A stretch of 54,083 nucleotides of DNA from contig DKOI01000112.1 of the NCBI GenBank assembly GCA_002469885.1, positions 1 through 54,083 on the forward strand, given 5' to 3'. Under the pieces are notes generated by a model. That model did not search any database, was not told the DNA's origin, and worked only from the letters and a program-made list of their open reading frames with translations. This stretch comes from Legionellales bacterium UBA7366 (lineage in GTDB: Bacteria > Pseudomonadota > Gammaproteobacteria > UBA7366). The position numbers and the translations under genes are program-made. Below, in pieces: positions 1-54,083 of the stretch (position 1 is the stretch's first letter; each line of letters starts with the position of its first letter).

Positions 1-765
1 ACCATAGGTATCAACGATAATTTTACGGCCCGTTAAACCACAATCACCTTGCGGTCCACCAATCACAAAACGTCCGGTAGGATTCACCAGATAACGTGTT
101 TTGTCATCTAACCATTCGGCAGGTAACACAGGTTTGATAATTTCTTCGATGACAGCTTCAACAAGATCAGCTTGTTGAATCTCAGGGGCATGCTGGGTTG
201 ATAGCACAACCGTATCAATGCCGACAGGCTTATGGTTTTCATAACGAATTGTGACCTGACTTTTTGCATCAGGGCGCAACCACTTCAATACGTTGTTGTG
301 ACGAAGCTCAGCTTGTCTACGCACCAACTGGTGAGCGAGTGTGATGGGTGCTGGCATGAAAACATCGGTTTCGTTACTGGCATAACCAAACATCATGCCT
401 TGATCACCAGCGCCTTGTTCATGGTCTGGTGTTTGATCCACACCTTGCGCGATATCAGCTGACTGTTTGCCGATCGCTGACATCACAGCGCATGACTCCC
501 AATCAAAGCCCATATCAGAACTGTTGTAACCAATATCTTTAATCACTTGTCGTGTGATTTGCTCTACATCCACCCAAGTGTTGGTAGAGATTTCACCGGC
601 AACCATGACCATGCCTGTCTTTACAAAAGTTTCGCACGCAACTCGTGCATTTGAATCAGATGCGATAATGGCATCTAACACAGCGTCTGATATTTGATCA
701 GCTATTTTGTCTGGGTGTCCTTCTGACACCGACTCAGAAGTAAACAATTGGCGTTCATCTGACAT
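1..765 (-). CDS. metK: S-adenosylmethionine synthetase (3' end cut by window edge)
   Basis: Absent from the ORF track because it runs off the window. The reverse complement from ATG (765..763) reads [33 protein letters not shown]...[12 protein letters not shown]...[20 protein letters not shown], which are classic MetK motifs. GAGGA lies 6 nt upstream of the ATG. Confidence 0.92.
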
Positions 766-897
766 ACAGGATCCTCATATTCACTGGTTTGAAAGATCAT
801 CTATCTTAGGTGATTTATACTAAACTGTCATCTATTGATTCCTGGGGTAAATATAGTGACAATACGTCCTATTTTATGCAAAGCAGGAACAAAAATC

Positions 898-2904
898 ATG
901 TCCAATAAACAAGACCTCGCCAATGCCATACGCGCCCTAAGCATGGATGCCGTCCAACGGGCTAACAGTGGTCACCCAGGCATGCCCATGGGAATGGCCG
1001 ATATTGCCCAAGTATTATGGAACGACTTCCTCGTCCATAACCCAGCAAATCCTCAGTGGATGGGGCGCGATCGATTTGTATTATCAAATGGTCATGGTTC
1101 TATGTTGCTTTATTCTCTATTGCATTTAACGGGTTACGCTGTGAGCATCGATGATGTGAAGAACTTCCGTCAATTGCACTCCAACACACCAGGGCACCCT
1201 GAATATAATGATACCCCCGGTGTTGAGACAACCACAGGTCCATTAGGCCAAGGTTTAGCCAACGCTGTAGGTATGGCCATTGCAGAGACGCAACTGGCAG
1301 CTCAATTCAACAAGGAAAATATCCACCTGATCAATCATTTTACCTATGTTTTCTTAGGAGATGGCTGCTTAATGGAGGGAATTTCTCATGAAGTATGCTC
1401 ACTGGCTGGCACGCTAAAACTCGGAAAACTCATCGCTTTTTGGGATGATAACGACATCTCAATTGACGGCAACGTCAGCGGATGGTTCACAGATAAAACA
1501 CCTGCACGTTTTGAAGCCTATGATTGGCACGTCATCGCAGATGTTGACGGTCACGACCCTGAAGCGATTCACGCAGCGATCGCACTAGCTCGCTCAATAA
1601 AAGACAAACCCAGCATGATCTGCTGCAAAACAACCATCGGCAAGGGCGCACCGGGTGTTGCAGGCACGGCAAAAGCTCACGGCGCACCTTTGGGCGATGA
1701 GGAAATCGCATTAGCGCGCAAAACGCTAGGCTGGGCGCACGCACCGTTTGAGATACCCGCAGACATTTACGCGGCCTACGATGCAAAAACAAAGGGCGCA
1801 GAATCTGAAGCTGCTTGGAATACATTGTTTGAACAATACTCAAAAGCACATCCGGCATTGGCCAAGGAGTTCGCGAGACGCACAAAAAACGAACTCCCTG
1901 AGAACTGGCAATCAATTGCAGATGACTTCGTCACAGCTACAACCCACGAAAAAAACCCACAAGCCACACGAAAATCTTCACTGGCTTGCATCAAGACACT
2001 CACTAAAAGCCTACCTGAGCTTGTTGGCGGCTCTGCCGATCTTAGCGGTTCAAATTTAACCCAGTGGCCAGAAGCGACGACATACTCTGCTAAGAACCCT
2101 GCGGGCAACTACATCAATTACGGCGTACGCGAGTTCGGCATGTCTGCGATTGCTAACGGTATTGCTCTGCACGGTGGTTTTATTCCCTTCATTGGCACGT
2201 TCTTAGTCTTCTCCGATTATGCAAGGAACGCTATAAGATTGTCGGCGATCATGAATCAAAAAGTCGTGTACGTGTTTACGCATGACTCTATCGGACTCGG
2301 TGAAGATGGCCCGACACACCAACCTATCGAACATTTCGCAAGCTTACGCTTAATTCCTAACTTGTCAGTCTGGCGCCCCTGTGATCTCACAGAGTCTGCT
2401 GTTGCCTGGCGACACGCGGTTGAATACCAAGGCCCAACCAGCCTGCTCTTTTCTAGACAGAATTTAGCACAACAAAACGCCAGCGGCCGAAACGTAGCTG
2501 ACATCGCAAAAGGCGGCTATATCCTGCTGGATTGCGAAGAAACACCCGATATCATACTAATAGCAACAGGCTCCGAGGTTGAACTTGCCATGCAAGCGGC
2601 TAAAAAACTAACGGATTTAAACGTTCGTGTCGTTTCAATGCCATCATGCGACCTATTTGACGCCCAAGACGCTAACTACCGAGAATCCGTACTCCCTAGC
2701 ACCGTCACAGCACGCGTGGCGATTGAAGCGGGAAGTACTAATTTTTGGTATAAATATGTTGGCTTGCAAGGTAAAGTAGTAGGTATAGATCGCTTTGGTG
2801 TAAGCGCTCCAGCAGAAGATGCTTTTAATCTACTTGGATTTAGTGTCGCCAATATAATTAACATTGTAAAAACAGTAGCGCAAACTTCAAGCGCTCTAAC
2901 TTAA
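898..2904 (+). CDS. tkt: transketolase
   Basis: ORF 835..2904. Preferred start is ATG 898 ([32 protein letters not shown]). It has the TPP-binding GDGCLMEG motif and is 668 aa, typical of TktA. The 835 TTG extension has no support. Confidence 0.95.
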
Positions 2905-2928
2905 AAAAACATCGAGGAGATTTATTAC

Positions 2929-3939
2929 ATGACAATCAAAGTTGCAATTAATGGCTATGGTCGCATCGGTCGCAATATCTTACGCGCACTGTATGAGTCC
3001 GGTCACCGTGACAACATTCAAATCGTTGCGATCAATGACTTGGGCGATACAAAAACCAATGCGCATTTAACTCAATACGATACCGCTCACGGAAAATTTT
3101 CAGGCACCGTGGAAACCTCGGGCAAGAACCTTGTCGTCAATGGCGACACGATTCGCACAGTGGCAGAGCGTAACCCTAAAGACTTGCCTTGGAAAGAATT
3201 AGACATTGACGTTGTGTACGAATGCACGGGCGTTTTTGCTAGCCGTGAAAAAGCCTCTGCCCATATCAGCGCAGGCGCCAAGAAAGTCATCATTTCAGCG
3301 CCCGCTGGAAAAGACATGGATGCCACTGTCGTTTACGGCGTAAACCACAACGACTTAAAAAGCAGCGATCAAATTATTTCAAACGCTTCTTGCACAACCA
3401 ACTGTTTGGCGCCACTAGTCAAACCACTCAACGAAGCTTTTGGTCTTGAGTCTGGTTTAATGGTAACGATACACGCTTACACAAATGACCAAGTGCTAAC
3501 GGATGTTTATCACACCGACTTACGCCGTGCGCGCTCTGCAACGCAATCAATGATCCCAACCAAAACGGGGGCGGCTGCAGCTGTCGGTCTAGTCCTGCCT
3601 GAGCTTGACGGAAAATTAGATGGTTACGCAATGCGTGTTCCCACCATTAACGTCTCTGTTGTTGACTTAACGTTTAAAGCGATGAAACCTGTTAGCGTAG
3701 ACGATGTCAATAATTGCCTTAAAAAGGCAAGCGCAGGGGAATTGAAAAATGTATTAGCCATCAACGAAGACCCTTTGGTGTCTATCGACTTTAATCACAA
3801 CCCAGCATCTTCTATTTTTGATGCAACCCAAACAAAGGTTATTGGTGACCTTGTAAAAGTGGTCTCGTGGTATGATAACGAATGGGGTTTCTCAAACCGC
3901 ATGTTAGATACAACGATGGCCTTAATGAACGCTAAATAA
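2929..3939 (+). CDS. gap: glyceraldehyde-3-phosphate dehydrogenase
   Basis: 336 aa. Has the NGYGRIGRN Rossmann motif, the catalytic SNASCTTNC, and a GAPDH-type [17 protein letters not shown] loop that Epd lacks. GAGGAG RBS upstream. Confidence 0.93.
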
Positions 3940-3971
3940 TTTAACTCAATAAAGAGCTAAGGAGAATAATA

Positions 3972-5156
3972 ATGCCTTTGTTAAACATGAAAGATGTCGA
4001 CCTAAAAGGAAAACGGGTACTCATCCGTGAAGACTTAAACGTTCCATTGAAAAATGGCGCTATCACGAGTGACGCACGCATCCGCGCCGCCTTGCCCACC
4101 ATCGAATACGCTTTATCACAAGGCGCGCTCGTTATGGTTGCCTCTCACCTAGGACGGCCTGACGAAGGCATTATTACAGACGAACTTTCCCTAGCGCCGA
4201 TTGCTGAAAGAATGCAAGAATTGTTAGGCAAACCCGTAGACCTTGCTCAAAATTGGTTAAAAGGCGTAACGCCCGTGCAAGATCAGGTGATCTTGCTTGA
4301 AAATGTACGTTTTAATCGCGGCGAAAAAAGTAACAGCGATGAATTATCGCAAGAGATGGCTGCCTTGTGTGACGTGTTTGTGATGGATGCTTTTGCAACC
4401 GCTCACCGAGCAGAAGCTTCGACATGCGGTATAGCCGAACATGTTGCCGTAGCCTGCATGGGTCCATTGCTCTCCTTAGAATTAAGCACCATCACCAAAT
4501 TGTTAGATAACCCCAAAAAACCGGTTGTTGCCATTGTGGGCGGTTCTAAAGTCTCAACAAAATTAGCCTTGCTCGACAACTTAAGTAAAAAAGTAGATGC
4601 ACTTATCGTAGGTGGCGGCATCGCTAATACCTTTCTTGCTGCAGAAGGCTATAGCGTGGGTAAATCACTTTACGAACCAGATCTCATTGATGAGGCTGAA
4701 CGGTTAATGAAAGAGGCCAACGAAAACGCTGTTGAAATTCCTCTACCAACCGATGTGGTCGTTGCTGATAGAATGTCGGCTACCGCAGAGAGTTATATTC
4801 AACTTGTCGCTGATATTGATGAAGATGAAAAAGCATTAGACGTGGGCCCCGACACCATTCGCACTTACGTCAAGTTAATTAAATCCGCTGGCACCATTGT
4901 ATGGAACGGACCTGTAGGCGCATTTGAAATTGAGCAATTTTCTAAAGGCACAAAAATTTTAGCGTTAGCCGTCGCTGATAGCGATGCTGTTTCTGTCGCA
5001 GGCGGAGGCGACACCATCGCAGCTATCGATCATTACAATGTTAGAGACAAAATCTCCTACATATCAACCGGTGGAGGCGCGTTCTTAGCCTTGTTAGAAG
5101 GCAAAGAATTACCGGCTATCACTGCTTTAGAAAACAATCAAAAGGAAAACGCATGA
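3972..5156 (+). CDS. pgk: phosphoglycerate kinase
   Basis: 394 aa with full-length PGK architecture ([27 protein letters not shown]). Sits in the conserved tkt-gap-pgk-pyk order. Confidence 0.95.
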
Positions 5157-6610
5157 GCGAGAAACTCCGTCGAACAAAAATCGTAGTCACTCTGGGGCCC
5201 GCGCTCGATAATCGAGAAACACTGGAAAATGTCTTTGACGCTGGCGGCAATGTCTTTCGCTCGAACTTTTCACACGGTACGGCAAAAGATCATGAAAAAC
5301 GTATTAGCATGGTGCGCTCGGTAGCAAAATCAAAGGGCACCGAAATTGCAATATTTGCTGATTTACAAGGCCCAAAAATTCGTGTTGCTCGTTTTTCCAA
5401 TAGCAAAGTCACATTAGCACACGGACAAGAATTTACTTTAGATGCAAGTTTGAACGACGATGCAGGTGACGAAAACTGCGTTGGTATTGATTATAAAAAC
5501 TTACCCAAGGACGTTTCTGCTGGCGATAAGTTATTGCTAGACGATGGCCGTATTATCTTTTCGGTTAAAGAAATTTCTGGCAGCAAAGTAATTTGCAATG
5601 TCGATGTAGGCGGTGAACTGTCAAACAATAAAGGCATCAACCGACTAGGCGGCGGCTTAACAGCTGAAGCTTTAACCGATAAAGACCGTGAAGATTTAAA
5701 AACCGCCGTTGCACTGGGCGTAGACTATATTGCCGTTTCCTTTCCAAGGAACGCGCAAGACATCCATAATGCGCGCAAGCTATTAAAAGCTCAAAATAGT
5801 GATGCAGGTATCATCGCAAAGATCGAGCGCAAAGAAGCCTTGGATACACTTGAAGAAATCATTGAAGCCTCTGATGCTATCATGGTAGCCCGTGGTGATT
5901 TAGGTGTTGAAATTGGTGACGGTGAATTGCCCGCCGCTCAAAAAGAAATTATCCATAAAACACGCATACTCAACAAACCTGTCATCACTGCGACACAAAT
6001 GATGGAGTCAATGATTACAAACTCTATCCCAACACGTGCTGAAGTATTTGATGTTGCCAATGCTGTTTTAGATGGCACCGATGCCGTCATGCTTTCTGCT
6101 GAAACCGCGACCGGTGATTTTCCTGAAGCCGTTGTTGCTGCAATGGCGCGCATTTGTTTAGCCGCTGAAAAACAACCTAGATCAATGATCTCAGGTCATC
6201 GTGTTGAATGTCGTTTTGAAGATGTGGATGAAGCAATTGCCATGGCAACCATGTACACGGCGAATCATTTTGCTATTGATGCGATTGTTTGTTTAACCGA
6301 ATCAGGATCAACGCCTTTATGGATGTCACGCATTCGCTCAGGGATTCCTATTTACGGCTTAAGTAGACACATCAATACGCGCCGAAAAATGACATTATTC
6401 CGTGGTGTATATCCTGTTGCATTTGATGCCACTCAGCACGAACGTCCATTATTAAACGAAAAAGCGATAGATGAAATCAAGAATCTTGGCTATGTTGAGG
6501 ATGAAAATCTTGTCATCATCACAAAAGGTGATTCAATGGGCGTACATGGAAGAACGAATACGATGAAAATTTTCAAGGTGGGTGAAGCGAGCATCAACAA
6601 GGCGGACTAA
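5153..6610 (+). CDS. pykA: pyruvate kinase (PykA-type)
   Basis: 485 aa. N-terminus is [12 protein letters not shown] and the [10 protein letters not shown] motif is present. ATGA overlap with the pgk stop suggests translational coupling. Confidence 0.92.
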
Positions 6611-6621
6611 CTTCCTATTGT

Positions 6622-6643
6622 CTCTCCCCTTTAAAGGGGAGAG
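6622..6643. terminator. hairpin between convergent pykA and OMP gene
   Basis: CTCTCCCCT-TTAA-AGGGGAGAG: a 9-bp GC-rich stem with a 4-nt loop, 12 nt after the pykA stop. There is no clear U-tract on either strand. Confidence 0.45.
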
Positions 6644-6657
6644 CACAGCACTAAACG

Positions 6658-7362
6658 TTATAAACGTTGTTCCAAGCTAAGTGAAATGTATGGCGTATCA
6701 TCAGTTAAACGGTTAGTCGCAAAACCAGCGCCTAAACCGATATGCAAATCCTTTGAAAGACCCGTTGTTAAAAGCAATCCATAACGTTCTTCATTATAAG
6801 ACTTACTGCCAGCCAATGAGACTTGAGGGCCAATATTGATACTTGGGATCACACCGTACAAGTATTCTGACTCAAGTTCATAAGTGCTATCTGCCGTGGA
6901 ATAAGCACCTTTAAAGGTAAATTCTGCATGTCCTGAAAAATCACGTCTTAAATAAACCTGTGCTCTTACGCCATAAGCATTAACGTTAGCGCGATTAGGA
7001 TCTGTCGGTGTATTGGTATCGCTCACATAATCTGGACCAATGAACGCTGCAAGATTCATATCGTTAAAAAACTTTTGATAACCAATCATCACATGGCCGG
7101 AACTAATGATATTGCGAATATTGGTGGAAACGCCTGCAATGTCTGCGTCGTAACTAAATTCTCTGTAGGTATAATTCATTAGGCCAAGATAGCCTTCGGT
7201 ATCCATATTACCATTTAATGCGTGTATGCCCGTTGCAGAATAGATTTGAGAGTCTGATGTTAACACACCCGAACCCAAGATAACCGTTGAAGCTGCTGAT
7301 GCTGTCCCGCAGATCAACACACTTACCAATATTGCGGCCCTAATCAATCCATTTTTTTGCAT
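6658..7362 (-). CDS. putative outer-membrane beta-barrel protein (family not recognised)
   Basis: ORF 6658..7383. Preferred start is ATG 7362, with AAGGA 8 nt upstream. Has a Sec signal peptide (MQKNGLIRAAILVSVLICGTASAAS). The mature region is rich in alternating aromatic and Gly/Ser/Thr residues, typical of small OM barrels. Confidence 0.5.
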   Translation of the reverse strand: MQKNGLIRAAILVSVLICGTASAASTVILGSGVLTSDSQIYSATGIHALNGNMDTEGYLGLMNYTYREFSYDADIAGVSTNIRNIISSGHVMIGYQKFFNDMNLAAFIGPDYVSDTNTPTDPNRANVNAYGVRAQVYLRRDFSGHAEFTFKGAYSTADSTYELESEYLYGVIPSINIGPQVSLAGSKSYNEERYGLLLTTGLSKDLHIGLGAGFATNRLTDDTPYISLSLEQRL

Positions 7363-7442
7363 GACAAACATCCTTTTAAACAAGTTAAGTACAAATTTAT
7401 TACAGCGCCATGTTACAATAAACAGTCAAATTCCGCAAGCGA

Positions 7443-8651
7443 TCAATCAGAGCGAAGTGCTTCTATAGGACTTAATCTTGACGCTTTAAACGCGGGATAA
7501 AATCCAAAAAAAATACCAACACAGACTGAAACCAAGAAGCCGACGACAGGGGGTAAAATAAAGAACGAAAATGTCCAACCTTTCACAACAGCCACGCCAT
7601 AAGAAATTAGCACACCCAGACCTACGCCCAGCAAACCACCAAGCACCGTAATAACCAGGGCTTCAATAAAAAATAATAGCTGGATATCAACATGCCTTGC
7701 GCCAACGGCTAAGCGAAGGCCTATTTCCCGTCGTCTTTCAATGACAGAAACGAGCATAATGTTCATAACACCAATTCCGCCCACCAATAAGGAAATCCCG
7801 CCAATAAATCCCAAAAAGACCGTTAAGATATTACTTTGTTTTTTCATGCTATCGAGTAATTGTTGCGGACTGCGAAAATAAACATGCGAGCCAGGCAACT
7901 GCTTAGAAAGGTAATGGGAAATACTTTGAGTAATGTCATCAATCGCAGCATGGGACTTCGTTAACTTAACAACAACATTATTAATATGCGTGTACTGATT
8001 CATCGCCAATGTGACATTTATTGGTAGAATAATGGCTTTATTTAAATTAACAGAAATAAACCCGCTTTCAGACCAGGGCTGTAAAACACCGACAACCGTA
8101 CAATATTGATTGCCTAATTTTATTTGCTGCCCAAGAGCAGACCCCATTAGAGAGGGCAAGATATCTTGAGAAACTTTATTGCCAATAACACATTGCATGG
8201 ATATGTCATCTAAAAAAGAAATGAAACGACCTTCATGCGTTTCTGCATGCACAATATCCGCCAAGTTAGAGGTAACGCCCACCACTTGGGCTTGTAATTT
8301 ATTGCCCTCAAAGCTCACATTGGCGTAGCTTTGGGTATACGGGGAAACAGCGCTAATACTGCTGCTTGTTGTTGAGATACTCATTGCCGCTTGGAGGGTT
8401 AACTCTTTGGGTTGATCTGCCGTTTGGGCTTTGTTTCGACTAGGAGAATAACTAATAGAAACGCCAAGCAAATCGGTGCCTAGGGATTGTATTTGTTTTA
8501 AGGTGGCATTCGTCGCAAGCTTACCGCCTGACACCATCGCGACAACCGATGCGGTACCCACTAAAATTCCCAGCAAAGCAAGCCCGGTTCTTAATTTTGC
8601 GCGACTTAAATTAATCAGCGCCTCTCTTATTTGCAGCCCACTTTTTGTCAT
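7443..8651 (-). CDS. ABC-transporter permease, MacB/DevC (FtsX-domain) type, no ATPase domain
   Basis: 402 aa. One N-terminal TM, a large periplasmic domain of about 230 aa, and a C-terminal 3-TM FtsX module (ERRREIGLRLAVGARHVDI). No Walker motifs. Confidence 0.8.
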   Translation of the reverse strand: MTKSGLQIREALINLSRAKLRTGLALLGILVGTASVVAMVSGGKLATNATLKQIQSLGTDLLGVSISYSPSRNKAQTADQPKELTLQAAMSISTTSSSISAVSPYTQSYANVSFEGNKLQAQVVGVTSNLADIVHAETHEGRFISFLDDISMQCVIGNKVSQDILPSLMGSALGQQIKLGNQYCTVVGVLQPWSESGFISVNLNKAIILPINVTLAMNQYTHINNVVVKLTKSHAAIDDITQSISHYLSKQLPGSHVYFRSPQQLLDSMKKQSNILTVFLGFIGGISLLVGGIGVMNIMLVSVIERRREIGLRLAVGARHVDIQLLFFIEALVITVLGGLLGVGLGVLISYGVAVVKGWTFSFFILPPVVGFLVSVCVGIFFGFYPAFKASRLSPIEALRSD

Positions 8652-8655
8652 GCCA

Positions 8656-9789
8656 TCATTCCGTTAGAACGAGCTGATCGCCAGAACGTAACCCTTTTAA
8701 AATCACCACTGAACCCATATTTGTCTCGCCTGTAACAACGTCGACGGTTATTGGCCTCCCATCACGTATCACGTTAAGCACTGAACGGCCATCAACTTGC
8801 GACACCGCTGTAATGGGCACAACAATGCTCTTAGGCTCAACAATAAGAATTTGAACCTTAGCACTCATTCCAACATGAATTATCTTTTTCTGCTCTACTG
8901 TTAAATCAACGACGGAAACAACACACACGAATTCAGGTGAGCCACCTCTAGAGTCTTTTGCTTGATTACCCATCTTTGTCACCGTTCCCTTCAAGGTTAA
9001 TCCAGGGAATGCGATGCTGGTGACCACTGCGGGCAAACCTAATTTAATATGATTAATATCAACCTCACTCACACCCACTTCAACAGCTACACCACGCATA
9101 TTGCCAACAGCGAAAACTGCGTCGTCCTTTTTAATGCTCGCGTTTTTCTCTAACGGACCAGCATCATCGGCGTCTGGAAACAACACAACACCGTCAGCCG
9201 GGGAATTAACAGAAATAAGCTGAGCGTGTGAATGCGTATCTAAAATTGTGTTGATTTCATTGATATCCTCAATGCCCAAACTTTTTAAATCCATAGGAAT
9301 GCTTTGGGTTTTCGCAAGCTTATCTAGCTCTTCTTCAGACTCAAGAAAACTTAAGTTATTCGTATAATAAGTGGAGCGCGTTGTATTAATTTCATTTCTT
9401 GAAATCAGACCTTCCTTAAATAAGGCCTCCCCATTCTCAAGCTTAGATTGACTTTGTAACAATTGATCCTTTGCTTTTAAATAGGTGGAAAAGGCAGACG
9501 CAAAATCTTTCTTAAATGAATCTGACTTAATCACAAATAGCGGGGTGCCTGCGGTAACATCATCGCCATAATCAACATTGATATGATCAACTAAGCCATC
9601 AACAGGCGCTGTCACTAAAACCACATCGATAGGTTTTATAGTCCCTGAAAAATACAAGCGCTTCGTCAAAGGAGACTCTTGCACTGTTTGATGCGAGACT
9701 AAACCATCATGTCGATTATTATCGTTAGGTTTGCACGCAACAAGCGCTAACAGTGTTATCGTTAATACTAGAAAAATATTTTTCATCAT
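8656..9789 (-). CDS. HlyD-family periplasmic adaptor (membrane-fusion) lipoprotein
   Basis: 377 aa with lipobox LALVAC. Has lipoyl-like and coiled-coil segments and a C-terminal beta-barrel typical of MFPs. Start overlaps the upstream TolC-like gene stop by 4 nt (9786..9789). Confidence 0.8.
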   Translation of the reverse strand: MMKNIFLVLTITLLALVACKPNDNNRHDGLVSHQTVQESPLTKRLYFSGTIKPIDVVLVTAPVDGLVDHINVDYGDDVTAGTPLFVIKSDSFKKDFASAFSTYLKAKDQLLQSQSKLENGEALFKEGLISRNEINTTRSTYYTNNLSFLESEEELDKLAKTQSIPMDLKSLGIEDINEINTILDTHSHAQLISVNSPADGVVLFPDADDAGPLEKNASIKKDDAVFAVGNMRGVAVEVGVSEVDINHIKLGLPAVVTSIAFPGLTLKGTVTKMGNQAKDSRGGSPEFVCVVSVVDLTVEQKKIIHVGMSAKVQILIVEPKSIVVPITAVSQVDGRSVLNVIRDGRPITVDVVTGETNMGSVVILKGLRSGDQLVLTE

Positions 9790-11162
9790 TGGTCCTCATC
9801 CATAGAAATCCCCCACGTTACCAACGTGTGGCTTAGCATCGCATCGAGAGCGACCAAGTCACCGAAATATTGATACCGAGATTCGAGCAACTGTTGCTGG
9901 GCTGTCGTTAGATTGTCTTGCCGGTTGGACAGTTCGAATTGTGACAGCCTTCCTGCTTTATATAATTTTTTGGCATTCTCAACATCTTGAAGATGATAAT
10001 CAACAGATTGCTCATTGAGAGAGACCTCTTTTTTCTCACTCTCTAATGCATAGACCTTTTGCGTAATTGAAATCTCAAGCTGACGCTTGCTTTGTTTTAG
10101 CAAAATAGTCGCTTGCTCTAATGCGCCTTTGGCATTAATCTCCGACTGTTTAGCAGACACATCATCGATAGGGATTGTTAAGTCTAGACTGATAGACGAA
10201 TTCATATTGGCGCCGTTTGATAAGCTCGATAGATTAGCATTTTGTCCGCTACCGACACCGCCACCCACAGTCTGAGCTGCCGATAGATTTAATTGCCAAC
10301 GTCGTCCGTCTTCAGCTGTGAGCACTGAACGTTTTGTTGACTCGATAGCAAGCTCTGAAGCCAGGTAGCCTATATTATTGTCAACGGCTAACGTTTTTGC
10401 TTTTTCCAATGTGGGTAAAGTGAATTTTGTCATCGGTGTATCGGGGACGATTTCAATATTGGCTTCTGAATCTAATCCAATTTCACTTAGCAATGAAAGC
10501 GTATCCGAACTTAGTTGATTTCTGGCCCGCTCAACCGCAGCTTGCGCATTAGAAAGGTCTGCCTCAGATTGAATAAGGTTTGTTTGCGCAAGCTCGCCTG
10601 CGTTGATTTTCGCAAGTGTTTGATCACGCGTTTCGATCTTACGATTAAGATTGCTCACCTGCACGTCTAAGTTTCGCTTGGTTGCCGCGACTTTATTAAA
10701 ATCGTTAATCACTTGTGTCACGGTATTAATGATCGTTGTCTTCAATGACAAAGAACTCACCTTATCATTAGTATACGCATTTTCAAGCGCGGCTTGAACA
10801 ACGGCAGGCCCAAACCCTTTCATCAACGGCTGCATCACTTTAAAAGTAAGAGAGGGGTTATACGTATCTGCAATAGAATTATTCATCTCTAATGAAAGTT
10901 GCGTGCCATAAGCCGTTTTATAATTCACGCCCGGAATAACGTTATAGCGCGCTTGCCAGGCATTATGATTTCCATCGGCAATCGACTGAGTAATACCAGC
11001 GCTACCGGTTAAGCTGTATTGAAACTCAAATTCATTTTTTGCAACGACCAGCGAATATTTATCCATAGTACGCTGAATGCGGGCTGTTTTAACATCAGGG
11101 TTTAAGCGTAACGCTAAATCAATTGTTTCCTGCAAGTTTAAGCTCAGGGTTTCGTGCGACAA
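9786..11162 (-). CDS. TolC-family outer-membrane efflux protein
   Basis: 458 aa from TTG 11162, with two-repeat coiled-coil OEP architecture. The in-frame 5' extension up to 11258 encodes a good signal peptide but has no ATG/GTG/TTG start (see finding). Confidence 0.78.
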   Translation of the reverse strand: MSHETLSLNLQETIDLALRLNPDVKTARIQRTMDKYSLVVAKNEFEFQYSLTGSAGITQSIADGNHNAWQARYNVIPGVNYKTAYGTQLSLEMNNSIADTYNPSLTFKVMQPLMKGFGPAVVQAALENAYTNDKVSSLSLKTTIINTVTQVINDFNKVAATKRNLDVQVSNLNRKIETRDQTLAKINAGELAQTNLIQSEADLSNAQAAVERARNQLSSDTLSLLSEIGLDSEANIEIVPDTPMTKFTLPTLEKAKTLAVDNNIGYLASELAIESTKRSVLTAEDGRRWQLNLSAAQTVGGGVGSGQNANLSSLSNGANMNSSISLDLTIPIDDVSAKQSEINAKGALEQATILLKQSKRQLEISITQKVYALESEKKEVSLNEQSVDYHLQDVENAKKLYKAGRLSQFELSNRQDNLTTAQQQLLESRYQYFGDLVALDAMLSHTLVTWGISMDEDQ

Positions 11163-11287
11163 AGCATAGAGATTTGGACTCTGTGCTATGAATAGCGCAG
11201 AAAGTAAAATAACTGATGTTTTACAAGCCTTTAAGAGTCTGATTGTTGTCTCGCACAGTTTTTATTAGTTGATCGAGGATAACACAT

Positions 11288-13252
11288 TTAGTGCATTTTT
11301 TGCAATAATTGACCATTATAGCCAAGCATCATCTTTTGTTGGTACTGATAAAAACGCACTAAATCTTTAAGCTGCTTATTGTGCGTTTCGCATGACAATG
11401 GATGATTTTCACCGGCATCAACGTTTAAATCGTATACGCGACAATCGGCTGTCTGTAGATTTAACATTAACTTCATCTTGCTTGTGGCGTCAATTGATGA
11501 AAAACGTTGCCCGCGAGATCCTGCCATGAAAACATAGTGTTGCTTTGGTACGGCTTTCAACCAAGATTCGCCTTGCACCCACTTCTCATCAAACGGCGCA
11601 TCTAGCATATTCATTATTGTTGGCATCAAACCAATGCTGCTCGTTAAGGTGTCAACACGTTGTGGTGAGAGTAGTGACGGTTGATATATAACAATCGGCA
11701 CATGGACTTGTTGAATGTGTAAGCTAGTGGTGTGTTTCCAATTTTCAGGATGCTGGCCAAAACCTTCACCATGATCCCCAACAATCGCGATAATCGTATT
11801 ATCCAACTTTCCTGTTTCCGAAAGCGCGCTAACAACTCTTTTAAGCTGAGCGTCCAACATAAACAGATTATTGTAGTAGCGATCAATTTCCAACCCAATA
11901 TTATTGGCTATCTGCCATTTCGCACCATAATCATAGTAAGGATAATGCGGTGCCCCAGAAAAATAAATGCCGAAAAAGGGGCCCGTTGTTGCTTTCATTT
12001 TATCAATAAAAAAATCAATCCCATCGCTTTCATTGACGAACCAAGAAAACTCTAATTTAGGCAAATGCTTTTCAGGCAGGTCTTCTTTTTCATACAGTGA
12101 TATATTGCTACTTCTTACAAAACCTGATGGCATGTAATGCCCTTGGGTTGACGGATGAACCATAAACTTAGCATAAGTTGAATCTAAGCCTTTTATTAAA
12201 CTCGGCACAACATTATCTTTTGATATTTCAAACAGCCCTCTATTAAAATAAGGGTAATTTCCCGATAGGAGCGAAAAAACACCTTGGATGCTTGAGTTGC
12301 CTGTTGAAAAATTATTTTCGAATAATACACCGTTATCCGCAAGTTGTTTCAGGTAAGGCATCGGAATTCTGCCGACATAATTTTTGTCGAAAACATATTC
12401 CATTGCGGTGCTTTCTAAAATAATGAAAACGACATTCCACTGTTTTTTCACATCCGAAACTTTCAGTAATGCTGGGCGTTCTTGTGTTGAAACAAACGCA
12501 GGGTCCAGTAAAGCAATTGATTTAGCCTGAATATTTGTCACGGTTTCATTCATCTTAATATAAGGATTATTGGGGGTAGCTAATAACCCGTATACTACAG
12601 TTTGATAGGGATTGGATTTCAACCGATATGGATAGGTTTCTGCATTTCCAACAAAGTGAAATAGGCGTACCTGACGCGTGAAGGTATCCCAATTAAACAC
12701 CGTCGTCATCACAATAAGCAGTAACATGCTTATCGAAAAATAAAACGACGCATTCGTTTTCTTGTAATGTTGTAGAAGCGCGAACACACACAGTGGCGAT
12801 AGCAAATACACCCACTGAAAAATTGTCACTTGGCTAAAAAAAGACGATACAGTAAAGCCTTTCAAACCTGATAGAGTTAACGAATATGAAAGTGCTGTGT
12901 GCAACCTGAGAAAAATTTCTTGATTAGACGCAAACAAGATTGCAGAGAGAAACAAGAAAAAGTATATGGACGACCAACCTAAAGTTGAAAGACTGCGCTG
13001 AACGACAGAAGGCTTTAAATGCAGAGACGAATAACAGAAGTAAAGTTGATAAACAAAAACACTAAAGACAAATGAGACCAACACGTCCTGGAAGACGCCC
13101 ATAAATATCTGTTCCCGAATACTCTGGGTAAAAGTAGCATCAAGGCTTATCGCAAAGGTTATGCGATAGAGAAAACAGGTAAAGAGGAACGCTGCAAAAA
13201 AATGAAGTGCGGGATTCTTTCGTAAATTAAATCGATCAAGGTAAGAATGCAT
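11288..13252 (-). CDS. membrane-anchored sulfatase-superfamily transferase (LtaS/OpgB-like)
   Basis: ORF 11288..13381. Preferred start is ATG 13252 (MHSYLDRFNL), which leaves a divergent promoter gap. Polytopic N-terminal third, then an alkaline-phosphatase/sulfatase domain (VFIILESTA, VGDHGEGFGQH). Confidence 0.75.
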   Translation of the reverse strand: MHSYLDRFNLRKNPALHFFAAFLFTCFLYRITFAISLDATFTQSIREQIFMGVFQDVLVSFVFSVFVYQLYFCYSSLHLKPSVVQRSLSTLGWSSIYFFLFLSAILFASNQEIFLRLHTALSYSLTLSGLKGFTVSSFFSQVTIFQWVYLLSPLCVFALLQHYKKTNASFYFSISMLLLIVMTTVFNWDTFTRQVRLFHFVGNAETYPYRLKSNPYQTVVYGLLATPNNPYIKMNETVTNIQAKSIALLDPAFVSTQERPALLKVSDVKKQWNVVFIILESTAMEYVFDKNYVGRIPMPYLKQLADNGVLFENNFSTGNSSIQGVFSLLSGNYPYFNRGLFEISKDNVVPSLIKGLDSTYAKFMVHPSTQGHYMPSGFVRSSNISLYEKEDLPEKHLPKLEFSWFVNESDGIDFFIDKMKATTGPFFGIYFSGAPHYPYYDYGAKWQIANNIGLEIDRYYNNLFMLDAQLKRVVSALSETGKLDNTIIAIVGDHGEGFGQHPENWKHTTSLHIQQVHVPIVIYQPSLLSPQRVDTLTSSIGLMPTIMNMLDAPFDEKWVQGESWLKAVPKQHYVFMAGSRGQRFSSIDATSKMKLMLNLQTADCRVYDLNVDAGENHPLSCETHNKQLKDLVRFYQYQQKMMLGYNGQLLQKMH

Positions 13253-13328
13253 ATTAAAAACCAATTGAACTGAGAACATACTATGGTATAGAATATATAC
13301 ATTAATAACAATGCTCAAAGGAACATTA

Positions 13329-14297
13329 ATGCCTAACATGGATACAATTGGCGCATTAAGCGCCCGTTTAAATGAACGCATACTCGGTCAAGCCCGATTA
13401 GTTGACCGCTTAGTCATTGCTCTACTCTCAGATGGACATTTATTAGTTGAAGGCGCGCCTGGACTGGCTAAAACGACAGCCATAAAAGCGTTGGCGGAAC
13501 AAATTGATGCTGATTTTCAACGTATTCAATTCACGCCTGACTTATTGCCCGCTGACATTACAGGCACAGATGTGTACCACCCTCAAGATGGCTCGTTTAG
13601 CTTTCAACCTGGACCTATTTTTAGGCACATCGTGCTTGCCGATGAAATTAATCGAGCGCCTGCGAAAGTACAATCAGCACTGCTCGAAGCCATGGGTGAA
13701 CGCCAAGTCTCTATTGGCAGCAAAACACACAGCTTGCCGGATCTGTTCATGGTAATGGCAACACAGAACCCTATCGAGCAAGAAGGCACCTACCCCTTAC
13801 CCGAAGCACAGCTCGATCGCTTTTTAATGTACGTAAAAATTGATTATCCTGATACACAAACTGAACAAAGTATTTTACAGCTCGCCAGAGACGAAGCATT
13901 GAACGGGAAAAAAGAAATATCAGCATCACATCAGCGAATAGCACAAGAAAGTATCTTTTCTCTTCGAAAAGAAATTTTGCGGTGCCATATGAGCGACGAG
14001 TTAGAGCGTTATATCGTTGAGCTCATTTTAGCGTCACGTGATCCATCAAAATACGGTGATGATCTTGCTGCATGGATCAGTTATGGCGCAAGTCCTAGAG
14101 GCACAATTGCACTGGATCGCTGCGCTCGTGCGCATGCCTGGTTAAAGGGGCGTGACTTTGTGACGCCCGATGACATCCATCAAATTGCACATGATGTGTT
14201 ACGTCATCGCATTTTATTAACCTTTGCAGCTGAAGCTCAAGGCATTACCAGTGATGATGTGATCAGTGAGTTGCTCACACGCGTTGCGGTGCCCTAA
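13329..14297 (+). CDS. MoxR-family AAA+ ATPase
   Basis: Walker A GAPGLAKTT and Walker B VLADEINRA, with MoxR (AAA_3) length and layout. Start ATG 13329 is preferred (AAAGGA 7 nt upstream) over the track start 13311. Confidence 0.88.
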   Translation: MPNMDTIGALSARLNERILGQARLVDRLVIALLSDGHLLVEGAPGLAKTTAIKALAEQIDADFQRIQFTPDLLPADITGTDVYHPQDGSFSFQPGPIFRHIVLADEINRAPAKVQSALLEAMGERQVSIGSKTHSLPDLFMVMATQNPIEQEGTYPLPEAQLDRFLMYVKIDYPDTQTEQSILQLARDEALNGKKEISASHQRIAQESIFSLRKEILRCHMSDELERYIVELILASRDPSKYGDDLAAWISYGASPRGTIALDRCARAHAWLKGRDFVTPDDIHQIAHDVLRHRILLTFAAEAQGITSDDVISELLTRVAVP

Positions 14298-15202
14298 TGA
14301 AAAATTCAGGCATTAGCGTTAGCTTAGATGAATTAATTCAATATCATTTGGCCGCAAAAAAATTGCCTTTGTATACAAAGCAAAAAGCAGGCTCGCCTCT
14401 TGCTGGACAATATATGTCATCTTTATACGGTCGCGGCTTAGATTTTGCAGAAACACGTGCTTACATGCCAGGCGATGATATTCGAACTATGGATTGGCGA
14501 GTACTTGCACGTACAGGAAAGCCCCATACCAAACGTTATCATGAAGAGAAAGAGCGTCCTGTTTACTTTGTTGTCGATTATAATGAGAGTATGTTTTTTG
14601 GCACGCGTGTCACATTCAAGTCAGTGATCGCAGCACGTGCAACAGCAATGTTAGCATGGGCTGCTAGCTATCAACATGACAAAATTGGCGGCATCATTTT
14701 TTCCGGCAATGAACAAATTGAAATGCGGCCTAAAATTGGAAAGCGGGGCGTTTTGCCCTTACTCAAACAATTAGCCGACACCCAAGTAGCGCCGAACCCA
14801 ACCTATGATAGTGAATCATTTTCCTTAGCCTTGCTAAGACTACGTTCTGTGTGTAAGCCGGGGAGTTTGATTTTTATCATGAGTGACTTTAGTGAATTCA
14901 ATCAATCCCACTGTGTGCATTTAACAGCCTTGGCAAAACACAATCTCGTCAACGCCTGTTTGATTCGTGACCCACTGGAAATTAATCCGCCGCCACCAGG
15001 ACTCTATACAGTCAGTGACGGGAAAGATCATCTCTTTTCATTTTCAACTTTCGATAAGAAACAGCAACTTGATTATCACGATGCTCTGGCTGATCATCAC
15101 AAGTACGTATTGCAACAGCTTGAAAAATTGCGGATCCCTGTGATTGATTTGCAGACTGACTCAGATATTGTGAATGCAGTTGTTCAACACGCAAGCACTT
15201 AA
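14297..15202 (+). CDS. DUF58-family protein (MoxR partner)
   Basis: 301 aa. The segment DFAETRAYMPGDDIRTMDWRVLARTGKPHTKRY is the DUF58 signature. TAATG stop/start overlap with the MoxR gene. Confidence 0.8.
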   Translation: MKNSGISVSLDELIQYHLAAKKLPLYTKQKAGSPLAGQYMSSLYGRGLDFAETRAYMPGDDIRTMDWRVLARTGKPHTKRYHEEKERPVYFVVDYNESMFFGTRVTFKSVIAARATAMLAWAASYQHDKIGGIIFSGNEQIEMRPKIGKRGVLPLLKQLADTQVAPNPTYDSESFSLALLRLRSVCKPGSLIFIMSDFSEFNQSHCVHLTALAKHNLVNACLIRDPLEINPPPPGLYTVSDGKDHLFSFSTFDKKQQLDYHDALADHHKYVLQQLEKLRIPVIDLQTDSDIVNAVVQHAST

Positions 15203-15230
15203 GGGGGTAGGGGGTAAAAACGTCAGGCAT

Positions 15231-15267
15231 AAAAAAAAGGACGGAAAATGGGGTTTACCGTCCTTTT
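15231..15267 (-). terminator. rho-independent terminator (best on minus strand; may also stop the DUF58 gene)
   Basis: AAAAGGACGG (15235..15244) pairs with CCGTCCTTTT (15258..15267) across a 13-nt loop. Read on the minus strand, the hairpin is followed by a run of 8 T in total. On the plus strand only TTTT follows the GC core. Confidence 0.7.
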
Positions 15268-15374
15268 CGGCTAATAAGCCAGGCTATCCTTTGCCCAATC
15301 ATCATCCATGAACGTGCAAAACGAGGAGTGGCTATAGAAATCCTTTTCCAGGCCTGTGATTCATCCTGAACCAC
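15231..15374 (-). ncRNA. candidate CsrA-binding sRNA (RsmY/RsmZ/CsrB-like), about 144 nt
   Basis: Minus strand carries an extended -10 TGATATAAT (rc of 15381..15389). It is followed by about 144 nt with six GGA motifs (CAGGAUG, CUGGAAA, AAGGAUU, AUGGAUG, AAGGAUA, AAGGACG) and ends at the U8 terminator. There is no credible ORF. Not verified by a covariance model. Confidence 0.45.
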
Positions 15375-15610
15375 AATAAAATTATATCAAAGCTGAATTA
15401 TTTAGAAATAATGCTATTGAAAAGTATTCGAAGTAGCGACTGGGCATAAACAAGCAAGATGAATATAAGTTGTTTTTTTTCAACAAGTTAGACCAGGTTT
15501 TTACCTGCGCATGAGTTTAAGGTTAAACTAGAAACGAACAATGGCTTACATGAATGTGCGAGATATCTCACGAATCGTCCGGGCGATCATCCTGTTATGT
15601 CGGCAGCCCC

Positions 15611-16063
15611 TTAGCTCCGCTTGATAATTAAAACAACACCATCGTGGCCTGTGACTGTCACTTGAGTTCCTTTCTTAAAGTTTTCTTTCGCACTCACCAT
15701 CCAAGTTCTTCCGTCTAATTGGATTTTGCAGCGTTGCTTCTTCATATTTTTCTGTAAAATAATGGACTTGCCCATACACGTTTTTGCGATATTGTAATTT
15801 TCCAAACCGGGACGCCTTAAGCGTGCGCCGCTTCTAAGCGTGCGGTACCAAAAAATAGTCGTCAGACACGCCATAATAGCAAATGTGATAACCTGCGCAT
15901 AGCCCTCATAGTGAGACAGTATTTTTTGGAGGAAACCTACCCATCCTGCAATCACGGCATACCAGAAACAATAGCCTTGTCCCCAGATTAATTCTAAGGC
16001 AAGAAACATTATGCCAAATACAAGCCAGTTCCATATTGTTAGATTATGAACAAAGCTAACCAT
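15611..16063 (-). CDS. NfeD-family membrane protein
   Basis: 150 aa. Three N-terminal TM helices and a C-terminal OB-fold-like tail (KIQLDGRTWMVSAKENFKKGTQVTVTGHDGVVLII), typical of NfeD/YbbJ. Confidence 0.7.
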   Translation of the reverse strand: MVSFVHNLTIWNWLVFGIMFLALELIWGQGYCFWYAVIAGWVGFLQKILSHYEGYAQVITFAIMACLTTIFWYRTLRSGARLRRPGLENYNIAKTCMGKSIILQKNMKKQRCKIQLDGRTWMVSAKENFKKGTQVTVTGHDGVVLIIKRS

Positions 16064-16090
16064 GAAAAAGTCTCCGCAGTGAAAAGATTA

Positions 16091-16564
16091 TTAAGGATAA
16101 AACAAAGTCAGCATTGTTTCTAGGAAATTGTTAGCCGCTTGTGTCTCTTGAGGCTCTGGCGCAAAACGGCCAATTTCATTGTCAGCAAGCGGACGATAAG
16201 GCCCGGCCTTGGATTCAAAGAATACGGTGCCTGTCTCAACAGCAACGAGACTGTGAAATACACCCTTAGGAATGGTGACACCCACATTATGCGTATTGGG
16301 CTCAAGTAAGGCATGCTGGATAACCGAGCCATCACTATCGAAAAAAACGACGCCCATTTTACCGCGCACAATAATCATTGTTTCATCACAGTCACGGTGG
16401 CAATGGGGCATGACATAAGTGCCTGGTTCAACGGCGTTTAATAAACGGTGGCAGGGGTCTTCATTGGCTTCATGAAAATTGTAATTCTTTCGCAGGCGAT
16501 CAGAATCTCTTGCTTCGTTTGAAACGTCATCTAATAAATCTTCTGTGATTAATTCAACACTCAT
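16091..16564 (-). CDS. WbuC-family cupin-fold metalloprotein
   Basis: 157 aa. DSDRLRKNYNFH...HRLLNAVEPGTYVMPHCH...ETMIIVRG matches my recollection of the WbuC cupin family. Confidence 0.6.
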   Translation of the reverse strand: MSVELITEDLLDDVSNEARDSDRLRKNYNFHEANEDPCHRLLNAVEPGTYVMPHCHRDCDETMIIVRGKMGVVFFDSDGSVIQHALLEPNTHNVGVTIPKGVFHSLVAVETGTVFFESKAGPYRPLADNEIGRFAPEPQETQAANNFLETMLTLFYP

Positions 16565-16572
16565 GGAAACTA

Positions 16573-17754
16573 TTATACGCTGGCCACTTTATATTTGTCG
16601 ATCGATTTCGATGAATAAGCGATCTCACCACGACAAACTGTCATCACGACACGAAGTGAATCATCAAGCACGACAAGGTCCGCAAATTTTCCAGGCGCGA
16701 TGCTGCCGCGCTCATGAAAAAGATTCATTTGTTTTGCAGGATTGGACGATAGCATTTGCATCACATCATGCAAATGACAACCGGTAGAGTTTAACATATT
16801 TTTTAATGCTTCTGGAAAACGTAATACACTCCCCGCTAAACGTCCGCTTGCAAGACGCGCCGCACCTTCGCACACCGTTACCGCCTGCCCACCCAAATCA
16901 TACTCCCCATCACCCAAACATTTTGCACGCATGGAATCTGTCACGAGCATCATGCCTTTGGCTCCCTTTAGTCGATAAATTAAATCGACAACCATAGGAT
17001 GCAAATGCATGTTATCTAAAATAACTTCCACGCGAACTTTTTCACTCAACAATAACGGCGCAACCGTACCAGGCGACCGATGGTGTAATCCTTTCATCGC
17101 ATTAAACACGTGCGTTCCATGACGACAACCCGCCTCAATAGCGGCTTGTGTTTCATTGGCATTTGCACTGGTGTGCCCAACAGAAACAACGACACCGGTT
17201 CGCGAAACCTCCTCAATAAAATGCAATGCGTCAGGCAACTCAGGTGCAACTGTCACAAGCTGAATTCGATTTCCGCTCATCCTTTGCCAACGATTAAATA
17301 AAGTAACATCAGGAAAAATGGCATGTTTAGCCAATTGCGCGCCAGCATACGCTTTAGAAATGAAAGGCCCTTCTAAGTGCACGCCCAACAATGTCGCGCC
17401 TGCACTACTGGAATAGCTTTCAATAACGGATAACGTTTTTTCAATATGCGCAATAGAACTTGTCATCGTTGTCGCTAAAAAGCTGGTTGTGCCTTCTTCG
17501 GCTAACGTTTTGCTCATCAACTCTAGCGATCCAATGTCTGCATCCATAACATCACAACCTGCCAGCCCATGCACATGCACATCTATAAACCCTGGCAAGA
17601 GATGAAAATTATTAGGAAACGTAAAAGCAAAAGAGTCGGTATTGATCTGGCTGGTGACAACGGCTTCTATTTTTTCTTTTTTAATCATGACGGCAGCGTC
17701 TTGCAAAATTTCATCTTGCGCATACACCTGAGCGCCCGAGATAATCACACACAA
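16573..17754 (-). CDS. nagA: N-acetylglucosamine-6-phosphate deacetylase
   Basis: 393 aa amidohydrolase with GFIDVHVHG, HLEGPFIS and VSVGHT metal-ligand motifs. Overlaps the upstream kinase gene by 10 nt. Confidence 0.88.
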   Translation of the reverse strand: MCVIISGAQVYAQDEILQDAAVMIKKEKIEAVVTSQINTDSFAFTFPNNFHLLPGFIDVHVHGLAGCDVMDADIGSLELMSKTLAEEGTTSFLATTMTSSIAHIEKTLSVIESYSSSAGATLLGVHLEGPFISKAYAGAQLAKHAIFPDVTLFNRWQRMSGNRIQLVTVAPELPDALHFIEEVSRTGVVVSVGHTSANANETQAAIEAGCRHGTHVFNAMKGLHHRSPGTVAPLLLSEKVRVEVILDNMHLHPMVVDLIYRLKGAKGMMLVTDSMRAKCLGDGEYDLGGQAVTVCEGAARLASGRLAGSVLRFPEALKNMLNSTGCHLHDVMQMLSSNPAKQMNLFHERGSIAPGKFADLVVLDDSLRVVMTVCRGEIAYSSKSIDKYKVASV

Positions 17755-18596
17755 ACCTCTTCGCGAATCAGAGACATTGCACCTTCCAATGCATCGCCTT
17801 CAACTGGCACTAAATGATTAATAAACCCAATGCTAAGATAAGGCATCAAGTGTTGTGCAATACTTCCATGTAAGCACAGTGGAAATTGAAATCGGCTCTT
17901 ACATAAGGTCTCATAAATTGTTTCAATTTCTTTGGCAGCAATATGGAACAAATGTTTGGCGACGGGATCTTCTGAATATTCAAATACGACCTTAGCAAAT
18001 TCTGCATAGCTTGTTGCATTCGCACGCCGTGCGAATCCGACAATATCATCACCAATTCTTTCAAACAACGCTTCTAATAACGGCGTCGATCGACAACGCT
18101 GGTCTCGCCATTTCAACATGCATCGAATGGCTTCATAGCCTAACCAGGCGCCACTGCCAACATCGTGCAGCGCAAATCCCCAACCACTGACCGTAACTTC
18201 TTCTGCATCTTGCATTGCATATCCAATAATGCCCGTGCCACTAATAATAATGGCACCGTCTTCACCCGCATGCGCGCCTTTACAAGCAATATGCGCATCC
18301 GATTTCAAAACGATTGAGTCGAAAGGGTGGAGGTAATCTAAAAACGCTTGGACTGCCGTCACATCTTCTGTGCCCGCCAACCCCATGCCTGCATGCACAT
18401 TGAGATCTTCACGAGTAAAATCGATCTGGGCTAAATAACACGCATGACGAATGGAGTCCCACGCTTGTTCAAACGACATGGAGATATTCGCAGGCCCAGC
18501 TTGGGCTTCAGCCAACAACGTGCCATCGGCATCTTCCACGCGAATTGCGCACTTGCTGCCGCCACCGTCAATGCCTATGTAAATATCCTTATTCAT
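17745..18596 (-). CDS. N-acetylglucosamine kinase (BadF/BadG/BcrA/BcrD ATPase family)
   Basis: 283 aa with the N-terminal phosphate-1 motif IGIDGGGSKC. ASKHA-fold length, and sits in an operon with nagA. Confidence 0.75.
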   Translation of the reverse strand: MNKDIYIGIDGGGSKCAIRVEDADGTLLAEAQAGPANISMSFEQAWDSIRHACYLAQIDFTREDLNVHAGMGLAGTEDVTAVQAFLDYLHPFDSIVLKSDAHIACKGAHAGEDGAIIISGTGIIGYAMQDAEEVTVSGWGFALHDVGSGAWLGYEAIRCMLKWRDQRCRSTPLLEALFERIGDDIVGFARRANATSYAEFAKVVFEYSEDPVAKHLFHIAAKEIETIYETLCKSRFQFPLCLHGSIAQHLMPYLSIGFINHLVPVEGDALEGAMSLIREEVCV

Positions 18597-18711
18597 ACTA
18601 GCATGGTGATTGAAGCGCTCTTAAAGATCAAGGCATGCCCTCAGCCTCTATGTCCAGACTATAAGTTCAGGTATAATGACACTTTGAATTTGGGTAATTA
18701 AGAATCAGTAG

Positions 18712-19641
18712 ATGAATACAAACTCCTCAACCGTAGAAAAGTACGATATTAAAACATTTCAGGGCATGATCTTAGCCTTGCAAGACTACTGGAACCGCCA
18801 AGGCTGTGCGATTATGCAGCCCTTAGATAGAGAAGTCGGTGCTGGAACGTTTCATCCTGCCACTTTTTTGCGCGCAATCGGCCCGGAACCTTGGGCTGCC
18901 GCGTATGTGCAACCTTGCCGTAGACCCACAGACGGTCGGTATGGCGAAAACCCAAACAGATTGCAATATTATTACCAACTACAGGTAGTCATAAAGCCAT
19001 CCCCTGATAATTTTCAAGCCCTCTACCTCGGCTCATTGCGTGAACTCGGGATAGATCAAACCGTTCAAGACATTCGTTTTGTTGAGGATAACTGGGAAGC
19101 ACCCACATTAGGTGCCTGGGGACTAGGCTGGGAAATCTGGCTAAACGGCATGGAAGTCACTCAGTTCACCTATTTCCAACAAGTCGGTGGCCTCACATGC
19201 AGACCTGTCATGGGTGAAATCACTTATGGCTTAGAGCGCATTGCCATGCACATACAAGGTGTCGACAATATTTTCGACTTGATCTGGGCCGACGGGCCAT
19301 TAGGCAAAATAACCTACGGCGATGTCTTTCATCAAAATGAAGTTGAATTTTCAACCTATAACTTTGAAAAAGCCAATGTTGAAAAGCTCTTTCAAGAATT
19401 TAATGCCGCAGAAGCGGAAAGCATGAAAATGACCGAAAACAACTTACCACTACCTGCTTATGAATTTGCCATGCAAGCATCCCACATCTTTAACTTGCTC
19501 GATGCGCGCCACGCAATTTCCGTCACTGAGCGTCAACGCTATATTTTGCGCATACGTGATCTCGTTAAATCGGTAGCCACGAGTTATTACGAACGTCGCG
19601 AATCCTTAGGCTTTCCAATGGCCAAAGGAGAATCCGAATGA
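18712..19641 (+). CDS. glyQ: glycine--tRNA ligase alpha subunit
   Basis: 309 aa. [17 protein letters not shown]...[21 protein letters not shown] is highly conserved GlyQ sequence. Confidence 0.96.
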
Positions 19642-21707
19642 AAACTGATGACTTACTCATAGAAATTCACACAGAAGAATTGCCCCCTAAATCGCTATTA
19701 CGTTTAAGCACCGCCTTCAAAAATAACGTAGAAGAGTTGCTGAAAAAAGCGCGGTTTGAATTTAACGCTATCGATGCGTATGCAACGCCCCGTAGGCTAG
19801 CATTGCTCGTAAATCAATTGCAAAATAAACAACCTGATCAAACGCTTGAAAAACGCGGACCTGCTTGGAAAGCGGCTTTTGACAAAGAGGGCAACCCAAC
19901 CAAAGCCTGTGAAGGTTTTGCCCAGTCGTGTGGAATCACAGTCAAAGATTTGCAAGAACTCAAAACTGATAAAGGCCACTGGGTCAGCGCGACAGTGAAT
20001 GAAAAAGGTGAATCGATCAGCTCGAAGATCACAGAGATTATTGAAACTGCATTAAAGCGCTTACCAACACCCAAAAATATGCGCTGGGGAAATTACGACA
20101 CCGAATTTGTACGCCCGATTCACAGCATTGTATTACTTTACGGTCACCAAGTGTTGCCAGCGGCCATCATGGGAAAACCGACTGACAAAATGACGCATGG
20201 CCATCGCGCATTGCATGCAAAAGAAGTCGAGATCCCATTGGCAAGAGACTATGCCGACGTGCTTGAAAAGGCGCACGTCATCGCAAGTTTTGAAAAGCGA
20301 AAGCAAACCATTCTTGATCAAATTAAAACGCTGGAAGAAAAGCATAAAGTGCATGCCCACATTGACAAAAATTTACTTGATGAAGTGACGGCCCTTGTTG
20401 AATGGCCAGTTGCGCTCTTGTGCGACTTTGATGAATCCTTTTTGGAAGTACCTGCAGAAGGTCTTATCTCAGCGATGCAATATCATCAAAAAAGTTTCCC
20501 GGTGAAAGGTGCTGACGGTAAGTTGCAACCACATTTTATCACGATCAGTAATATTAAAAGCCAAGACGAAAAACAAGTTATCGAGGGAAATCAACGCGTC
20601 ATGTGTGCTCGCTTGAGCGACGCTGCTTTCTTTTATCGCGTCGATCAGAAAACACCGCTTGAAGAGCGTTTAAGCGCGCTAGAACATATTATCTATCAAA
20701 AACAACTGGGCAGTCTACGTGACAAGGTCACTCGCATTGAAACGTTAAGTGGATTCATTGCTGACACCTTAAAAGTAGACAGTAAAAAACCTATGCGTGT
20801 TGCGCACTTAGCAAAAGCTGATCTTGCATCTGACATGGTCGCAGAATTTCCAGAGCTACAAGGCATCATGGGAAGCTATTATGCAAAATCAAGTGGCGAG
20901 AGTGACGATGTCGCACTCGCTATCAAAGAACATTATAAACCCGCATTTTCAGGTGACACCATCCCAAGCTCAGACAGTGCTTGCATCGTCTCCCTGGCAG
21001 ATCGTCTAGATACCTTAGTCGGCATTTTTGGAATAGGCTTGCTGCCGACAGGCGATAAAGACCCGTTTGCACTAAGGCGCGCTGCTTTAGGCATCATCCG
21101 AATCATCACTGAAAAGCACTATGGTTTAGACTGCAAATTCCTGCTTGAAAAAGCGATTGATTGCTATGACGGCAAGCTTTCAAATACCGACGTTCTGCAA
21201 AATCTGCTCACCTTTATTAATGATAGGCTACGCGCTTTTGAAATTGATAAGGGCATTGCACCTGATGTTTGGGCCTCTGTTAGCGCTCTTGGTTTAACCA
21301 ATATCAGTGATATTGAAAATCGTTTGGCCGCTGTGCAGCATTTCAAAACGCTAGATTCAGCAAGCGCTTTAGCGGCTGCCAACAAGCGGGTTAGCAACAT
21401 TCTATCCAAGCAGGCTGACGCTTTAAATAACTTACAAATTGACAAAGCCCTACTTGAGCACGATTCTGAAAAACACTTAGAAGCAATCCTGGCGACTAAA
21501 GCCAATGAAATAGGGCCGCTTTACCAAAATCAGAAATATGATGATGTGCTTCAAAATCTAAGCTCCCTAAAAGACCCTGTGGACAGTTTTTTCGATGATG
21601 TGCTCGTGATGAGTGAAGACGAAAAACTACGAAACAATCGCATTGCTTTGCTCAGCCAGCTAAGGCAGTTATTTTTAAAAGTTGCAGATGTGGCATTATT
21701 ACAATGA
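19638..21707 (+). CDS. glyS: glycine--tRNA ligase beta subunit
   Basis: 689 aa. N-terminus [17 protein letters not shown] overlap with glyQ. Confidence 0.95.
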
Positions 21708-22261
21708 GTGATCCCAAAAAATTAATCATACTTGATCGTGACGGCGTCATTAATCATGACTCGCCGGAATATATTAAAACCCCGGATGAATGCCATTTTA
21801 TTGATGGCAGCATTGAGGCTATCGCCACACTACACAAAGCCGGTTTTCTCGTCGCTATTGCCACCAACCAAGCCGGCATCGGTAGGGGTTTATACACCAA
21901 AGACACTTTGGCGAAGATTCATAAAAAAATGGTAGAGGCCGTTGAGAGAGAAGATGGCCGTATCGATGCTATTTTTTATTGTCCACACCATCCAGATGAT
22001 GACTGTGATTGCCGAAAGCCCAAACCCGGTTTGCTGCATCAAATTGAAAAACACTTTAACATTAACTTAAATGACGCTTTTTTAGTCGGCGATTCCTGGC
22101 GCGACATAAGAGCCGCCATTACCGTTGGCACCAAGGCTATCTTAGTCAAGACAGGTAATGGCGAGATGACATTAGAAGCCGACCATGACTTAACAGGCGT
22201 AGTTGTCTGTGATAATTTAGCCGGCGCAGTTGATTGGATTATAACAAAAGGAATAGCATGA
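21704..22261 (+). CDS. gmhB: D-glycero-beta-D-manno-heptose 1,7-bisphosphate 7-phosphatase
   Basis: 185 aa. HAD motif I is DRDGVIN and the Zn-binding insert is CPHHPDDDCDCRKPKPG. ATGA overlap with glyS. Confidence 0.88.
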   Translation: MSDPKKLIILDRDGVINHDSPEYIKTPDECHFIDGSIEAIATLHKAGFLVAIATNQAGIGRGLYTKDTLAKIHKKMVEAVEREDGRIDAIFYCPHHPDDDCDCRKPKPGLLHQIEKHFNINLNDAFLVGDSWRDIRAAITVGTKAILVKTGNGEMTLEADHDLTGVVVCDNLAGAVDWIITKGIA

Positions 22262-22986
22262 ATATGTTTAAAAAAACATGGTATGGATTTCGCAGTTTTC
22301 TTTTTTATGCAGTTCAAGCTATAGTCACAGGGCCATACGGCATTTTTAGCTTGTTTTGTTACAAGCTTTCCGCCCATACCCGCTATGAGATCATTCGCCT
22401 TTGGATAAAATTCAACATTGTAAGTCTGCGACTACTTTGTGGCGTAAAATTTGAAGTTGAAGGTTTAGAAAACATCACTGAACAAAACGGTGTGATCTTA
22501 GCGAACCATCAGTCAACCTATGAAACATTCATTTTGCCTCTTATCTTTCATCAGCCAACGATTATTCTTAAAAAACAATTATTAGATATTCCTTTCTTTG
22601 GTTGGGGCTTACGCCTACTTGACCCAATAAGCGTTGACAAGAAAAAACCTACGTCATCAATGCAGCAATTATTAACGCTAGGCCAACAAAAGTTAAAAGA
22701 AGGGCGTTGGGTCTTAATCTTTCCTGAAAGCGAACGCGTTGAAGCAGGAAAAAAAGCCAGATACCGCATTGGTGGTGCCATGCTTGCGAAAAGAGCAGGC
22801 GTGCCCGTTTTACCCGTTGCCCATAACAGTGGAAAATACTGGCCAGGGAAAGGCTTTATTAAATACCCTGGCACAGTCAAAGTTGTCATTGGTTCGCCTA
22901 TCGACACAACCAATCGTTCTCAAGAAGAAGTGTTAGCCATGGCTAAAATTCGTATTGAGAAAACACTGGAGATCATTAACCTTTAA
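22258..22986 (+). CDS. plsC: 1-acyl-sn-glycerol-3-phosphate acyltransferase
   Basis: HX4D/E box NHQSTYE and IFPESER motif. Start ATG 22258 (ATGA overlap with the gmhB stop) is preferred to the track start 22234. Confidence 0.88.
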   Translation: MNMFKKTWYGFRSFLFYAVQAIVTGPYGIFSLFCYKLSAHTRYEIIRLWIKFNIVSLRLLCGVKFEVEGLENITEQNGVILANHQSTYETFILPLIFHQPTIILKKQLLDIPFFGWGLRLLDPISVDKKKPTSSMQQLLTLGQQKLKEGRWVLIFPESERVEAGKKARYRIGGAMLAKRAGVPVLPVAHNSGKYWPGKGFIKYPGTVKVVIGSPIDTTNRSQEEVLAMAKIRIEKTLEIINL

Positions 22987-22990
22987 GCCA

Positions 22991-25120
22991 TTACCAGCCA
23001 GCGCCAATTGTTCTCCCATTCAGGCCAACATCATTTTTCCCACCAAAGCCTTGCTCAAAATCCGAGGCTTTATCCGTTTTTGGATCCGTATTACAACGGT
23101 AAAACGGCGTGAGGTGACCACTAGAAAAGCTCAACTTCATAGCGCTCAGATTTGGCAAGCCTGACCTAAAACTTGTTGCGGCTATAATAAGGCCATATAA
23201 AAAGTATCGATTATCAACGCCTAAAGTGCTACTCAACACATCCAATGTTTCTTCCTGTGCGTTAAGCGCAACCATGCCAGCCGTATTTAATAGCAAGCTG
23301 CCGTAAGCAATGATTTTTTTCCATTTAAACTGTTTATTAACAGATTGCTCTAACGAATTTTGCTCTCCCTCATCAACAGGCGCAAACGTAAAGCCTTGAG
23401 ATTTTGTATGTGTTTTATCACCAAATAACTTGGCGTAAGCCGCATCAAAGAAATCATTAATTTGTATTTGTACTTTTCGGCCACCCCATAAGGCATCTGT
23501 TGACACAAAAACGATGGCAACAAAACTCGCCAACTCAGGGGGTATTGGTGCACTAAAAAATTCTGTGATCGCTGAAAACACATAATAATTAGCTAACGCA
23601 TACGTTAAGTTCAAACTCTGGCCTACTGCAACTTTTACTATTTCAAATACAATGAAGGCAGTAATTTTAACAAAGGCAGAGCACACATTATGACTGCTCC
23701 ACAACATGGAAATATAACGGGCACTGTCCGCAAGATACATGCCAATGAGTTTAAAAATATTTTCCTTAATAAACTCGGTCAGCACCACCTGGAAGATAGC
23801 GAAAAAACCCAAAGTTGCCATAGCAGCGGATGGAATTGCGACCCATTGCCCAACTAACTCTGCATTGTCTGCCCACTCAAGCGCACCTAGTGATGCCCCT
23901 GCTGATAATGCGGCGAGAATACCGGCCACGATCATGAGTGAGGTACGCCAGCTGACAGGCTGTCCGAAACGATCCTTAAATATTTTTTTATTCAACCACT
24001 GATCTGAACACCACTTAGTGTCGTCACACGTCAGAAAATAGTTCGTGATTGACCCGCCGACAAAAACACACCCTAATGCGACAACCGCCAATACTTTATT
24101 TTGATCTTCTAGCTTTTTATAGATTTCATCCGCCGCAACGCCACCTTCACCAATACCAATCAACAGTGCTGCAATGGCTGCAAAGCCAGCTGTGTAATAA
24201 GTATTTCTGTATTCCTTTCTTACTTCTTCCCTAAAATCTCCAGCTCCCTCAATAGGACTAACATACTGTGTTTTTATGCCTTTCTTTTCTTTATAGATCA
24301 CACGATACGAGGGAAAATGATATTTTGGAAATGCTGCGTGCGATTTACGTTCTTGATACCCTTGCTTTTCCTCGATAGAAAACACTTTTTTTTCTGACAT
24401 CAATCTATCCACGGGCACAATTTGCAATGGCAGATTACAGGTAAGAGCAACATTATCAATGGAAGCCCGCACTACCGCACGCTCATCTTCTAATGCTCTA
24501 GCTTGTTCTCGCGAATTTTTTGCCAGAACACGTAAGTCATAAAGAATTGTTTGGTAAGGTATATTACACACGGCTTCAATATCATCTTTAAACGTTTTTT
24601 CGGCTATCAATGAATAATCAGGGTTATGCTTATAATCTTCTTGATGCAAGATTTTATAATAATAATCGTTTATGTGTTGATTCAATTTTCCAGCATCACT
24701 TTCAGATTTTAATTTACTGGCTAAGGCATGTTGTACACGATCTATTTGAGCCCTGTCTTCTCTATTGAGATAAGCATGATGAGTAATCTGTTGCTTTTTA
24801 AACACACCATACAAATGTTCTAAAAATGACGCCTTCGAGGCAGCAGGTTTATTCTCAGTCGACAACTGATGGACTGTCGGAATTTCATCAACCCCTAAGC
24901 GTGCAAGGACAGCTAACGCTTTTGCATAAGCCAACCCTTCTGCATTGCCTAAACAGCTCCAGCTGATCAACCATTGTTTATGATAAAAATGATTCCGCAT
25001 GAAATACGTAAATGAAGCTATGGGTTTGTTATCAACTAGTCCTTCAAATGCTTGACTATGATAACTGTTGATAATGTCGGAAAGGCTTCCCTCGGGTTGA
25101 GTCAACAAATCTTCTTGCAT
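22991..25120 (-). CDS. hypothetical polytopic membrane protein (orphan; effector candidate)
   Basis: 709 aa. A soluble, charged N-terminal domain of about 320 aa is followed by about 8 predicted TM helices and a Gly/Asn-rich tail. I recognise no family motif. Confidence 0.6.
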   Translation of the reverse strand: MQEDLLTQPEGSLSDIINSYHSQAFEGLVDNKPIASFTYFMRNHFYHKQWLISWSCLGNAEGLAYAKALAVLARLGVDEIPTVHQLSTENKPAASKASFLEHLYGVFKKQQITHHAYLNREDRAQIDRVQHALASKLKSESDAGKLNQHINDYYYKILHQEDYKHNPDYSLIAEKTFKDDIEAVCNIPYQTILYDLRVLAKNSREQARALEDERAVVRASIDNVALTCNLPLQIVPVDRLMSEKKVFSIEEKQGYQERKSHAAFPKYHFPSYRVIYKEKKGIKTQYVSPIEGAGDFREEVRKEYRNTYYTAGFAAIAALLIGIGEGGVAADEIYKKLEDQNKVLAVVALGCVFVGGSITNYFLTCDDTKWCSDQWLNKKIFKDRFGQPVSWRTSLMIVAGILAALSAGASLGALEWADNAELVGQWVAIPSAAMATLGFFAIFQVVLTEFIKENIFKLIGMYLADSARYISMLWSSHNVCSAFVKITAFIVFEIVKVAVGQSLNLTYALANYYVFSAITEFFSAPIPPELASFVAIVFVSTDALWGGRKVQIQINDFFDAAYAKLFGDKTHTKSQGFTFAPVDEGEQNSLEQSVNKQFKWKKIIAYGSLLLNTAGMVALNAQEETLDVLSSTLGVDNRYFLYGLIIAATSFRSGLPNLSAMKLSFSSGHLTPFYRCNTDPKTDKASDFEQGFGGKNDVGLNGRTIGAGW

Positions 25121-25221
25121 AATAGTTTCTTCTCTTTATTCTCCATTAGAGGAAAGAGTATAGAAGAAGTTTATCGATCAATAAAATGAATAATTAAATA
25201 TTTTTGATAAATTTAATTGGT

Positions 25222-25632
25222 TTAGCTGGTTTTTAAATCGCTTGCAAGCTTTGCATCCCTATCGCAATTATTACCTTCCGCATAAACCGCAATAATGGTA
25301 TTGTTTTCGTCAACTTCAAAGGTTGTTTCACATTTAAGAAAATACGTTTCACCTGGGATCACTTCTGTTGGCGTCGTTACCACTTGGCCAGAACCTGTTA
25401 CCGTCACGTAACTCGGATTCACCGATCCAGTTCGCTGCATCTTTTGAATGGCGTTGTAGCGATATTCTGTATTACCATTGCTGGCCGTTATTTTACGCGT
25501 AGGTTGACCCCACTTTGCCACTAGCTCATTGGAGCTCACACCTTTCCAATCTTGGGTCAAGGAATCAGACTGTGTTAACCCACTGCATGCCGTTAGGGCA
25601 AGTGAGATCAAAATAATAACAACGTTTCGCAT
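25222..25632 (-). CDS. small lipoprotein, unknown function
   Basis: 136 aa with lipobox LALTAC at residues 11-16. Confidence 0.65.
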   Translation of the reverse strand: MRNVVIILISLALTACSGLTQSDSLTQDWKGVSSNELVAKWGQPTRKITASNGNTEYRYNAIQKMQRTGSVNPSYVTVTGSGQVVTTPTEVIPGETYFLKCETTFEVDENNTIIAVYAEGNNCDRDAKLASDLKTS

Positions 25633-25690
25633 AAATCAGTATCCTTACATAAGTGTTTGTCAATCGTGTCAACCTGGTCTATAAAATATA

Positions 25691-26374
25691 TCACGCTTGA
25701 TCTGGTGCGCCAATATTTTCATCTCTCATCTGTGCTGTGAACGTTGTGGCCCGGCTATCGGGGTAAAGTGTGATTTGAACTCTTCGATTTTCATACAATC
25801 CTTTTGCACTACGCATGCTAGAAATAGGTTCACGTGAGCCCAAACCCGCATAGCGCATTACTCGTGTGCCATCAACGGAATTGATCCCTTGAGTCTCTAA
25901 AAAATGAGTGATTTTTGCGGCTTGAGCACCGGAGAGCGTGTCTTCAAACTTTTTGGTGCCAATATTAGACGTGTTTACAGTAACTAATATATTTTTATGG
26001 GGATAGTAGCTGAGATAGATTGCTAAATCATTTAATACTGTGTCTGCGTGTTTTGCTAAATCTGTGGTCGCAGGATCAAAAAGTGCATCGCTGGGGATGA
26101 TGATTGTAATGCTATCACCCACTTGAAAGGATTCCCCGCCAGAGGCTTTTACCTTCTTAAGCGAGGGTAAGCTGGCATAGTAGCCAATACCGCCACCAAG
26201 CAACCCTGAGAGCAAGGTGATTGCCTTATCGGCCCCTAGAACGTGTGCAATACTCGCGCCAGTTGCCGCACCTGCGCTCGTATACGTTGCTTGTCGGTTC
26301 TGTTGGGCTGTGCTGCTGCATGCTGTTAAAAAAAGGATGAGAGGAAGCAGTATTATTGTTTTTATTTTATTCAT
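25691..26374 (-). CDS. OmpA-family lipoprotein with glycine-zipper (YiaD-like)
   Basis: Lipobox LFLTAC, a Gly-zipper (GLLGGGIGYY), and a C-terminal OmpA-like peptidoglycan-binding domain (GLGSREPI...NRRVQITL). ATG 26374 is preferred over 26380 on RBS spacing. Confidence 0.75.
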   Translation of the reverse strand: MNKIKTIILLPLILFLTACSSTAQQNRQATYTSAGAATGASIAHVLGADKAITLLSGLLGGGIGYYASLPSLKKVKASGGESFQVGDSITIIIPSDALFDPATTDLAKHADTVLNDLAIYLSYYPHKNILVTVNTSNIGTKKFEDTLSGAQAAKITHFLETQGINSVDGTRVMRYAGLGSREPISSMRSAKGLYENRRVQITLYPDSRATTFTAQMRDENIGAPDQA

Positions 26375-26515
26375 TACCATTGCCTTTGTTTTGATTTTTA
26401 TAAGTACAATTGTATGTTAAAAAGGTAAAGAAAACAAAGGAAAAAAATCGCATTCTCTGATACAATTTAGCCAGTGATAAGCTAGACAAAAAATGACGTT
26501 TTTTCAATAAGTTAG

Positions 26516-28942
<2,427 letters not shown>

Positions 28943-28953
28943 AAAACTCGCTT

Positions 28954-28999
28954 ACCTTGAAAATCTAAAGGCTGACTTTATATTTTCAAGGTGCTTTTT
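28954..28999 (+). terminator. gyrB rho-independent terminator
   Basis: ACCTTGAAAAT (28954..28964) pairs with ATTTTCAAGGT (28982..28992) across a 17-nt loop, followed by GCTTTTT. Confidence 0.65.
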
Positions 29000-29016
29000 C
29001 ATGGAATTTAACTAAA

Positions 29017-29045
29017 TTGACATATTTGCCTTGAAAATCTATAAT
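29017..29045 (+). promoter_or_regulatory. consensus sigma70 promoter for the DUF4143 ATPase gene
   Basis: TTGACA (29017..29022), a 17-nt spacer, then TATAAT (29040..29045): a perfect match to consensus. A 10-bp inverted repeat TGAAAATCTA/TAGATTTTCA (29032..29041 / 29053..29062) brackets the -10. Confidence 0.55.
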
Positions 29046-29072
29046 AGCACTTTAGATTTTCACGGTGTTTAT

Positions 29073-30203
29073 ATGTTTCGTCCCGAGTACATAGAAAAAA
29101 TCAAGGCGTTACATGAGAGCCACCCCATCGTTGCCTTACTAGGCCCTAGGCAGTGCGGAAAAACAACGCTTGCTCACATGCTAGCGGATTCCGACACCAT
29201 ACCCACCCATTTTTTTGACCTTGAAGACCCAGAAGTCCTTGTCAAACTAGACAACCCAAAGCTTGCGCTTGAAAGCCTCTCGGGGCTCATTGTTATTGAC
29301 GAAATACAACGCTCGCCTGAGTTATTTCCCTATTTACGTGTCTTAGTCGACCAAAACCCGAGCCTTAAGCTGCTCATACTAGGAAGCGCCTCTCGAGAAC
29401 TCATCAAACAGTCCTCGGAAAGCTTAGCTGGCAGAGTCGCCTACATTGAAGTAACACCTTTTAGCTTTACGGAGACAAAGGAGATGCAAAATCTGTGGAT
29501 ACGAGGTGGATTCCCCCGCTGTTACTTAGCGCCCTCTTTTGATGCAAGCATTGCCTGGCGGAAACATTACATTACAACCTTCTTAGAGCAGGATATCCCA
29601 AACCTTGGCATTAACGTTCCACCACAAATGCTGCGTCGATTCTGGATGATGCTCGCACATTTCCATGGCAATGTTTTTAATGCCGCCGACCTAGGGAAAT
29701 CGCTGGGTGTTACTGGGCCCACAATACGCCGCTACCTTGATATCTTAACAGGCACGTTCATGGTGAGACAGCTGCAACCTTGGTTCGTTAATATGAAAAA
29801 ACGCCAAGTCAAATCACCAAAAATTTACTTCAAAGACAGTGGTATTTTTCATACACTGATGGGGATTTCAGACCAAGATACGCTCTTATCTCACCCTAGG
29901 CTAGGCGCATCCTGGGAAGGCTTTGCCCTTGAAGAAATTATACGATATATCGATGCCACACCAGAGGAGTGTTACTTTTGGGCAACGCATGCGGGGGCAG
30001 AACTGGATTTATTAATTATCAAAGACGGAAAAAAATTGGGTTTTGAATTTAAATATTCCGATGCGCCTAAACTCACAGCCTCAATGAAAATTGCCTTTGA
30101 AGAACTTGAGCTTGACTCTCTCACCGTTATCTACCCAGGTAAAAGCACATTCCCATTGCACGAGGGTATCACGGTTTCAGGCCTAGCAAATTATCTCACT
30201 TAA
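29073..30203 (+). CDS. AAA ATPase with DUF4143 C-terminal domain (COG1373-like)
   Basis: Walker A GPRQCGKTT and Walker B LIVIDEIQ, with the family-typical length. The track start 29031 lies inside the promoter, so ATG 29073 is preferred. Confidence 0.75.
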   Translation: MFRPEYIEKIKALHESHPIVALLGPRQCGKTTLAHMLADSDTIPTHFFDLEDPEVLVKLDNPKLALESLSGLIVIDEIQRSPELFPYLRVLVDQNPSLKLLILGSASRELIKQSSESLAGRVAYIEVTPFSFTETKEMQNLWIRGGFPRCYLAPSFDASIAWRKHYITTFLEQDIPNLGINVPPQMLRRFWMMLAHFHGNVFNAADLGKSLGVTGPTIRRYLDILTGTFMVRQLQPWFVNMKKRQVKSPKIYFKDSGIFHTLMGISDQDTLLSHPRLGASWEGFALEEIIRYIDATPEECYFWATHAGAELDLLIIKDGKKLGFEFKYSDAPKLTASMKIAFEELELDSLTVIYPGKSTFPLHEGITVSGLANYLT

Positions 30204-30312
30204 CGTCTCGGCACCGGCGATAAAATCTATTAATGCTGACTTTCCAGCACAGAAATCTCCACGTAGAACTTATATGCTGTTATCAAAACAACCTAACTCA
30301 TGAGATAAAAAT

Positions 30313-30564
30313 ATGAAAGATGCATTTACTCAAGCTGTTAAATACATATATGAACATATTGATGAACTAATCTCCTTAAAGGATATTGCTCTTCATACAG
30401 GCATATCTATTAAATCACTAAAACATTTATTTCAAAAGGCTGTCGAACAAACACCAGGTGCGTTCATACGAAAATTGAAAATGGAGCTTACTTTTACCCT
30501 TTTTGACAAATTTCCAGAAAGTTCAGTCTCTGCAAAAATTACGATAAATGTACTCCTAGCATAA
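30313..30564 (+). pseudogene. AraC/XylS-family HTH fragment (first HTH only; decayed regulator)
   Basis: 83 aa. ISLKDIALHTGISIKSLKHLFQKAVEQTPGAFIRKLKMEL corresponds to HTH-1 plus the linker helix of an AraC DNA-binding domain. There is no N-terminal domain and HTH-2 is missing. A different frame at 30543..30587 reads DKCTPSIKYLRHN, resembling the usual ...TPxxYR C-terminus. Confidence 0.55.
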
Positions 30565-30664
30565 AGTACTTAAGGCACAACGTAGAATGATGAATCTAAC
30601 TGTTTAATTCTACTGATAAAGGGTGCATATCAACCCGCAAAAAAGGCAAAACTTTGAACAAAAG

Positions 30665-30694
30665 TTGGATTTTAACAAAAAATCTGGGTATCAT
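30665..30694 (+). promoter_or_regulatory. possible promoter of the pilus operon
   Basis: TTGGAT, an 18-nt spacer, then TATCAT, ending 31 nt upstream of the ATPase ATG. A weak match. Confidence 0.3.
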
Positions 30695-30725
30695 GAACAG
30701 ATAATAATAAATTGGCTTAATAAAA

Positions 30726-32288
30726 ATGAATAATCAAAGTCAACAAGACGAGCTGGCGCGTCTCACACAATATGCGAACGCTACCGGCACAAGTGTTGTT
30801 ACCAGCACAGCAAACCTTGATATCAAAGATTCGATTCTTGCTGATATGCACCATTGGTGTAAGAAACAAGGCGATATCGCCGTGTTGAACAGTGGCGTTA
30901 TCCTATCATCAAACCCAGCGTCTCGTGATATTCAAAACATTAAAACTGCATTACTCAACAAAGGGCTACGGCCTGGGCGTGTCTATGCCGCCACGCAAGA
31001 TCTAATCAGTTTATTGCTCGCTAACAGCGTGGGCGAGAATGATGACATTGGCGAACAAGAAATCAGTGATCGCCAACAATACCTGCGAAATCTTGTGAGT
31101 GAAGCGATTATCCGAAACGCCAGTGATATTCACATACAAGTTAGACGTAATAAAACCACTATTCGAATGCGGAGTCATGGCACCTTATCCACATACGCAG
31201 AATGGACACAAAAACTCGGCCGTGAAATTGCTGCCGTTGCATTCAATAAAGAAACCGATCACGCAACTTCACACTTCAATCCCCTCGTGCCACAAGATGC
31301 CTCGATGCCGCTTGAAATTAATGGTCGCGATGTGCGTTTGCGTCTTGCAAGCGTGCCTGCGCACGGCGGGTTTGATATGGTTTTTCGTATCTTAACAACA
31401 GGTCATGAGGATTTACTGAAACTTTCAGAGCTTGGCTACACAGAAAAACAAGTGAGCTTGATTGCCGATGCTGTCAAATATCCACACGGTGCTATCATTG
31501 TGGCAGGCCCAACTGGGTCAGGTAAAACCACCACGCTAGCAAGTTGCATGGAAATGATTGACCCTATCCGAAAATTATACTCCATTGAAGATCCTGTTGA
31601 GAAAGTTGTGGAAAAAGCGACGCAAGTGCCTGTGAATACAGACAAAACCGATAGAAGTTTTGCCAGCATGGGGCGAGCAGCTTTGCGAATGGATCCTGAT
31701 GTGATTATTCTCGGGGAAATGCGTGATGAAGACACGGCAAGTGTCATGGTACGCGCGTCAATTACAGGTCACTTGGTGTTAACGACTGTTCATACGAACA
31801 GTGCAACCGGCATTATTACCCGACTAATGGATTTAGGTGTCTCATCAAACTTACTCAGTGATGCCAGCGTATTGCGCTTACTCATGTTTCAACGACTGAT
31901 TGCAAAAATTTGTCCGCACTGTTCGATTCCTTTATCCGAATCAACAAAACATATTCCTCACTTAAGCAGTTGGCAAACTGTCTTTCCTGTGATGAGTGCA
32001 ATGCGTGCAAAAGGCCCCGGGTGTGACAAATGTGACAACACAGGCGTACAAGGTCGAACCGTCATTGCCGAAGTGGTTTGGATTGATGATAAAGGTCGCG
32101 AATTTATTCAGCGAGGGGATACTCTAGGTTGGGACCAATATTTAAAAGAACAAGGCTTTGAGTCTTATCAAATGCATGCAATAACACTAGCCAAATCAGG
32201 CGCTTGCGATCCACTTGACGTTGAAGCAGTCGTGGGCAAACTCGCAATAACCATTGATGGTGGCAAATTTGATTACAGGTCGGTATAA
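30726..32288 (+). CDS. type IV pilus/T2SS assembly ATPase (GspE/PilB family; R64 PilQ-like role)
   Basis: 520 aa. Walker A GPTGSGKTT, Asp-box/Walker B DPDVIILGEMRD, His box TGHLVLTTVHTNSA, and tetracysteine CPHC...CDKC. Confidence 0.9.
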   Translation: MNNQSQQDELARLTQYANATGTSVVTSTANLDIKDSILADMHHWCKKQGDIAVLNSGVILSSNPASRDIQNIKTALLNKGLRPGRVYAATQDLISLLLANSVGENDDIGEQEISDRQQYLRNLVSEAIIRNASDIHIQVRRNKTTIRMRSHGTLSTYAEWTQKLGREIAAVAFNKETDHATSHFNPLVPQDASMPLEINGRDVRLRLASVPAHGGFDMVFRILTTGHEDLLKLSELGYTEKQVSLIADAVKYPHGAIIVAGPTGSGKTTTLASCMEMIDPIRKLYSIEDPVEKVVEKATQVPVNTDKTDRSFASMGRAALRMDPDVIILGEMRDEDTASVMVRASITGHLVLTTVHTNSATGIITRLMDLGVSSNLLSDASVLRLLMFQRLIAKICPHCSIPLSESTKHIPHLSSWQTVFPVMSAMRAKGPGCDKCDNTGVQGRTVIAEVVWIDDKGREFIQRGDTLGWDQYLKEQGFESYQMHAITLAKSGACDPLDVEAVVGKLAITIDGGKFDYRSV

Positions 32289-32320
32289 TAATTCAATCAT
32301 AATAAAAAAAATAAAAAACG

Positions 32321-33373
32321 ATGACAATAAACGATATTCTCGACAAGGCAACAACGCTGTTTAAGAAACTGAGTTTCGGCAATAAACGCCAACTCATTTT
32401 CCTAGAAGATCTATCTGTACTCGTCAGTGACGGCGTTCCCGTCAATCGTGCTATCGATATGCTCACCGAGATATACACAGGCATTAGCCAAGAAGTGGCA
32501 ATCAACTTATCCCAAGCCATTTCTGAAGGAAAACCATTGGCTGAAGCGATGCGCCCTTGGTTTAACGTAAGCTCTGTTGAATTGGTCAGAGCAGGCGAAG
32601 AAGGTGGCACCTTAGATCAAACAATGCATTCAGCCGCCGATGCATTAAAAGAAAAATCCAGTTCCATTTCAGCCGTAGTCGGTGCGATAGTCTACCCCCT
32701 TGTCGTACTGATTGCCGGTTGCCTTGTTATTATTTACATTAACAATTCCATTTTCATCGATTTTAAAGCCATAAAGCCTGTCACCGAATGGCCAACGGTT
32801 GGACGAGCACTAATATCTCTCGCTAACTTTATTCAATATTGGTCATGGCTAGCAATTATCGTTGTCATTGGAAGTATTATCGGATTACGTCACACACTCA
32901 TTAATTATGTCGGTGAGTTACGTCCAACACTGGACAACCTGCCAATCTTCAATGTCTATCGTGATTTAACCGCAGCGCGATTAATGGAAACATTAGGGCT
33001 ATTGGTTTCTAACGGTGTCGTATTCAAAACAGCAATTAAAGTATTGCAATACCACGCCAACCCATACCTCGTCTCTCATTTAATTGGCATGGAGCGTTTA
33101 TTGGGAACCGGTAAAGACAACATTGCAGAAGTGTTGAATACTGGACTTGTCAAACAACAAGATGTGATGCGACTTCGCGTCATTGCTGAAGTGAAAGGCT
33201 TTGAGCACGCACTCATTCGTCTTGGAAAATATGCGGCTATTCAAGGAAATAATACCATCCGAATAGCTGCAAAAATCACTGCAGGCTTTTTGCTTGCTGT
33301 TGGTGGCGGACTCATTATCTTTATGATCTTCGCTATTTATCTCGTGGGTATGTCGTTAGGTACAATCAGTTAA
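32321..33373 (+). CDS. type IV pilus inner-membrane platform protein (PilC/GspF family; R64 PilR-like role)
   Basis: 350 aa with two cytoplasmic helical repeats separated by TM helices. Position is directly after the ATPase. Confidence 0.82.
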   Translation: MTINDILDKATTLFKKLSFGNKRQLIFLEDLSVLVSDGVPVNRAIDMLTEIYTGISQEVAINLSQAISEGKPLAEAMRPWFNVSSVELVRAGEEGGTLDQTMHSAADALKEKSSSISAVVGAIVYPLVVLIAGCLVIIYINNSIFIDFKAIKPVTEWPTVGRALISLANFIQYWSWLAIIVVIGSIIGLRHTLINYVGELRPTLDNLPIFNVYRDLTAARLMETLGLLVSNGVVFKTAIKVLQYHANPYLVSHLIGMERLLGTGKDNIAEVLNTGLVKQQDVMRLRVIAEVKGFEHALIRLGKYAAIQGNNTIRIAAKITAGFLLAVGGGLIIFMIFAIYLVGMSLGTIS

Positions 33374-33399
33374 TAATTAAAATAAGAGGAAAATAAAAA

Positions 33400-33861
33400 A
33401 TGTTAAATAGCCTACAAATTAGAAAAAAAAGAGAAGAAGGGTTCGGTTTGCTCGAATTAATGTTATCAATGGTCGTTGTGGCATTGTTGTTAATCATGGC
33501 AACACGTTACTACCAAAGTGCACGAACATCAGCGCGTGTTAACTCTGCCATTAACATGACACAAGCGGCATTAACCGCTGCTGATAACATCAGTAATGCA
33601 GAGGGTGGTTATACATCCGCTATAACAAGTGATGCGATTAAACCGTTCTTGCCAAACAACAGTTTGCAAACGCCTTGGGGCACGCAATTGACCGTAACGC
33701 CAGCAGGTTCTGGGAGCTCAAGCACAGTAACCTTTGGTATCCCAGCAACCGCAAGCGATTGTACTGCGCTCGTTTCGGCACTGCAAAACACAGCAAACGG
33801 TGCAACATGTGAATCTGACACAGCATCTATCGTCTTTAACTATAACCATAACGCTGTTTAA
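33400..33861 (+). CDS. major prepilin (class III signal peptide)
   Basis: MLNSLQIRKKREEG|FGLLELMLSMVVVALLL has Gly-1, Phe+1 and Glu+5. The mature protein is 139 aa with a C-terminal Cys pair (SDC...17 residues...TC). AGAGGA RBS upstream, and an attenuator hairpin downstream. Confidence 0.85.
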   Translation: MLNSLQIRKKREEGFGLLELMLSMVVVALLLIMATRYYQSARTSARVNSAINMTQAALTAADNISNAEGGYTSAITSDAIKPFLPNNSLQTPWGTQLTVTPAGSGSSSTVTFGIPATASDCTALVSALQNTANGATCESDTASIVFNYNHNAV

Positions 33862-33877
33862 GCTTATGGATAAACAA

Positions 33878-33912
33878 CTGCCCTTTAACGGACTTAAAGG
33901 GCAGCTTTGTTT
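33878..33912 (+). terminator. attenuator/terminator hairpin after the major pilin gene
   Basis: CTGCCCTTTAA (33878..33888) pairs with TTAAAGGGCAG (33894..33904) across a 5-nt loop, followed by CTTTGTTT. Confidence 0.65.
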
Positions 33913-33924
33913 GAGGCAATTAAG

Positions 33925-34695
33925 ATGAAAAACAACAACCAAGGTTTGTCATTACTCGAAATATTACTCGCACTCTCAATTATCAGCGCGATAACTATTT
34001 TGGGCATAAAGCAATATTTTGTATTTAAACAACATAAAAATATTGTCCAAGTCACAAAACAAGTGAATGACTTACTCACAGCCAGTGGAAAGTTTTATGT
34101 CGCAAACTGCATAAGCGACCCATCATCTGATGCGCAATACGCTTCAGCAAAACAAACGTTGGACACCGCGTTACAGGGTGTTAATATCCAAACGGATTTA
34201 CAAGCCTACTTACCCATAGCGGTTGATAGGCTTGTAAACCCTTTCGGTCAATTTGATAATGAACAATCTTATAAAGTCGCGTTAATACAAGCGCCTTTTA
34301 CACCCAAAGATATGACGAGTGGAAACTGGGAACAAAATGATAAAACCTATCACGATAATAATTACAGTACCCAGGGGTTTGATTCGAATGTGTTGTGGCA
34401 AACACAAGTTAAGGCATGCATTACTGAACTGGTTTCAAAAGACTCGGGAGAATCTATAAACCCTGACGCTATCCGGGCTTACTTCAAAGCTGATGGTTAT
34501 GATCTTAACGATGGAAGTTGTACAAACGGGGTGGTATTAACCTGGACACGATTGCCACGCAACGTTGCATTGGCAGGGTCGAATAACGCAAGCGCAAGAG
34601 GCGCTTCAGCGCAATACAATAAAATGGGGCAGTGGTCTCCCTGGATGAAAGAACAATTCGGTCAAGATAGATTTAACTACTTATGTCAAACCTAG
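33925..34695 (+). CDS. minor pilin-like protein (256 aa)
   Basis: MKNNNQG|LSLLEILLALSIISAI has Gly-1 and Glu+5. ATG 33925 with GAGG 8 nt upstream is preferred to the track start 33907. The globular part has four Cys. Confidence 0.75.
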   Translation: MKNNNQGLSLLEILLALSIISAITILGIKQYFVFKQHKNIVQVTKQVNDLLTASGKFYVANCISDPSSDAQYASAKQTLDTALQGVNIQTDLQAYLPIAVDRLVNPFGQFDNEQSYKVALIQAPFTPKDMTSGNWEQNDKTYHDNNYSTQGFDSNVLWQTQVKACITELVSKDSGESINPDAIRAYFKADGYDLNDGSCTNGVVLTWTRLPRNVALAGSNNASARGASAQYNKMGQWSPWMKEQFGQDRFNYLCQT

Positions 34696-34714
34696 ATAAA
34701 CGAGGCAACTAAAA

Positions 34715-35629
34715 ATGCGCGTGATAAAAAAACAACAAGGCTTTAGCCTGCTCGAAGTGATGTTAGTCTTAGTCATTCTAGTTGCATTAGGCACGCTGGC
34801 TATTTCGACTATGCGCAGTAAAATGATCAACGTTCGTTTAGAACGTACGGCTGAGCAAATGCAACAAGTTACACAATCTGCTGTCTCCTACTTTATAGAC
34901 AATCACATGTGGCCTAGCGAATATCTTTCATTTACGACTGACGGCATCAGCACACTGGCGCAAGAAGCTTATCTTCCCCAGTCAATGCTAGATGACAGCA
35001 ACGAATTTACCAGCTCTTGGGGCACACCTTATGAAACCAAGCTCTCTGACAGTGAAGGTCGACAATTTTTAGTCCGCGTGGATGTTGGCAATGAGAGTTA
35101 TGCAAGCGTGTTAAGAGGCATGCTGCCAATGGCCTACCTTGATGGGACGAATGTTATCACTAGCGTTAATGTGCCTAGCTATAATTATAATAACGCACAG
35201 AGCGTCAGTCATATGGGAATTTATACTCTAGGCGCCTGCGTCCCAGAGCCCGCTTGCCCAACGGGAATGAAGGCTCAAATAACGACAACACCTGCTGGCC
35301 TGGCTGGAATAACATCCGTTAACTCAAGTGGCTCAACTACGCCCATCCAGAGTTTCATGGCATATGCCTATGGAAAAAGCAGCAAAGATAAATCGCCCGT
35401 ATCAAAACCTCTCCTTTGCCCAAACCAGGAGTTAACAACGGGCTCTTGCTCAGGTGGAGAAACAGGAAACTATTGGCGCGCATGTTTATCCGGCACAGCT
35501 TCTGGGGGCGAAATTGTTAATTTTACAGAACAAAAGGGCACTGTGAAAAATCACGCTATTCAAATTTTAGCCATGACAAATTGTGTTCCGGAAAAAAACA
35601 GTTCATACACCCAATTTTCTAAAAATTAA
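34715..35629 (+). CDS. large minor pilin-like protein (304 aa; adhesin candidate)
   Basis: MRVIKKQQG|FSLLEVMLVLVILVAL has Gly-1, Phe+1 and Glu+5. The C-terminal 130 aa has six Cys. Confidence 0.75.
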   Translation: MRVIKKQQGFSLLEVMLVLVILVALGTLAISTMRSKMINVRLERTAEQMQQVTQSAVSYFIDNHMWPSEYLSFTTDGISTLAQEAYLPQSMLDDSNEFTSSWGTPYETKLSDSEGRQFLVRVDVGNESYASVLRGMLPMAYLDGTNVITSVNVPSYNYNNAQSVSHMGIYTLGACVPEPACPTGMKAQITTTPAGLAGITSVNSSGSTTPIQSFMAYAYGKSSKDKSPVSKPLLCPNQELTTGSCSGGETGNYWRACLSGTASGGEIVNFTEQKGTVKNHAIQILAMTNCVPEKNSSYTQFSKN

Positions 35630-35755
35630 TGGCAATAGCCTAGAGTATCAAGGAGTTAGAAGAAAATGTTAGCGAAATCGTTGTTTACAATGTGCTCAGA
35701 AACCAGTTATAATCATCAATCTGCTGCAAACAATAACAATAAACGCGGAGACAGA

Positions 35756-36277
35756 ATGAAAGCACTGCTCACAGGCCTACTGGGCTTTATTACACTATAC
35801 CCCTTCCTAGCCCAAGCAGGATGGCAAGCTCAAGATACTCAACCCAATCCTGACACACAGTTTGTTTCTTCAGAAGCGAATGGGGCATGGAAAGAGGCCT
35901 CTCCAGAGTTGGGTAGCGAGTTTGAACCCTTTTTTGAACCTGCCAACTTGAATGCCAAAAAAAATAATGAACAACAGACTGCTAACATTGAAGACAGCGC
36001 CGCAATTGCCTCAAAACCAGAGCCTGCAAAATTAACAATGTTAATGCTAGAGCCTGGCACACTCAAAGAAAATATCGAACGCATGAATCAAATGTTACCC
36101 AACCCTTGGCGTATTAAATGGACAAGTGAAAATGATTACCTTGTCACAGGCAATGCAAACGTGAGCGGAGACAATTTCTACGACGCCATCGGAAACCTTT
36201 TAAAATATTATCCAGTTCGTGCTGAGTTTTATACCAAAAATCATGTTCTATCTATTGTCTCTGGGAGCGCCTCATGA
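35756..36277 (+). CDS. periplasmic TcpQ/PilL-like pilus biogenesis protein
   Basis: Signal peptide MKALLTGLLGFITLYPFLAQA. The C-terminal block LEPGTLKENIERMNQ...WRIKWTSENDYLVTGNANVSGDNFYDAIGNLLKYYPVRAEFYTKNHVLSIV resembles the TcpQ C-terminal domain as I recall it. An alternative start at 35666 has an AAGGAG RBS. Confidence 0.5.
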   Translation: MKALLTGLLGFITLYPFLAQAGWQAQDTQPNPDTQFVSSEANGAWKEASPELGSEFEPFFEPANLNAKKNNEQQTANIEDSAAIASKPEPAKLTMLMLEPGTLKENIERMNQMLPNPWRIKWTSENDYLVTGNANVSGDNFYDAIGNLLKYYPVRAEFYTKNHVLSIVSGSAS

Positions 36278-37818
36278 AAACAATTCAAAAAACCATTAGA
36301 GTTGCCGTAGTCCTAACAAGCGCATTCACCTTAGCAGCTTGTTCTACCCCTAAACTCTTTTCTCAATCACAAGAAAATGTGAATAAGGTAAAAACGCAAA
36401 TTAAAGACGCTCGACAAGAGGGCGACACGCTCACAAAACCTAAAAGCTCAGTGATTGTAAAAGACGAGCTCTATGTTGATAGCGTGCCGATCAATATTAA
36501 GAAGCAACCTACCTGGTTAAAAGGACGCATCAGTTTACACGGCGACAAACTTCCTTTCTCTTTCTACTCTCGCAATATTGTTAAATCAGCGGGTGTGCTT
36601 ACCAAGTATCAACACCGTTTAGATCCGTCGCTTGAAATCAGCATGAACTATACCGGCGACATTCAAGGCGCCCTCGACTTGCTTGCTGCCAAAACCGGAT
36701 ATTCATACAGCATCAACGGTGACTCCGTTTACTGGAGAGCCTTTGAAACAAAAACATTTAATATTGCCTTCATGCCGGGCTCATCAAATTACATGGTAGG
36801 TAAAGACAAGGTTACTAAAAAGAAAGAAGATGACAGCAACACAAATGAGGTGATCAAAAAAGGAAATGATGATACTGCTAATGATCAATATTCAAACTTG
36901 CAAGCAACGCTTTCTGTTTGGAAAGATATGAACAACACGATTCAATCCATGCTTTCAAAAGAGGGAAGAGTCGTTGTATCAGAATCAACTTCTGCAATTA
37001 CCGTCACCGATCATCCGAGCAACTTAAAAACAATCGGGTTATATATTGATTCAACCAATGCTGATCTCTCAAAGCAAGTCATGATTAAAGTGCAAGTATT
37101 ACAAATCAACCTGCAAGAAAACTTTGTCAATGGCATTAACTGGGATGCGGCTAAAACAATGTTAGGTGGAACTGATTTTACCTTTTCCGGAAACTTTGCA
37201 GCGCCTGTTGCTATTGCGCCTATTGCCGGTATCTCTACCGCAAGCTTTGGAGCAGCTTCTGGTGCCAGCCAAGCATTGATTACCGCCTTGTCACAACAAG
37301 GTCGCATCTCTACAACAACTGAGCCTACTGTTGTTACCACGAACAATCAGGTTGCAACGCTAGGTATCACAACACAGACAGGTTATTTGGCGCAGGTTTC
37401 ATCGACCATCTCTGGTGATACTGGCACGCTCACAACAGATGTTCTGCCTGGACAAGCCATCACAGGTTTAACGTTATTCATACTACCTAAAATTATGGAT
37501 AATAAAGTTTATCTGCAAGTAAGTTCAAGCTTATCCACATTACAAAAAATACAAGACCTTTATTCACAAGGCACGGCAGATAATCCAAACGAAAGCGCGA
37601 CTAAAATTCAAGCGCCGATTATTAATGATAATTCATTCAACCAGCGCAGTGTTATCACATCAGGAACAACGCTGATTTTAGCTGGCTTTAAACAAATACA
37701 TAACGAAGCGAATAACTCTGCTTTTGCACAAATTGATGCATTGGGCGGTAAAGGTGCGGCTCAACAAAACATACAGACCATCATATTAATTACACCTTAC
37801 ATTTTAAATAATAGCTAA
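36274..37818 (+). CDS. lipoprotein secretin (R64 PilN / BfpB / TcpC-type)
   Basis: 514 aa with lipobox LTSAFTLAAC. The C-terminal secretin domain includes SGTTLILAGFKQ...GGKGAAQQNIQTIILITPYIL. ATGA overlap with the previous gene. Confidence 0.8.
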   Translation: MKTIQKTIRVAVVLTSAFTLAACSTPKLFSQSQENVNKVKTQIKDARQEGDTLTKPKSSVIVKDELYVDSVPINIKKQPTWLKGRISLHGDKLPFSFYSRNIVKSAGVLTKYQHRLDPSLEISMNYTGDIQGALDLLAAKTGYSYSINGDSVYWRAFETKTFNIAFMPGSSNYMVGKDKVTKKKEDDSNTNEVIKKGNDDTANDQYSNLQATLSVWKDMNNTIQSMLSKEGRVVVSESTSAITVTDHPSNLKTIGLYIDSTNADLSKQVMIKVQVLQINLQENFVNGINWDAAKTMLGGTDFTFSGNFAAPVAIAPIAGISTASFGAASGASQALITALSQQGRISTTTEPTVVTTNNQVATLGITTQTGYLAQVSSTISGDTGTLTTDVLPGQAITGLTLFILPKIMDNKVYLQVSSSLSTLQKIQDLYSQGTADNPNESATKIQAPIINDNSFNQRSVITSGTTLILAGFKQIHNEANNSAFAQIDALGGKGAAQQNIQTIILITPYILNNS

Positions 37819-37832
37819 AAAGAAGAAGATAA

Positions 37833-39077
37833 ATGCCTAGCATTATACGAGAAAAAGACGGTGCAACATTTACAACCCCTGACTATAGGGAGTTGACGAG
37901 CACCAAAAAAGCATCACTGCTCAAAAGAGAGATACTCATGCTCTCAACACAGCACGGTGATTTTTCTCATATTCGCAAAAAAAATAAGTCGCAATATGAA
38001 GTCGCTTTTTCACATGAATCCGGATTTTTACTCGGTGAAAGTGTTTGGCAACATTTCAATAGACCTTATAACATGGTCTATTGTGAGTTATTACCTAATG
38101 CGGCAGAAGTAATCCTTGTTGTTGTCACGAACGGTAGTATTTTTATAGATACAAAGATACCTCAGCTAAGCGTCCCTGAGGAATTGGCTGTGTTTTTAGG
38201 GGAAGATCATGAGTTTGAAATTTATATTCACGGTGATGTGCCTATAAGTAAAGAGCCTGCTGAAGGGAAATTTTCTTTTTCTAGGCAGACAACAAAAAGC
38301 TTTACCGTGCTCGAAGAATCTTTTTTTGACAATCTAAAACAAGACCCTGAGCTTGAATTGCTCCCAGCTGCGCAAGCCTTAAAAAAACAACGTATTGGAA
38401 CGCTCCCTGTTAAAAATATTGTAGTGGTATCGATCATTGCTGTAATTTTTTGGACGGGATGGGCTAAGCTCACGAACACAAACAGTGTGTTACCTAAAAT
38501 AATCATCAGCGTTGTCGACCCATACACTTTATTTTTAAATACGCTATCAACGCCCGCGCCTGATAAAAGCATACGTCAACTTGTAGATTATATAGAGCGT
38601 GTTTCAGAAGCCCCAGGTTGGAGCATGAAAACGATTTCTTTCAACAAGAGAAATGGTTTTAAATCCTACTTACTCTCCTCCGGAAACAACATTTCTAATC
38701 TGAAAAAATGGGCTTATCAACAGCACATATCAGTTGATATTGATAATAAAGGCGTCTCTGCAAACATCCCAAACACGGTGAAAAACAGAGCGAAGCCAAA
38801 TAAAATCTTTAAGTTGCAAAATGTATTAGGCAACATAGTCGATAGAACCAATAGCATCTTACCGGGCAATGCAATACTACTCCAACCCATTGTCTCTTAC
38901 AGTCAATACAAAGAAATTTCATTTAGTATCACTATCGAAGATGTTACGCCAACATTATTATTACTATTGGCCGAACAATTCACGCAAATGCCTGTTGCAT
39001 TTGATGGCGCTGAACTCACAGTCAATGATAGTGGATTTATATCAGGGACTCTAACCTTAACGGCATTGGGAAATTAA
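37833..39077 (+). CDS. bitopic pilus assembly protein (R64 PilO-like by size and topology)
   Basis: 414 aa with a single central TM (VVVSIIAVIFWTGWAKL). Sits immediately after the lipoprotein secretin, as in R64-type clusters. Homology not verified. Confidence 0.45.
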   Translation: MPSIIREKDGATFTTPDYRELTSTKKASLLKREILMLSTQHGDFSHIRKKNKSQYEVAFSHESGFLLGESVWQHFNRPYNMVYCELLPNAAEVILVVVTNGSIFIDTKIPQLSVPEELAVFLGEDHEFEIYIHGDVPISKEPAEGKFSFSRQTTKSFTVLEESFFDNLKQDPELELLPAAQALKKQRIGTLPVKNIVVVSIIAVIFWTGWAKLTNTNSVLPKIIISVVDPYTLFLNTLSTPAPDKSIRQLVDYIERVSEAPGWSMKTISFNKRNGFKSYLLSSGNNISNLKKWAYQQHISVDIDNKGVSANIPNTVKNRAKPNKIFKLQNVLGNIVDRTNSILPGNAILLQPIVSYSQYKEISFSITIEDVTPTLLLLLAEQFTQMPVAFDGAELTVNDSGFISGTLTLTALGN

Positions 39078-39080
39078 ATT

Positions 39081-39794
39081 ATGAGCACAATAACAGAAAA
39101 ATTAAAAGCGCTAGATAAAGGTCAAAAATCAAAAGTCGGTATTATTTTTATCGCTCTCGTCATCATTATCTATATGTTATCAGACATGATGGGGGAGAAC
39201 AGTGTTTCACAAAACACCATTCGAAAAGCAGAAGCAATCTCGGATACTCATCAGCCCGTCACTAAAAGGCAGAACCCAATCCAACCACAGGTAACCCAAC
39301 TACAACAATCGTTAGTTTCGCCTTCTGAGGGAAAAGAAGTTGTCATGCCTGAAAAACCCAAAAGAAGTCAATCGAATTACTTACAATCAATGGATCAACT
39401 CAAACAACTTCAATTAACACAAAAAATTGAAGCCTTGAAACAATCCATCGCACAAGCAAGGTTGAATCAACTACAAACGAACAAAGACATTACAACCTTG
39501 ATTTCACCTCCAGAGCCAGAGAAAATCGTTGAAAAAGCTACGGCTGTATCGAATGATAATACTGATGCCACTGCCTCTGAACCTGAGGTTATAGTTGAAG
39601 AGTTTAAATTGCTTTATGTCGCAAACGAAGAAAATAGCTGGCAAGCCGTTCTTGGATTAAACGGTAAGTTCTACAATATCAGCATCGGCACCACACTACC
39701 CGATGGGCGAACAGTCGTTAGTATCGGTGGAACAAGCGTTGATTTGACTGATGGTGAAACCAAAACAACTTTATCGATCACGCCTGTTATTTAA
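39081..39794 (+). CDS. PilP-like pilus assembly protein
   Basis: 237 aa. N-terminal TM, a coiled coil (YLQSMDQLKQLQLTQKIEALKQSIAQARL), and a C-terminal beta domain (WQAVLGLNGKFYNISIGTTLPDGRTVVSIGGTSVDL) resembling the R64/ICE PilP family pattern. Confidence 0.5.
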   Translation: MSTITEKLKALDKGQKSKVGIIFIALVIIIYMLSDMMGENSVSQNTIRKAEAISDTHQPVTKRQNPIQPQVTQLQQSLVSPSEGKEVVMPEKPKRSQSNYLQSMDQLKQLQLTQKIEALKQSIAQARLNQLQTNKDITTLISPPEPEKIVEKATAVSNDNTDATASEPEVIVEEFKLLYVANEENSWQAVLGLNGKFYNISIGTTLPDGRTVVSIGGTSVDLTDGETKTTLSITPVI

Positions 39795-41245
39795 TGACGC
39801 CAAAAAGCAGGGGAAAATAAGACGAGAAGTGAAAATATCTCTAATCTACCTGCTAGCATGGCAAACATTAGTGTCCATTTTGCGATATCGCTAAGGCCTT
39901 CATACCCGTTTGCAACACCAGCAATACTCGCGCCTGTGTTTGAAAGCGACGCTGCTAATGCGCCAAACGCTGTGTCTAAATTGATACCCGTCGCCATTAG
40001 AATTAATATCAACGTGATGAATAAAAGAATGTAGACCGACACGAAACTCCAAATGGTTTCAACAATGTGATCCGGCAAAACACGTTTTCCCATTCGAATT
40101 GGAATAATTGCATTTGGGTGAATTAAGCGTTTAATTTCACGGACACTTTGTTTATACATCAACAAAAAACGAACGACTTTAATACCGCCACTGGTTGATG
40201 CAGCACACCCACCGACAATTGCAATGATCATCATCATCGTCGGCAAAAATCTTGGCCAGGTGCTAAATTTGCTAGACACAAACCCCGTTGTCGACATCAC
40301 GGAAACAACATCAAAAGCATCACTAATAATCGCATGGAGCGTCGTCGCCTCATGCACAAAATAATATAAGCTAACGCACAGCACAACGGTCACAAGAAAC
40401 AACAACATCAAAAATGTTTTAAGCTCAACGTCCTTTCTGTAAGGCGCTAAAGATTTTTGTTTTAAGACAAGAAAATGTGACGCAAAACTCACACTTCCCA
40501 AGATCATAAAAACAATCCCAATTAAATTAATCGATGAGCTGTGATAAAAAGCAAAGCTTGCTTCATGCGGTGAAAATCCACCCGTTGATATCGTGCCGAA
40601 ACTCTCACAAATAGCATCGAATGTCGACATGCCTGCAGCCCAATAACTAAAAGCACAAATCAAAACAAGGCCAACATAAATGTACCAAAGCATTTTTGCA
40701 GACTCTGCTAATCTTGGTGTTAGCTTTTCTTCTTTCATAGGGCCCGGGACTTCAGCACGGTATAGTTGCATTCCGCCAATGCCTAATATAGGCAATACCG
40801 CTAAGGCTAAAACAATAATCCCCATTCCACCTAAAAATTCTAACTCTTGCCGATAAAACAAAATAGAGTGGGGCATGAAATCGATGTCATGTAAAACAGA
40901 TGCGCCTGTTGTGGTAATACCTGAGATCGCTTCAAAAAATGCATCTGTGAATGACACATCAGGGTTAGCCGCAATAAGAAAAGGCAAAGCTGAAAACACA
41001 CTCAACACTACCCAAAATAACACAACAATGAGAAAACCATCGCGCGGTCGCAAATCATTTCTTCTATACTTATAACACAATGACTTTAGTGTAATACCTG
41101 TGAACAAGGTAATTGACAAACTTGCGGCAAACGGAAACCAAACTGATTCATGATAAAGCTCATTCACAACAATGGGCGGAACAGCACTCAGACTAAAAAT
41201 CATGAGCAAGGTACCTAAAATGTTTAATATCGTTCCATATTGCAT
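39791..41245 (-). CDS. trkH: Trk-system potassium uptake protein TrkH
   Basis: 484 aa polytopic protein of TrkH length, directly downstream of trkA. Confidence 0.88.
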   Translation of the reverse strand: MQYGTILNILGTLLMIFSLSAVPPIVVNELYHESVWFPFAASLSITLFTGITLKSLCYKYRRNDLRPRDGFLIVVLFWVVLSVFSALPFLIAANPDVSFTDAFFEAISGITTTGASVLHDIDFMPHSILFYRQELEFLGGMGIIVLALAVLPILGIGGMQLYRAEVPGPMKEEKLTPRLAESAKMLWYIYVGLVLICAFSYWAAGMSTFDAICESFGTISTGGFSPHEASFAFYHSSSINLIGIVFMILGSVSFASHFLVLKQKSLAPYRKDVELKTFLMLLFLVTVVLCVSLYYFVHEATTLHAIISDAFDVVSVMSTTGFVSSKFSTWPRFLPTMMMIIAIVGGCAASTSGGIKVVRFLLMYKQSVREIKRLIHPNAIIPIRMGKRVLPDHIVETIWSFVSVYILLFITLILILMATGINLDTAFGALAASLSNTGASIAGVANGYEGLSDIAKWTLMFAMLAGRLEIFSLLVLFSPAFWRH

Positions 41246-41248
41246 AAG

Positions 41249-42622
41249 TTAAATAAAAGTTACCTTCACTTGAAACAATTTTTCCAACTCCCGACTGCGT
41301 AACTTGTCTGTTAGGAAAATGATTATATGGTCTTCTGACTCTATCACCGTATCATCATGTGGGACTAACACATTGCCCGACCTCACGATCACACCCACGT
41401 TAGCACCTTCAGGCATTTTAATATTGCGAATTTCTCGGCCTACAACATTCGATGTTCTCTCATCTCCATGCACAACAACTTCAATCGCTTCTGCTGCGCC
41501 TCGGCGTAAGGAGTGAACATTCATAACATCACCTTGCCTAATATGCGCGAGGATGGTGCTAATGGTTGCATGTTGAGGTGAGATGATAATATCGATATCG
41601 CCGCCTTCAATCAAATCCGCATAAGCGGGTCTTGCAACCAAGGCGATCACATGAGGAACGCCCATTTTTTTTGCCTGCAAACAAGACATGATATTATCTT
41701 CATCGTTATTGGTTAAAGCACAAAACACATCCATCTTTTGAATGTTTTCGCCTTGAAGTAAAGCTGTGTCAGTCGCATCACCAAACAAGACCGTTGCTTT
41801 TTCTAATTTTCCCGCCAAATAATTGGCACGATTCCGGTTAGTTTCAATCACTTTCATTGAAAACTTATCTTCTAGATTTTTTGTCACCAAGAAACCAATT
41901 GTACCGCCGCCGGCAACCATAATGTTTTTATAGCGGTTGCGTTCACAACCAAACGCATCTAACACTTTAGAAACATGGCTTCTCTCTGAGATGAAGAAAA
42001 CTTCATCGCCAGATTTCATCACAACATCACTGGTTAACTGTACGGCTTGGGTTTCTCTGAACACCGCTGCTACATGGCTATTAAAATCTTCAATGAGTTT
42101 TTCCATCTCACCCAGTGTAACGCCGGATAAATTTCCGCCTTGGCGAATGCGTACGGCAACAAGCTGTACTTTTCCTTCATAAAAATCTAACACTTGCAAT
42201 GTCCCGGGTCGCTCAATCAACTGCGACACATAACGGGCTACGAGTTGTTCTGGGCTAATACAAACGTCGACGGGTAAGTTATCGGAAGAATAGAGGTCAG
42301 GGGTTGCTAAATAATGCGGGGACCGAATACGCGAAATTTTCTTAGGTATGTTAAAAAGCGAATAGGCGACTTGGCAACTCAACATATTCACTTCATCACT
42401 GTCTGTCACCGCTACCAACATATCAGTATCGGAAGCTTGCGCTTCTTCTAAAACATCTGGATAAGAGCCCAAACCACGCACTGTTCGGATATCAAATCGA
42501 TTCTGTAATTCACGCAAGGCTTCTGTGTCAGTATCAATGACGGTAATGTCATTTTTCTCGCTCGCTAAGTTTTCCGCAAGTGTTCTACCAATCTGCGTCG
42601 TCCCTAGGATAATAATTTTCAT
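41249..42622 (-). CDS. trkA: Trk-system NAD-binding component TrkA
   Basis: MKIIILGTTQIGRTLAENLASEKNDITVID matches the E. coli TrkA N-terminus, with two tandem Rossmann/RCK halves. True start is ATG 42622; the track ORF is extended to 42670. Confidence 0.92.
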   Translation of the reverse strand: MKIIILGTTQIGRTLAENLASEKNDITVIDTDTEALRELQNRFDIRTVRGLGSYPDVLEEAQASDTDMLVAVTDSDEVNMLSCQVAYSLFNIPKKISRIRSPHYLATPDLYSSDNLPVDVCISPEQLVARYVSQLIERPGTLQVLDFYEGKVQLVAVRIRQGGNLSGVTLGEMEKLIEDFNSHVAAVFRETQAVQLTSDVVMKSGDEVFFISERSHVSKVLDAFGCERNRYKNIMVAGGGTIGFLVTKNLEDKFSMKVIETNRNRANYLAGKLEKATVLFGDATDTALLQGENIQKMDVFCALTNNDEDNIMSCLQAKKMGVPHVIALVARPAYADLIEGGDIDIIISPQHATISTILAHIRQGDVMNVHSLRRGAAEAIEVVVHGDERTSNVVGREIRNIKMPEGANVGVIVRSGNVLVPHDDTVIESEDHIIIFLTDKLRSRELEKLFQVKVTFI

Positions 42623-43449
42623 AAATTCACAGTCCCTGTAAAAACGGTGTGTGCAGGACCGGTCATCCAAACAACATCATCACTATTCCCTGTCCATGTA
42701 ATAGTCAAATCGCCCCCAGGCATATTGACTAACACCTCATCCTGACAGTGTCCTTGTAAAATGCTGGCAACAGCCGCGGCGCATGCTGATGTTCCACACG
42801 CCAGTGTTTTTCCGGCACCACGCTCGTATGTAACGAGCTCAATCCTATTGTGTTCTATAATATGCACAAAGCCAACATTCACACCTTCTGGGAAATCGGG
42901 ATGCTCACCTATGACTTGACCCCAGCTATCGAGCTCACGTTTATCAAACGCATCAATGATAACAATCGCATGTGGATTGCCCATATTAACAACAGTAACT
43001 TCAAAATCACCCAGCGCTGTTTTTATCGTGTGCGGGTTAGCTTCTTTGGATGCGCTAAAGGGAATGTCTTTGGGTAAAAATAGTGGGCAGCCCATACTGA
43101 CTTTGACAAGTCCTTCCTCTCCCACAGTCGCCCTGTATTGCCCTGAAACGGTTTCAAGTACAACTTCGCCCCCAGAGATGAGTTCATGATCTTTTGCGAA
43201 CCTAGCGACACAGCGGGCGCCGTTGCCGCATTGCTGCACCTCACTACCGTCTGCATTAAAAATATGGAAGAAAATATTTGAACTGCCTTCGGCTTGCTTT
43301 GTTAACAGCAACTGGTCAAAGCCAATTCCGAAATTTCGATTAGCGAGCTTTTTTATTTCATCAACCGTGGGTTTCCACGTCTGTGAGATGCCATCAACAA
43401 CCATAAAGTCGTTGCCAAGGCCTTGCATTTTATCAAAATGAATAATCAT
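42619..43449 (-). CDS. dapF: diaminopimelate epimerase
   Basis: 276 aa with FDKMQGLGNDFMVVD at the N-terminus and catalytic Cys motifs (QCGNGARC, ACGTSACA). ATGA overlap with the trkA start. Confidence 0.94.
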   Translation of the reverse strand: MIIHFDKMQGLGNDFMVVDGISQTWKPTVDEIKKLANRNFGIGFDQLLLTKQAEGSSNIFFHIFNADGSEVQQCGNGARCVARFAKDHELISGGEVVLETVSGQYRATVGEEGLVKVSMGCPLFLPKDIPFSASKEANPHTIKTALGDFEVTVVNMGNPHAIVIIDAFDKRELDSWGQVIGEHPDFPEGVNVGFVHIIEHNRIELVTYERGAGKTLACGTSACAAAVASILQGHCQDEVLVNMPGGDLTITWTGNSDDVVWMTGPAHTVFTGTVNL

Positions 43450-43474
43450 TCAACGAGTTTAGCCAAATCAACTA

Positions 43475-43588
43475 TCACTGGCCATCAATTTTTTGATCAT
43501 CTTGCGGTGGTAAGAACAAAGGACCTGATTGTCCACAGCTCGTTAGTACAAAACTTGCCAATATAAGTGTAGCAGCGACGTATTTCAT
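43475..43588 (-). CDS. lptM: small lipoprotein LptM (YifL)
   Basis: Not in the ORF track (37 aa): MKYVAATLILASFVLTSCGQSGPLFLPPQDDQKIDGQ. It has a lipobox followed by the CGQxGPL(Y/F)LP signature, and holds the conserved position just upstream of dapF. Confidence 0.8.
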   Translation of the reverse strand: MKYVAATLILASFVLTSCGQSGPLFLPPQDDQKIDGQ

Positions 43589-44217
43589 AACTTATTCCCA
43601 AAAATGAGTGGAATCGCAGTATAAACGTAAACATCTAAAAACAAAAACTGGATAAGTCTGTGGACAAGCCCCCTCAATACTCGTGAACAAGATGTTGAAA
43701 ACTAGGGGGGAAAATAGAAAAAATAGTTACACACTTCTTATGCACAGAGTTTATCGTGAGTTATCAGCAAAGTTTTAGTTAACGTAACATACTGTAATAA
43801 ATAAACTTATAAGACTTACCCACAGAAAATAGGCTCAGTAATAATAACAGTAATATTAAATATTTAAATAATATTATTATTACTGACAATAAAAAGTGGG
43901 TACCTAAAAGTGAAAACTGGGCAATTTTTAATTGTGGATAACTCTCTGTATAAGTGCACTGGCTTACTGTGGTATTGCATTGCATAAAGTGAGGTTTATT
44001 GGGGAAATTATGTTATCCACGATTTAAACACAGCTCAACTCAAAGGGTTCACAGCAAATTATTATTACCATAAAGTGTTGTTTTTAATGTTAGAATTATA
44101 CTTATCCACAGAGTTGTTGTTCAGTAATAATAATAACAAGATTTAATATATAATCTTATATATTATTAGGGACCCATAAATTTTTAGTTAAAAGCGAATA
44201 AAGGTAAAATATATATA
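43589..44217. other. candidate chromosomal replication origin (oriC)
   Basis: DnaA-box 9-mers: TTATCCACA at 44102..44110 (+) and 43933..43941 (-), TTATGCACA at 43738 (+), TTACCCACA at 43816 (+), TTATCCACG at 44013 (+), and TTGTCCACA at 43659 (-) and 43529 (+, inside lptM). AT-rich repeats CAGTAATAATAA occur at 43836 (+), 44122 (+) and 43874..43885 (inverted). A 12-bp palindrome TTAAATATTTAA is also present. Neighbours are gyrB and rpmH-rnpA-yidC-mnmE. Confidence 0.55.
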
Positions 44218-45288
44218 ATGTCATCCAATGCTAAGCCTCGTCTTCTTACAGGCGACACACCCACAGGTAAACTTCACTTAGGTCATTATGTGGGCTCACT
44301 TGAAAATAGAATTGCATTACAAGACGAATATGAGTGTTATTTCATCCTTGCAAACATACATGCATACACAACGCGCTTTAATCGACCACAAGAAATACAT
44401 GATAGTGTGTTAGATATTGCCATCGATTATTTAGGTGCAGGAATTGACCCTAATAAAAGCACGATATTTATTCAATCAGAAGTTCCAGCCATATCAGAAC
44501 TCACTTTCTTGTTTAGTATGTTGTTACCTTATCCACGTGTTATGCGTAACCCGACTATCAAAGATGAAATTCGTGATAAAGATTTAGGGGATAACTATCC
44601 ATTTGGATTTTTACTGTACTCAGTTGGACAGGTGGCGGACATTTTAGCGTTTCGTCCAGAAATTGTTCCCGTTGGTGAAGATCAATTACCTCATATTGAA
44701 ATGACGCGTGAAGTCGCAAGACGTTTTAACCAACTCTACTGCGCTGTAGATTCACATGCAGCTGATGAAGAGCAGATAGACCTAGGGGGTATCTTACCCG
44801 TCGTAAAGGCTAAGCTTGGCCGTACAAAGCGTTTAATAGGCACGGGGGCGCCTACTGAGGAAGGTCAATTGTTGAAAATGAGCAAATCATTGAACAATGC
44901 CATTATGTTGAGTGATGATAATGATACGATCAAAAAGAAAGTGATGGGAATGTATACAGATCCTAACCGTCTTAAAGCCACGGACCCAGGTTCCGTTGAA
45001 AATAACCCTTTATGGATTTTTCATGAAACGTTTAACCCTGACACAGCGTGGGTAGAAGAAACACAAGAGCGTTACCGTCAGGGAACTGTCGGTGATGTTG
45101 AGTGTAAGCGTGCATTAATTGATGTGTTGGTTTCATTGATCGAGCCTATTCGAGAAAGACGTTTAGTGTATGAAAATGACAAGGCGCAAGTATTATCAAT
45201 TTTGAAGGAAGGTTCTCAGCGAGCCAATGCTGAGGCGCAGAAAACGTTAGCTTTAGTTAAAGAGGCTATGAAGCTCTCATTTTTTTAA
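44218..45288 (+). CDS. trpS: tryptophan--tRNA ligase
   Basis: 356 aa class I aaRS with HIGH-type motif TGKLHLGHY and a KMSKS motif. Confidence 0.9.
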   Translation: MSSNAKPRLLTGDTPTGKLHLGHYVGSLENRIALQDEYECYFILANIHAYTTRFNRPQEIHDSVLDIAIDYLGAGIDPNKSTIFIQSEVPAISELTFLFSMLLPYPRVMRNPTIKDEIRDKDLGDNYPFGFLLYSVGQVADILAFRPEIVPVGEDQLPHIEMTREVARRFNQLYCAVDSHAADEEQIDLGGILPVVKAKLGRTKRLIGTGAPTEEGQLLKMSKSLNNAIMLSDDNDTIKKKVMGMYTDPNRLKATDPGSVENNPLWIFHETFNPDTAWVEETQERYRQGTVGDVECKRALIDVLVSLIEPIRERRLVYENDKAQVLSILKEGSQRANAEAQKTLALVKEAMKLSFF

Positions 45289-45317
45289 ACGCAATAACTT
45301 AGCAAGGGCGGTATGCG

Positions 45318-46265
45318 ATGAAGTTGATTATCCAGATTCCATGCTATAACGAAGAAAACACACTGACTGAAACAGTGCGTGACTTACCCACAGAAATTGA
45401 GGGAATAGATTCAATTGAATATTTAGTCATTTTAGATGGCTGCACCGATAAAACAGAACAAGTGGCAAAAGAGTGTGGTGTTCATCACATTTTATCATTA
45501 GGCAGAAATTTTGGTTTAGCGACTGCGTTTATGCGCGGTCTCGACTATGCGTTATTACAGGGCGCTGATATTGTTGTTAACACCGATGGTGATAATCAAT
45601 ATTCAGGTTTTGATATTCCCAAACTTGTTGAGCCTATTTTATCTGAAAAAGCAGATATGGTGATTGGTTCTCGACCTATCGTTAAACACCCTGAATTTGG
45701 TTTTGTGAAAAAAATATTACAAGTTGTCGGCAGTTGGGTGTTGAGGTGTTTATCAAAAACGCATGTTAAAGATGCGCCTTCAGGTTTTAGGGCTTATAGT
45801 CGAGAAACTTGCATGAAGTTGCATTTGCATTCCTCATTTTCGCATTGTACTGAATCCTTAATTCAAGCGGGGCATTTAGGTTTAGTCGTAGACTCTGTGG
45901 ATATTAATATTAATCCTAAAACGCGAGACTCTCGTTTATTTTCCAGTGTCTCTCAATACATTTGGAAACAGGGAAAGACGATGTTGTCCATGTTTCTTTT
46001 GTATAGGCCGGGTGTTTTTTTCTTTTGTCTAGGATTATGTTTTATCATTCCTGCTTTTATTCTTGGCATACATTTTATTGATGCCGTTTACATCCATCCT
46101 CGAGAACTGCGTCATGGAATGACGCCAACGTTAATTTTGTTGGCAATGCTTGGACTGTTTGGATTTATTTCCTGGTCATTGGGTGTTTTAGGCGATTTAA
46201 TCAAAAACCAACGTCGGATCACAGAAGAGCAATTGTTCATTACAAAAAAGAATTATTATGCTTAA
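45318..46265 (+). CDS. family-2 glycosyltransferase, polyprenol-phosphate sugar transferase type (GtrB/ArnC/Dpm1-like)
   Basis: IQIPCYNEE and DGDNQY (DxD) motifs, plus two C-terminal TM helices. Confidence 0.8.
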   Translation: MKLIIQIPCYNEENTLTETVRDLPTEIEGIDSIEYLVILDGCTDKTEQVAKECGVHHILSLGRNFGLATAFMRGLDYALLQGADIVVNTDGDNQYSGFDIPKLVEPILSEKADMVIGSRPIVKHPEFGFVKKILQVVGSWVLRCLSKTHVKDAPSGFRAYSRETCMKLHLHSSFSHCTESLIQAGHLGLVVDSVDININPKTRDSRLFSSVSQYIWKQGKTMLSMFLLYRPGVFFFCLGLCFIIPAFILGIHFIDAVYIHPRELRHGMTPTLILLAMLGLFGFISWSLGVLGDLIKNQRRITEEQLFITKKNYYA

Positions 46266-46647
46266 ACGATTAACAGTATTTGTTAAGTTTATGATATCGG
46301 GCGGGCCTGCTTTTCTATCGGCGCTGATTCTGAACTTTTTACTGGTTGAGTTTCTTCATACCCCAATACCTGTTGCTTATTGCGCCATCTTGATTTTTCA
46401 ACTACTTCTGAATTACGTCATAATTAAGCTGTTTGTCTTTAAGTCAGATGGTAAGTTATTTGATGCAAAAGAGATGTTTACTTTCTTTTCAGGGGTATTG
46501 GGCTTTCGCGTATTAGATTTATTGTTATACACCTTTTTAACTACTTATCTATCTGTGTACTTTATGTACGCCCAAGTAGGTAATATGTTACTGTTTTCAG
46601 TTGCTAGGTTTTTGTTTTCAGAGAAAATACTCGATAAAAAACAGTAA
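46258..46647 (+). CDS. GtrA-family membrane protein
   Basis: 129 aa with four TM helices. Overlaps the stop of the preceding GT2 gene, the typical GtrA/GtrB pairing. Confidence 0.7.
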   Translation: MLKRLTVFVKFMISGGPAFLSALILNFLLVEFLHTPIPVAYCAILIFQLLLNYVIIKLFVFKSDGKLFDAKEMFTFFSGVLGFRVLDLLLYTFLTTYLSVYFMYAQVGNMLLFSVARFLFSEKILDKKQ

Positions 46648-46702
46648 GTTATTAGAATCGGTAGGTTTAAAAGTCTACAAGCCATCCTCTTGATATAGAC
46701 GC

Positions 46703-46731
46703 TTGCAATTTAGTTAGCGCTGCACTATAGT
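46703..46731 (+). promoter_or_regulatory. rpmH promoter
   Basis: TTGCAA (46703..46708), a 17-nt spacer, then TATAGT (46726..46731). A 12-bp palindrome GCACTATAGTGC (46722..46733) overlaps the -10. Confidence 0.5.
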
Positions 46732-46767
46732 GCTACATCAATTTTTCAGACGCGGATTTTAAAGAAA

Positions 46768-46902
46768 ATGAAAAGAACATTTCAACCAAGTAAACTTAAA
46801 AGAGCTCGTACCCATGGTTTTCGTGCACGTATGGCAACAAAGAATGGCCGTAGGGTTGTTAATGCACGTCGCAGAAAGGGCCGTAAGCGTTTAACTGCTT
46901 AA
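46768..46902 (+). CDS. rpmH: 50S ribosomal protein L34
   Basis: Not in the ORF track (44 aa): [44 protein letters not shown]. Confidence 0.97.
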
Positions 46903-46912
46903 GACTAATTAC

Positions 46913-47269
46913 GTGCCAGAGAGCTTTCCCAAAAATCATCGCTTGCTGACACAAGATGAATTTGGCCTTGTTTTGAATAAAAACACGGGCCGGATTCGTC
47001 AGAATTCTATTTTAATCCTCTTTAAAAATAACACCCACCCCCATTCTCGTATTGGTTTAGCTATCGCTAAACGATTACTCAAAAAAGCCTCCCAAAGAAA
47101 TCGAATTAAACGCTTAGTTCGTGAGTCATTTCGTAAAAAAAGTGATGAACTCAAGTGTCTGGATATAGTAGTATTGGGTCGCGATGGTATCGCAACTCAA
47201 GATAATCAACAAATTACAGAGTGTTTAGACAAGATATGGGAAAAATTACAAGCAAAGTGCAAATCATAG
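46913..47269 (+). CDS. rnpA: ribonuclease P protein component
   Basis: 118 aa basic protein with a GTG start and the RNR-like motif (ASQRNRIKRLVRESFR). Position is after rpmH. Confidence 0.9.
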   Translation: MPESFPKNHRLLTQDEFGLVLNKNTGRIRQNSILILFKNNTHPHSRIGLAIAKRLLKKASQRNRIKRLVRESFRKKSDELKCLDIVVLGRDGIATQDNQQITECLDKIWEKLQAKCKS

Positions 47270-47478
47270 CAATTGGGGCCATTCGCCTTTATCGTTATCT
47301 GATTAGCCCTTGGTTTGGTGTTAATTGTCGCTTTTATCCATCTTGTTCACATTATGCAATGGATGCAATTAAAGGCCATGGTCTATTAAAAGGCTTGTGG
47401 TTTTCTTCGCGTCGTTTGTTGCGTTGTCACCCCTGGCATCCAGGGGGGTATGATCCCGTCCCAGGCGAAAAGAATTAA
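47236..47478 (+). CDS. yidD: membrane protein insertion efficiency factor YidD
   Basis: IRLYRYLISPWFGVNCRFYPSCSHYAMDAI...CHPWHPGGYDPVP. ATG 47236 is preferred over the track start 47221. Confidence 0.88.
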   Translation: MGKITSKVQIIAIGAIRLYRYLISPWFGVNCRFYPSCSHYAMDAIKGHGLLKGLWFSSRRLLRCHPWHPGGYDPVPGEKN

Positions 47479-47501
47479 TACGTTAACTAAAGGTAAGTTA
47501 T

Positions 47502-49262
47502 ATGGATTTTCAGAAAGGTTTTATTTATGTGGCGCTCGCAATTATTGCGTTCTTGCTTTATAGCAATTGGCAACAAGAGCACGTCATTGGCACACAAGCT
47601 GTTGTTGAAAGCCAAGCGGTTCCTGTAACGCCGAACACCAACGTGCCAAGCATCTCGACAATTTCAAAGGTCAAGCAGAATCCGGCGACGAGTGTACCTA
47701 CCGTTAAGAAGCCATCACAAGCTGCGAATAAACCAGTCACGCAAGCAAATGGTGAAATGGTGACAGTGACAACAGATGTGTTGACGGTGAAGATTGACAC
47801 GATGGGCGGAAAAATTCTCCAAGCAAACCTTAATAAATATCCTCAAAAATACTTTCAAGAAACACCAATTTCATTATTTGGTATCAAATTATTTACTTGG
47901 AAAGTGGCAAAGTACAACCATGAAGCAACAGAGTTACTCAACAATAAACCTGGCACACTTTATATTGCAGAAAGTGGTTTAACAGGTGAGTCTGGACCCG
48001 ATACACCTGATCATTTAGCAACATATAAGATTGATAAGCTCGATTATGTTTTAGATGAAGATCAAGATTCTGTTGATGTTGTGTTGCATTGGCGAAATGA
48101 AGATGGCGTTAAAATTTATAAAACGTTTACATTTGAGCGCGGCGATTATTCCGTTAAAGTGAATTACACTATTGATAACCAATCATTAAAGCCTTGGGAA
48201 GGTAATTTATATGCTTTGATTAATCGCACGGAAGTCCCGCAAGAAGTGCCTGGTTTATTTCACTTAGCGACTTACATGGGCGCAGCAATTTCTACTCCGA
48301 ATAAGCATTATCAAAAAGTGTCATTTAAAGACATGACTAAAGATCCGCTTAGCATGAATGCAGGTATGGGTTGGATTTCTATGATTCAACATTACTTCAT
48401 CAGTGCATGGGCACCAAAAGATGAAGGTACTTATCATTACTACTCTGTGGATAACGGTGATGATCAATACACCATTGGTTTAGTGGGTCCAAGTTTATCT
48501 GTCGAAGGCGGCGCAACTAAAGTATCTGAATTAGTGTTTTATGCAGGCCCAACAACAACGCAGCAACTATCTCAAGTTGCACCACACTTAGATTTGACTG
48601 TGGATTACGGTTGGTTGTGGTGGTTGTCTGAGCCTATCTTTTGGGTGATGAAACATATCCATGATCTCATTGGAAACTGGGGTTTTGCGATCATTTTTGT
48701 GACGGTGATTATTAAATTAATATTTTATCCACTGTCTTCGCTAAGTTACAGGTCTATGGCTGCTATGCGTACCTTGCAACCAAAAATGCAAGCGATCAAA
48801 GAGCGGTATGCGGATGATAAGCAGAAGATAAGTCAGGCGACGATGGAGCTTTATCGAAAAGAAAAGGTGAACCCGTTGTCAGGTTGCTTGCCTATTCTAG
48901 TTCAGATTCCATTTTTCATCGCGTTATATTATGTATTAATGGAAAGTGTTGAGTTAAGACAGGCACCGTTCATTTTCTGGATTCACGATTTATCTACGCG
49001 TGATCCATACTTCATCTTGCCTATATTGATGGGTGGCTCGATGTTCTTGCAACAACGTCTAAGCCCAACACCGCCAGACCCAACACAGGCTAAAGTGATG
49101 ATGTTCTTGCCGATCATCTTTACGGGTATGTTTTTGTTTTTCCCTTCAGGTTTAGTATTGTATTGGTTGACCAATAACGTATTGTCTATATCGCAGCAAT
49201 GGTATATCACACGAACCTATGAAGCAGGCAAAGGAAAAGCTAAAAACAAGAAAAAGAAATGA
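47502..49262 (+). CDS. yidC: membrane protein insertase YidC
   Basis: 586 aa. N-terminal TM, a large periplasmic P1 domain, a conserved 5-TM core ([19 protein letters not shown]), and a Lys-rich tail. Confidence 0.95.
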
Positions 49263-50605
49263 CTACGCAAACAATTGTAGCACGTGCAACGCCGCCTGGA
49301 AGAGGTGGCGTTGGCATCGTAAGAGTTTCTGGTCCAAAGAGCACTGAGATTGCAAAAGCCATTTTGCAGAAATCCATCGAACCTCGATACGCTCTGCACA
49401 CCCCCTTTTTTTCTAGCAACAATTCGTTGATTGACGAAGGCATTGCTTTATTTTTTAAAGGCCCTAATTCGTTTACAGGTGAAGATGTGCTTGAGTTGCA
49501 AGGACATGGCGGTACGGTTGTTATAGATCAGTTGATTACACGTGTGTTAGAGTTTGATGATGTGCGTATGGCACGACCGGGTGAGTTTTCTGAACGTGCA
49601 TTCCTTAATGATAAAATGGATTTAGTGCAGGCCGAAGCGATTGCTGATCTTATAGATGCAAGATCAACGCAAGCTGCAACATCTGCAGTTCGTTCCTTGC
49701 AAGGCGATTTTTCAAAAAAAGTCACAGCGCTTGTTCAAGCGCTAATTAGACTTAGAATGTATGTTGAATCTGCCATTGATTTTCCTGAAGAGGAAGTTGA
49801 TTTTTTAGCAGATGAAAACGTACAACATAAATTATCCACTATAGAAAATGAATTAAACGATATTTTAGCAAGCGCAAAGCAGGGTGCTTTGTTACGAGAA
49901 GGTATCTCTGTTGTGATAGCTGGAAAACCCAACGCTGGCAAGTCAAGTTTATTGAACGCACTGTCTGGCCGAGATTCTGCAATTGTTACAGATATTCCGG
50001 GGACAACCCGAGATGTGTTACGAGAATATATTCATGTTGATGGCATCCCTTTGCATGTCATTGATACCGCGGGTTTGCGAGAAAGCGATGATGCGGTAGA
50101 AAAAATTGGAGTTGAGCGAGCAACACATGAGATTAAAAAAGCCGACATTGTTTTATTGATTTTGGACGGCGCGCTAGAAGAAGAGGTTAATTTTTCTTTG
50201 CCGAATGATATTTCTTCTGATGCTAAATTAATTATTGTTTCTAATAAAATTGACGTGACAAAAGTGACGCCTCACATAGAAGCTCACTCTCAGGGCCCTG
50301 TTGTATTTGTTTCAGTGAAAGAAAATTTAGGCATTGATTTGTTAATATCAGAATTAAAATCTGCGGCAGGCGCAGAAAAATACAGTGAAAATACTTTTAT
50401 TGCAAGAAAGCGTCACATTGAAGCGTTGAACCTAGCAAAAAAACATTTAGAAAAAGGGTGTGTTCAGTTACGTGAATATAAAGCGGGCGAATTGCTTGCT
50501 GAAGACTTGCGTGCAGCCCAAGAATCTTTATCGGAAATTACAGGCGAATTCACATCAGATGATTTGTTAGGTGTGATTTTTTCCGAGTTTTGCATAGGAA
50601 AATAA
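49259..50605 (+). CDS. mnmE: tRNA modification GTPase MnmE
   Basis: 448 aa with [10 protein letters not shown], the G-domain [12 protein letters not shown] / DTAGLR, and the C-terminal CIGK motif. ATGA overlap with yidC. Confidence 0.95.
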
Positions 50606-50618
50606 GGGTAGAAACAGT

Positions 50619-50647
50619 TTGCATCAGAATTTTACTTACTATATGAT
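50619..50647 (+). promoter_or_regulatory. possible promoter of the RRM-protein gene
   Basis: TTGCAT, a 17-nt spacer, then TATGAT, leaving a leader of about 50 nt. Confidence 0.4.
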
Positions 50648-50702
50648 CGCTTCCTAATTGTGAATAACTTTTCATATCGAATTAACTTATAAGAGAGTGT
50701 AT

Positions 50703-50972
50703 ATGTCTAATAAAATTTATATTGGAAATTTGTCTTTTCGCGCAGATCCTAGTGATTTAATCACAGCTTTAGAAGAGCAGTTTGGTGCTTGTGGTGAAAT
50801 TGATGATATTTCTGTTATCGAAGATCGTCAAACAGGAAAAATTAAAGGTTTTGGCTTTATTTCATTCTCAGAAGAAACTTCTGTAAAAAAAGCACTAGAG
50901 CTAGACGGTCAAGATTTATTAGGACGTCCATTGCGTGTTAGTCTTGCTAAAGAAAATGAAAAACGCGACTAA
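50703..50972 (+). CDS. RRM-domain RNA-binding protein
   Basis: 89 aa with RNP2 IYIGNL and RNP1 KGFGFISF. Confidence 0.85.
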   Translation: MSNKIYIGNLSFRADPSDLITALEEQFGACGEIDDISVIEDRQTGKIKGFGFISFSEETSVKKALELDGQDLLGRPLRVSLAKENEKRD

Positions 50973-50979
50973 GCGTTTT
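50960..50979. terminator. short bidirectional hairpin between convergent genes
   Basis: AAAACGC-GACTAA-GCGTTTT: a 7-bp stem overlapping the RRM gene stop, with A/T runs on both sides. Confidence 0.4.
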
Positions 50980-50982
50980 GGT

Positions 50983-51636
50983 TTATCGCTTTCTAAGCAA
51001 TGTTAAACCATCACCAATAGATAACATAGAAAGCTCCACGCGGGAATCTGCTTGGAGCTTTTTGTTTAAATGACGTAGTGCTTTTACTGCAGGAGATGAA
51101 TTTTCAAGATTAATAACATTTCCACGCTGCAATACGTTATCAATCGCGATAATACCGTTTTGCTTAACGAGTTTTAAGCATTGTTCGTAGTAGCCATCAT
51201 AGGTTCGTTTATCAGCATCAATGAAGATAAAATCAAACTGACTTTTCTCATCAATCAATCTTGCGAGTGTTTTGCTTGCATCGCCTAGTGTAAAGTTAAT
51301 TTTGTGTTTAACGTTTGCTTTTTCCCAATGCGAATTTGCTATTTCTATGTTTCTATCGTCAATATCGCAGGTTGTCAGTGTTCCGTTTTCCGGTAAGGCT
51401 AATGCGATTACCAGTGCGCTATAACCGGTGAAGGTGCCGATTTCTAATACCTTAGTTGCACCACTGATTTTGATTAGCATTGATAGAAATTGCCCTTGAT
51501 CGGGCGGAATTTGCATATGACCACCTTCCATCACTTGTGTTTTTTCTCGAAGAGATTTAAGCGCTGATGTTTCATTAACAGACAGTTCAACAATGTATTC
51601 ATACAAACTGTCATTGAGAGACGTGTATTTTCCCAT
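50983..51636 (-). CDS. class I SAM-dependent O-methyltransferase (family 3, caffeoyl-CoA OMT/YrrM-like)
   Basis: 217 aa with SAM motif VLEIGTFTGYSAL and acidic FIFIDADK. Confidence 0.8.
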   Translation of the reverse strand: MGKYTSLNDSLYEYIVELSVNETSALKSLREKTQVMEGGHMQIPPDQGQFLSMLIKISGATKVLEIGTFTGYSALVIALALPENGTLTTCDIDDRNIEIANSHWEKANVKHKINFTLGDASKTLARLIDEKSQFDFIFIDADKRTYDGYYEQCLKLVKQNGIIAIDNVLQRGNVINLENSSPAVKALRHLNKKLQADSRVELSMLSIGDGLTLLRKR

Positions 51637-51638
51637 GT

Positions 51639-52904
51639 TTATTCTTCCTGTAGTTGACGTTGTGTTCTATCATCAAACAATACAGCTGCGATCAGTGTGA
51701 CGATGGCTAATAAAGAAAAAATGAGTCCAACCAATAAAGGGTCGCCCGTTCTTTCAACCCAAAAAGTCACGACCAGTGGTGTAAAACTTCCCAATGAAAA
51801 TGCTACGTTATAGCATAGCGCAATACCGCTATAGCGCACTTTTGTTGGGAACAACTCTGCAAGCATTGGAGGATAACAAGCTGAAAATATTGATACAATG
51901 GTTTGATACAGGAACATAAAGACAAAGAGTAAGAAGGTGATTTCACTTTTGACCAAGTAGAAGAGTGCGTAGCTTACAAAGACAACCATTAAAGATGACA
52001 TGTAGAGTAATATTTTTCTGCCGAGTTTATCAGATACCCACCCGAAAAACGGTATGCAAATAGCTGACCACAGTAAACTGATTGTGGATGCAAGGTAGGT
52101 TAAGTGCATTGGGTAATGGAAGTTACGATGAATGTAGGTTGGTAAATAGAGTGCAAAGATAATAAAGCATGCTGCAAAAATAGTAAGGCAAATTCCCATA
52201 ACTATTTTTTTTCTGTATTGCGTGACTAAGGTGATGAAAGGGTAGCGTGTCGTATTTTCTTTTGAAAACAAAGGTGTTTCTAAGGCGCGGCGTCGTAAAT
52301 AAAAACACACGACAGCAATAATACCGCCGAGTAAGAAGGGAAATCTGAATCCCCAAGAGGTCATTTGTTCTATGGTTAATGTTGAGGTTAGAATGTAGCC
52401 AATAAACGTGCTTAACATGGCACCAATGCCAATATTCATAAACATAAAGCCAGAGTGGGTTCCTCTATAATCTTTGCCGACGTGCTCCATTAAAAATGTA
52501 ATCGCGCCAGGCATTTCTGCGCCCAATGATAATCCTTGAATGAGCCGGCACAGCAATAAGAAAGCGGGTGCGCAAAGTCCTATGGTGGCATAGGATGGAA
52601 TTAAGCCAATTCCAATTGTTGAAATTGCCATTAAAGAGATGGAGAGGATGAAAATATTCTTTCGACCGAATCGATCCCCTAAGGAGGCAAAGAAAATTCC
52701 GCCAATGGGGCGTATGAGATAGCCAGCGCTGAAAATACTTAAGACGGTAATTAAACTGGACGCGCCGGTGTTGGGTGGAAATAATACGATACTTAAATAG
52801 TGGGAAAAAATAACGTAGATAACAAAGTCATAGTACTCAAGACCTGCTCCCAGCCCTGAGAGTAAGGTTATTTTATGTTGTTGAATCGTGCGTAGTAGTG
52901 TCAT
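51639..52904 (-). CDS. MFS transporter (metabolite:H+ symporter, ProP-like)
   Basis: 12-TM layout with LEYYDF near the N-terminus and the GDRFGRK loop motif. True start is ATG 52904 (MTLLRTIQQHK). The track ORF extension to 53129 overlaps the divergent kinase gene. Confidence 0.85.
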   Translation of the reverse strand: MTLLRTIQQHKITLLSGLGAGLEYYDFVIYVIFSHYLSIVLFPPNTGASSLITVLSIFSAGYLIRPIGGIFFASLGDRFGRKNIFILSISLMAISTIGIGLIPSYATIGLCAPAFLLLCRLIQGLSLGAEMPGAITFLMEHVGKDYRGTHSGFMFMNIGIGAMLSTFIGYILTSTLTIEQMTSWGFRFPFLLGGIIAVVCFYLRRRALETPLFSKENTTRYPFITLVTQYRKKIVMGICLTIFAACFIIFALYLPTYIHRNFHYPMHLTYLASTISLLWSAICIPFFGWVSDKLGRKILLYMSSLMVVFVSYALFYLVKSEITFLLFVFMFLYQTIVSIFSACYPPMLAELFPTKVRYSGIALCYNVAFSLGSFTPLVVTFWVERTGDPLLVGLIFSLLAIVTLIAAVLFDDRTQRQLQEE

Positions 52905-53004
52905 TTCGCTAAAGATAGTAACGCGTATTACATTCGGTGTAAACAAAGCGCTAGCCTGTTGATTATTATGTATATATACTTTCAAAAAAATAAAGGGAGT
53001 GTCT

Positions 53005-54021
53005 ATGTTCAGTGATGATAGTACAAAAAAGCGAAAGAAGGCAGAGTCTAGTGTTAGTGATCTTATGCCAGATTTTGATAGTTGTTTAGCTAGTGGTTCT
53101 GTAACGCCTCCACCGTCTAAGGAACGCAAGGAAAAAAACCCCAGGTACGAAACTGTTTCAAACTTACCACAGTTTGTTCAGTCACCCTTAAAAACAAAAT
53201 ACTATTTTAAGAAGACGATAGGAAGAGGAAACTTTGGTCGTGTTGATGAGTATCAATCCCTTCAAGGGGGAGATCGCGTGGTAAAATGGGAACTATCACC
53301 TCAGACAGTTAAACAAAAACGAGCCCCTCGAGGGTATAATCATGTCAAAATGCTAGCGTTAGCTGCCAAAGCCCGTAGGGCGGGTTTATTTGGATACTTG
53401 ATTTGTAATGGTGAAGGTTTAGGTCGTCAAAAGTGCTCACAGCCTCATGGTATAATGATGCCTAAAATACCAGGGGAGCATTTAGATACATTTTTTCGAG
53501 GCAAGCTTTCTGAACAAACGCTCCAAGATTCATTTAGAACGCTTTTAAAAATGAGCATTGCGACAATTGATGCACTTTCAACTTATCATGCAGAGGTAAA
53601 GAGTGTGCATTGTGATATTAAGCCTGATAATTTTCATATTATTATAAACAAAGAAGGTTTGAAAGTGCACGTGTTGGATGTAGATTCTAGCGTGGATGTG
53701 GGTGAGGAAGTTGATGATAGTGAAATGAACAGAAAATTTTGTGATCCTGAGTTACTTCAAGGCGGGCTTTTCATCTTTCATAGAGCACAGTATCGAAACG
53801 ATATTTATTCTGTCGGCCGTATGATGGAAGAATTTTTGAAAATGCACCGGGCTAAAGACAAAAGCGCCACAATGCGTGCGAAACATGAATTGTTTGAAGA
53901 TGTGATTGTGGGCATGAAACGTCAGCGGGAGAAGGCTCCTGTTGCATATACCTTTGATCAAGCCAAGGAAAAATTGAAAGAAGCGTTAGCCGCGACAGTT
54001 CTACACAGTTTTCGCCTATAG
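53005..54021 (+). CDS. Hanks-type (eukaryotic-like) Ser/Thr protein kinase; effector candidate
   Basis: Gly-loop GRGNFG, VVK lysine, catalytic loop HCDIKPDN, DVD in place of DFG, CDPE in place of APE, and subdomain IX DIYSVG. The N-terminal tail carries KKRKK. GGGAG RBS lies 5 nt before ATG 53005. Confidence 0.82.
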   Translation: MFSDDSTKKRKKAESSVSDLMPDFDSCLASGSVTPPPSKERKEKNPRYETVSNLPQFVQSPLKTKYYFKKTIGRGNFGRVDEYQSLQGGDRVVKWELSPQTVKQKRAPRGYNHVKMLALAAKARRAGLFGYLICNGEGLGRQKCSQPHGIMMPKIPGEHLDTFFRGKLSEQTLQDSFRTLLKMSIATIDALSTYHAEVKSVHCDIKPDNFHIIINKEGLKVHVLDVDSSVDVGEEVDDSEMNRKFCDPELLQGGLFIFHRAQYRNDIYSVGRMMEEFLKMHRAKDKSATMRAKHELFEDVIVGMKRQREKAPVAYTFDQAKEKLKEALAATVLHSFRL

Positions 54022-54030
54022 AGATGAGGG

Positions 54031-54083
54031 ATAGGTACATTTATCCACAGGGGGGCTTTCCCCCTGTGGATAAATGTACCTAT
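54031..54083. repeat. perfect 24-bp inverted repeat (hairpin) at window edge
   Basis: ATAGGTACATTTATCCACAGGGGG ... CCCCCTGTGGATAAATGTACCTAT with a loop of about 5 nt. It begins 10 nt after the kinase stop. Each arm contains TTATCCACA. The right arm ends exactly at the last base of the window. Confidence 0.8.

Follow-up and report, generated by a model that had tools for sequence, protein, structure and literature searches.

The stretch of DNA analysed (54,083 nt, hereafter the window) contains a 408-bp gap on which the flanking genes for a DUF58 protein (14297-15202, plus strand) and for NfeD (nfeD; 15611-16063, minus strand) converge. In this gap, where the first-pass annotation had placed a candidate CsrA-sequestering sRNA, we delimit a stand-alone intergenic unit, a 145-nt sRNA gene on the minus strand (15231..15375), by its conservation, its fold, and its promoter and terminator signals; the start of transcription is estimated at 15374-15377. 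In every locus compared, nfeD precedes the element on the same strand, and the downstream neighbour varies by species, being DUF58, a TPS-domain gene or another gene. The host belongs to an uncultured marine lineage of the Gammaproteobacteria. The membership in Legionellales assumed at first holds only as a lean: the GyrB encoded in the window is 68-69% identical to that of Legionella species but equally close to that of Kangiella and Pseudomonas. Within the 54-kb window, tblastn detected no csrA, uvrY/gacA or hfq, a covariance model built from the sRNA family (R1) detected no second copy, and no other GGA-rich intergenic gap was found.

The 145-nt unit is 96.6-100% identical between this genome and five related uncultured marine species, at loci where the flanking coding DNA is 65-82% and the spacers 43-64% identical; the NfeD and DUF58 proteins of the species carrying the unit share 63-89% identity. 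The block of conservation begins at the promoter and ends 5 nt past the terminal U8 tract. In an alignment of the orthologous spacers, five of six GGA triplets are invariant and a promoter-region motif, RTTTCNAA, is kept in 6/6 species. This five-species comparison, together with a conserved extended -10 on the minus strand, shows that the unit is a genuine gene on which selection acts very strongly. Model R1 recovers all six orthologues (177-180 bits) and no copy at two loci of more distant relatives, the DUF58 locus of a Legionellales MAG (L033) and a gyrB locus (L034). Stems and loops alike are almost totally conserved, beyond the needs of a simple sponge, which counts against such a function.

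The extended -10 promoter, TGATATAAT, lies where it had first been read (15381..15389, minus strand), and its TGnTAnAnT pattern is conserved in 6/6 species; the hexamers are TATAAT, TATACT (in three species), TAGAAT and TAAAAT, and the adjacent bases diverge. It stands exactly 7-10 nt ahead of the start of conservation. Over the -35 region, a quasi-palindrome reads TTATTTCTAAATAA on the minus strand (15398..15411), and within it lies the element ATTTCTAA (15402..15409, minus strand), which had been taken for half of a LetA box and is not a full inverted repeat. All six species keep the corresponding RTTTCNAA at a distance of 23 nt from the -10 hexamer; it could serve as a weak -35, with a 16-nt spacer following TTTCTA, or offer the activator a second point of contact. 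The palindrome is present where it was first placed, but it is not the best candidate for an activator site, an 18-bp repeat further upstream being the better one.

At its other end, the unit closes with an intrinsic terminator (15231..15268, minus strand), a stem-loop (-15 kcal/mol, z = -4.3) leading into U8 (15231-15238). As already recognized, the GC-rich hairpin is followed by U8 solely on the minus strand, the plus strand offering just UUUU. A rule-based promoter and terminator scanner called neither signal at the sRNA gene; its rules make a -35 match obligatory and admit loops of 3-8 nt only, and the loop limit probably accounts for the missed terminator. Given the fold and the conservation, we rejected this negative result as a sign that the signals are absent.

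The whole RNA has a minimum free energy of -47.9 kcal/mol (z = -2.8) and is predicted to form three GGA-presenting hairpins, one small hairpin and the terminator. Across the variants, all 11 variable positions are compatible with a single fold, lying in loops or retaining pairing; of the 49 pairs of the consensus, 2 have both partners substituted and 3 a single partner, and none is disrupted. These compensatory changes indicate that selection acts on the RNA structure. Hairpin 1 (15355..15375, minus strand) carries the loop AGGAU, AGGAA or AGGAC, with its GGA at 15364-15366 (P(unpaired) 0.98-1.00), and three of its pairs vary: 4:18 from G-C to A-U in the relative L009, 5:17 from G-U to G-C in L029, and 8:14 from C-G to U-G in L011. 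Hairpin 2 (15330..15354, minus strand) presents AGGA in its loop (GGA 15341-15343, P(unpaired) 0.95-0.99) and holds a further motif, CUGGAAA, in its stem (GGA 15347-15349, P(unpaired) 0.02); in L009, pair 27:40 changes from G-U to U-A, abolishing this stem GGA (UUGAAA). Hairpin 3 (15287..15327, minus strand), in which no variant shows any change, has the loop GGAUG (GGA 15305-15307, P(unpaired) 0.98-0.99). Its closing helix joins a conserved CUCCU (15324-15328) to AAGGAUA (GGA 15287-15289), whose GGA is mostly paired (P(unpaired) 0.10-0.27). The terminator stem buries the fifth conserved GGA (15261-15263, P(unpaired) 0.00).

In RNA order, the six GGA contexts of 15375..15231 are CAGGAUG, CUGGAAA, AAGGAUU, AUGGAUG, AAGGAUA and AAGGACG, with the triplets at RNA positions 10, 27, 33, 69, 87 and 113. 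The enrichment over chance claimed for them was confirmed: the count of six is the window maximum for 145 nt on either strand (mean 1.2), shuffling of the element yields a mean of 2.0 (P(>=6) = 0.005), and among the intergenic stretches of the window, only the sRNA gap reaches six. The five triplets that are invariant in all variants comprise four AGGA and one AUGGA. The expectation that several GGA would sit in loops is borne out by the predicted fold for three of the six (CAGGAUG, AAGGAUU and AUGGAUG, all conserved, P(unpaired) >= 0.95) and fails for the other three. One suggested loop, GGC-AAAGGAUA-GCC, is not the favoured fold, its GGA pairing instead with the conserved CUCCU. Over its 145 nt, the RNA is predicted to expose only three GGA and, conditionally, a fourth, and this small number of sites counts against a sponge.

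Between nfeD and the extended -10, conservation is confined to short islands. The most distal of the elements described here, outside the coordinates first flagged, is an 18-bp inverted repeat, CGTGAGATATCTCGCACA, at 15555..15572 (read on the minus strand), a putative site of the GacA/UvrY/LetA type centred about -188 from the first conserved RNA base. It agrees with the repeat of E. coli csrB (TGTGAGAGATCTCTTACA) at 14/18 positions, and five species retain it, between -188 and -191. In L029 it reads TGTAAGATATCTCTTACA, a perfect match to the consensus TGTAAGN6CTTACA, and the repeats of the other four species carry 1-2 mismatches to TGTRAGN6CTYACA. Allowing <=1 mismatch, the box pattern recovers the genuine Legionella rsmY boxes (L031, L032), with only one other site in 130 kb. 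At two mismatches, a loose form of the consensus is not rarer than chance in the window (3 found vs 6.8 expected), so the weight of the assignment rests on conservation and position. The other loose matches (40476 and 45704), which we discarded, fall within trkH and within a glycosyltransferase gene.

An extra half-site of the TGTAAG type, TGTAAGCCA (15542..15550, minus strand), follows 4 nt downstream of the repeat, and variants of it (TGTAAGCC, TGTGAGCC or CGTGAGCT) occur in all five species having upstream sequence. Closer to the promoter, at about -108, lies a 12-nt element, AACTTGTTGAAA (15478..15489, minus strand), whose reverse complement TTTCAACAAGTTA agrees with WATCAANNNNTTR at 8/9 specified positions, and which five species carry, as AACTNRTTGAAA or AAGTTATTGAAA, between -108 and -111. 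From this resemblance we infer an IHF site. IHF is known to cooperate with LetA at rsmY/Z of L. pneumophila (review PMC4273665).

Searching the whole window with the Rfam 15 covariance models, including CsrB, CsrC, RsmY, PrrB_RsmZ and rsmX, returned 0 matches at gathering scores, and nothing relevant appeared in 15000-15800 at E <= 10, so that the Csr/Rsm family match that might have been expected is absent at either threshold. Matches to rli56, LhrC, SBWMV and MIR821 (E >= 1) were set aside as terminator-like or due to chance. Rfam likewise found nothing at genuine Legionella rsmY loci, and its negative result is therefore uninformative for Rsm RNAs of the Legionellales type. A gapped pattern, CATGGATGN{6,12}GCAAAGGATAGC, matched once in a genome collection, by chance, within coding DNA of a Chitinophagia MAG; a gapped three-GGA pattern gave 13 matches in a metagenome collection, all of them chance occurrences in coding sequence. 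The RNA resembles neither the Rfam Csr/Rsm families nor Legionella rsmY, and this lack of similarity counts against a sponge. Metatranscriptome contigs span 15118-15362, but they are unstranded, have a depth of 2-3 and end at places other than those predicted; in a 20-kb view of one metatranscriptome run, exact contigs are equally sparse over the neighbouring genes, and such contigs are thus no proof of strong or discrete expression.

Among known CsrA-sequestering RNAs, the regulatory region most resembles that of csrB in the BarA-UvrY(SirA)-CsrB/C-CsrA system of E. coli and Salmonella, in which a repeat with the consensus TGTAAGN6CTTACA is likewise placed far upstream, centred at -183/-182 (Zere 2015, PMC4682653) as compared with about -188 here. 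In E. coli csrB, a half-site (TGTAGGAGA) lies 5 bp downstream of the repeat, as against 4 here, and an IHF site occupies the interval between the UvrY repeat and the promoter (PMC4682653), as does the IHF-like element here. The two are also alike in being stand-alone intergenic genes with an intrinsic terminator and with GGA in hairpin loops. They differ in scale: CsrB measures about 370 nt and has roughly 20 sites, whereas 3-4 GGA are usable in the 145 nt of the new RNA. No resemblance to CsrB or CsrC shows in the sequence or by covariance model, and the host is unrelated to enterobacteria.

The RNA body, in turn, is closer in kind to RsmY of the Legionella LetAS-RsmYZ-CsrA cascade. Both are short RNAs, strongly conserved between species, whose small hairpin loops present few A(N)GGA motifs, in similar contexts (CAGGAAG and AUGGAUG in RsmY, CAGGAUG and AUGGAUG here), and they share a box family, the L. 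taurinensis rsmY box TTTGAGATATTTCTTACA being comparable to that of L029. A literature search for a Legionella LetA consensus string gave nothing usable, and the Legionella boxes were read directly in the L. taurinensis and L. spiritensis loci, reached via GyrB matches. In Legionella rsmY the box stands near -65 (read in L031, L032), far closer than here; the RNA is 85-87 nt long rather than 145; and 5-6 exposed GGA are counted, as opposed to three (plus one conditional). Legionella rsmY adjoins gyrB, whereas no RNA of this kind occupies the 88-nt gap behind the gyrB of the window (26525-28942), and R1 finds no match in the L. taurinensis and L. spiritensis rsmY loci. The idea of an RsmY homologue is accordingly not sustained, neither sequence homology nor the gyrB-adjacent position being detectable.

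Compared by description, the CsrA-binding RNAs CbsR12 and CbsR1 of Coxiella burnetii, with four and five A(N)GGA sites respectively, are non-canonical Legionellales sponges that were not found by RsmY/Z homology, and they set a precedent for sponges that work with few sites. CbsR12 also acts on mRNAs in trans by pairing, an activity with which the unusually high conservation of the new RNA would be in keeping; it differs in that a PmrA-like site has been noted for it and no GacA-type box reported. Pseudomonas RsmY, RsmZ and RsmX depend on GacA and, like the new RNA, have GGA in loops and a box of the TGTAAGN6CTTACA type ahead of the gene. Their box is promoter-proximal, and their Rfam models do not match the new RNA even at E <= 10.

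We assessed the RNA by the criteria of Kulkarni et al. 2006 (PMC1488887) for CsrA-regulating sRNAs. Each of those testable at the sequence level was borne out, which supports the original CsrA-sequestering reading: the gene is intergenic, between DUF58 and nfeD, with its own conserved promoter and terminator; GGA density is high; three of the five conserved GGA are placed in loops, giving fewer exposed sites than in typical members; a Rho-independent terminator is present; and the GacA/UvrY/LetA-type site upstream is found in five species, with a pattern that is specific in the controls. We therefore regard the 145-nt RNA as a likely stand-alone sRNA of the Csr/Rsm class, a candidate decoy that titrates CsrA, and, judged by its sequence, as a new family of a well-known kind of regulator. 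A response regulator of the GacA/UvrY/LetA type would bind the 18-bp repeat about 188 bp upstream, aided by the adjacent half-site, and a DNA bend at the IHF-like element near -108 would probably bring it to the extended -10 promoter. The RNA thus made, ending at the intrinsic terminator, would show three invariant A(N)GGA in hairpin loops and hold a fourth in the CUCCU helix; CsrA dimers would bind these motifs, and CsrA control of mRNA targets would be relieved. In this scheme we infer which regulator acts as activator, what IHF does, that CsrA binds, and the physiological output.

Some features suggest constraints beyond those of a decoy, namely the near-total invariance of the RNA though coding DNA differs at 18-35% of positions, and the CUCCU:AGGA helix, which hides the fourth putative CsrA site beside an anti-Shine-Dalgarno-like CUCCUC. 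The RNA might then be a dual-function regulator, coupling protein titration to direct mRNA pairing under a csrB-style GacA/IHF promoter, an extension of the decoy that we hold only tentatively and consider rather unlikely. One possibility is a CsrA-dependent switch, in which CsrA binding frees a base-pairing seed for mRNAs, or the reverse.

The RNA could also act by base pairing as such, with invariant segments that are unpaired or only weakly paired, such as CCACUCCUCG, pairing to mRNAs, the GGA triplets being structural or incidental and the repeat serving another regulator. CCACUCCUCG is complementary to the Shine-Dalgarno-like GAGGAG, the conserved CUCCUC adjoins an unpaired CGUU, and a run of about 100 nt that takes in the stems is 100% identical among species with 63-75% protein identity, which exceeds what a loop-only decoy needs; CbsR12 provides a precedent for action on mRNAs in trans. 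However, in the predicted fold CUCCU is for the most part tied up with the fourth GGA, no target was identified, and three invariant GGA sit exactly atop three hairpins. The GacA-family site, perfect in one species and conserved in position, belongs moreover to a type that drives Csr sRNA genes almost exclusively (Zere 2015, PMC4682653), and we judge this reading improbable.

Another alternative is that there is no independent RNA gene, but a 3' untranslated region and terminator of an nfeD operon or a region bound by proteins at the DNA level. The invariable position of the element behind nfeD on the same strand, the failure to find a strong terminator between the two and the unstranded metatranscriptome contigs that ignore the predicted ends would suit this reading. 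Against it stand the conserved extended -10, placed exactly 7-10 nt ahead of the conserved block with only short islands before the promoter, the compensatory changes and the changing downstream neighbour; we consider it very improbable. Finally, the window does contain a 39-codon ORF with a GTG start (15255-15374, minus strand), but we give a small protein next to no chance, since the start is GTA in L009, the three codon positions do not differ in their invariance across about 100 nt, with no synonymous-site changes beside neighbours of 65-82% DNA identity, and no Shine-Dalgarno sequence lies upstream, in keeping with the initial view that the gap has no credible ORF.

CsrA-titrating sRNAs elude homology searches outside well-studied genera, Rfam failing even on genuine Legionella rsmY, and the locus described here represents a comparatively validated new family with a complete conserved regulatory region in an uncultured marine lineage. 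It places the csrB-type layout, with a far-upstream repeat and an IHF-like site, outside enterobacteria and beside a compact RNA body like those of Legionella and Coxiella. The 18-bp box (pattern TGTRAGATATCTCNNACA) and the RNA model R1 provide handles for finding partner sRNAs and the Gac/Let regulon of this lineage, in whose cultured relatives cascades of this type govern the switch to a transmissive, virulent state.

The 408-bp gap between the converging DUF58 (14297-15202, plus strand) and nfeD (15611-16063, minus strand) genes holds a 145-nt unit on the minus strand (15375..15231), which the first-pass annotation had proposed as a CsrA-sequestering sRNA. The promoter, GGA motifs, terminal hairpin with U8 and palindrome on which that proposal was built were all found where it had placed them. 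The extended -10 (TGATATAAT, 15389..15381) lies upstream of the unit on the minus strand, and the terminal hairpin (-15 kcal/mol, z = -4.3) is followed by U8 (15238..15231) on that strand; for the unit as a whole, the minimum free energy is -47.9 kcal/mol (z = -2.8). Counted over 15375..15231, the six GGA triplets (RNA positions 10, 27, 33, 69, 87 and 113, counted from 15375) are the maximum for any 145-nt stretch on either strand of the 54-kb sequence (mean 1.2), and no other intergenic place in the window reaches six. Shuffling the element gave a mean of 2.0 (P(>=6) = 0.005).

Relatives' contigs, from uncultured marine bacteria, were reached by protein searches with both neighbours, NfeD (89%, 75% and 63% amino acid identity to the window in L026, L027 and L029) and DUF58 (75% and 63% in L009 and L011). 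The spacer is identical in six same-species contigs, and the element directly follows nfeD in all five diverged relatives, while the gene downstream of it varies by species (DUF58, a TPS-domain gene or another gene). Over the 145 nt, the relatives are 96.6-100% identical to the window (145/145 in L026 and L027); the corresponding values are 65-82% for nfeD and DUF58 coding DNA, and 43-64% for the unconserved spacer and the 40 nt past the terminator. The conserved block runs from the promoter to 5 nt past the U-tract. All six species retain the extended -10 TGnTAnAnT (TATAAT, TATACT in three, TAGAAT and TAAAAT). This settles the strand and places the start at ~15374-15377. Judged by this conservation, the unit is a real gene, evidently under very strong selection. 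A small-protein reading fails, as the 39-codon GTG ORF within the unit starts with GTA in L009 and is equally invariant at all codon positions.

The strongest new evidence comes from the region upstream, where the spacer alignment revealed short conserved islands within otherwise diverged DNA. One of these, the first, is an inverted repeat of 18 bp; in all five species its centre falls 188-191 bp upstream of the first conserved base of the RNA (CGTGAGATATCTCGCACA at 15572..15555 in the window, TGTGAGATATCTCGCACA in L026, TGTGAGACATCTCGCACA in L009, TGTGCGATATCTCTGACA in L027 and TGTAAGATATCTCTTACA in L029). Zere et al. 2015 (PMC4682653) used ChIP-exo and footprinting to map UvrY to an 18-nt inverted repeat, TGTGAGAGATCTCTTACA; upstream of csrB in E. 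coli and Salmonella this repeat (consensus TGTAAGNNNNNNCTTACA) is centred at -183/-182, with another partial site 5 bp downstream of it and an IHF site separating it from the promoter (PMC4682653). The window repeat has the same base as the csrB repeat at 14/18 positions, and that of L029 matches the UvrY consensus perfectly. A half-site lies 4 nt downstream of the repeat in 5/5 species (TGTAAGCCA at 15550..15542 in the window), and AACTNRTTGAAA, at -108 to -111, fits the IHF consensus on its other strand at 8/9 positions, so that a far-upstream box is combined with an IHF-like site here as it is with an IHF site in E. coli csrB. Across 130 kb of fetched loci, TGTRAGN6CTYACA with <=1 mismatch matched the upstream sites, the Legionella rsmY boxes and a single place elsewhere, within trkH. 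Relaxed to two mismatches, the consensus occurs in the window alone no less often than expected by chance, and the argument is thus one of conservation, position and the perfect L029 site. The half-box over the -35 (ATTTCTAA), previously likened to half of a LetA box, is conserved as RTTTCNAA and falls short of a complete site; its role may be that of a weak -35 or of a secondary contact.

All 11 variable positions are compatible with a single fold, with no broken pairs. Two pairs changed on both sides (4:18, G-C to A-U; 27:40, G-U to U-A), three changed on one side with pairing retained, and the other changes fall in loops; covariation is limited, since there are only four sequence variants. 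Several of the GGA motifs had been suggested to lie in loops, and in partition-function folding this held for three of the six: GGA 10 (CAGGAUG, hairpin 1 loop AGGAN, P(unpaired) 0.98-1.00), GGA 33 (AAGGAUU, hairpin 2 loop AGGA, 0.95-0.99) and GGA 69 (AUGGAUG, hairpin 3 loop GGAUG, 0.98-0.99), all conserved. GGA 27 (CUGGAAA, 0.02) is in the hairpin 2 stem, GGA 87 (AAGGAUA, 0.10-0.27) in a helix with an invariant CUCCU and GGA 113 (AAGGACG, 0.00) in the terminator stem; orthologue alignment showed the last two to be conserved and GGA 27 to be lost in L009 (UUGAAA), leaving five kept. From these values the RNA is predicted to carry, instead of six CsrA sites, three that are firm and one that is conditional. 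The CAGGAUG and AUGGAUG contexts resemble the high-affinity CsrA consensus, reportedly RUACARGGAUGU.

Taken together, the sequence evidence makes it fairly likely that the element is a GacA/UvrY/LetA-activated, CsrA-titrating sRNA. Its main rival is a base-pairing sRNA. A dual-function RNA would be of greater interest; it is suggested by the unusual invariance of the stems and by the CUCCU:AGGA helix, with a possible parallel in Coxiella CbsR12, for which dual function is reported.

If it is a CsrA-titrating RNA, the element joins a promoter layout like that of csrB to a compact body of the Legionella/Coxiella type. In L. pneumophila, rsmY lies between gyrB and lpp0005 (Kulkarni et al. 2006, PMC1488887), and GyrB matches led us to the rsmY loci of L. 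taurinensis (L031 4930-5160) and L. spiritensis (L032 5210-5375, minus), each downstream of gyrB with a clear LetA box. These RNAs are 85-87 nt long with five to six exposed GGA each, and their motifs (CAGGAAG, AUGGAUG, AAGGAUG) resemble CAGGAUG and AUGGAUG of the element. Their boxes (TTTGAGATATTTCTTACA and TTTGAGAAATATCTTACA; ~65 bp before the RNA start, by reading) contain as the inner part of the 18-mer the LetA box TNAGAAATTTCTNA that had been given in the first-pass annotation; the box family is common to both, but proximal in Legionella and far upstream here. A covariance model scored the six members at 177-180 bits and found no paralogue in the window and no match in L031, L032 or two more distant Legionellales MAG loci. 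Rfam gave no relevant match in the window, which says little, as the genuine Legionella rsmY loci were equally blank (Rfam 15, E <= 1); there seems to be no Rfam family for Legionella RsmY.

No RsmY-like RNA follows gyrB (26525-28942) in the window; after an 88-nt gap, 29031-30725 comprises a DUF4143/AAA_14 ATPase gene and then a 522-bp gap in which the sole feature is a short HTH-like reading frame (MKDAFTQAVKYIYEHIDELISLKDIALHTG..., AraC-like by eye). This may be an insertion remnant where Legionella carries rsmY. Upstream of gyrB, at 22991-25632, two ORFs of 709 and 136 aa adjoin an OmpA-family gene; neither is matched by Pfam at E <= 0.01. The best named GyrB matches (68-69%) included Kangiella, Pseudomonas and Microbulbifer besides several Legionella species and a Legionellales MAG, by which the host leans to Legionellales and no further.

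Metatranscriptome contigs over 15118-15362 carry no strand information, have a depth of 2-3 and extend across the terminator, and one run has exact contigs just as sparse over the neighbouring genes; they show that the organism was sampled, and are not proof of a discrete abundant sRNA transcript. A soil metatranscriptome contig (X28) matches 15257-15349 with 9 differences, a ~90% identical copy; 15264-15394 is matched, with changes like those of L009, in run X29, whose library type is unrecorded. Given these copies, the family probably extends past the six species found here and may occur outside marine samples. Pattern scans of two large collections gave chance matches only.

Elsewhere in the window, csrA, uvrY/gacA and hfq are absent from the 54 kb, and a short unlisted ORF at 50700-50970 (MSNKIYIGNLSFRADPSDL...GFGFISF...) resembles an RRM-type RNA-binding protein. 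A likely replication origin occupies 43450-44217, an AT-rich gap of 768 bp flanked by dapF and a gene for a class I (Trp/Tyr-type) tRNA synthetase, with seven clustered DnaA-box matches (TTATCCACA, <=1 mismatch; 43529 to 44110; 41 in the window vs 14.7 expected) and the cumulative GC skew minimum at 42-44 kb; dnaA is not adjacent, and rpmH-rnpA-yidD-yidC-mnmE lies 2.5 kb further on. Two perfect inverted DnaA boxes, 15 bp apart, lie at the window end (54041-54073), just past an ORF with a eukaryotic-type Ser/Thr kinase domain (52999-54021; Pfam Pkinase, E = 2.6e-9) that overlaps the end of an opposite-strand MFS transporter gene. The type IV pilus / type II secretion-like cluster at 30726-39794 (T2SSE ATPase, T2SSF platform, three N-methyl (prepilin-type) proteins, TcpQ-like, secretin, weak TcpS-like) suggests a Tcp/type IVb-like pilus.

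A tkt-gap-pgk-pyk operon is found at 835-6610. In L. pneumophila, gap transcription is controlled by CsrA binding inside the tkt-gap transcript (PMC5338858), and the operon would be a natural place to seek CsrA sites in this organism. The element itself is, with good support from sequence comparison, a new sequence family of what would be a well-known kind of regulator: a useful addition, not a surprising one.

Follow-up and report, generated by a model that had tools for sequence, protein, structure and literature searches.

A probable minimal type IVb pilus machine encoded beside gyrB in Coxiellaceae/Legionellales-related Gammaproteobacteria

Nine adjacent genes in a 54,083-nucleotide stretch of DNA from Legionellales bacterium UBA7366 (contig DKOI01000112.1; hereafter the window) each encode a protein with the identity or fold class of a type IV filament component. 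We consider it likely that together they form a complete type IVb pilus (T4bP) machine in minimal form, and that the locus, beside gyrB and oriC, has been passed on vertically as part of the core chromosome in a clade of Coxiellaceae/Legionellales-related Gammaproteobacteria. The type IVb assignment follows from a secretin of the PilN-T4b/BfpB type, a 414-aa protein (p414) with PilO2/BfpC architecture and a 237-aa protein (p237) with a PilP/GspC-HR fold; the small pilin is a compact bundlin homologue, which argues that the machine is not a hybrid. An initial annotation had seen here an orphan T4a/T4b hybrid with three departures from the textbook system. Its type IVb reading, its secretin/TcpQ/PilO/PilP set and its chromosomal setting stand, whereas the orphan status, the hybrid and the misfits do not. 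We found no published description of the cluster in the literature, in keeping with its having been called uncharacterised, and regard it as an undescribed, old variant of a known T4b machine.

Table 1. Features of the cluster and its immediate surroundings (positions in the window)
Feature	Position	Strand	Evidence
ORF with single AraC-type HTH, 83 aa	30313..30564	+	PF00165, E 1.8e-06
Extension ATPase, PilB/GspE/BfpD class, 520 aa	30726..32288	+	PF00437, E 1.5e-88
Inner-membrane platform protein, BfpE/PilC/GspF class, 350 aa	32321..33373	+	PF00482, E 5.6e-20, two stretches
Small prepilin, compact bundlin/PilS-type (T4b), 153 aa	33400..33861	+	N_methyl, E 1.5e-05
Terminator-like hairpin with U-rich tail, directly 3′ of small pilin gene	33878..33904	+	11-bp stem
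Large pilin-like protein 1, 256 aa from ATG 33925	33925..34695	+	Class III motif G|LSLLE
Large pilin-like protein 2, 304 aa	34715..35629	+	N_methyl, E 5.5e-06; G|FSLLE
TcpQ/BfpG-like periplasmic secretin partner, 173 aa from M31	35756..36277	+	PF10671, 24.9 bits
Lipoprotein secretin, T4b PilN/BfpB type, 514 aa	36274..37818	+	Secretin Pfam, E 5.8e-11; lipobox LAAC
p414, bitopic, PilO2/BfpC/GspL-like architecture	37833..39077	+	AF2 model, pLDDT 81
p237, bitopic PilP/GspC-like connector	39081..39794	+	AF2 and Foldseek; hhalign

The ORF list confirmed nine packed, co-directional genes at 30726-39794, all on the + strand and separated by gaps of -4 to 126 bp (Table 1), as first described, and the quoted motifs could be read directly in the translations. 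Housekeeping genes flank the cluster within the window, its GC content equals that of the flanks (flat profile in a GC scan), and a DnaA-box cluster at 43.5-44.1 kb coincides with the GC-skew minimum, supporting the proposed proximity to the origin. Among 75 species-level Coxiellaceae/Legionellales genomes with the marker protein, 49 carried all seven core families, in the same order in 49/49; of these, 39 had gyrB directly 5′ of the cluster (at a median gap of 178 bp) and 36 had dapF 3′ of it, and the same arrangement was found in Aquicella siphonis and the marine relatives L087 and L088. Orthologous proteins are merely 35-40% identical, and an order kept at this divergence indicates that the arrangement is old and maintained. 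Frameshifts were seen in few loci only (L045, L075 and L079), and in some genomes (L072, L078 and L079) the two modules are separable. The cluster is a chromosomal locus conserved by vertical descent, neither "orphan" nor "wedged" in by recent insertion, and its clade-wide place after gyrB marks an old variant of a known machine as opposed to a T4a/T4b hybrid.

The secretin scored 228 bits with the NCBIfam model TIGR02520 (PilN-T4b; below its trusted cut-off of 287.65), against 90 for MshL, 33 for GspD (cut-off 351) and 29 for PilQ. In the PDB only BfpB (9u5s, E 1.4e-30) is related to it, its homologues are labelled 'R64 PilN family' or 'bfpB' in the sources, and a lipobox-like Cys is found in 65 of 68 orthologues, the other three having MGC. 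Just upstream, the ORF of the TcpQ-like protein opens at 35666; M31 is nearly invariant across the orthologue alignment and, judging from sequence, is most likely the true start, matching the 173 aa initially given. The protein bears a Sec signal (...AQA|GW) and is not a lipoprotein. Its own PF10671 score of 24.9 bits lies below the gathering score of 27, yet 35/35 orthologues match this family (best E 3.6e-07), which upholds the TcpQ-like call. [quoted passage not shown] The accessory set is not, however, the R64/PAPI-1 hallmark it had been taken for: TcpQ marks TCP/BFP/Cof/Lng systems, whereas R64 and PAPI-1 use PilL.

p414 has no sequence match in Pfam, NCBIfam or PDB and is not matched by PAP_PilO (PF06864), R64-type PilO2 or BfpC sequences. 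It comprises a cytoplasmic alpha/beta region (1-190), a TM segment (193-214) and a periplasmic ferredoxin-like domain (230-414), a topology that agrees with that of PilO2Bp (1-194 / 195-214 / 215-432; PMC3984277). Foldseek matched the model to the PilO2Bp N-domain (4byz, prob 0.97, E 8e-3) and to T4aP PilO (2rjz, prob 1.0), with weaker matches to PilM and EpsL; E values near 1e-2 reflect a two-domain model searched whole. With hhalign, p414 aligned to a 380-aa protein in the same position on an Aeromonas plasmid (97%, E 9e-11), and its family counts 498 representatives, nearly all ~410 aa. p414 is thus PilO-like by predicted fold only, so that the first assignment holds for structure (AF2, Foldseek) and fails for sequence (PF06864, R64-type PilO2). 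p237 has an N-terminal TM helix, a long helix (96-140) and a C-terminal six-stranded beta domain (176-232), the last modelled by AF2 at pLDDT ~75-84 within an overall pLDDT of 58 from three sequences. The 12 best Foldseek matches to it are, without exception, PilP or GspC/PulC HR domains (prob >= 0.97, TM up to 0.73; rmsd 2.2-2.9 A in the best domain-level alignments), hhalign aligned it with R64-type PilP (E 3e-05) and a PilP phmmer search reached its orthologues directly; sequence and fold thus both bear out its PilP-like nature.

The window holds one T2SSE ATPase, one platform protein and one secretin. The ATPase carries Walker A GPTGSGKTT, DPDVIILGEMRD, TGHLVLTTVHTNSA and a tetra-Cys motif (CPHC...CDKC), all read in translation. 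Among NCBIfam models GspE (277 bits) and PilB (248 bits) come first, every NCBIfam score being below the equivalog cut-off, and pairwise it scored 214 bits with the Aeromonas plasmid ATPase, 187 with IncI PilQ and 147 with BfpD. Since GspE and PilB outscore BfpD, the ATPase is not diagnostic of T4b, and family membership cannot be read from its similarity scores alone. The platform protein scored higher with BfpE (117 bits) than with any PilC or GspF model, and reached 102 bits with the Aeromonas plasmid platform and 47 with R64-type PilR.

Three ORFs in the window carry class III signals, all of them prepilins of the cluster, and N_methyl hits all three, one below the gathering score. The description of the small prepilin in the initial annotation is accurate purely as description: a 14-aa leader, site G|FGLLE, Phe+1 and a 139-aa mature protein, to which we add two C-terminal Cys. 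The classification is another matter. The pilin family alignment (A5) matched BfpA (hhalign 97.5%, E 5.5e-12) over window residues 8-127, BfpA found the small pilin by phmmer (E 7.6e-06), and PF08805 PilS and PF05307 Bundlin matched 5/12 and 2/12 family members. PDB matches extending into the globular domain are BfpA, TcpA and PilS, whereas T4a matches are confined to the generic N-terminal helix. By sequence comparison the small pilin is homologous to bundlin well into its globular domain, and its size, this homology and the strong hairpin 3′ of its gene make it the probable major pilin. The hairpin (-22.8 kcal/mol, z = -4.73; 0/200 shuffles equally stable) is a candidate attenuator that would set the pilin : machinery ratio, probably in favour of high pilin stoichiometry; it is not present in L087 and L088, where the following gene abuts. 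In 47 of the 49 complete loci the small pilin gene is missing in or near the cluster, and the shaft subunit there may be encoded elsewhere in the genome, or one of the two large pilins may form the fibre.

Large pilin-like protein 1 (ORF opening at TTG 33907; 7-aa leader, four conserved Cys) scored 18.8 bits with N_methyl as a 262-aa ORF, below the gathering score of 21.2. Its orthologue family (A6) has Glu5 in 44/45 members, Val/Ile/Met/Ala/Leu at +1 and a mature length of ~240-300 aa; known pilins match by the N-terminal helix only, and the rest gave no match in Pfam or PDB. Large pilin-like protein 2, a candidate tip or initiator pilin, has a 9-aa leader and a Cys-rich C-terminal module and is kept in all complete loci. 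Its family (A7) has Phe+1 in 49/64 and Glu5 in 57/64, and the profile matches PilE over 1-93 (6e-10) and TcpA over 1-175 (1.3e-05), with no profile match for the C-terminal half.

The 54-kb window yielded no prepilin peptidase, retraction ATPase, transglycosylase or mobility gene. R64-type queries for A24 peptidase, lytic transglycosylase, PilM, PilL and PilV went unmatched, as did BFP queries for A24 peptidase and lytic transglycosylase, and Trb proteins gave no hit either; the window holds no integrase, relaxase or T4SS gene, and no mobility gene lies within ±10 kb of the 75 loci. Within these 54 kb the list of absences, and the wording "chromosomal, conjugation-free", were therefore correct. 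Legionella PilD works for T2SS and T4P alike, and pilD accompanies T4P genes throughout Legionellales (PMC6617341).

Among named systems, BFP of enteropathogenic E. coli (bfpA-G-B-C-U-D-E-F-P-H-I-J-K-L on pMAR2) shares with the locus a lipoprotein secretin (BfpB) with a BfpG/TcpQ-type partner, a ~400-aa bitopic protein with an actin-like cytoplasmic domain directly 3′ of the secretin (BfpC, 402 aa; here p414), a small protein after it, an ATPase and a platform, the latter closest to BfpE, and a bundlin-type major pilin. The module order G-B-C-U | D-E is common to both, joined the other way round. Unlike BFP, the locus is without BfpF (retraction), BfpP (peptidase), BfpH (transglycosylase) and BfpL, shows no detectable sequence similarity of p414 to BfpC or p237 to BfpU, has two large pilin-like proteins (256 and 304 aa) instead of three small minor pilins, and is chromosomal and vertically inherited instead of lying on a virulence plasmid. 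Mature bundlin is ~180 aa with Leu+1 (139 aa and Phe+1 here). TCP of Vibrio cholerae combines TcpQ with a lipoprotein secretin (TcpC), has no retraction ATPase and initiates assembly with a large minor pilin (TcpB); compared by description, its order tcpQ-C-R-D-S-T-E parallels the two modules of the locus. TCP-related matches are Pfam TcpQ in all orthologues, a weak TcpS match on p237 (19.5 bits) and TcpA for families A5 and A7. Unlike the locus, TCP has its own peptidase (TcpJ), a secreted substrate (TcpF), a pathogenicity-island site, and two proteins, TcpR and TcpD, in place of the single p414.

The nearest relative in the plasmid collection is a T4b-like cluster beside a Trb T4SS on Aeromonas hydrophila plasmid NZ_CP083945 (secretin 29% identical over 98% of the query, ATPase 31%, platform 24%). 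Its parts are the same, namely a secretin, proteins of 380 and 226 aa, an ATPase, a platform, two small pilins and a 306-aa pilin, but it is plasmid-borne by a conjugative T4SS, its modules are "unpermuted", its TcpQ-like domain forms the C-terminal part of a 428-aa protein of the OmpA family, and it is itself uncharacterised. The R64 thin pilus and its derivatives (PAPI-1 pil2, Burkholderia pseudomallei Tfp7) have in common with the locus a PilN-type lipoprotein secretin, a PilO2-type bitopic protein (fold and topology), a PilP-type C-terminal domain, an ATPase, a platform, and a small pilin with large pilin(s). R64 differs in having PilL, PilM, PilT (transglycosylase), PilU (peptidase), PilV, a shufflon and a link to conjugation; moreover, p414 goes unseen by PF06864 or R64-type PilO2, the secretin falls below the TIGR02520 cut-off, and p237 is a 237-aa bitopic protein against a 150-aa R64-type PilP. 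Operons derived from R64 have a rearranged gene order and can include TcpQ: Tfp7 (pilV2M2S2R2Q2P2O2N2 plus TcpQ2) is a chromosomal, reordered derivative with TcpQ replacing PilL (PMC3984277). In the TXSScan T4bP model the peptidase is a loner and T4a pilin profiles may substitute for T4b ones (PMC6668835). The supposed misfits in gene order, missing peptidase and pilin type are thus known T4bP variation (PMC3984277, PMC6668835).

In the machine that we propose, the three prepilins would be cleaved and N-methylated by a housekeeping PilD encoded elsewhere. The platform and a hexameric ATPase would extrude pilins at the inner membrane, with p414 keeping register: we expect its actin-like cytoplasmic domain to dock the ATPase and platform, and its periplasmic PilO-like domain to face p237, whose PilP/GspC-HR domain would reach the N0 ring of the lipoprotein secretin, hooped and stabilised by the TcpQ/BfpG-like protein. 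The two large pilin-like proteins would prime assembly and end, putatively, at the tip, where their Cys-rich C-terminal modules probably bind a target; the shaft would here consist of the 139-aa bundlin-type pilin, in a high stoichiometry that the hairpin probably provides. Without a retraction ATPase, the filament, if it retracts at all, would do so spontaneously or when a minor pilin sets this off, as in TCP. As to function, adhesion to surfaces or to protist host cells, or else aggregation, would be likeliest.

Alternatively, a short pseudopilus piston could drive periplasmic substrate(s) through the secretin, as in T2SS, TCP and CFA/III, a reading that we find unlikely. TCP and CFA/III also secrete proteins (TcpF, CofJ), and across most loci of the clade a small shaft pilin is missing, just the two large pilin-like proteins being retained. 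The best score of the ATPase is to GspE, p237 is bitopic like GspC and unlike the lipoprotein PilP of T4aP, its domain fits GspC/PulC HR as well as PilP, and p414 has a single-chain, GspL-like architecture in a locus with no retraction ATPase. Against this weigh the secretin, which prefers PilN-T4b to GspD by 228 bits to 33, the bundlin-type pilin followed by an attenuator-like hairpin in the window genome, the lack of a GspH/I/J/K-type pseudopilin set, GspM or candidate substrate gene conserved in the locus, and the full Lsp T2SS already present in Aquicella (PMC6617341). That the locus encodes a DNA-uptake (competence) pilus is very unlikely: it is conserved, core and free of conjugation genes, and several classes of type IV filament serve in DNA uptake (PMC6668835), but ComEA, ComEC, DprA and other competence genes are unlinked to the cluster in all loci inspected and a retraction ATPase is missing. 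The competence pili known to us are of T4a/Com types, and we know of no T4b system tied to transformation.

We give even less credence to a true hybrid, in which recombination would have joined an outer-membrane module of T4b type to a pilin and ATPase module of T4a type. Phe+1, the 139-aa mature pilin, the tetra-Cys motif and PilB and GspE scores above BfpD are what one might cite for it, along with the separable modules of L072, L078 and L079; however, the homology of the small pilin to bundlin, PilS and TcpA runs through the globular domain, with T4a likeness limited to the generic helix, the platform sides with BfpE, and ATPase scores alone do not resolve family. The 14-aa leader also exceeds the usual T4a leader length. 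Finally, a decayed, drifting remnant of an R64/PAPI-1-type thin-pilus operon from a plasmid or ICE, now without its conjugation partner, is extremely improbable, for although the closest plasmid relative adjoins a Trb T4SS, PilN- and PilP-type components are common to R64, and peptidase, transglycosylase and shufflon are missing, the genes are intact (save few frameshifted loci) in one order and chromosomal position across 49 species at 35-40% identity, with flat GC and no mobility genes nearby.

The small AraC-type ORF upstream of the cluster is missing from all other loci inspected save L004, itself a duplicate of the contig studied here. Its membership of the cluster is uncertain; lying 161 bp 5′ of the ATPase gene, it is possibly a truncated regulator.

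Nine ORFs with intergenic gaps of -4 to 126 bp lie on the + strand at 30726-39794, as the initial annotation had placed them, and every motif quoted for them is present in the translations. Profile searches confirmed the T2SSE and T2SSF domains, the N-methylation motif (in three proteins) and the secretin. Across the 54 kb, a class III signal occurs in three ORFs only, and ATPase, platform protein and secretin are encoded once each. Reference queries and Pfam also bore out the absence from the 54 kb of a prepilin peptidase, PilM, lytic transglycosylase, retraction ATPase, shufflon or recombinase, relaxase, type IV secretion system (T4SS) and integrase. Queries with R64 PilU and with BfpP, from the bundle-forming pilus (BFP) of EPEC, matched no A24 peptidase in the window or within 10 kb on either side of 75 related loci; R64-type and BFP reference queries found no lytic transglycosylase in the 54 kb, and R64-type queries no PilM, PilL or PilV in the window. 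BfpF, the BFP retraction ATPase, matched just one protein, the single extension ATPase, and no second ATPase was found in the window. No recombinase was detected in the window, no integrase, relaxase or T4SS among the flanking ORFs (Pfam), which are housekeeping genes only, and no match to Trb proteins in the window or in loci L001-L083 of our comparison. A promoter scan was uninformative (28 sites vs 24 expected).

Coordinates of the pilus components and of other features in the window
Feature	Position	Strand	Profile match
Tripartite efflux or export cluster	6658-11162	-	
709-aa ORF	22991-25120	-	none in Pfam
Lipoprotein-like ORF	25691-26380		OmpA domain
AAA_14/DUF4143 ATPase gene	29031-30203	+	
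83-aa ORF, single AraC-type HTH	30313-30564	+	PF00165, E 1.8e-06
Extension ATPase (pilB class)	30726-32288	+	PF00437, E 1.5e-88
Platform protein (pilC class)	32321-33373	+	PF00482 (T2SSF), E 5.6e-20
414-aa bitopic protein (p414)	37833-39077	+	
237-aa bitopic protein (p237)	39081-39794	+	
Probable replication origin	43449-44218		
DnaA-box matches (seven)	43529-44110		
ORF with eukaryotic-type protein kinase domain	52999-54021	+	PF00069, E 2.6e-09

The secretin proved to be, as proposed, a lipoprotein of the type IVb pilus (T4bP) type. Its best model by a wide margin was TIGR02520 (type IVB PilN family) at 228 bits, which is below the equivalog cut-off of 287.65; its sole PDB relative is BfpB of the EPEC BFP (E 1.4e-30), its lipobox is conserved among orthologues, and automated annotation names it 'R64 PilN family' or 'bfpB'. 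Membership of a canonical type II secretion system (T2SS), MSHA or type IVa pilus (T4aP) was not found, the corresponding secretin models failing by large margins (MshL 90 bits vs a cut-off of 250, GspD 32.6 vs 351, PilQ 28.8 vs 284). No other Msh model matched, the T2SS pseudopilin models matched the N-terminal helix only and far below their cut-offs, GspM was not found in the cluster and, compared with T4aP, one 414-aa protein replaces PilM/N/O. Among reference proteins BfpE was the best pairwise relative of the platform protein (117 bits). The ATPase scored 147 bits with BfpD and 187 bits with IncI PilQ, and GspE and PilB scored above BfpD; ATPase similarity was dropped as a means of family assignment, for it fails to separate T4b from T2SS or T4a.

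The TcpQ-like identity of the secretin's partner also held. For this protein Met31 (35756) is the likeliest start, which makes it 173 aa long and provides it with a Sec signal. The window protein falls just below the Pfam TcpQ threshold, PF10671 being matched by all 35 orthologues tested. The family profile matched chain R of the BfpB-BfpG complex 9u5s (9u5s_R, labelled 'Lipoprotein', which we take to be BfpG) with E 0.008, at the sequence level only, and hhalign aligned the family with BfpG at E 2.6e-05. In the BFP, 17 copies of BfpG, which is required for pilus biogenesis, form a hoop around the secretin's N3 ring in a 17:17 BfpB-BfpG complex (PMC12531336).

For p414, every sequence route was negative: no Pfam or NCBIfam match at E<=1, PF06864 (PAP_PilO) included, no PDB sequence match even with the family profile, an hhalign probability of 0.4% against R64-type PilO2 and no profile similarity to BfpC (hhalign). 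Its AlphaFold model (pLDDT 81) divides into a cytoplasmic alpha/beta domain (1-190) and a periplasmic domain of alpha-beta-beta repeats, with a single TM helix (193-214) between them. The top Foldseek match was the actin-like N-domain of Burkholderia pseudomallei PilO2 (PilO2Bp; 4byz, prob 0.97), followed by the periplasmic core of T4aP PilO and then by PilM and EpsL; the E-values are weak (~1e-2) because the two-domain model was searched whole. The topology is nearly the same as that published for PilO2Bp, 1-194, TM 195-214 and 215-432 (PMC3984277). BfpC has the PilO2Bp fold without sequence identity (PMC3984277), and p414 resembles BfpC by virtue of that fold identity. Structure prediction alone ties p414 to PilO2Bp and PilO. 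The p414 family is tight at ~410 aa (498 representatives at 50% clustering, 237 with E<1e-30); the best 150 matches listed by the profile search were all full-length members, and all members, AQUSIP_22110 of Aquicella siphonis among them, carry the annotation hypothetical. The model of p237, shallow in that it was built from three sequences (the only proteins returned by a word-indexed search), consists of a TM helix at the N-terminus, a long helix and a beta domain of six strands, and the best twelve structural matches of that domain were all PilP or GspC/PulC HR domains. Its C-terminal domain also aligned with R64-type PilP by hhalign (E 3e-05, 73%), and an R64 PilP phmmer query matched p237 orthologues; similarity to BfpU and to the 226-aa protein of the Aeromonas plasmid cluster was not significant. 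With fold matches found and Pfam matches absent, the names PilO-like and PilP-like therefore hold for fold and architecture and not for Pfam membership.

The small pilin (153 aa) has the reported 14-aa leader, Phe+1 and 139-aa mature length. Its designation as T4a-like, and with it the notion of a hybrid T4a/T4b machine, did not survive comparison with bundlin (BfpA): hhalign aligned the family with BfpA over window residues 8-127 (97.5%, E 5.5e-12), and a plain BfpA phmmer query found the window protein (E 7.6e-06). PDB matches extending into the globular part were BfpA, TcpA and PilS, T4a pilins matching the N-terminal helix only. The family comprises the window protein, its marine relatives L087 and L088 and proteins of several deep-branching loci; among 12 members, Pfam PilS matched five and Bundlin two, the window protein by itself matching N_methyl only. 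Judged by these similarities, the small pilin is a compact T4b-type pilin and no sign of a hybrid. Its gene is followed by a stable hairpin with a U-rich tail at 33878-33904 (dG -22.8 kcal/mol, z -4.7), which L087 and L088 lack; a stable downstream hairpin is the usual arrangement at major pilin genes.

The universally conserved pilin-like proteins are the large ones. Family 1 (256 aa in the window) has Val, Ile or Met at +1, Glu5 in 44/45 and a mature length of 240-300 aa; family 2 (304 aa in the window) has Phe+1 in 49/64, a mature length of 300-390 aa and an alignment with TcpA across 175 residues. Both have a genuine pilin N-terminus, and profile searches gave no match for their Cys-rich C-terminal halves.

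Set against known systems, the cluster works like a T4bP. TXSScan lists pilB, pilC, pilA, pilQ and pilD as mandatory for this class, at least four mandatory genes being needed and pilD being allowed as a loner (PMC6668835); four of the five are in the cluster, and the fifth, the peptidase, is allowed elsewhere. The cluster falls outside the R64 variant: PilL, PilM, PilT, PilU, PilV and the shufflon are all absent (phmmer with all IncI reference proteins, window and loci). Its p237 is bitopic and, at 237 aa, longer than R64 PilP (150 aa). The cluster likewise falls outside the BFP variant: BfpF, BfpP, BfpH and BfpL are absent here, and BfpC and BfpU find no sequence match. The absence of a retraction ATPase parallels the toxin-coregulated pilus (TCP) and R64. 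Gene order had been flagged as a misfit, and it does differ from pilL-V. The BFP order is G-B-C-U then D-E, whereas our cluster joins the ATPase-platform module ahead of the secretin module, and an Aeromonas hydrophila plasmid likewise has the secretin module first (secretin, 380 aa, 226 aa, ATPase, platform, pilins); comparison of the BFP and Aeromonas orders therefore reduces the 'permutation' to two modules joined differently, and reordered R64 derivatives carrying TcpQ have already been described as Tfp7 (PMC3984277). The closest parts lists are those of the uncharacterised Aeromonas plasmid cluster and B. pseudomallei Tfp7. This Aeromonas cluster is the closest plasmid relative (29% identity for the secretin, 31% for the ATPase, 24% for the platform), with the 380-aa protein homologous to p414 (E 9e-11) and the TcpQ-like domain fused to an OmpA-family protein. 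The A. hydrophila locus (plasmid NZ_CP083945, 42.4-52.2 kb) is annotated as 'hypothetical proteins' and lies beside a Trb T4SS.

We also scanned one genome per GTDB species and recovered 75 loci, nearly all from Coxiellaceae, Legionellales or uncultured Gammaproteobacteria. All seven core families were present in 49 of them, the others being mostly cut by contig ends, and all 49 complete loci share the order ATPase, platform, (large pilin 1), large pilin 2, TcpQ-like, secretin, p414, p237. In 39 of the 49, gyrB lies directly upstream (median gap 178 bp), dapF lies downstream on the opposite strand in 36, and both flank the cluster in 32, so the module is not an orphan wedged between gyrB and trkH. 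Aquicella siphonis has the order recF-gyrB-cluster-dapF; the window differs in having trkH-trkA between cluster and dapF, and a DUF4143 ATPase gene and an AraC fragment between gyrB and the cluster. Identity between the window and related genomes is ~68% for GyrB and 35-40% for p414, which, with the shared synteny, argues that the arrangement is old and maintained. A recent island was rejected because GC content is flat across the cluster boundaries, tRNA and Rfam elements and mobility genes are absent, and synteny is conserved. The description of the machine as chromosomal and conjugation-free was upheld by its housekeeping flanks, the lack of relaxase, T4SS and integrase, and its conserved chromosomal position.

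Around this shared arrangement, several local variations were seen. The small pilin gene is absent near the cluster in 47/49 complete loci. Small pilins of the same family are encoded ~1.5-3 kb downstream of the cluster, all on the - strand, in L073 (14909-15352), L076 (12144-12587) and L078 (14294-14755), positions that hint at a shaft pilin relocated rather than lost in parts of the clade. In the deep-branching locus L067 (876-7464) pilin genes are amplified: between the platform and TcpQ-like genes lie a tandem array of four small pilins, one pilin of 215 aa and three of ~330 aa. Three deep-branching loci (L072, L078, L079) have a TcpQ-secretin-p414-p237-like module alone at the site. Homologues of the DUF4143 ATPase lie beyond the far side of the cluster in L030, L031, L063, L064 and L086, as if the gene were mobile around the locus. 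In the TARA relative L088 a lasso-peptide-like set (Asn synthase-like, PqqD, transglutaminase-like, NTP_transf_5; 13568-18006) is inserted between cluster and trkH. The 83-aa HTH ORF, 161 bp upstream of the ATPase gene, may be a truncated AraC regulator and had no counterpart in the other loci inspected; classical T4b pili are under AraC-type control (ToxT, PerA).

Minimal as the set is, the parts make up a complete type IV filament machine. In the inner membrane, ATPase and platform would work with p414 as a PilO2/BfpC/GspL-like scaffold; in the periplasm p237, a PilP/GspC-like connector, would reach the N0 domain of the secretin, and in the outer membrane the lipoprotein secretin would carry a BfpG/TcpQ-like ring. 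TcpB, CofB and PilV offer an analogy for the large pilins, which probably initiate assembly and are located at the tip. Prepilins would be processed by a peptidase encoded elsewhere; TXSScan counts the T4bP peptidase as a loner (PMC6668835), Legionella PilD serves T2SS and T4P alike, and pilD and T4P genes occur across Legionellales (PMC6617341). As to its role, adhesion or aggregation is most likely. T2SS-like export comes second; in its favour, most loci have no small pilin and the architecture is GspC/GspL-like. DNA uptake ranks third.

Each part maps onto a known component class and nothing is overturned; the interest lies in the phylogenetic position, the fixed chromosomal site and the unusual pilin complement, and not in a new mechanism. 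Most of what is known about T4b pili comes from enteric pathogens (TCP, BFP, CFA/III, Longus), conjugative plasmids and ICEs, and published phylogenies place T4bP as basal in the bacterial type IV filament clade. Among Legionella/Coxiella relatives, at least 49 species-level genomes have a T4b machine fixed beside gyrB and oriC, which broadens the natural history of this class and offers a non-mobile reference lineage for rooting it. These relatives are a group defined by life inside protists, whose host interaction has so far been explained via Dot/Icm, T2SS and T4aP, and an unstudied surface organelle is now added to that repertoire. We found no description of a T4b pilus in Legionellales, Coxiellaceae or Aquicella in the open-access literature, where absence is not proof. 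Several unannotated families can now be named: the PilO2/BfpC-like 410-aa protein, the bitopic PilP-like protein and the two large pilins, the last three with C-terminal or linker regions that have no Pfam model. Doubtful as a whole, a joint reading would be that of an ancient, vertically inherited Legionellales/Coxiellales T4bP lineage, a candidate chromosomal stock of the T4b pili of plasmids, ICEs and virulence islands; mostly without a conventional small major pilin, it would build its fibre from two pilins of ~260 and ~330 aa with Cys-rich domains and serve intracellular bacteria as an organelle of protist attachment or effector export, overlooked so far next to Dot/Icm, T2SS and T4aP.

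Only marine metagenome contigs (SOLA, TARA and JGI samples) represent the source organism, which is classified by inference from related genomes. Elsewhere in the window, the low-GC, 770-bp dapF-trpS interval lies exactly at the cumulative GC-skew minimum, holds seven DnaA-box matches (TTATCCACA, <=1 mismatch) and is a probable replication origin, followed by rpmH-rnpA-yidD-yidC-mnmE. In the window dnaA, dnaN and recF are not beside gyrB; in Aquicella recF is. The protein kinase ORF resembles the eukaryotic-like kinase effectors of Legionellales, which is consistent with a host-associated lifestyle. After the 709-aa ORF come two small ORFs that are lipoprotein-like, one bearing the OmpA domain, and in the tripartite efflux or export cluster a BcsS-like outer-membrane protein adjoins a MacB-type ABC permease, an HlyD adaptor and a TolC-like OEP.
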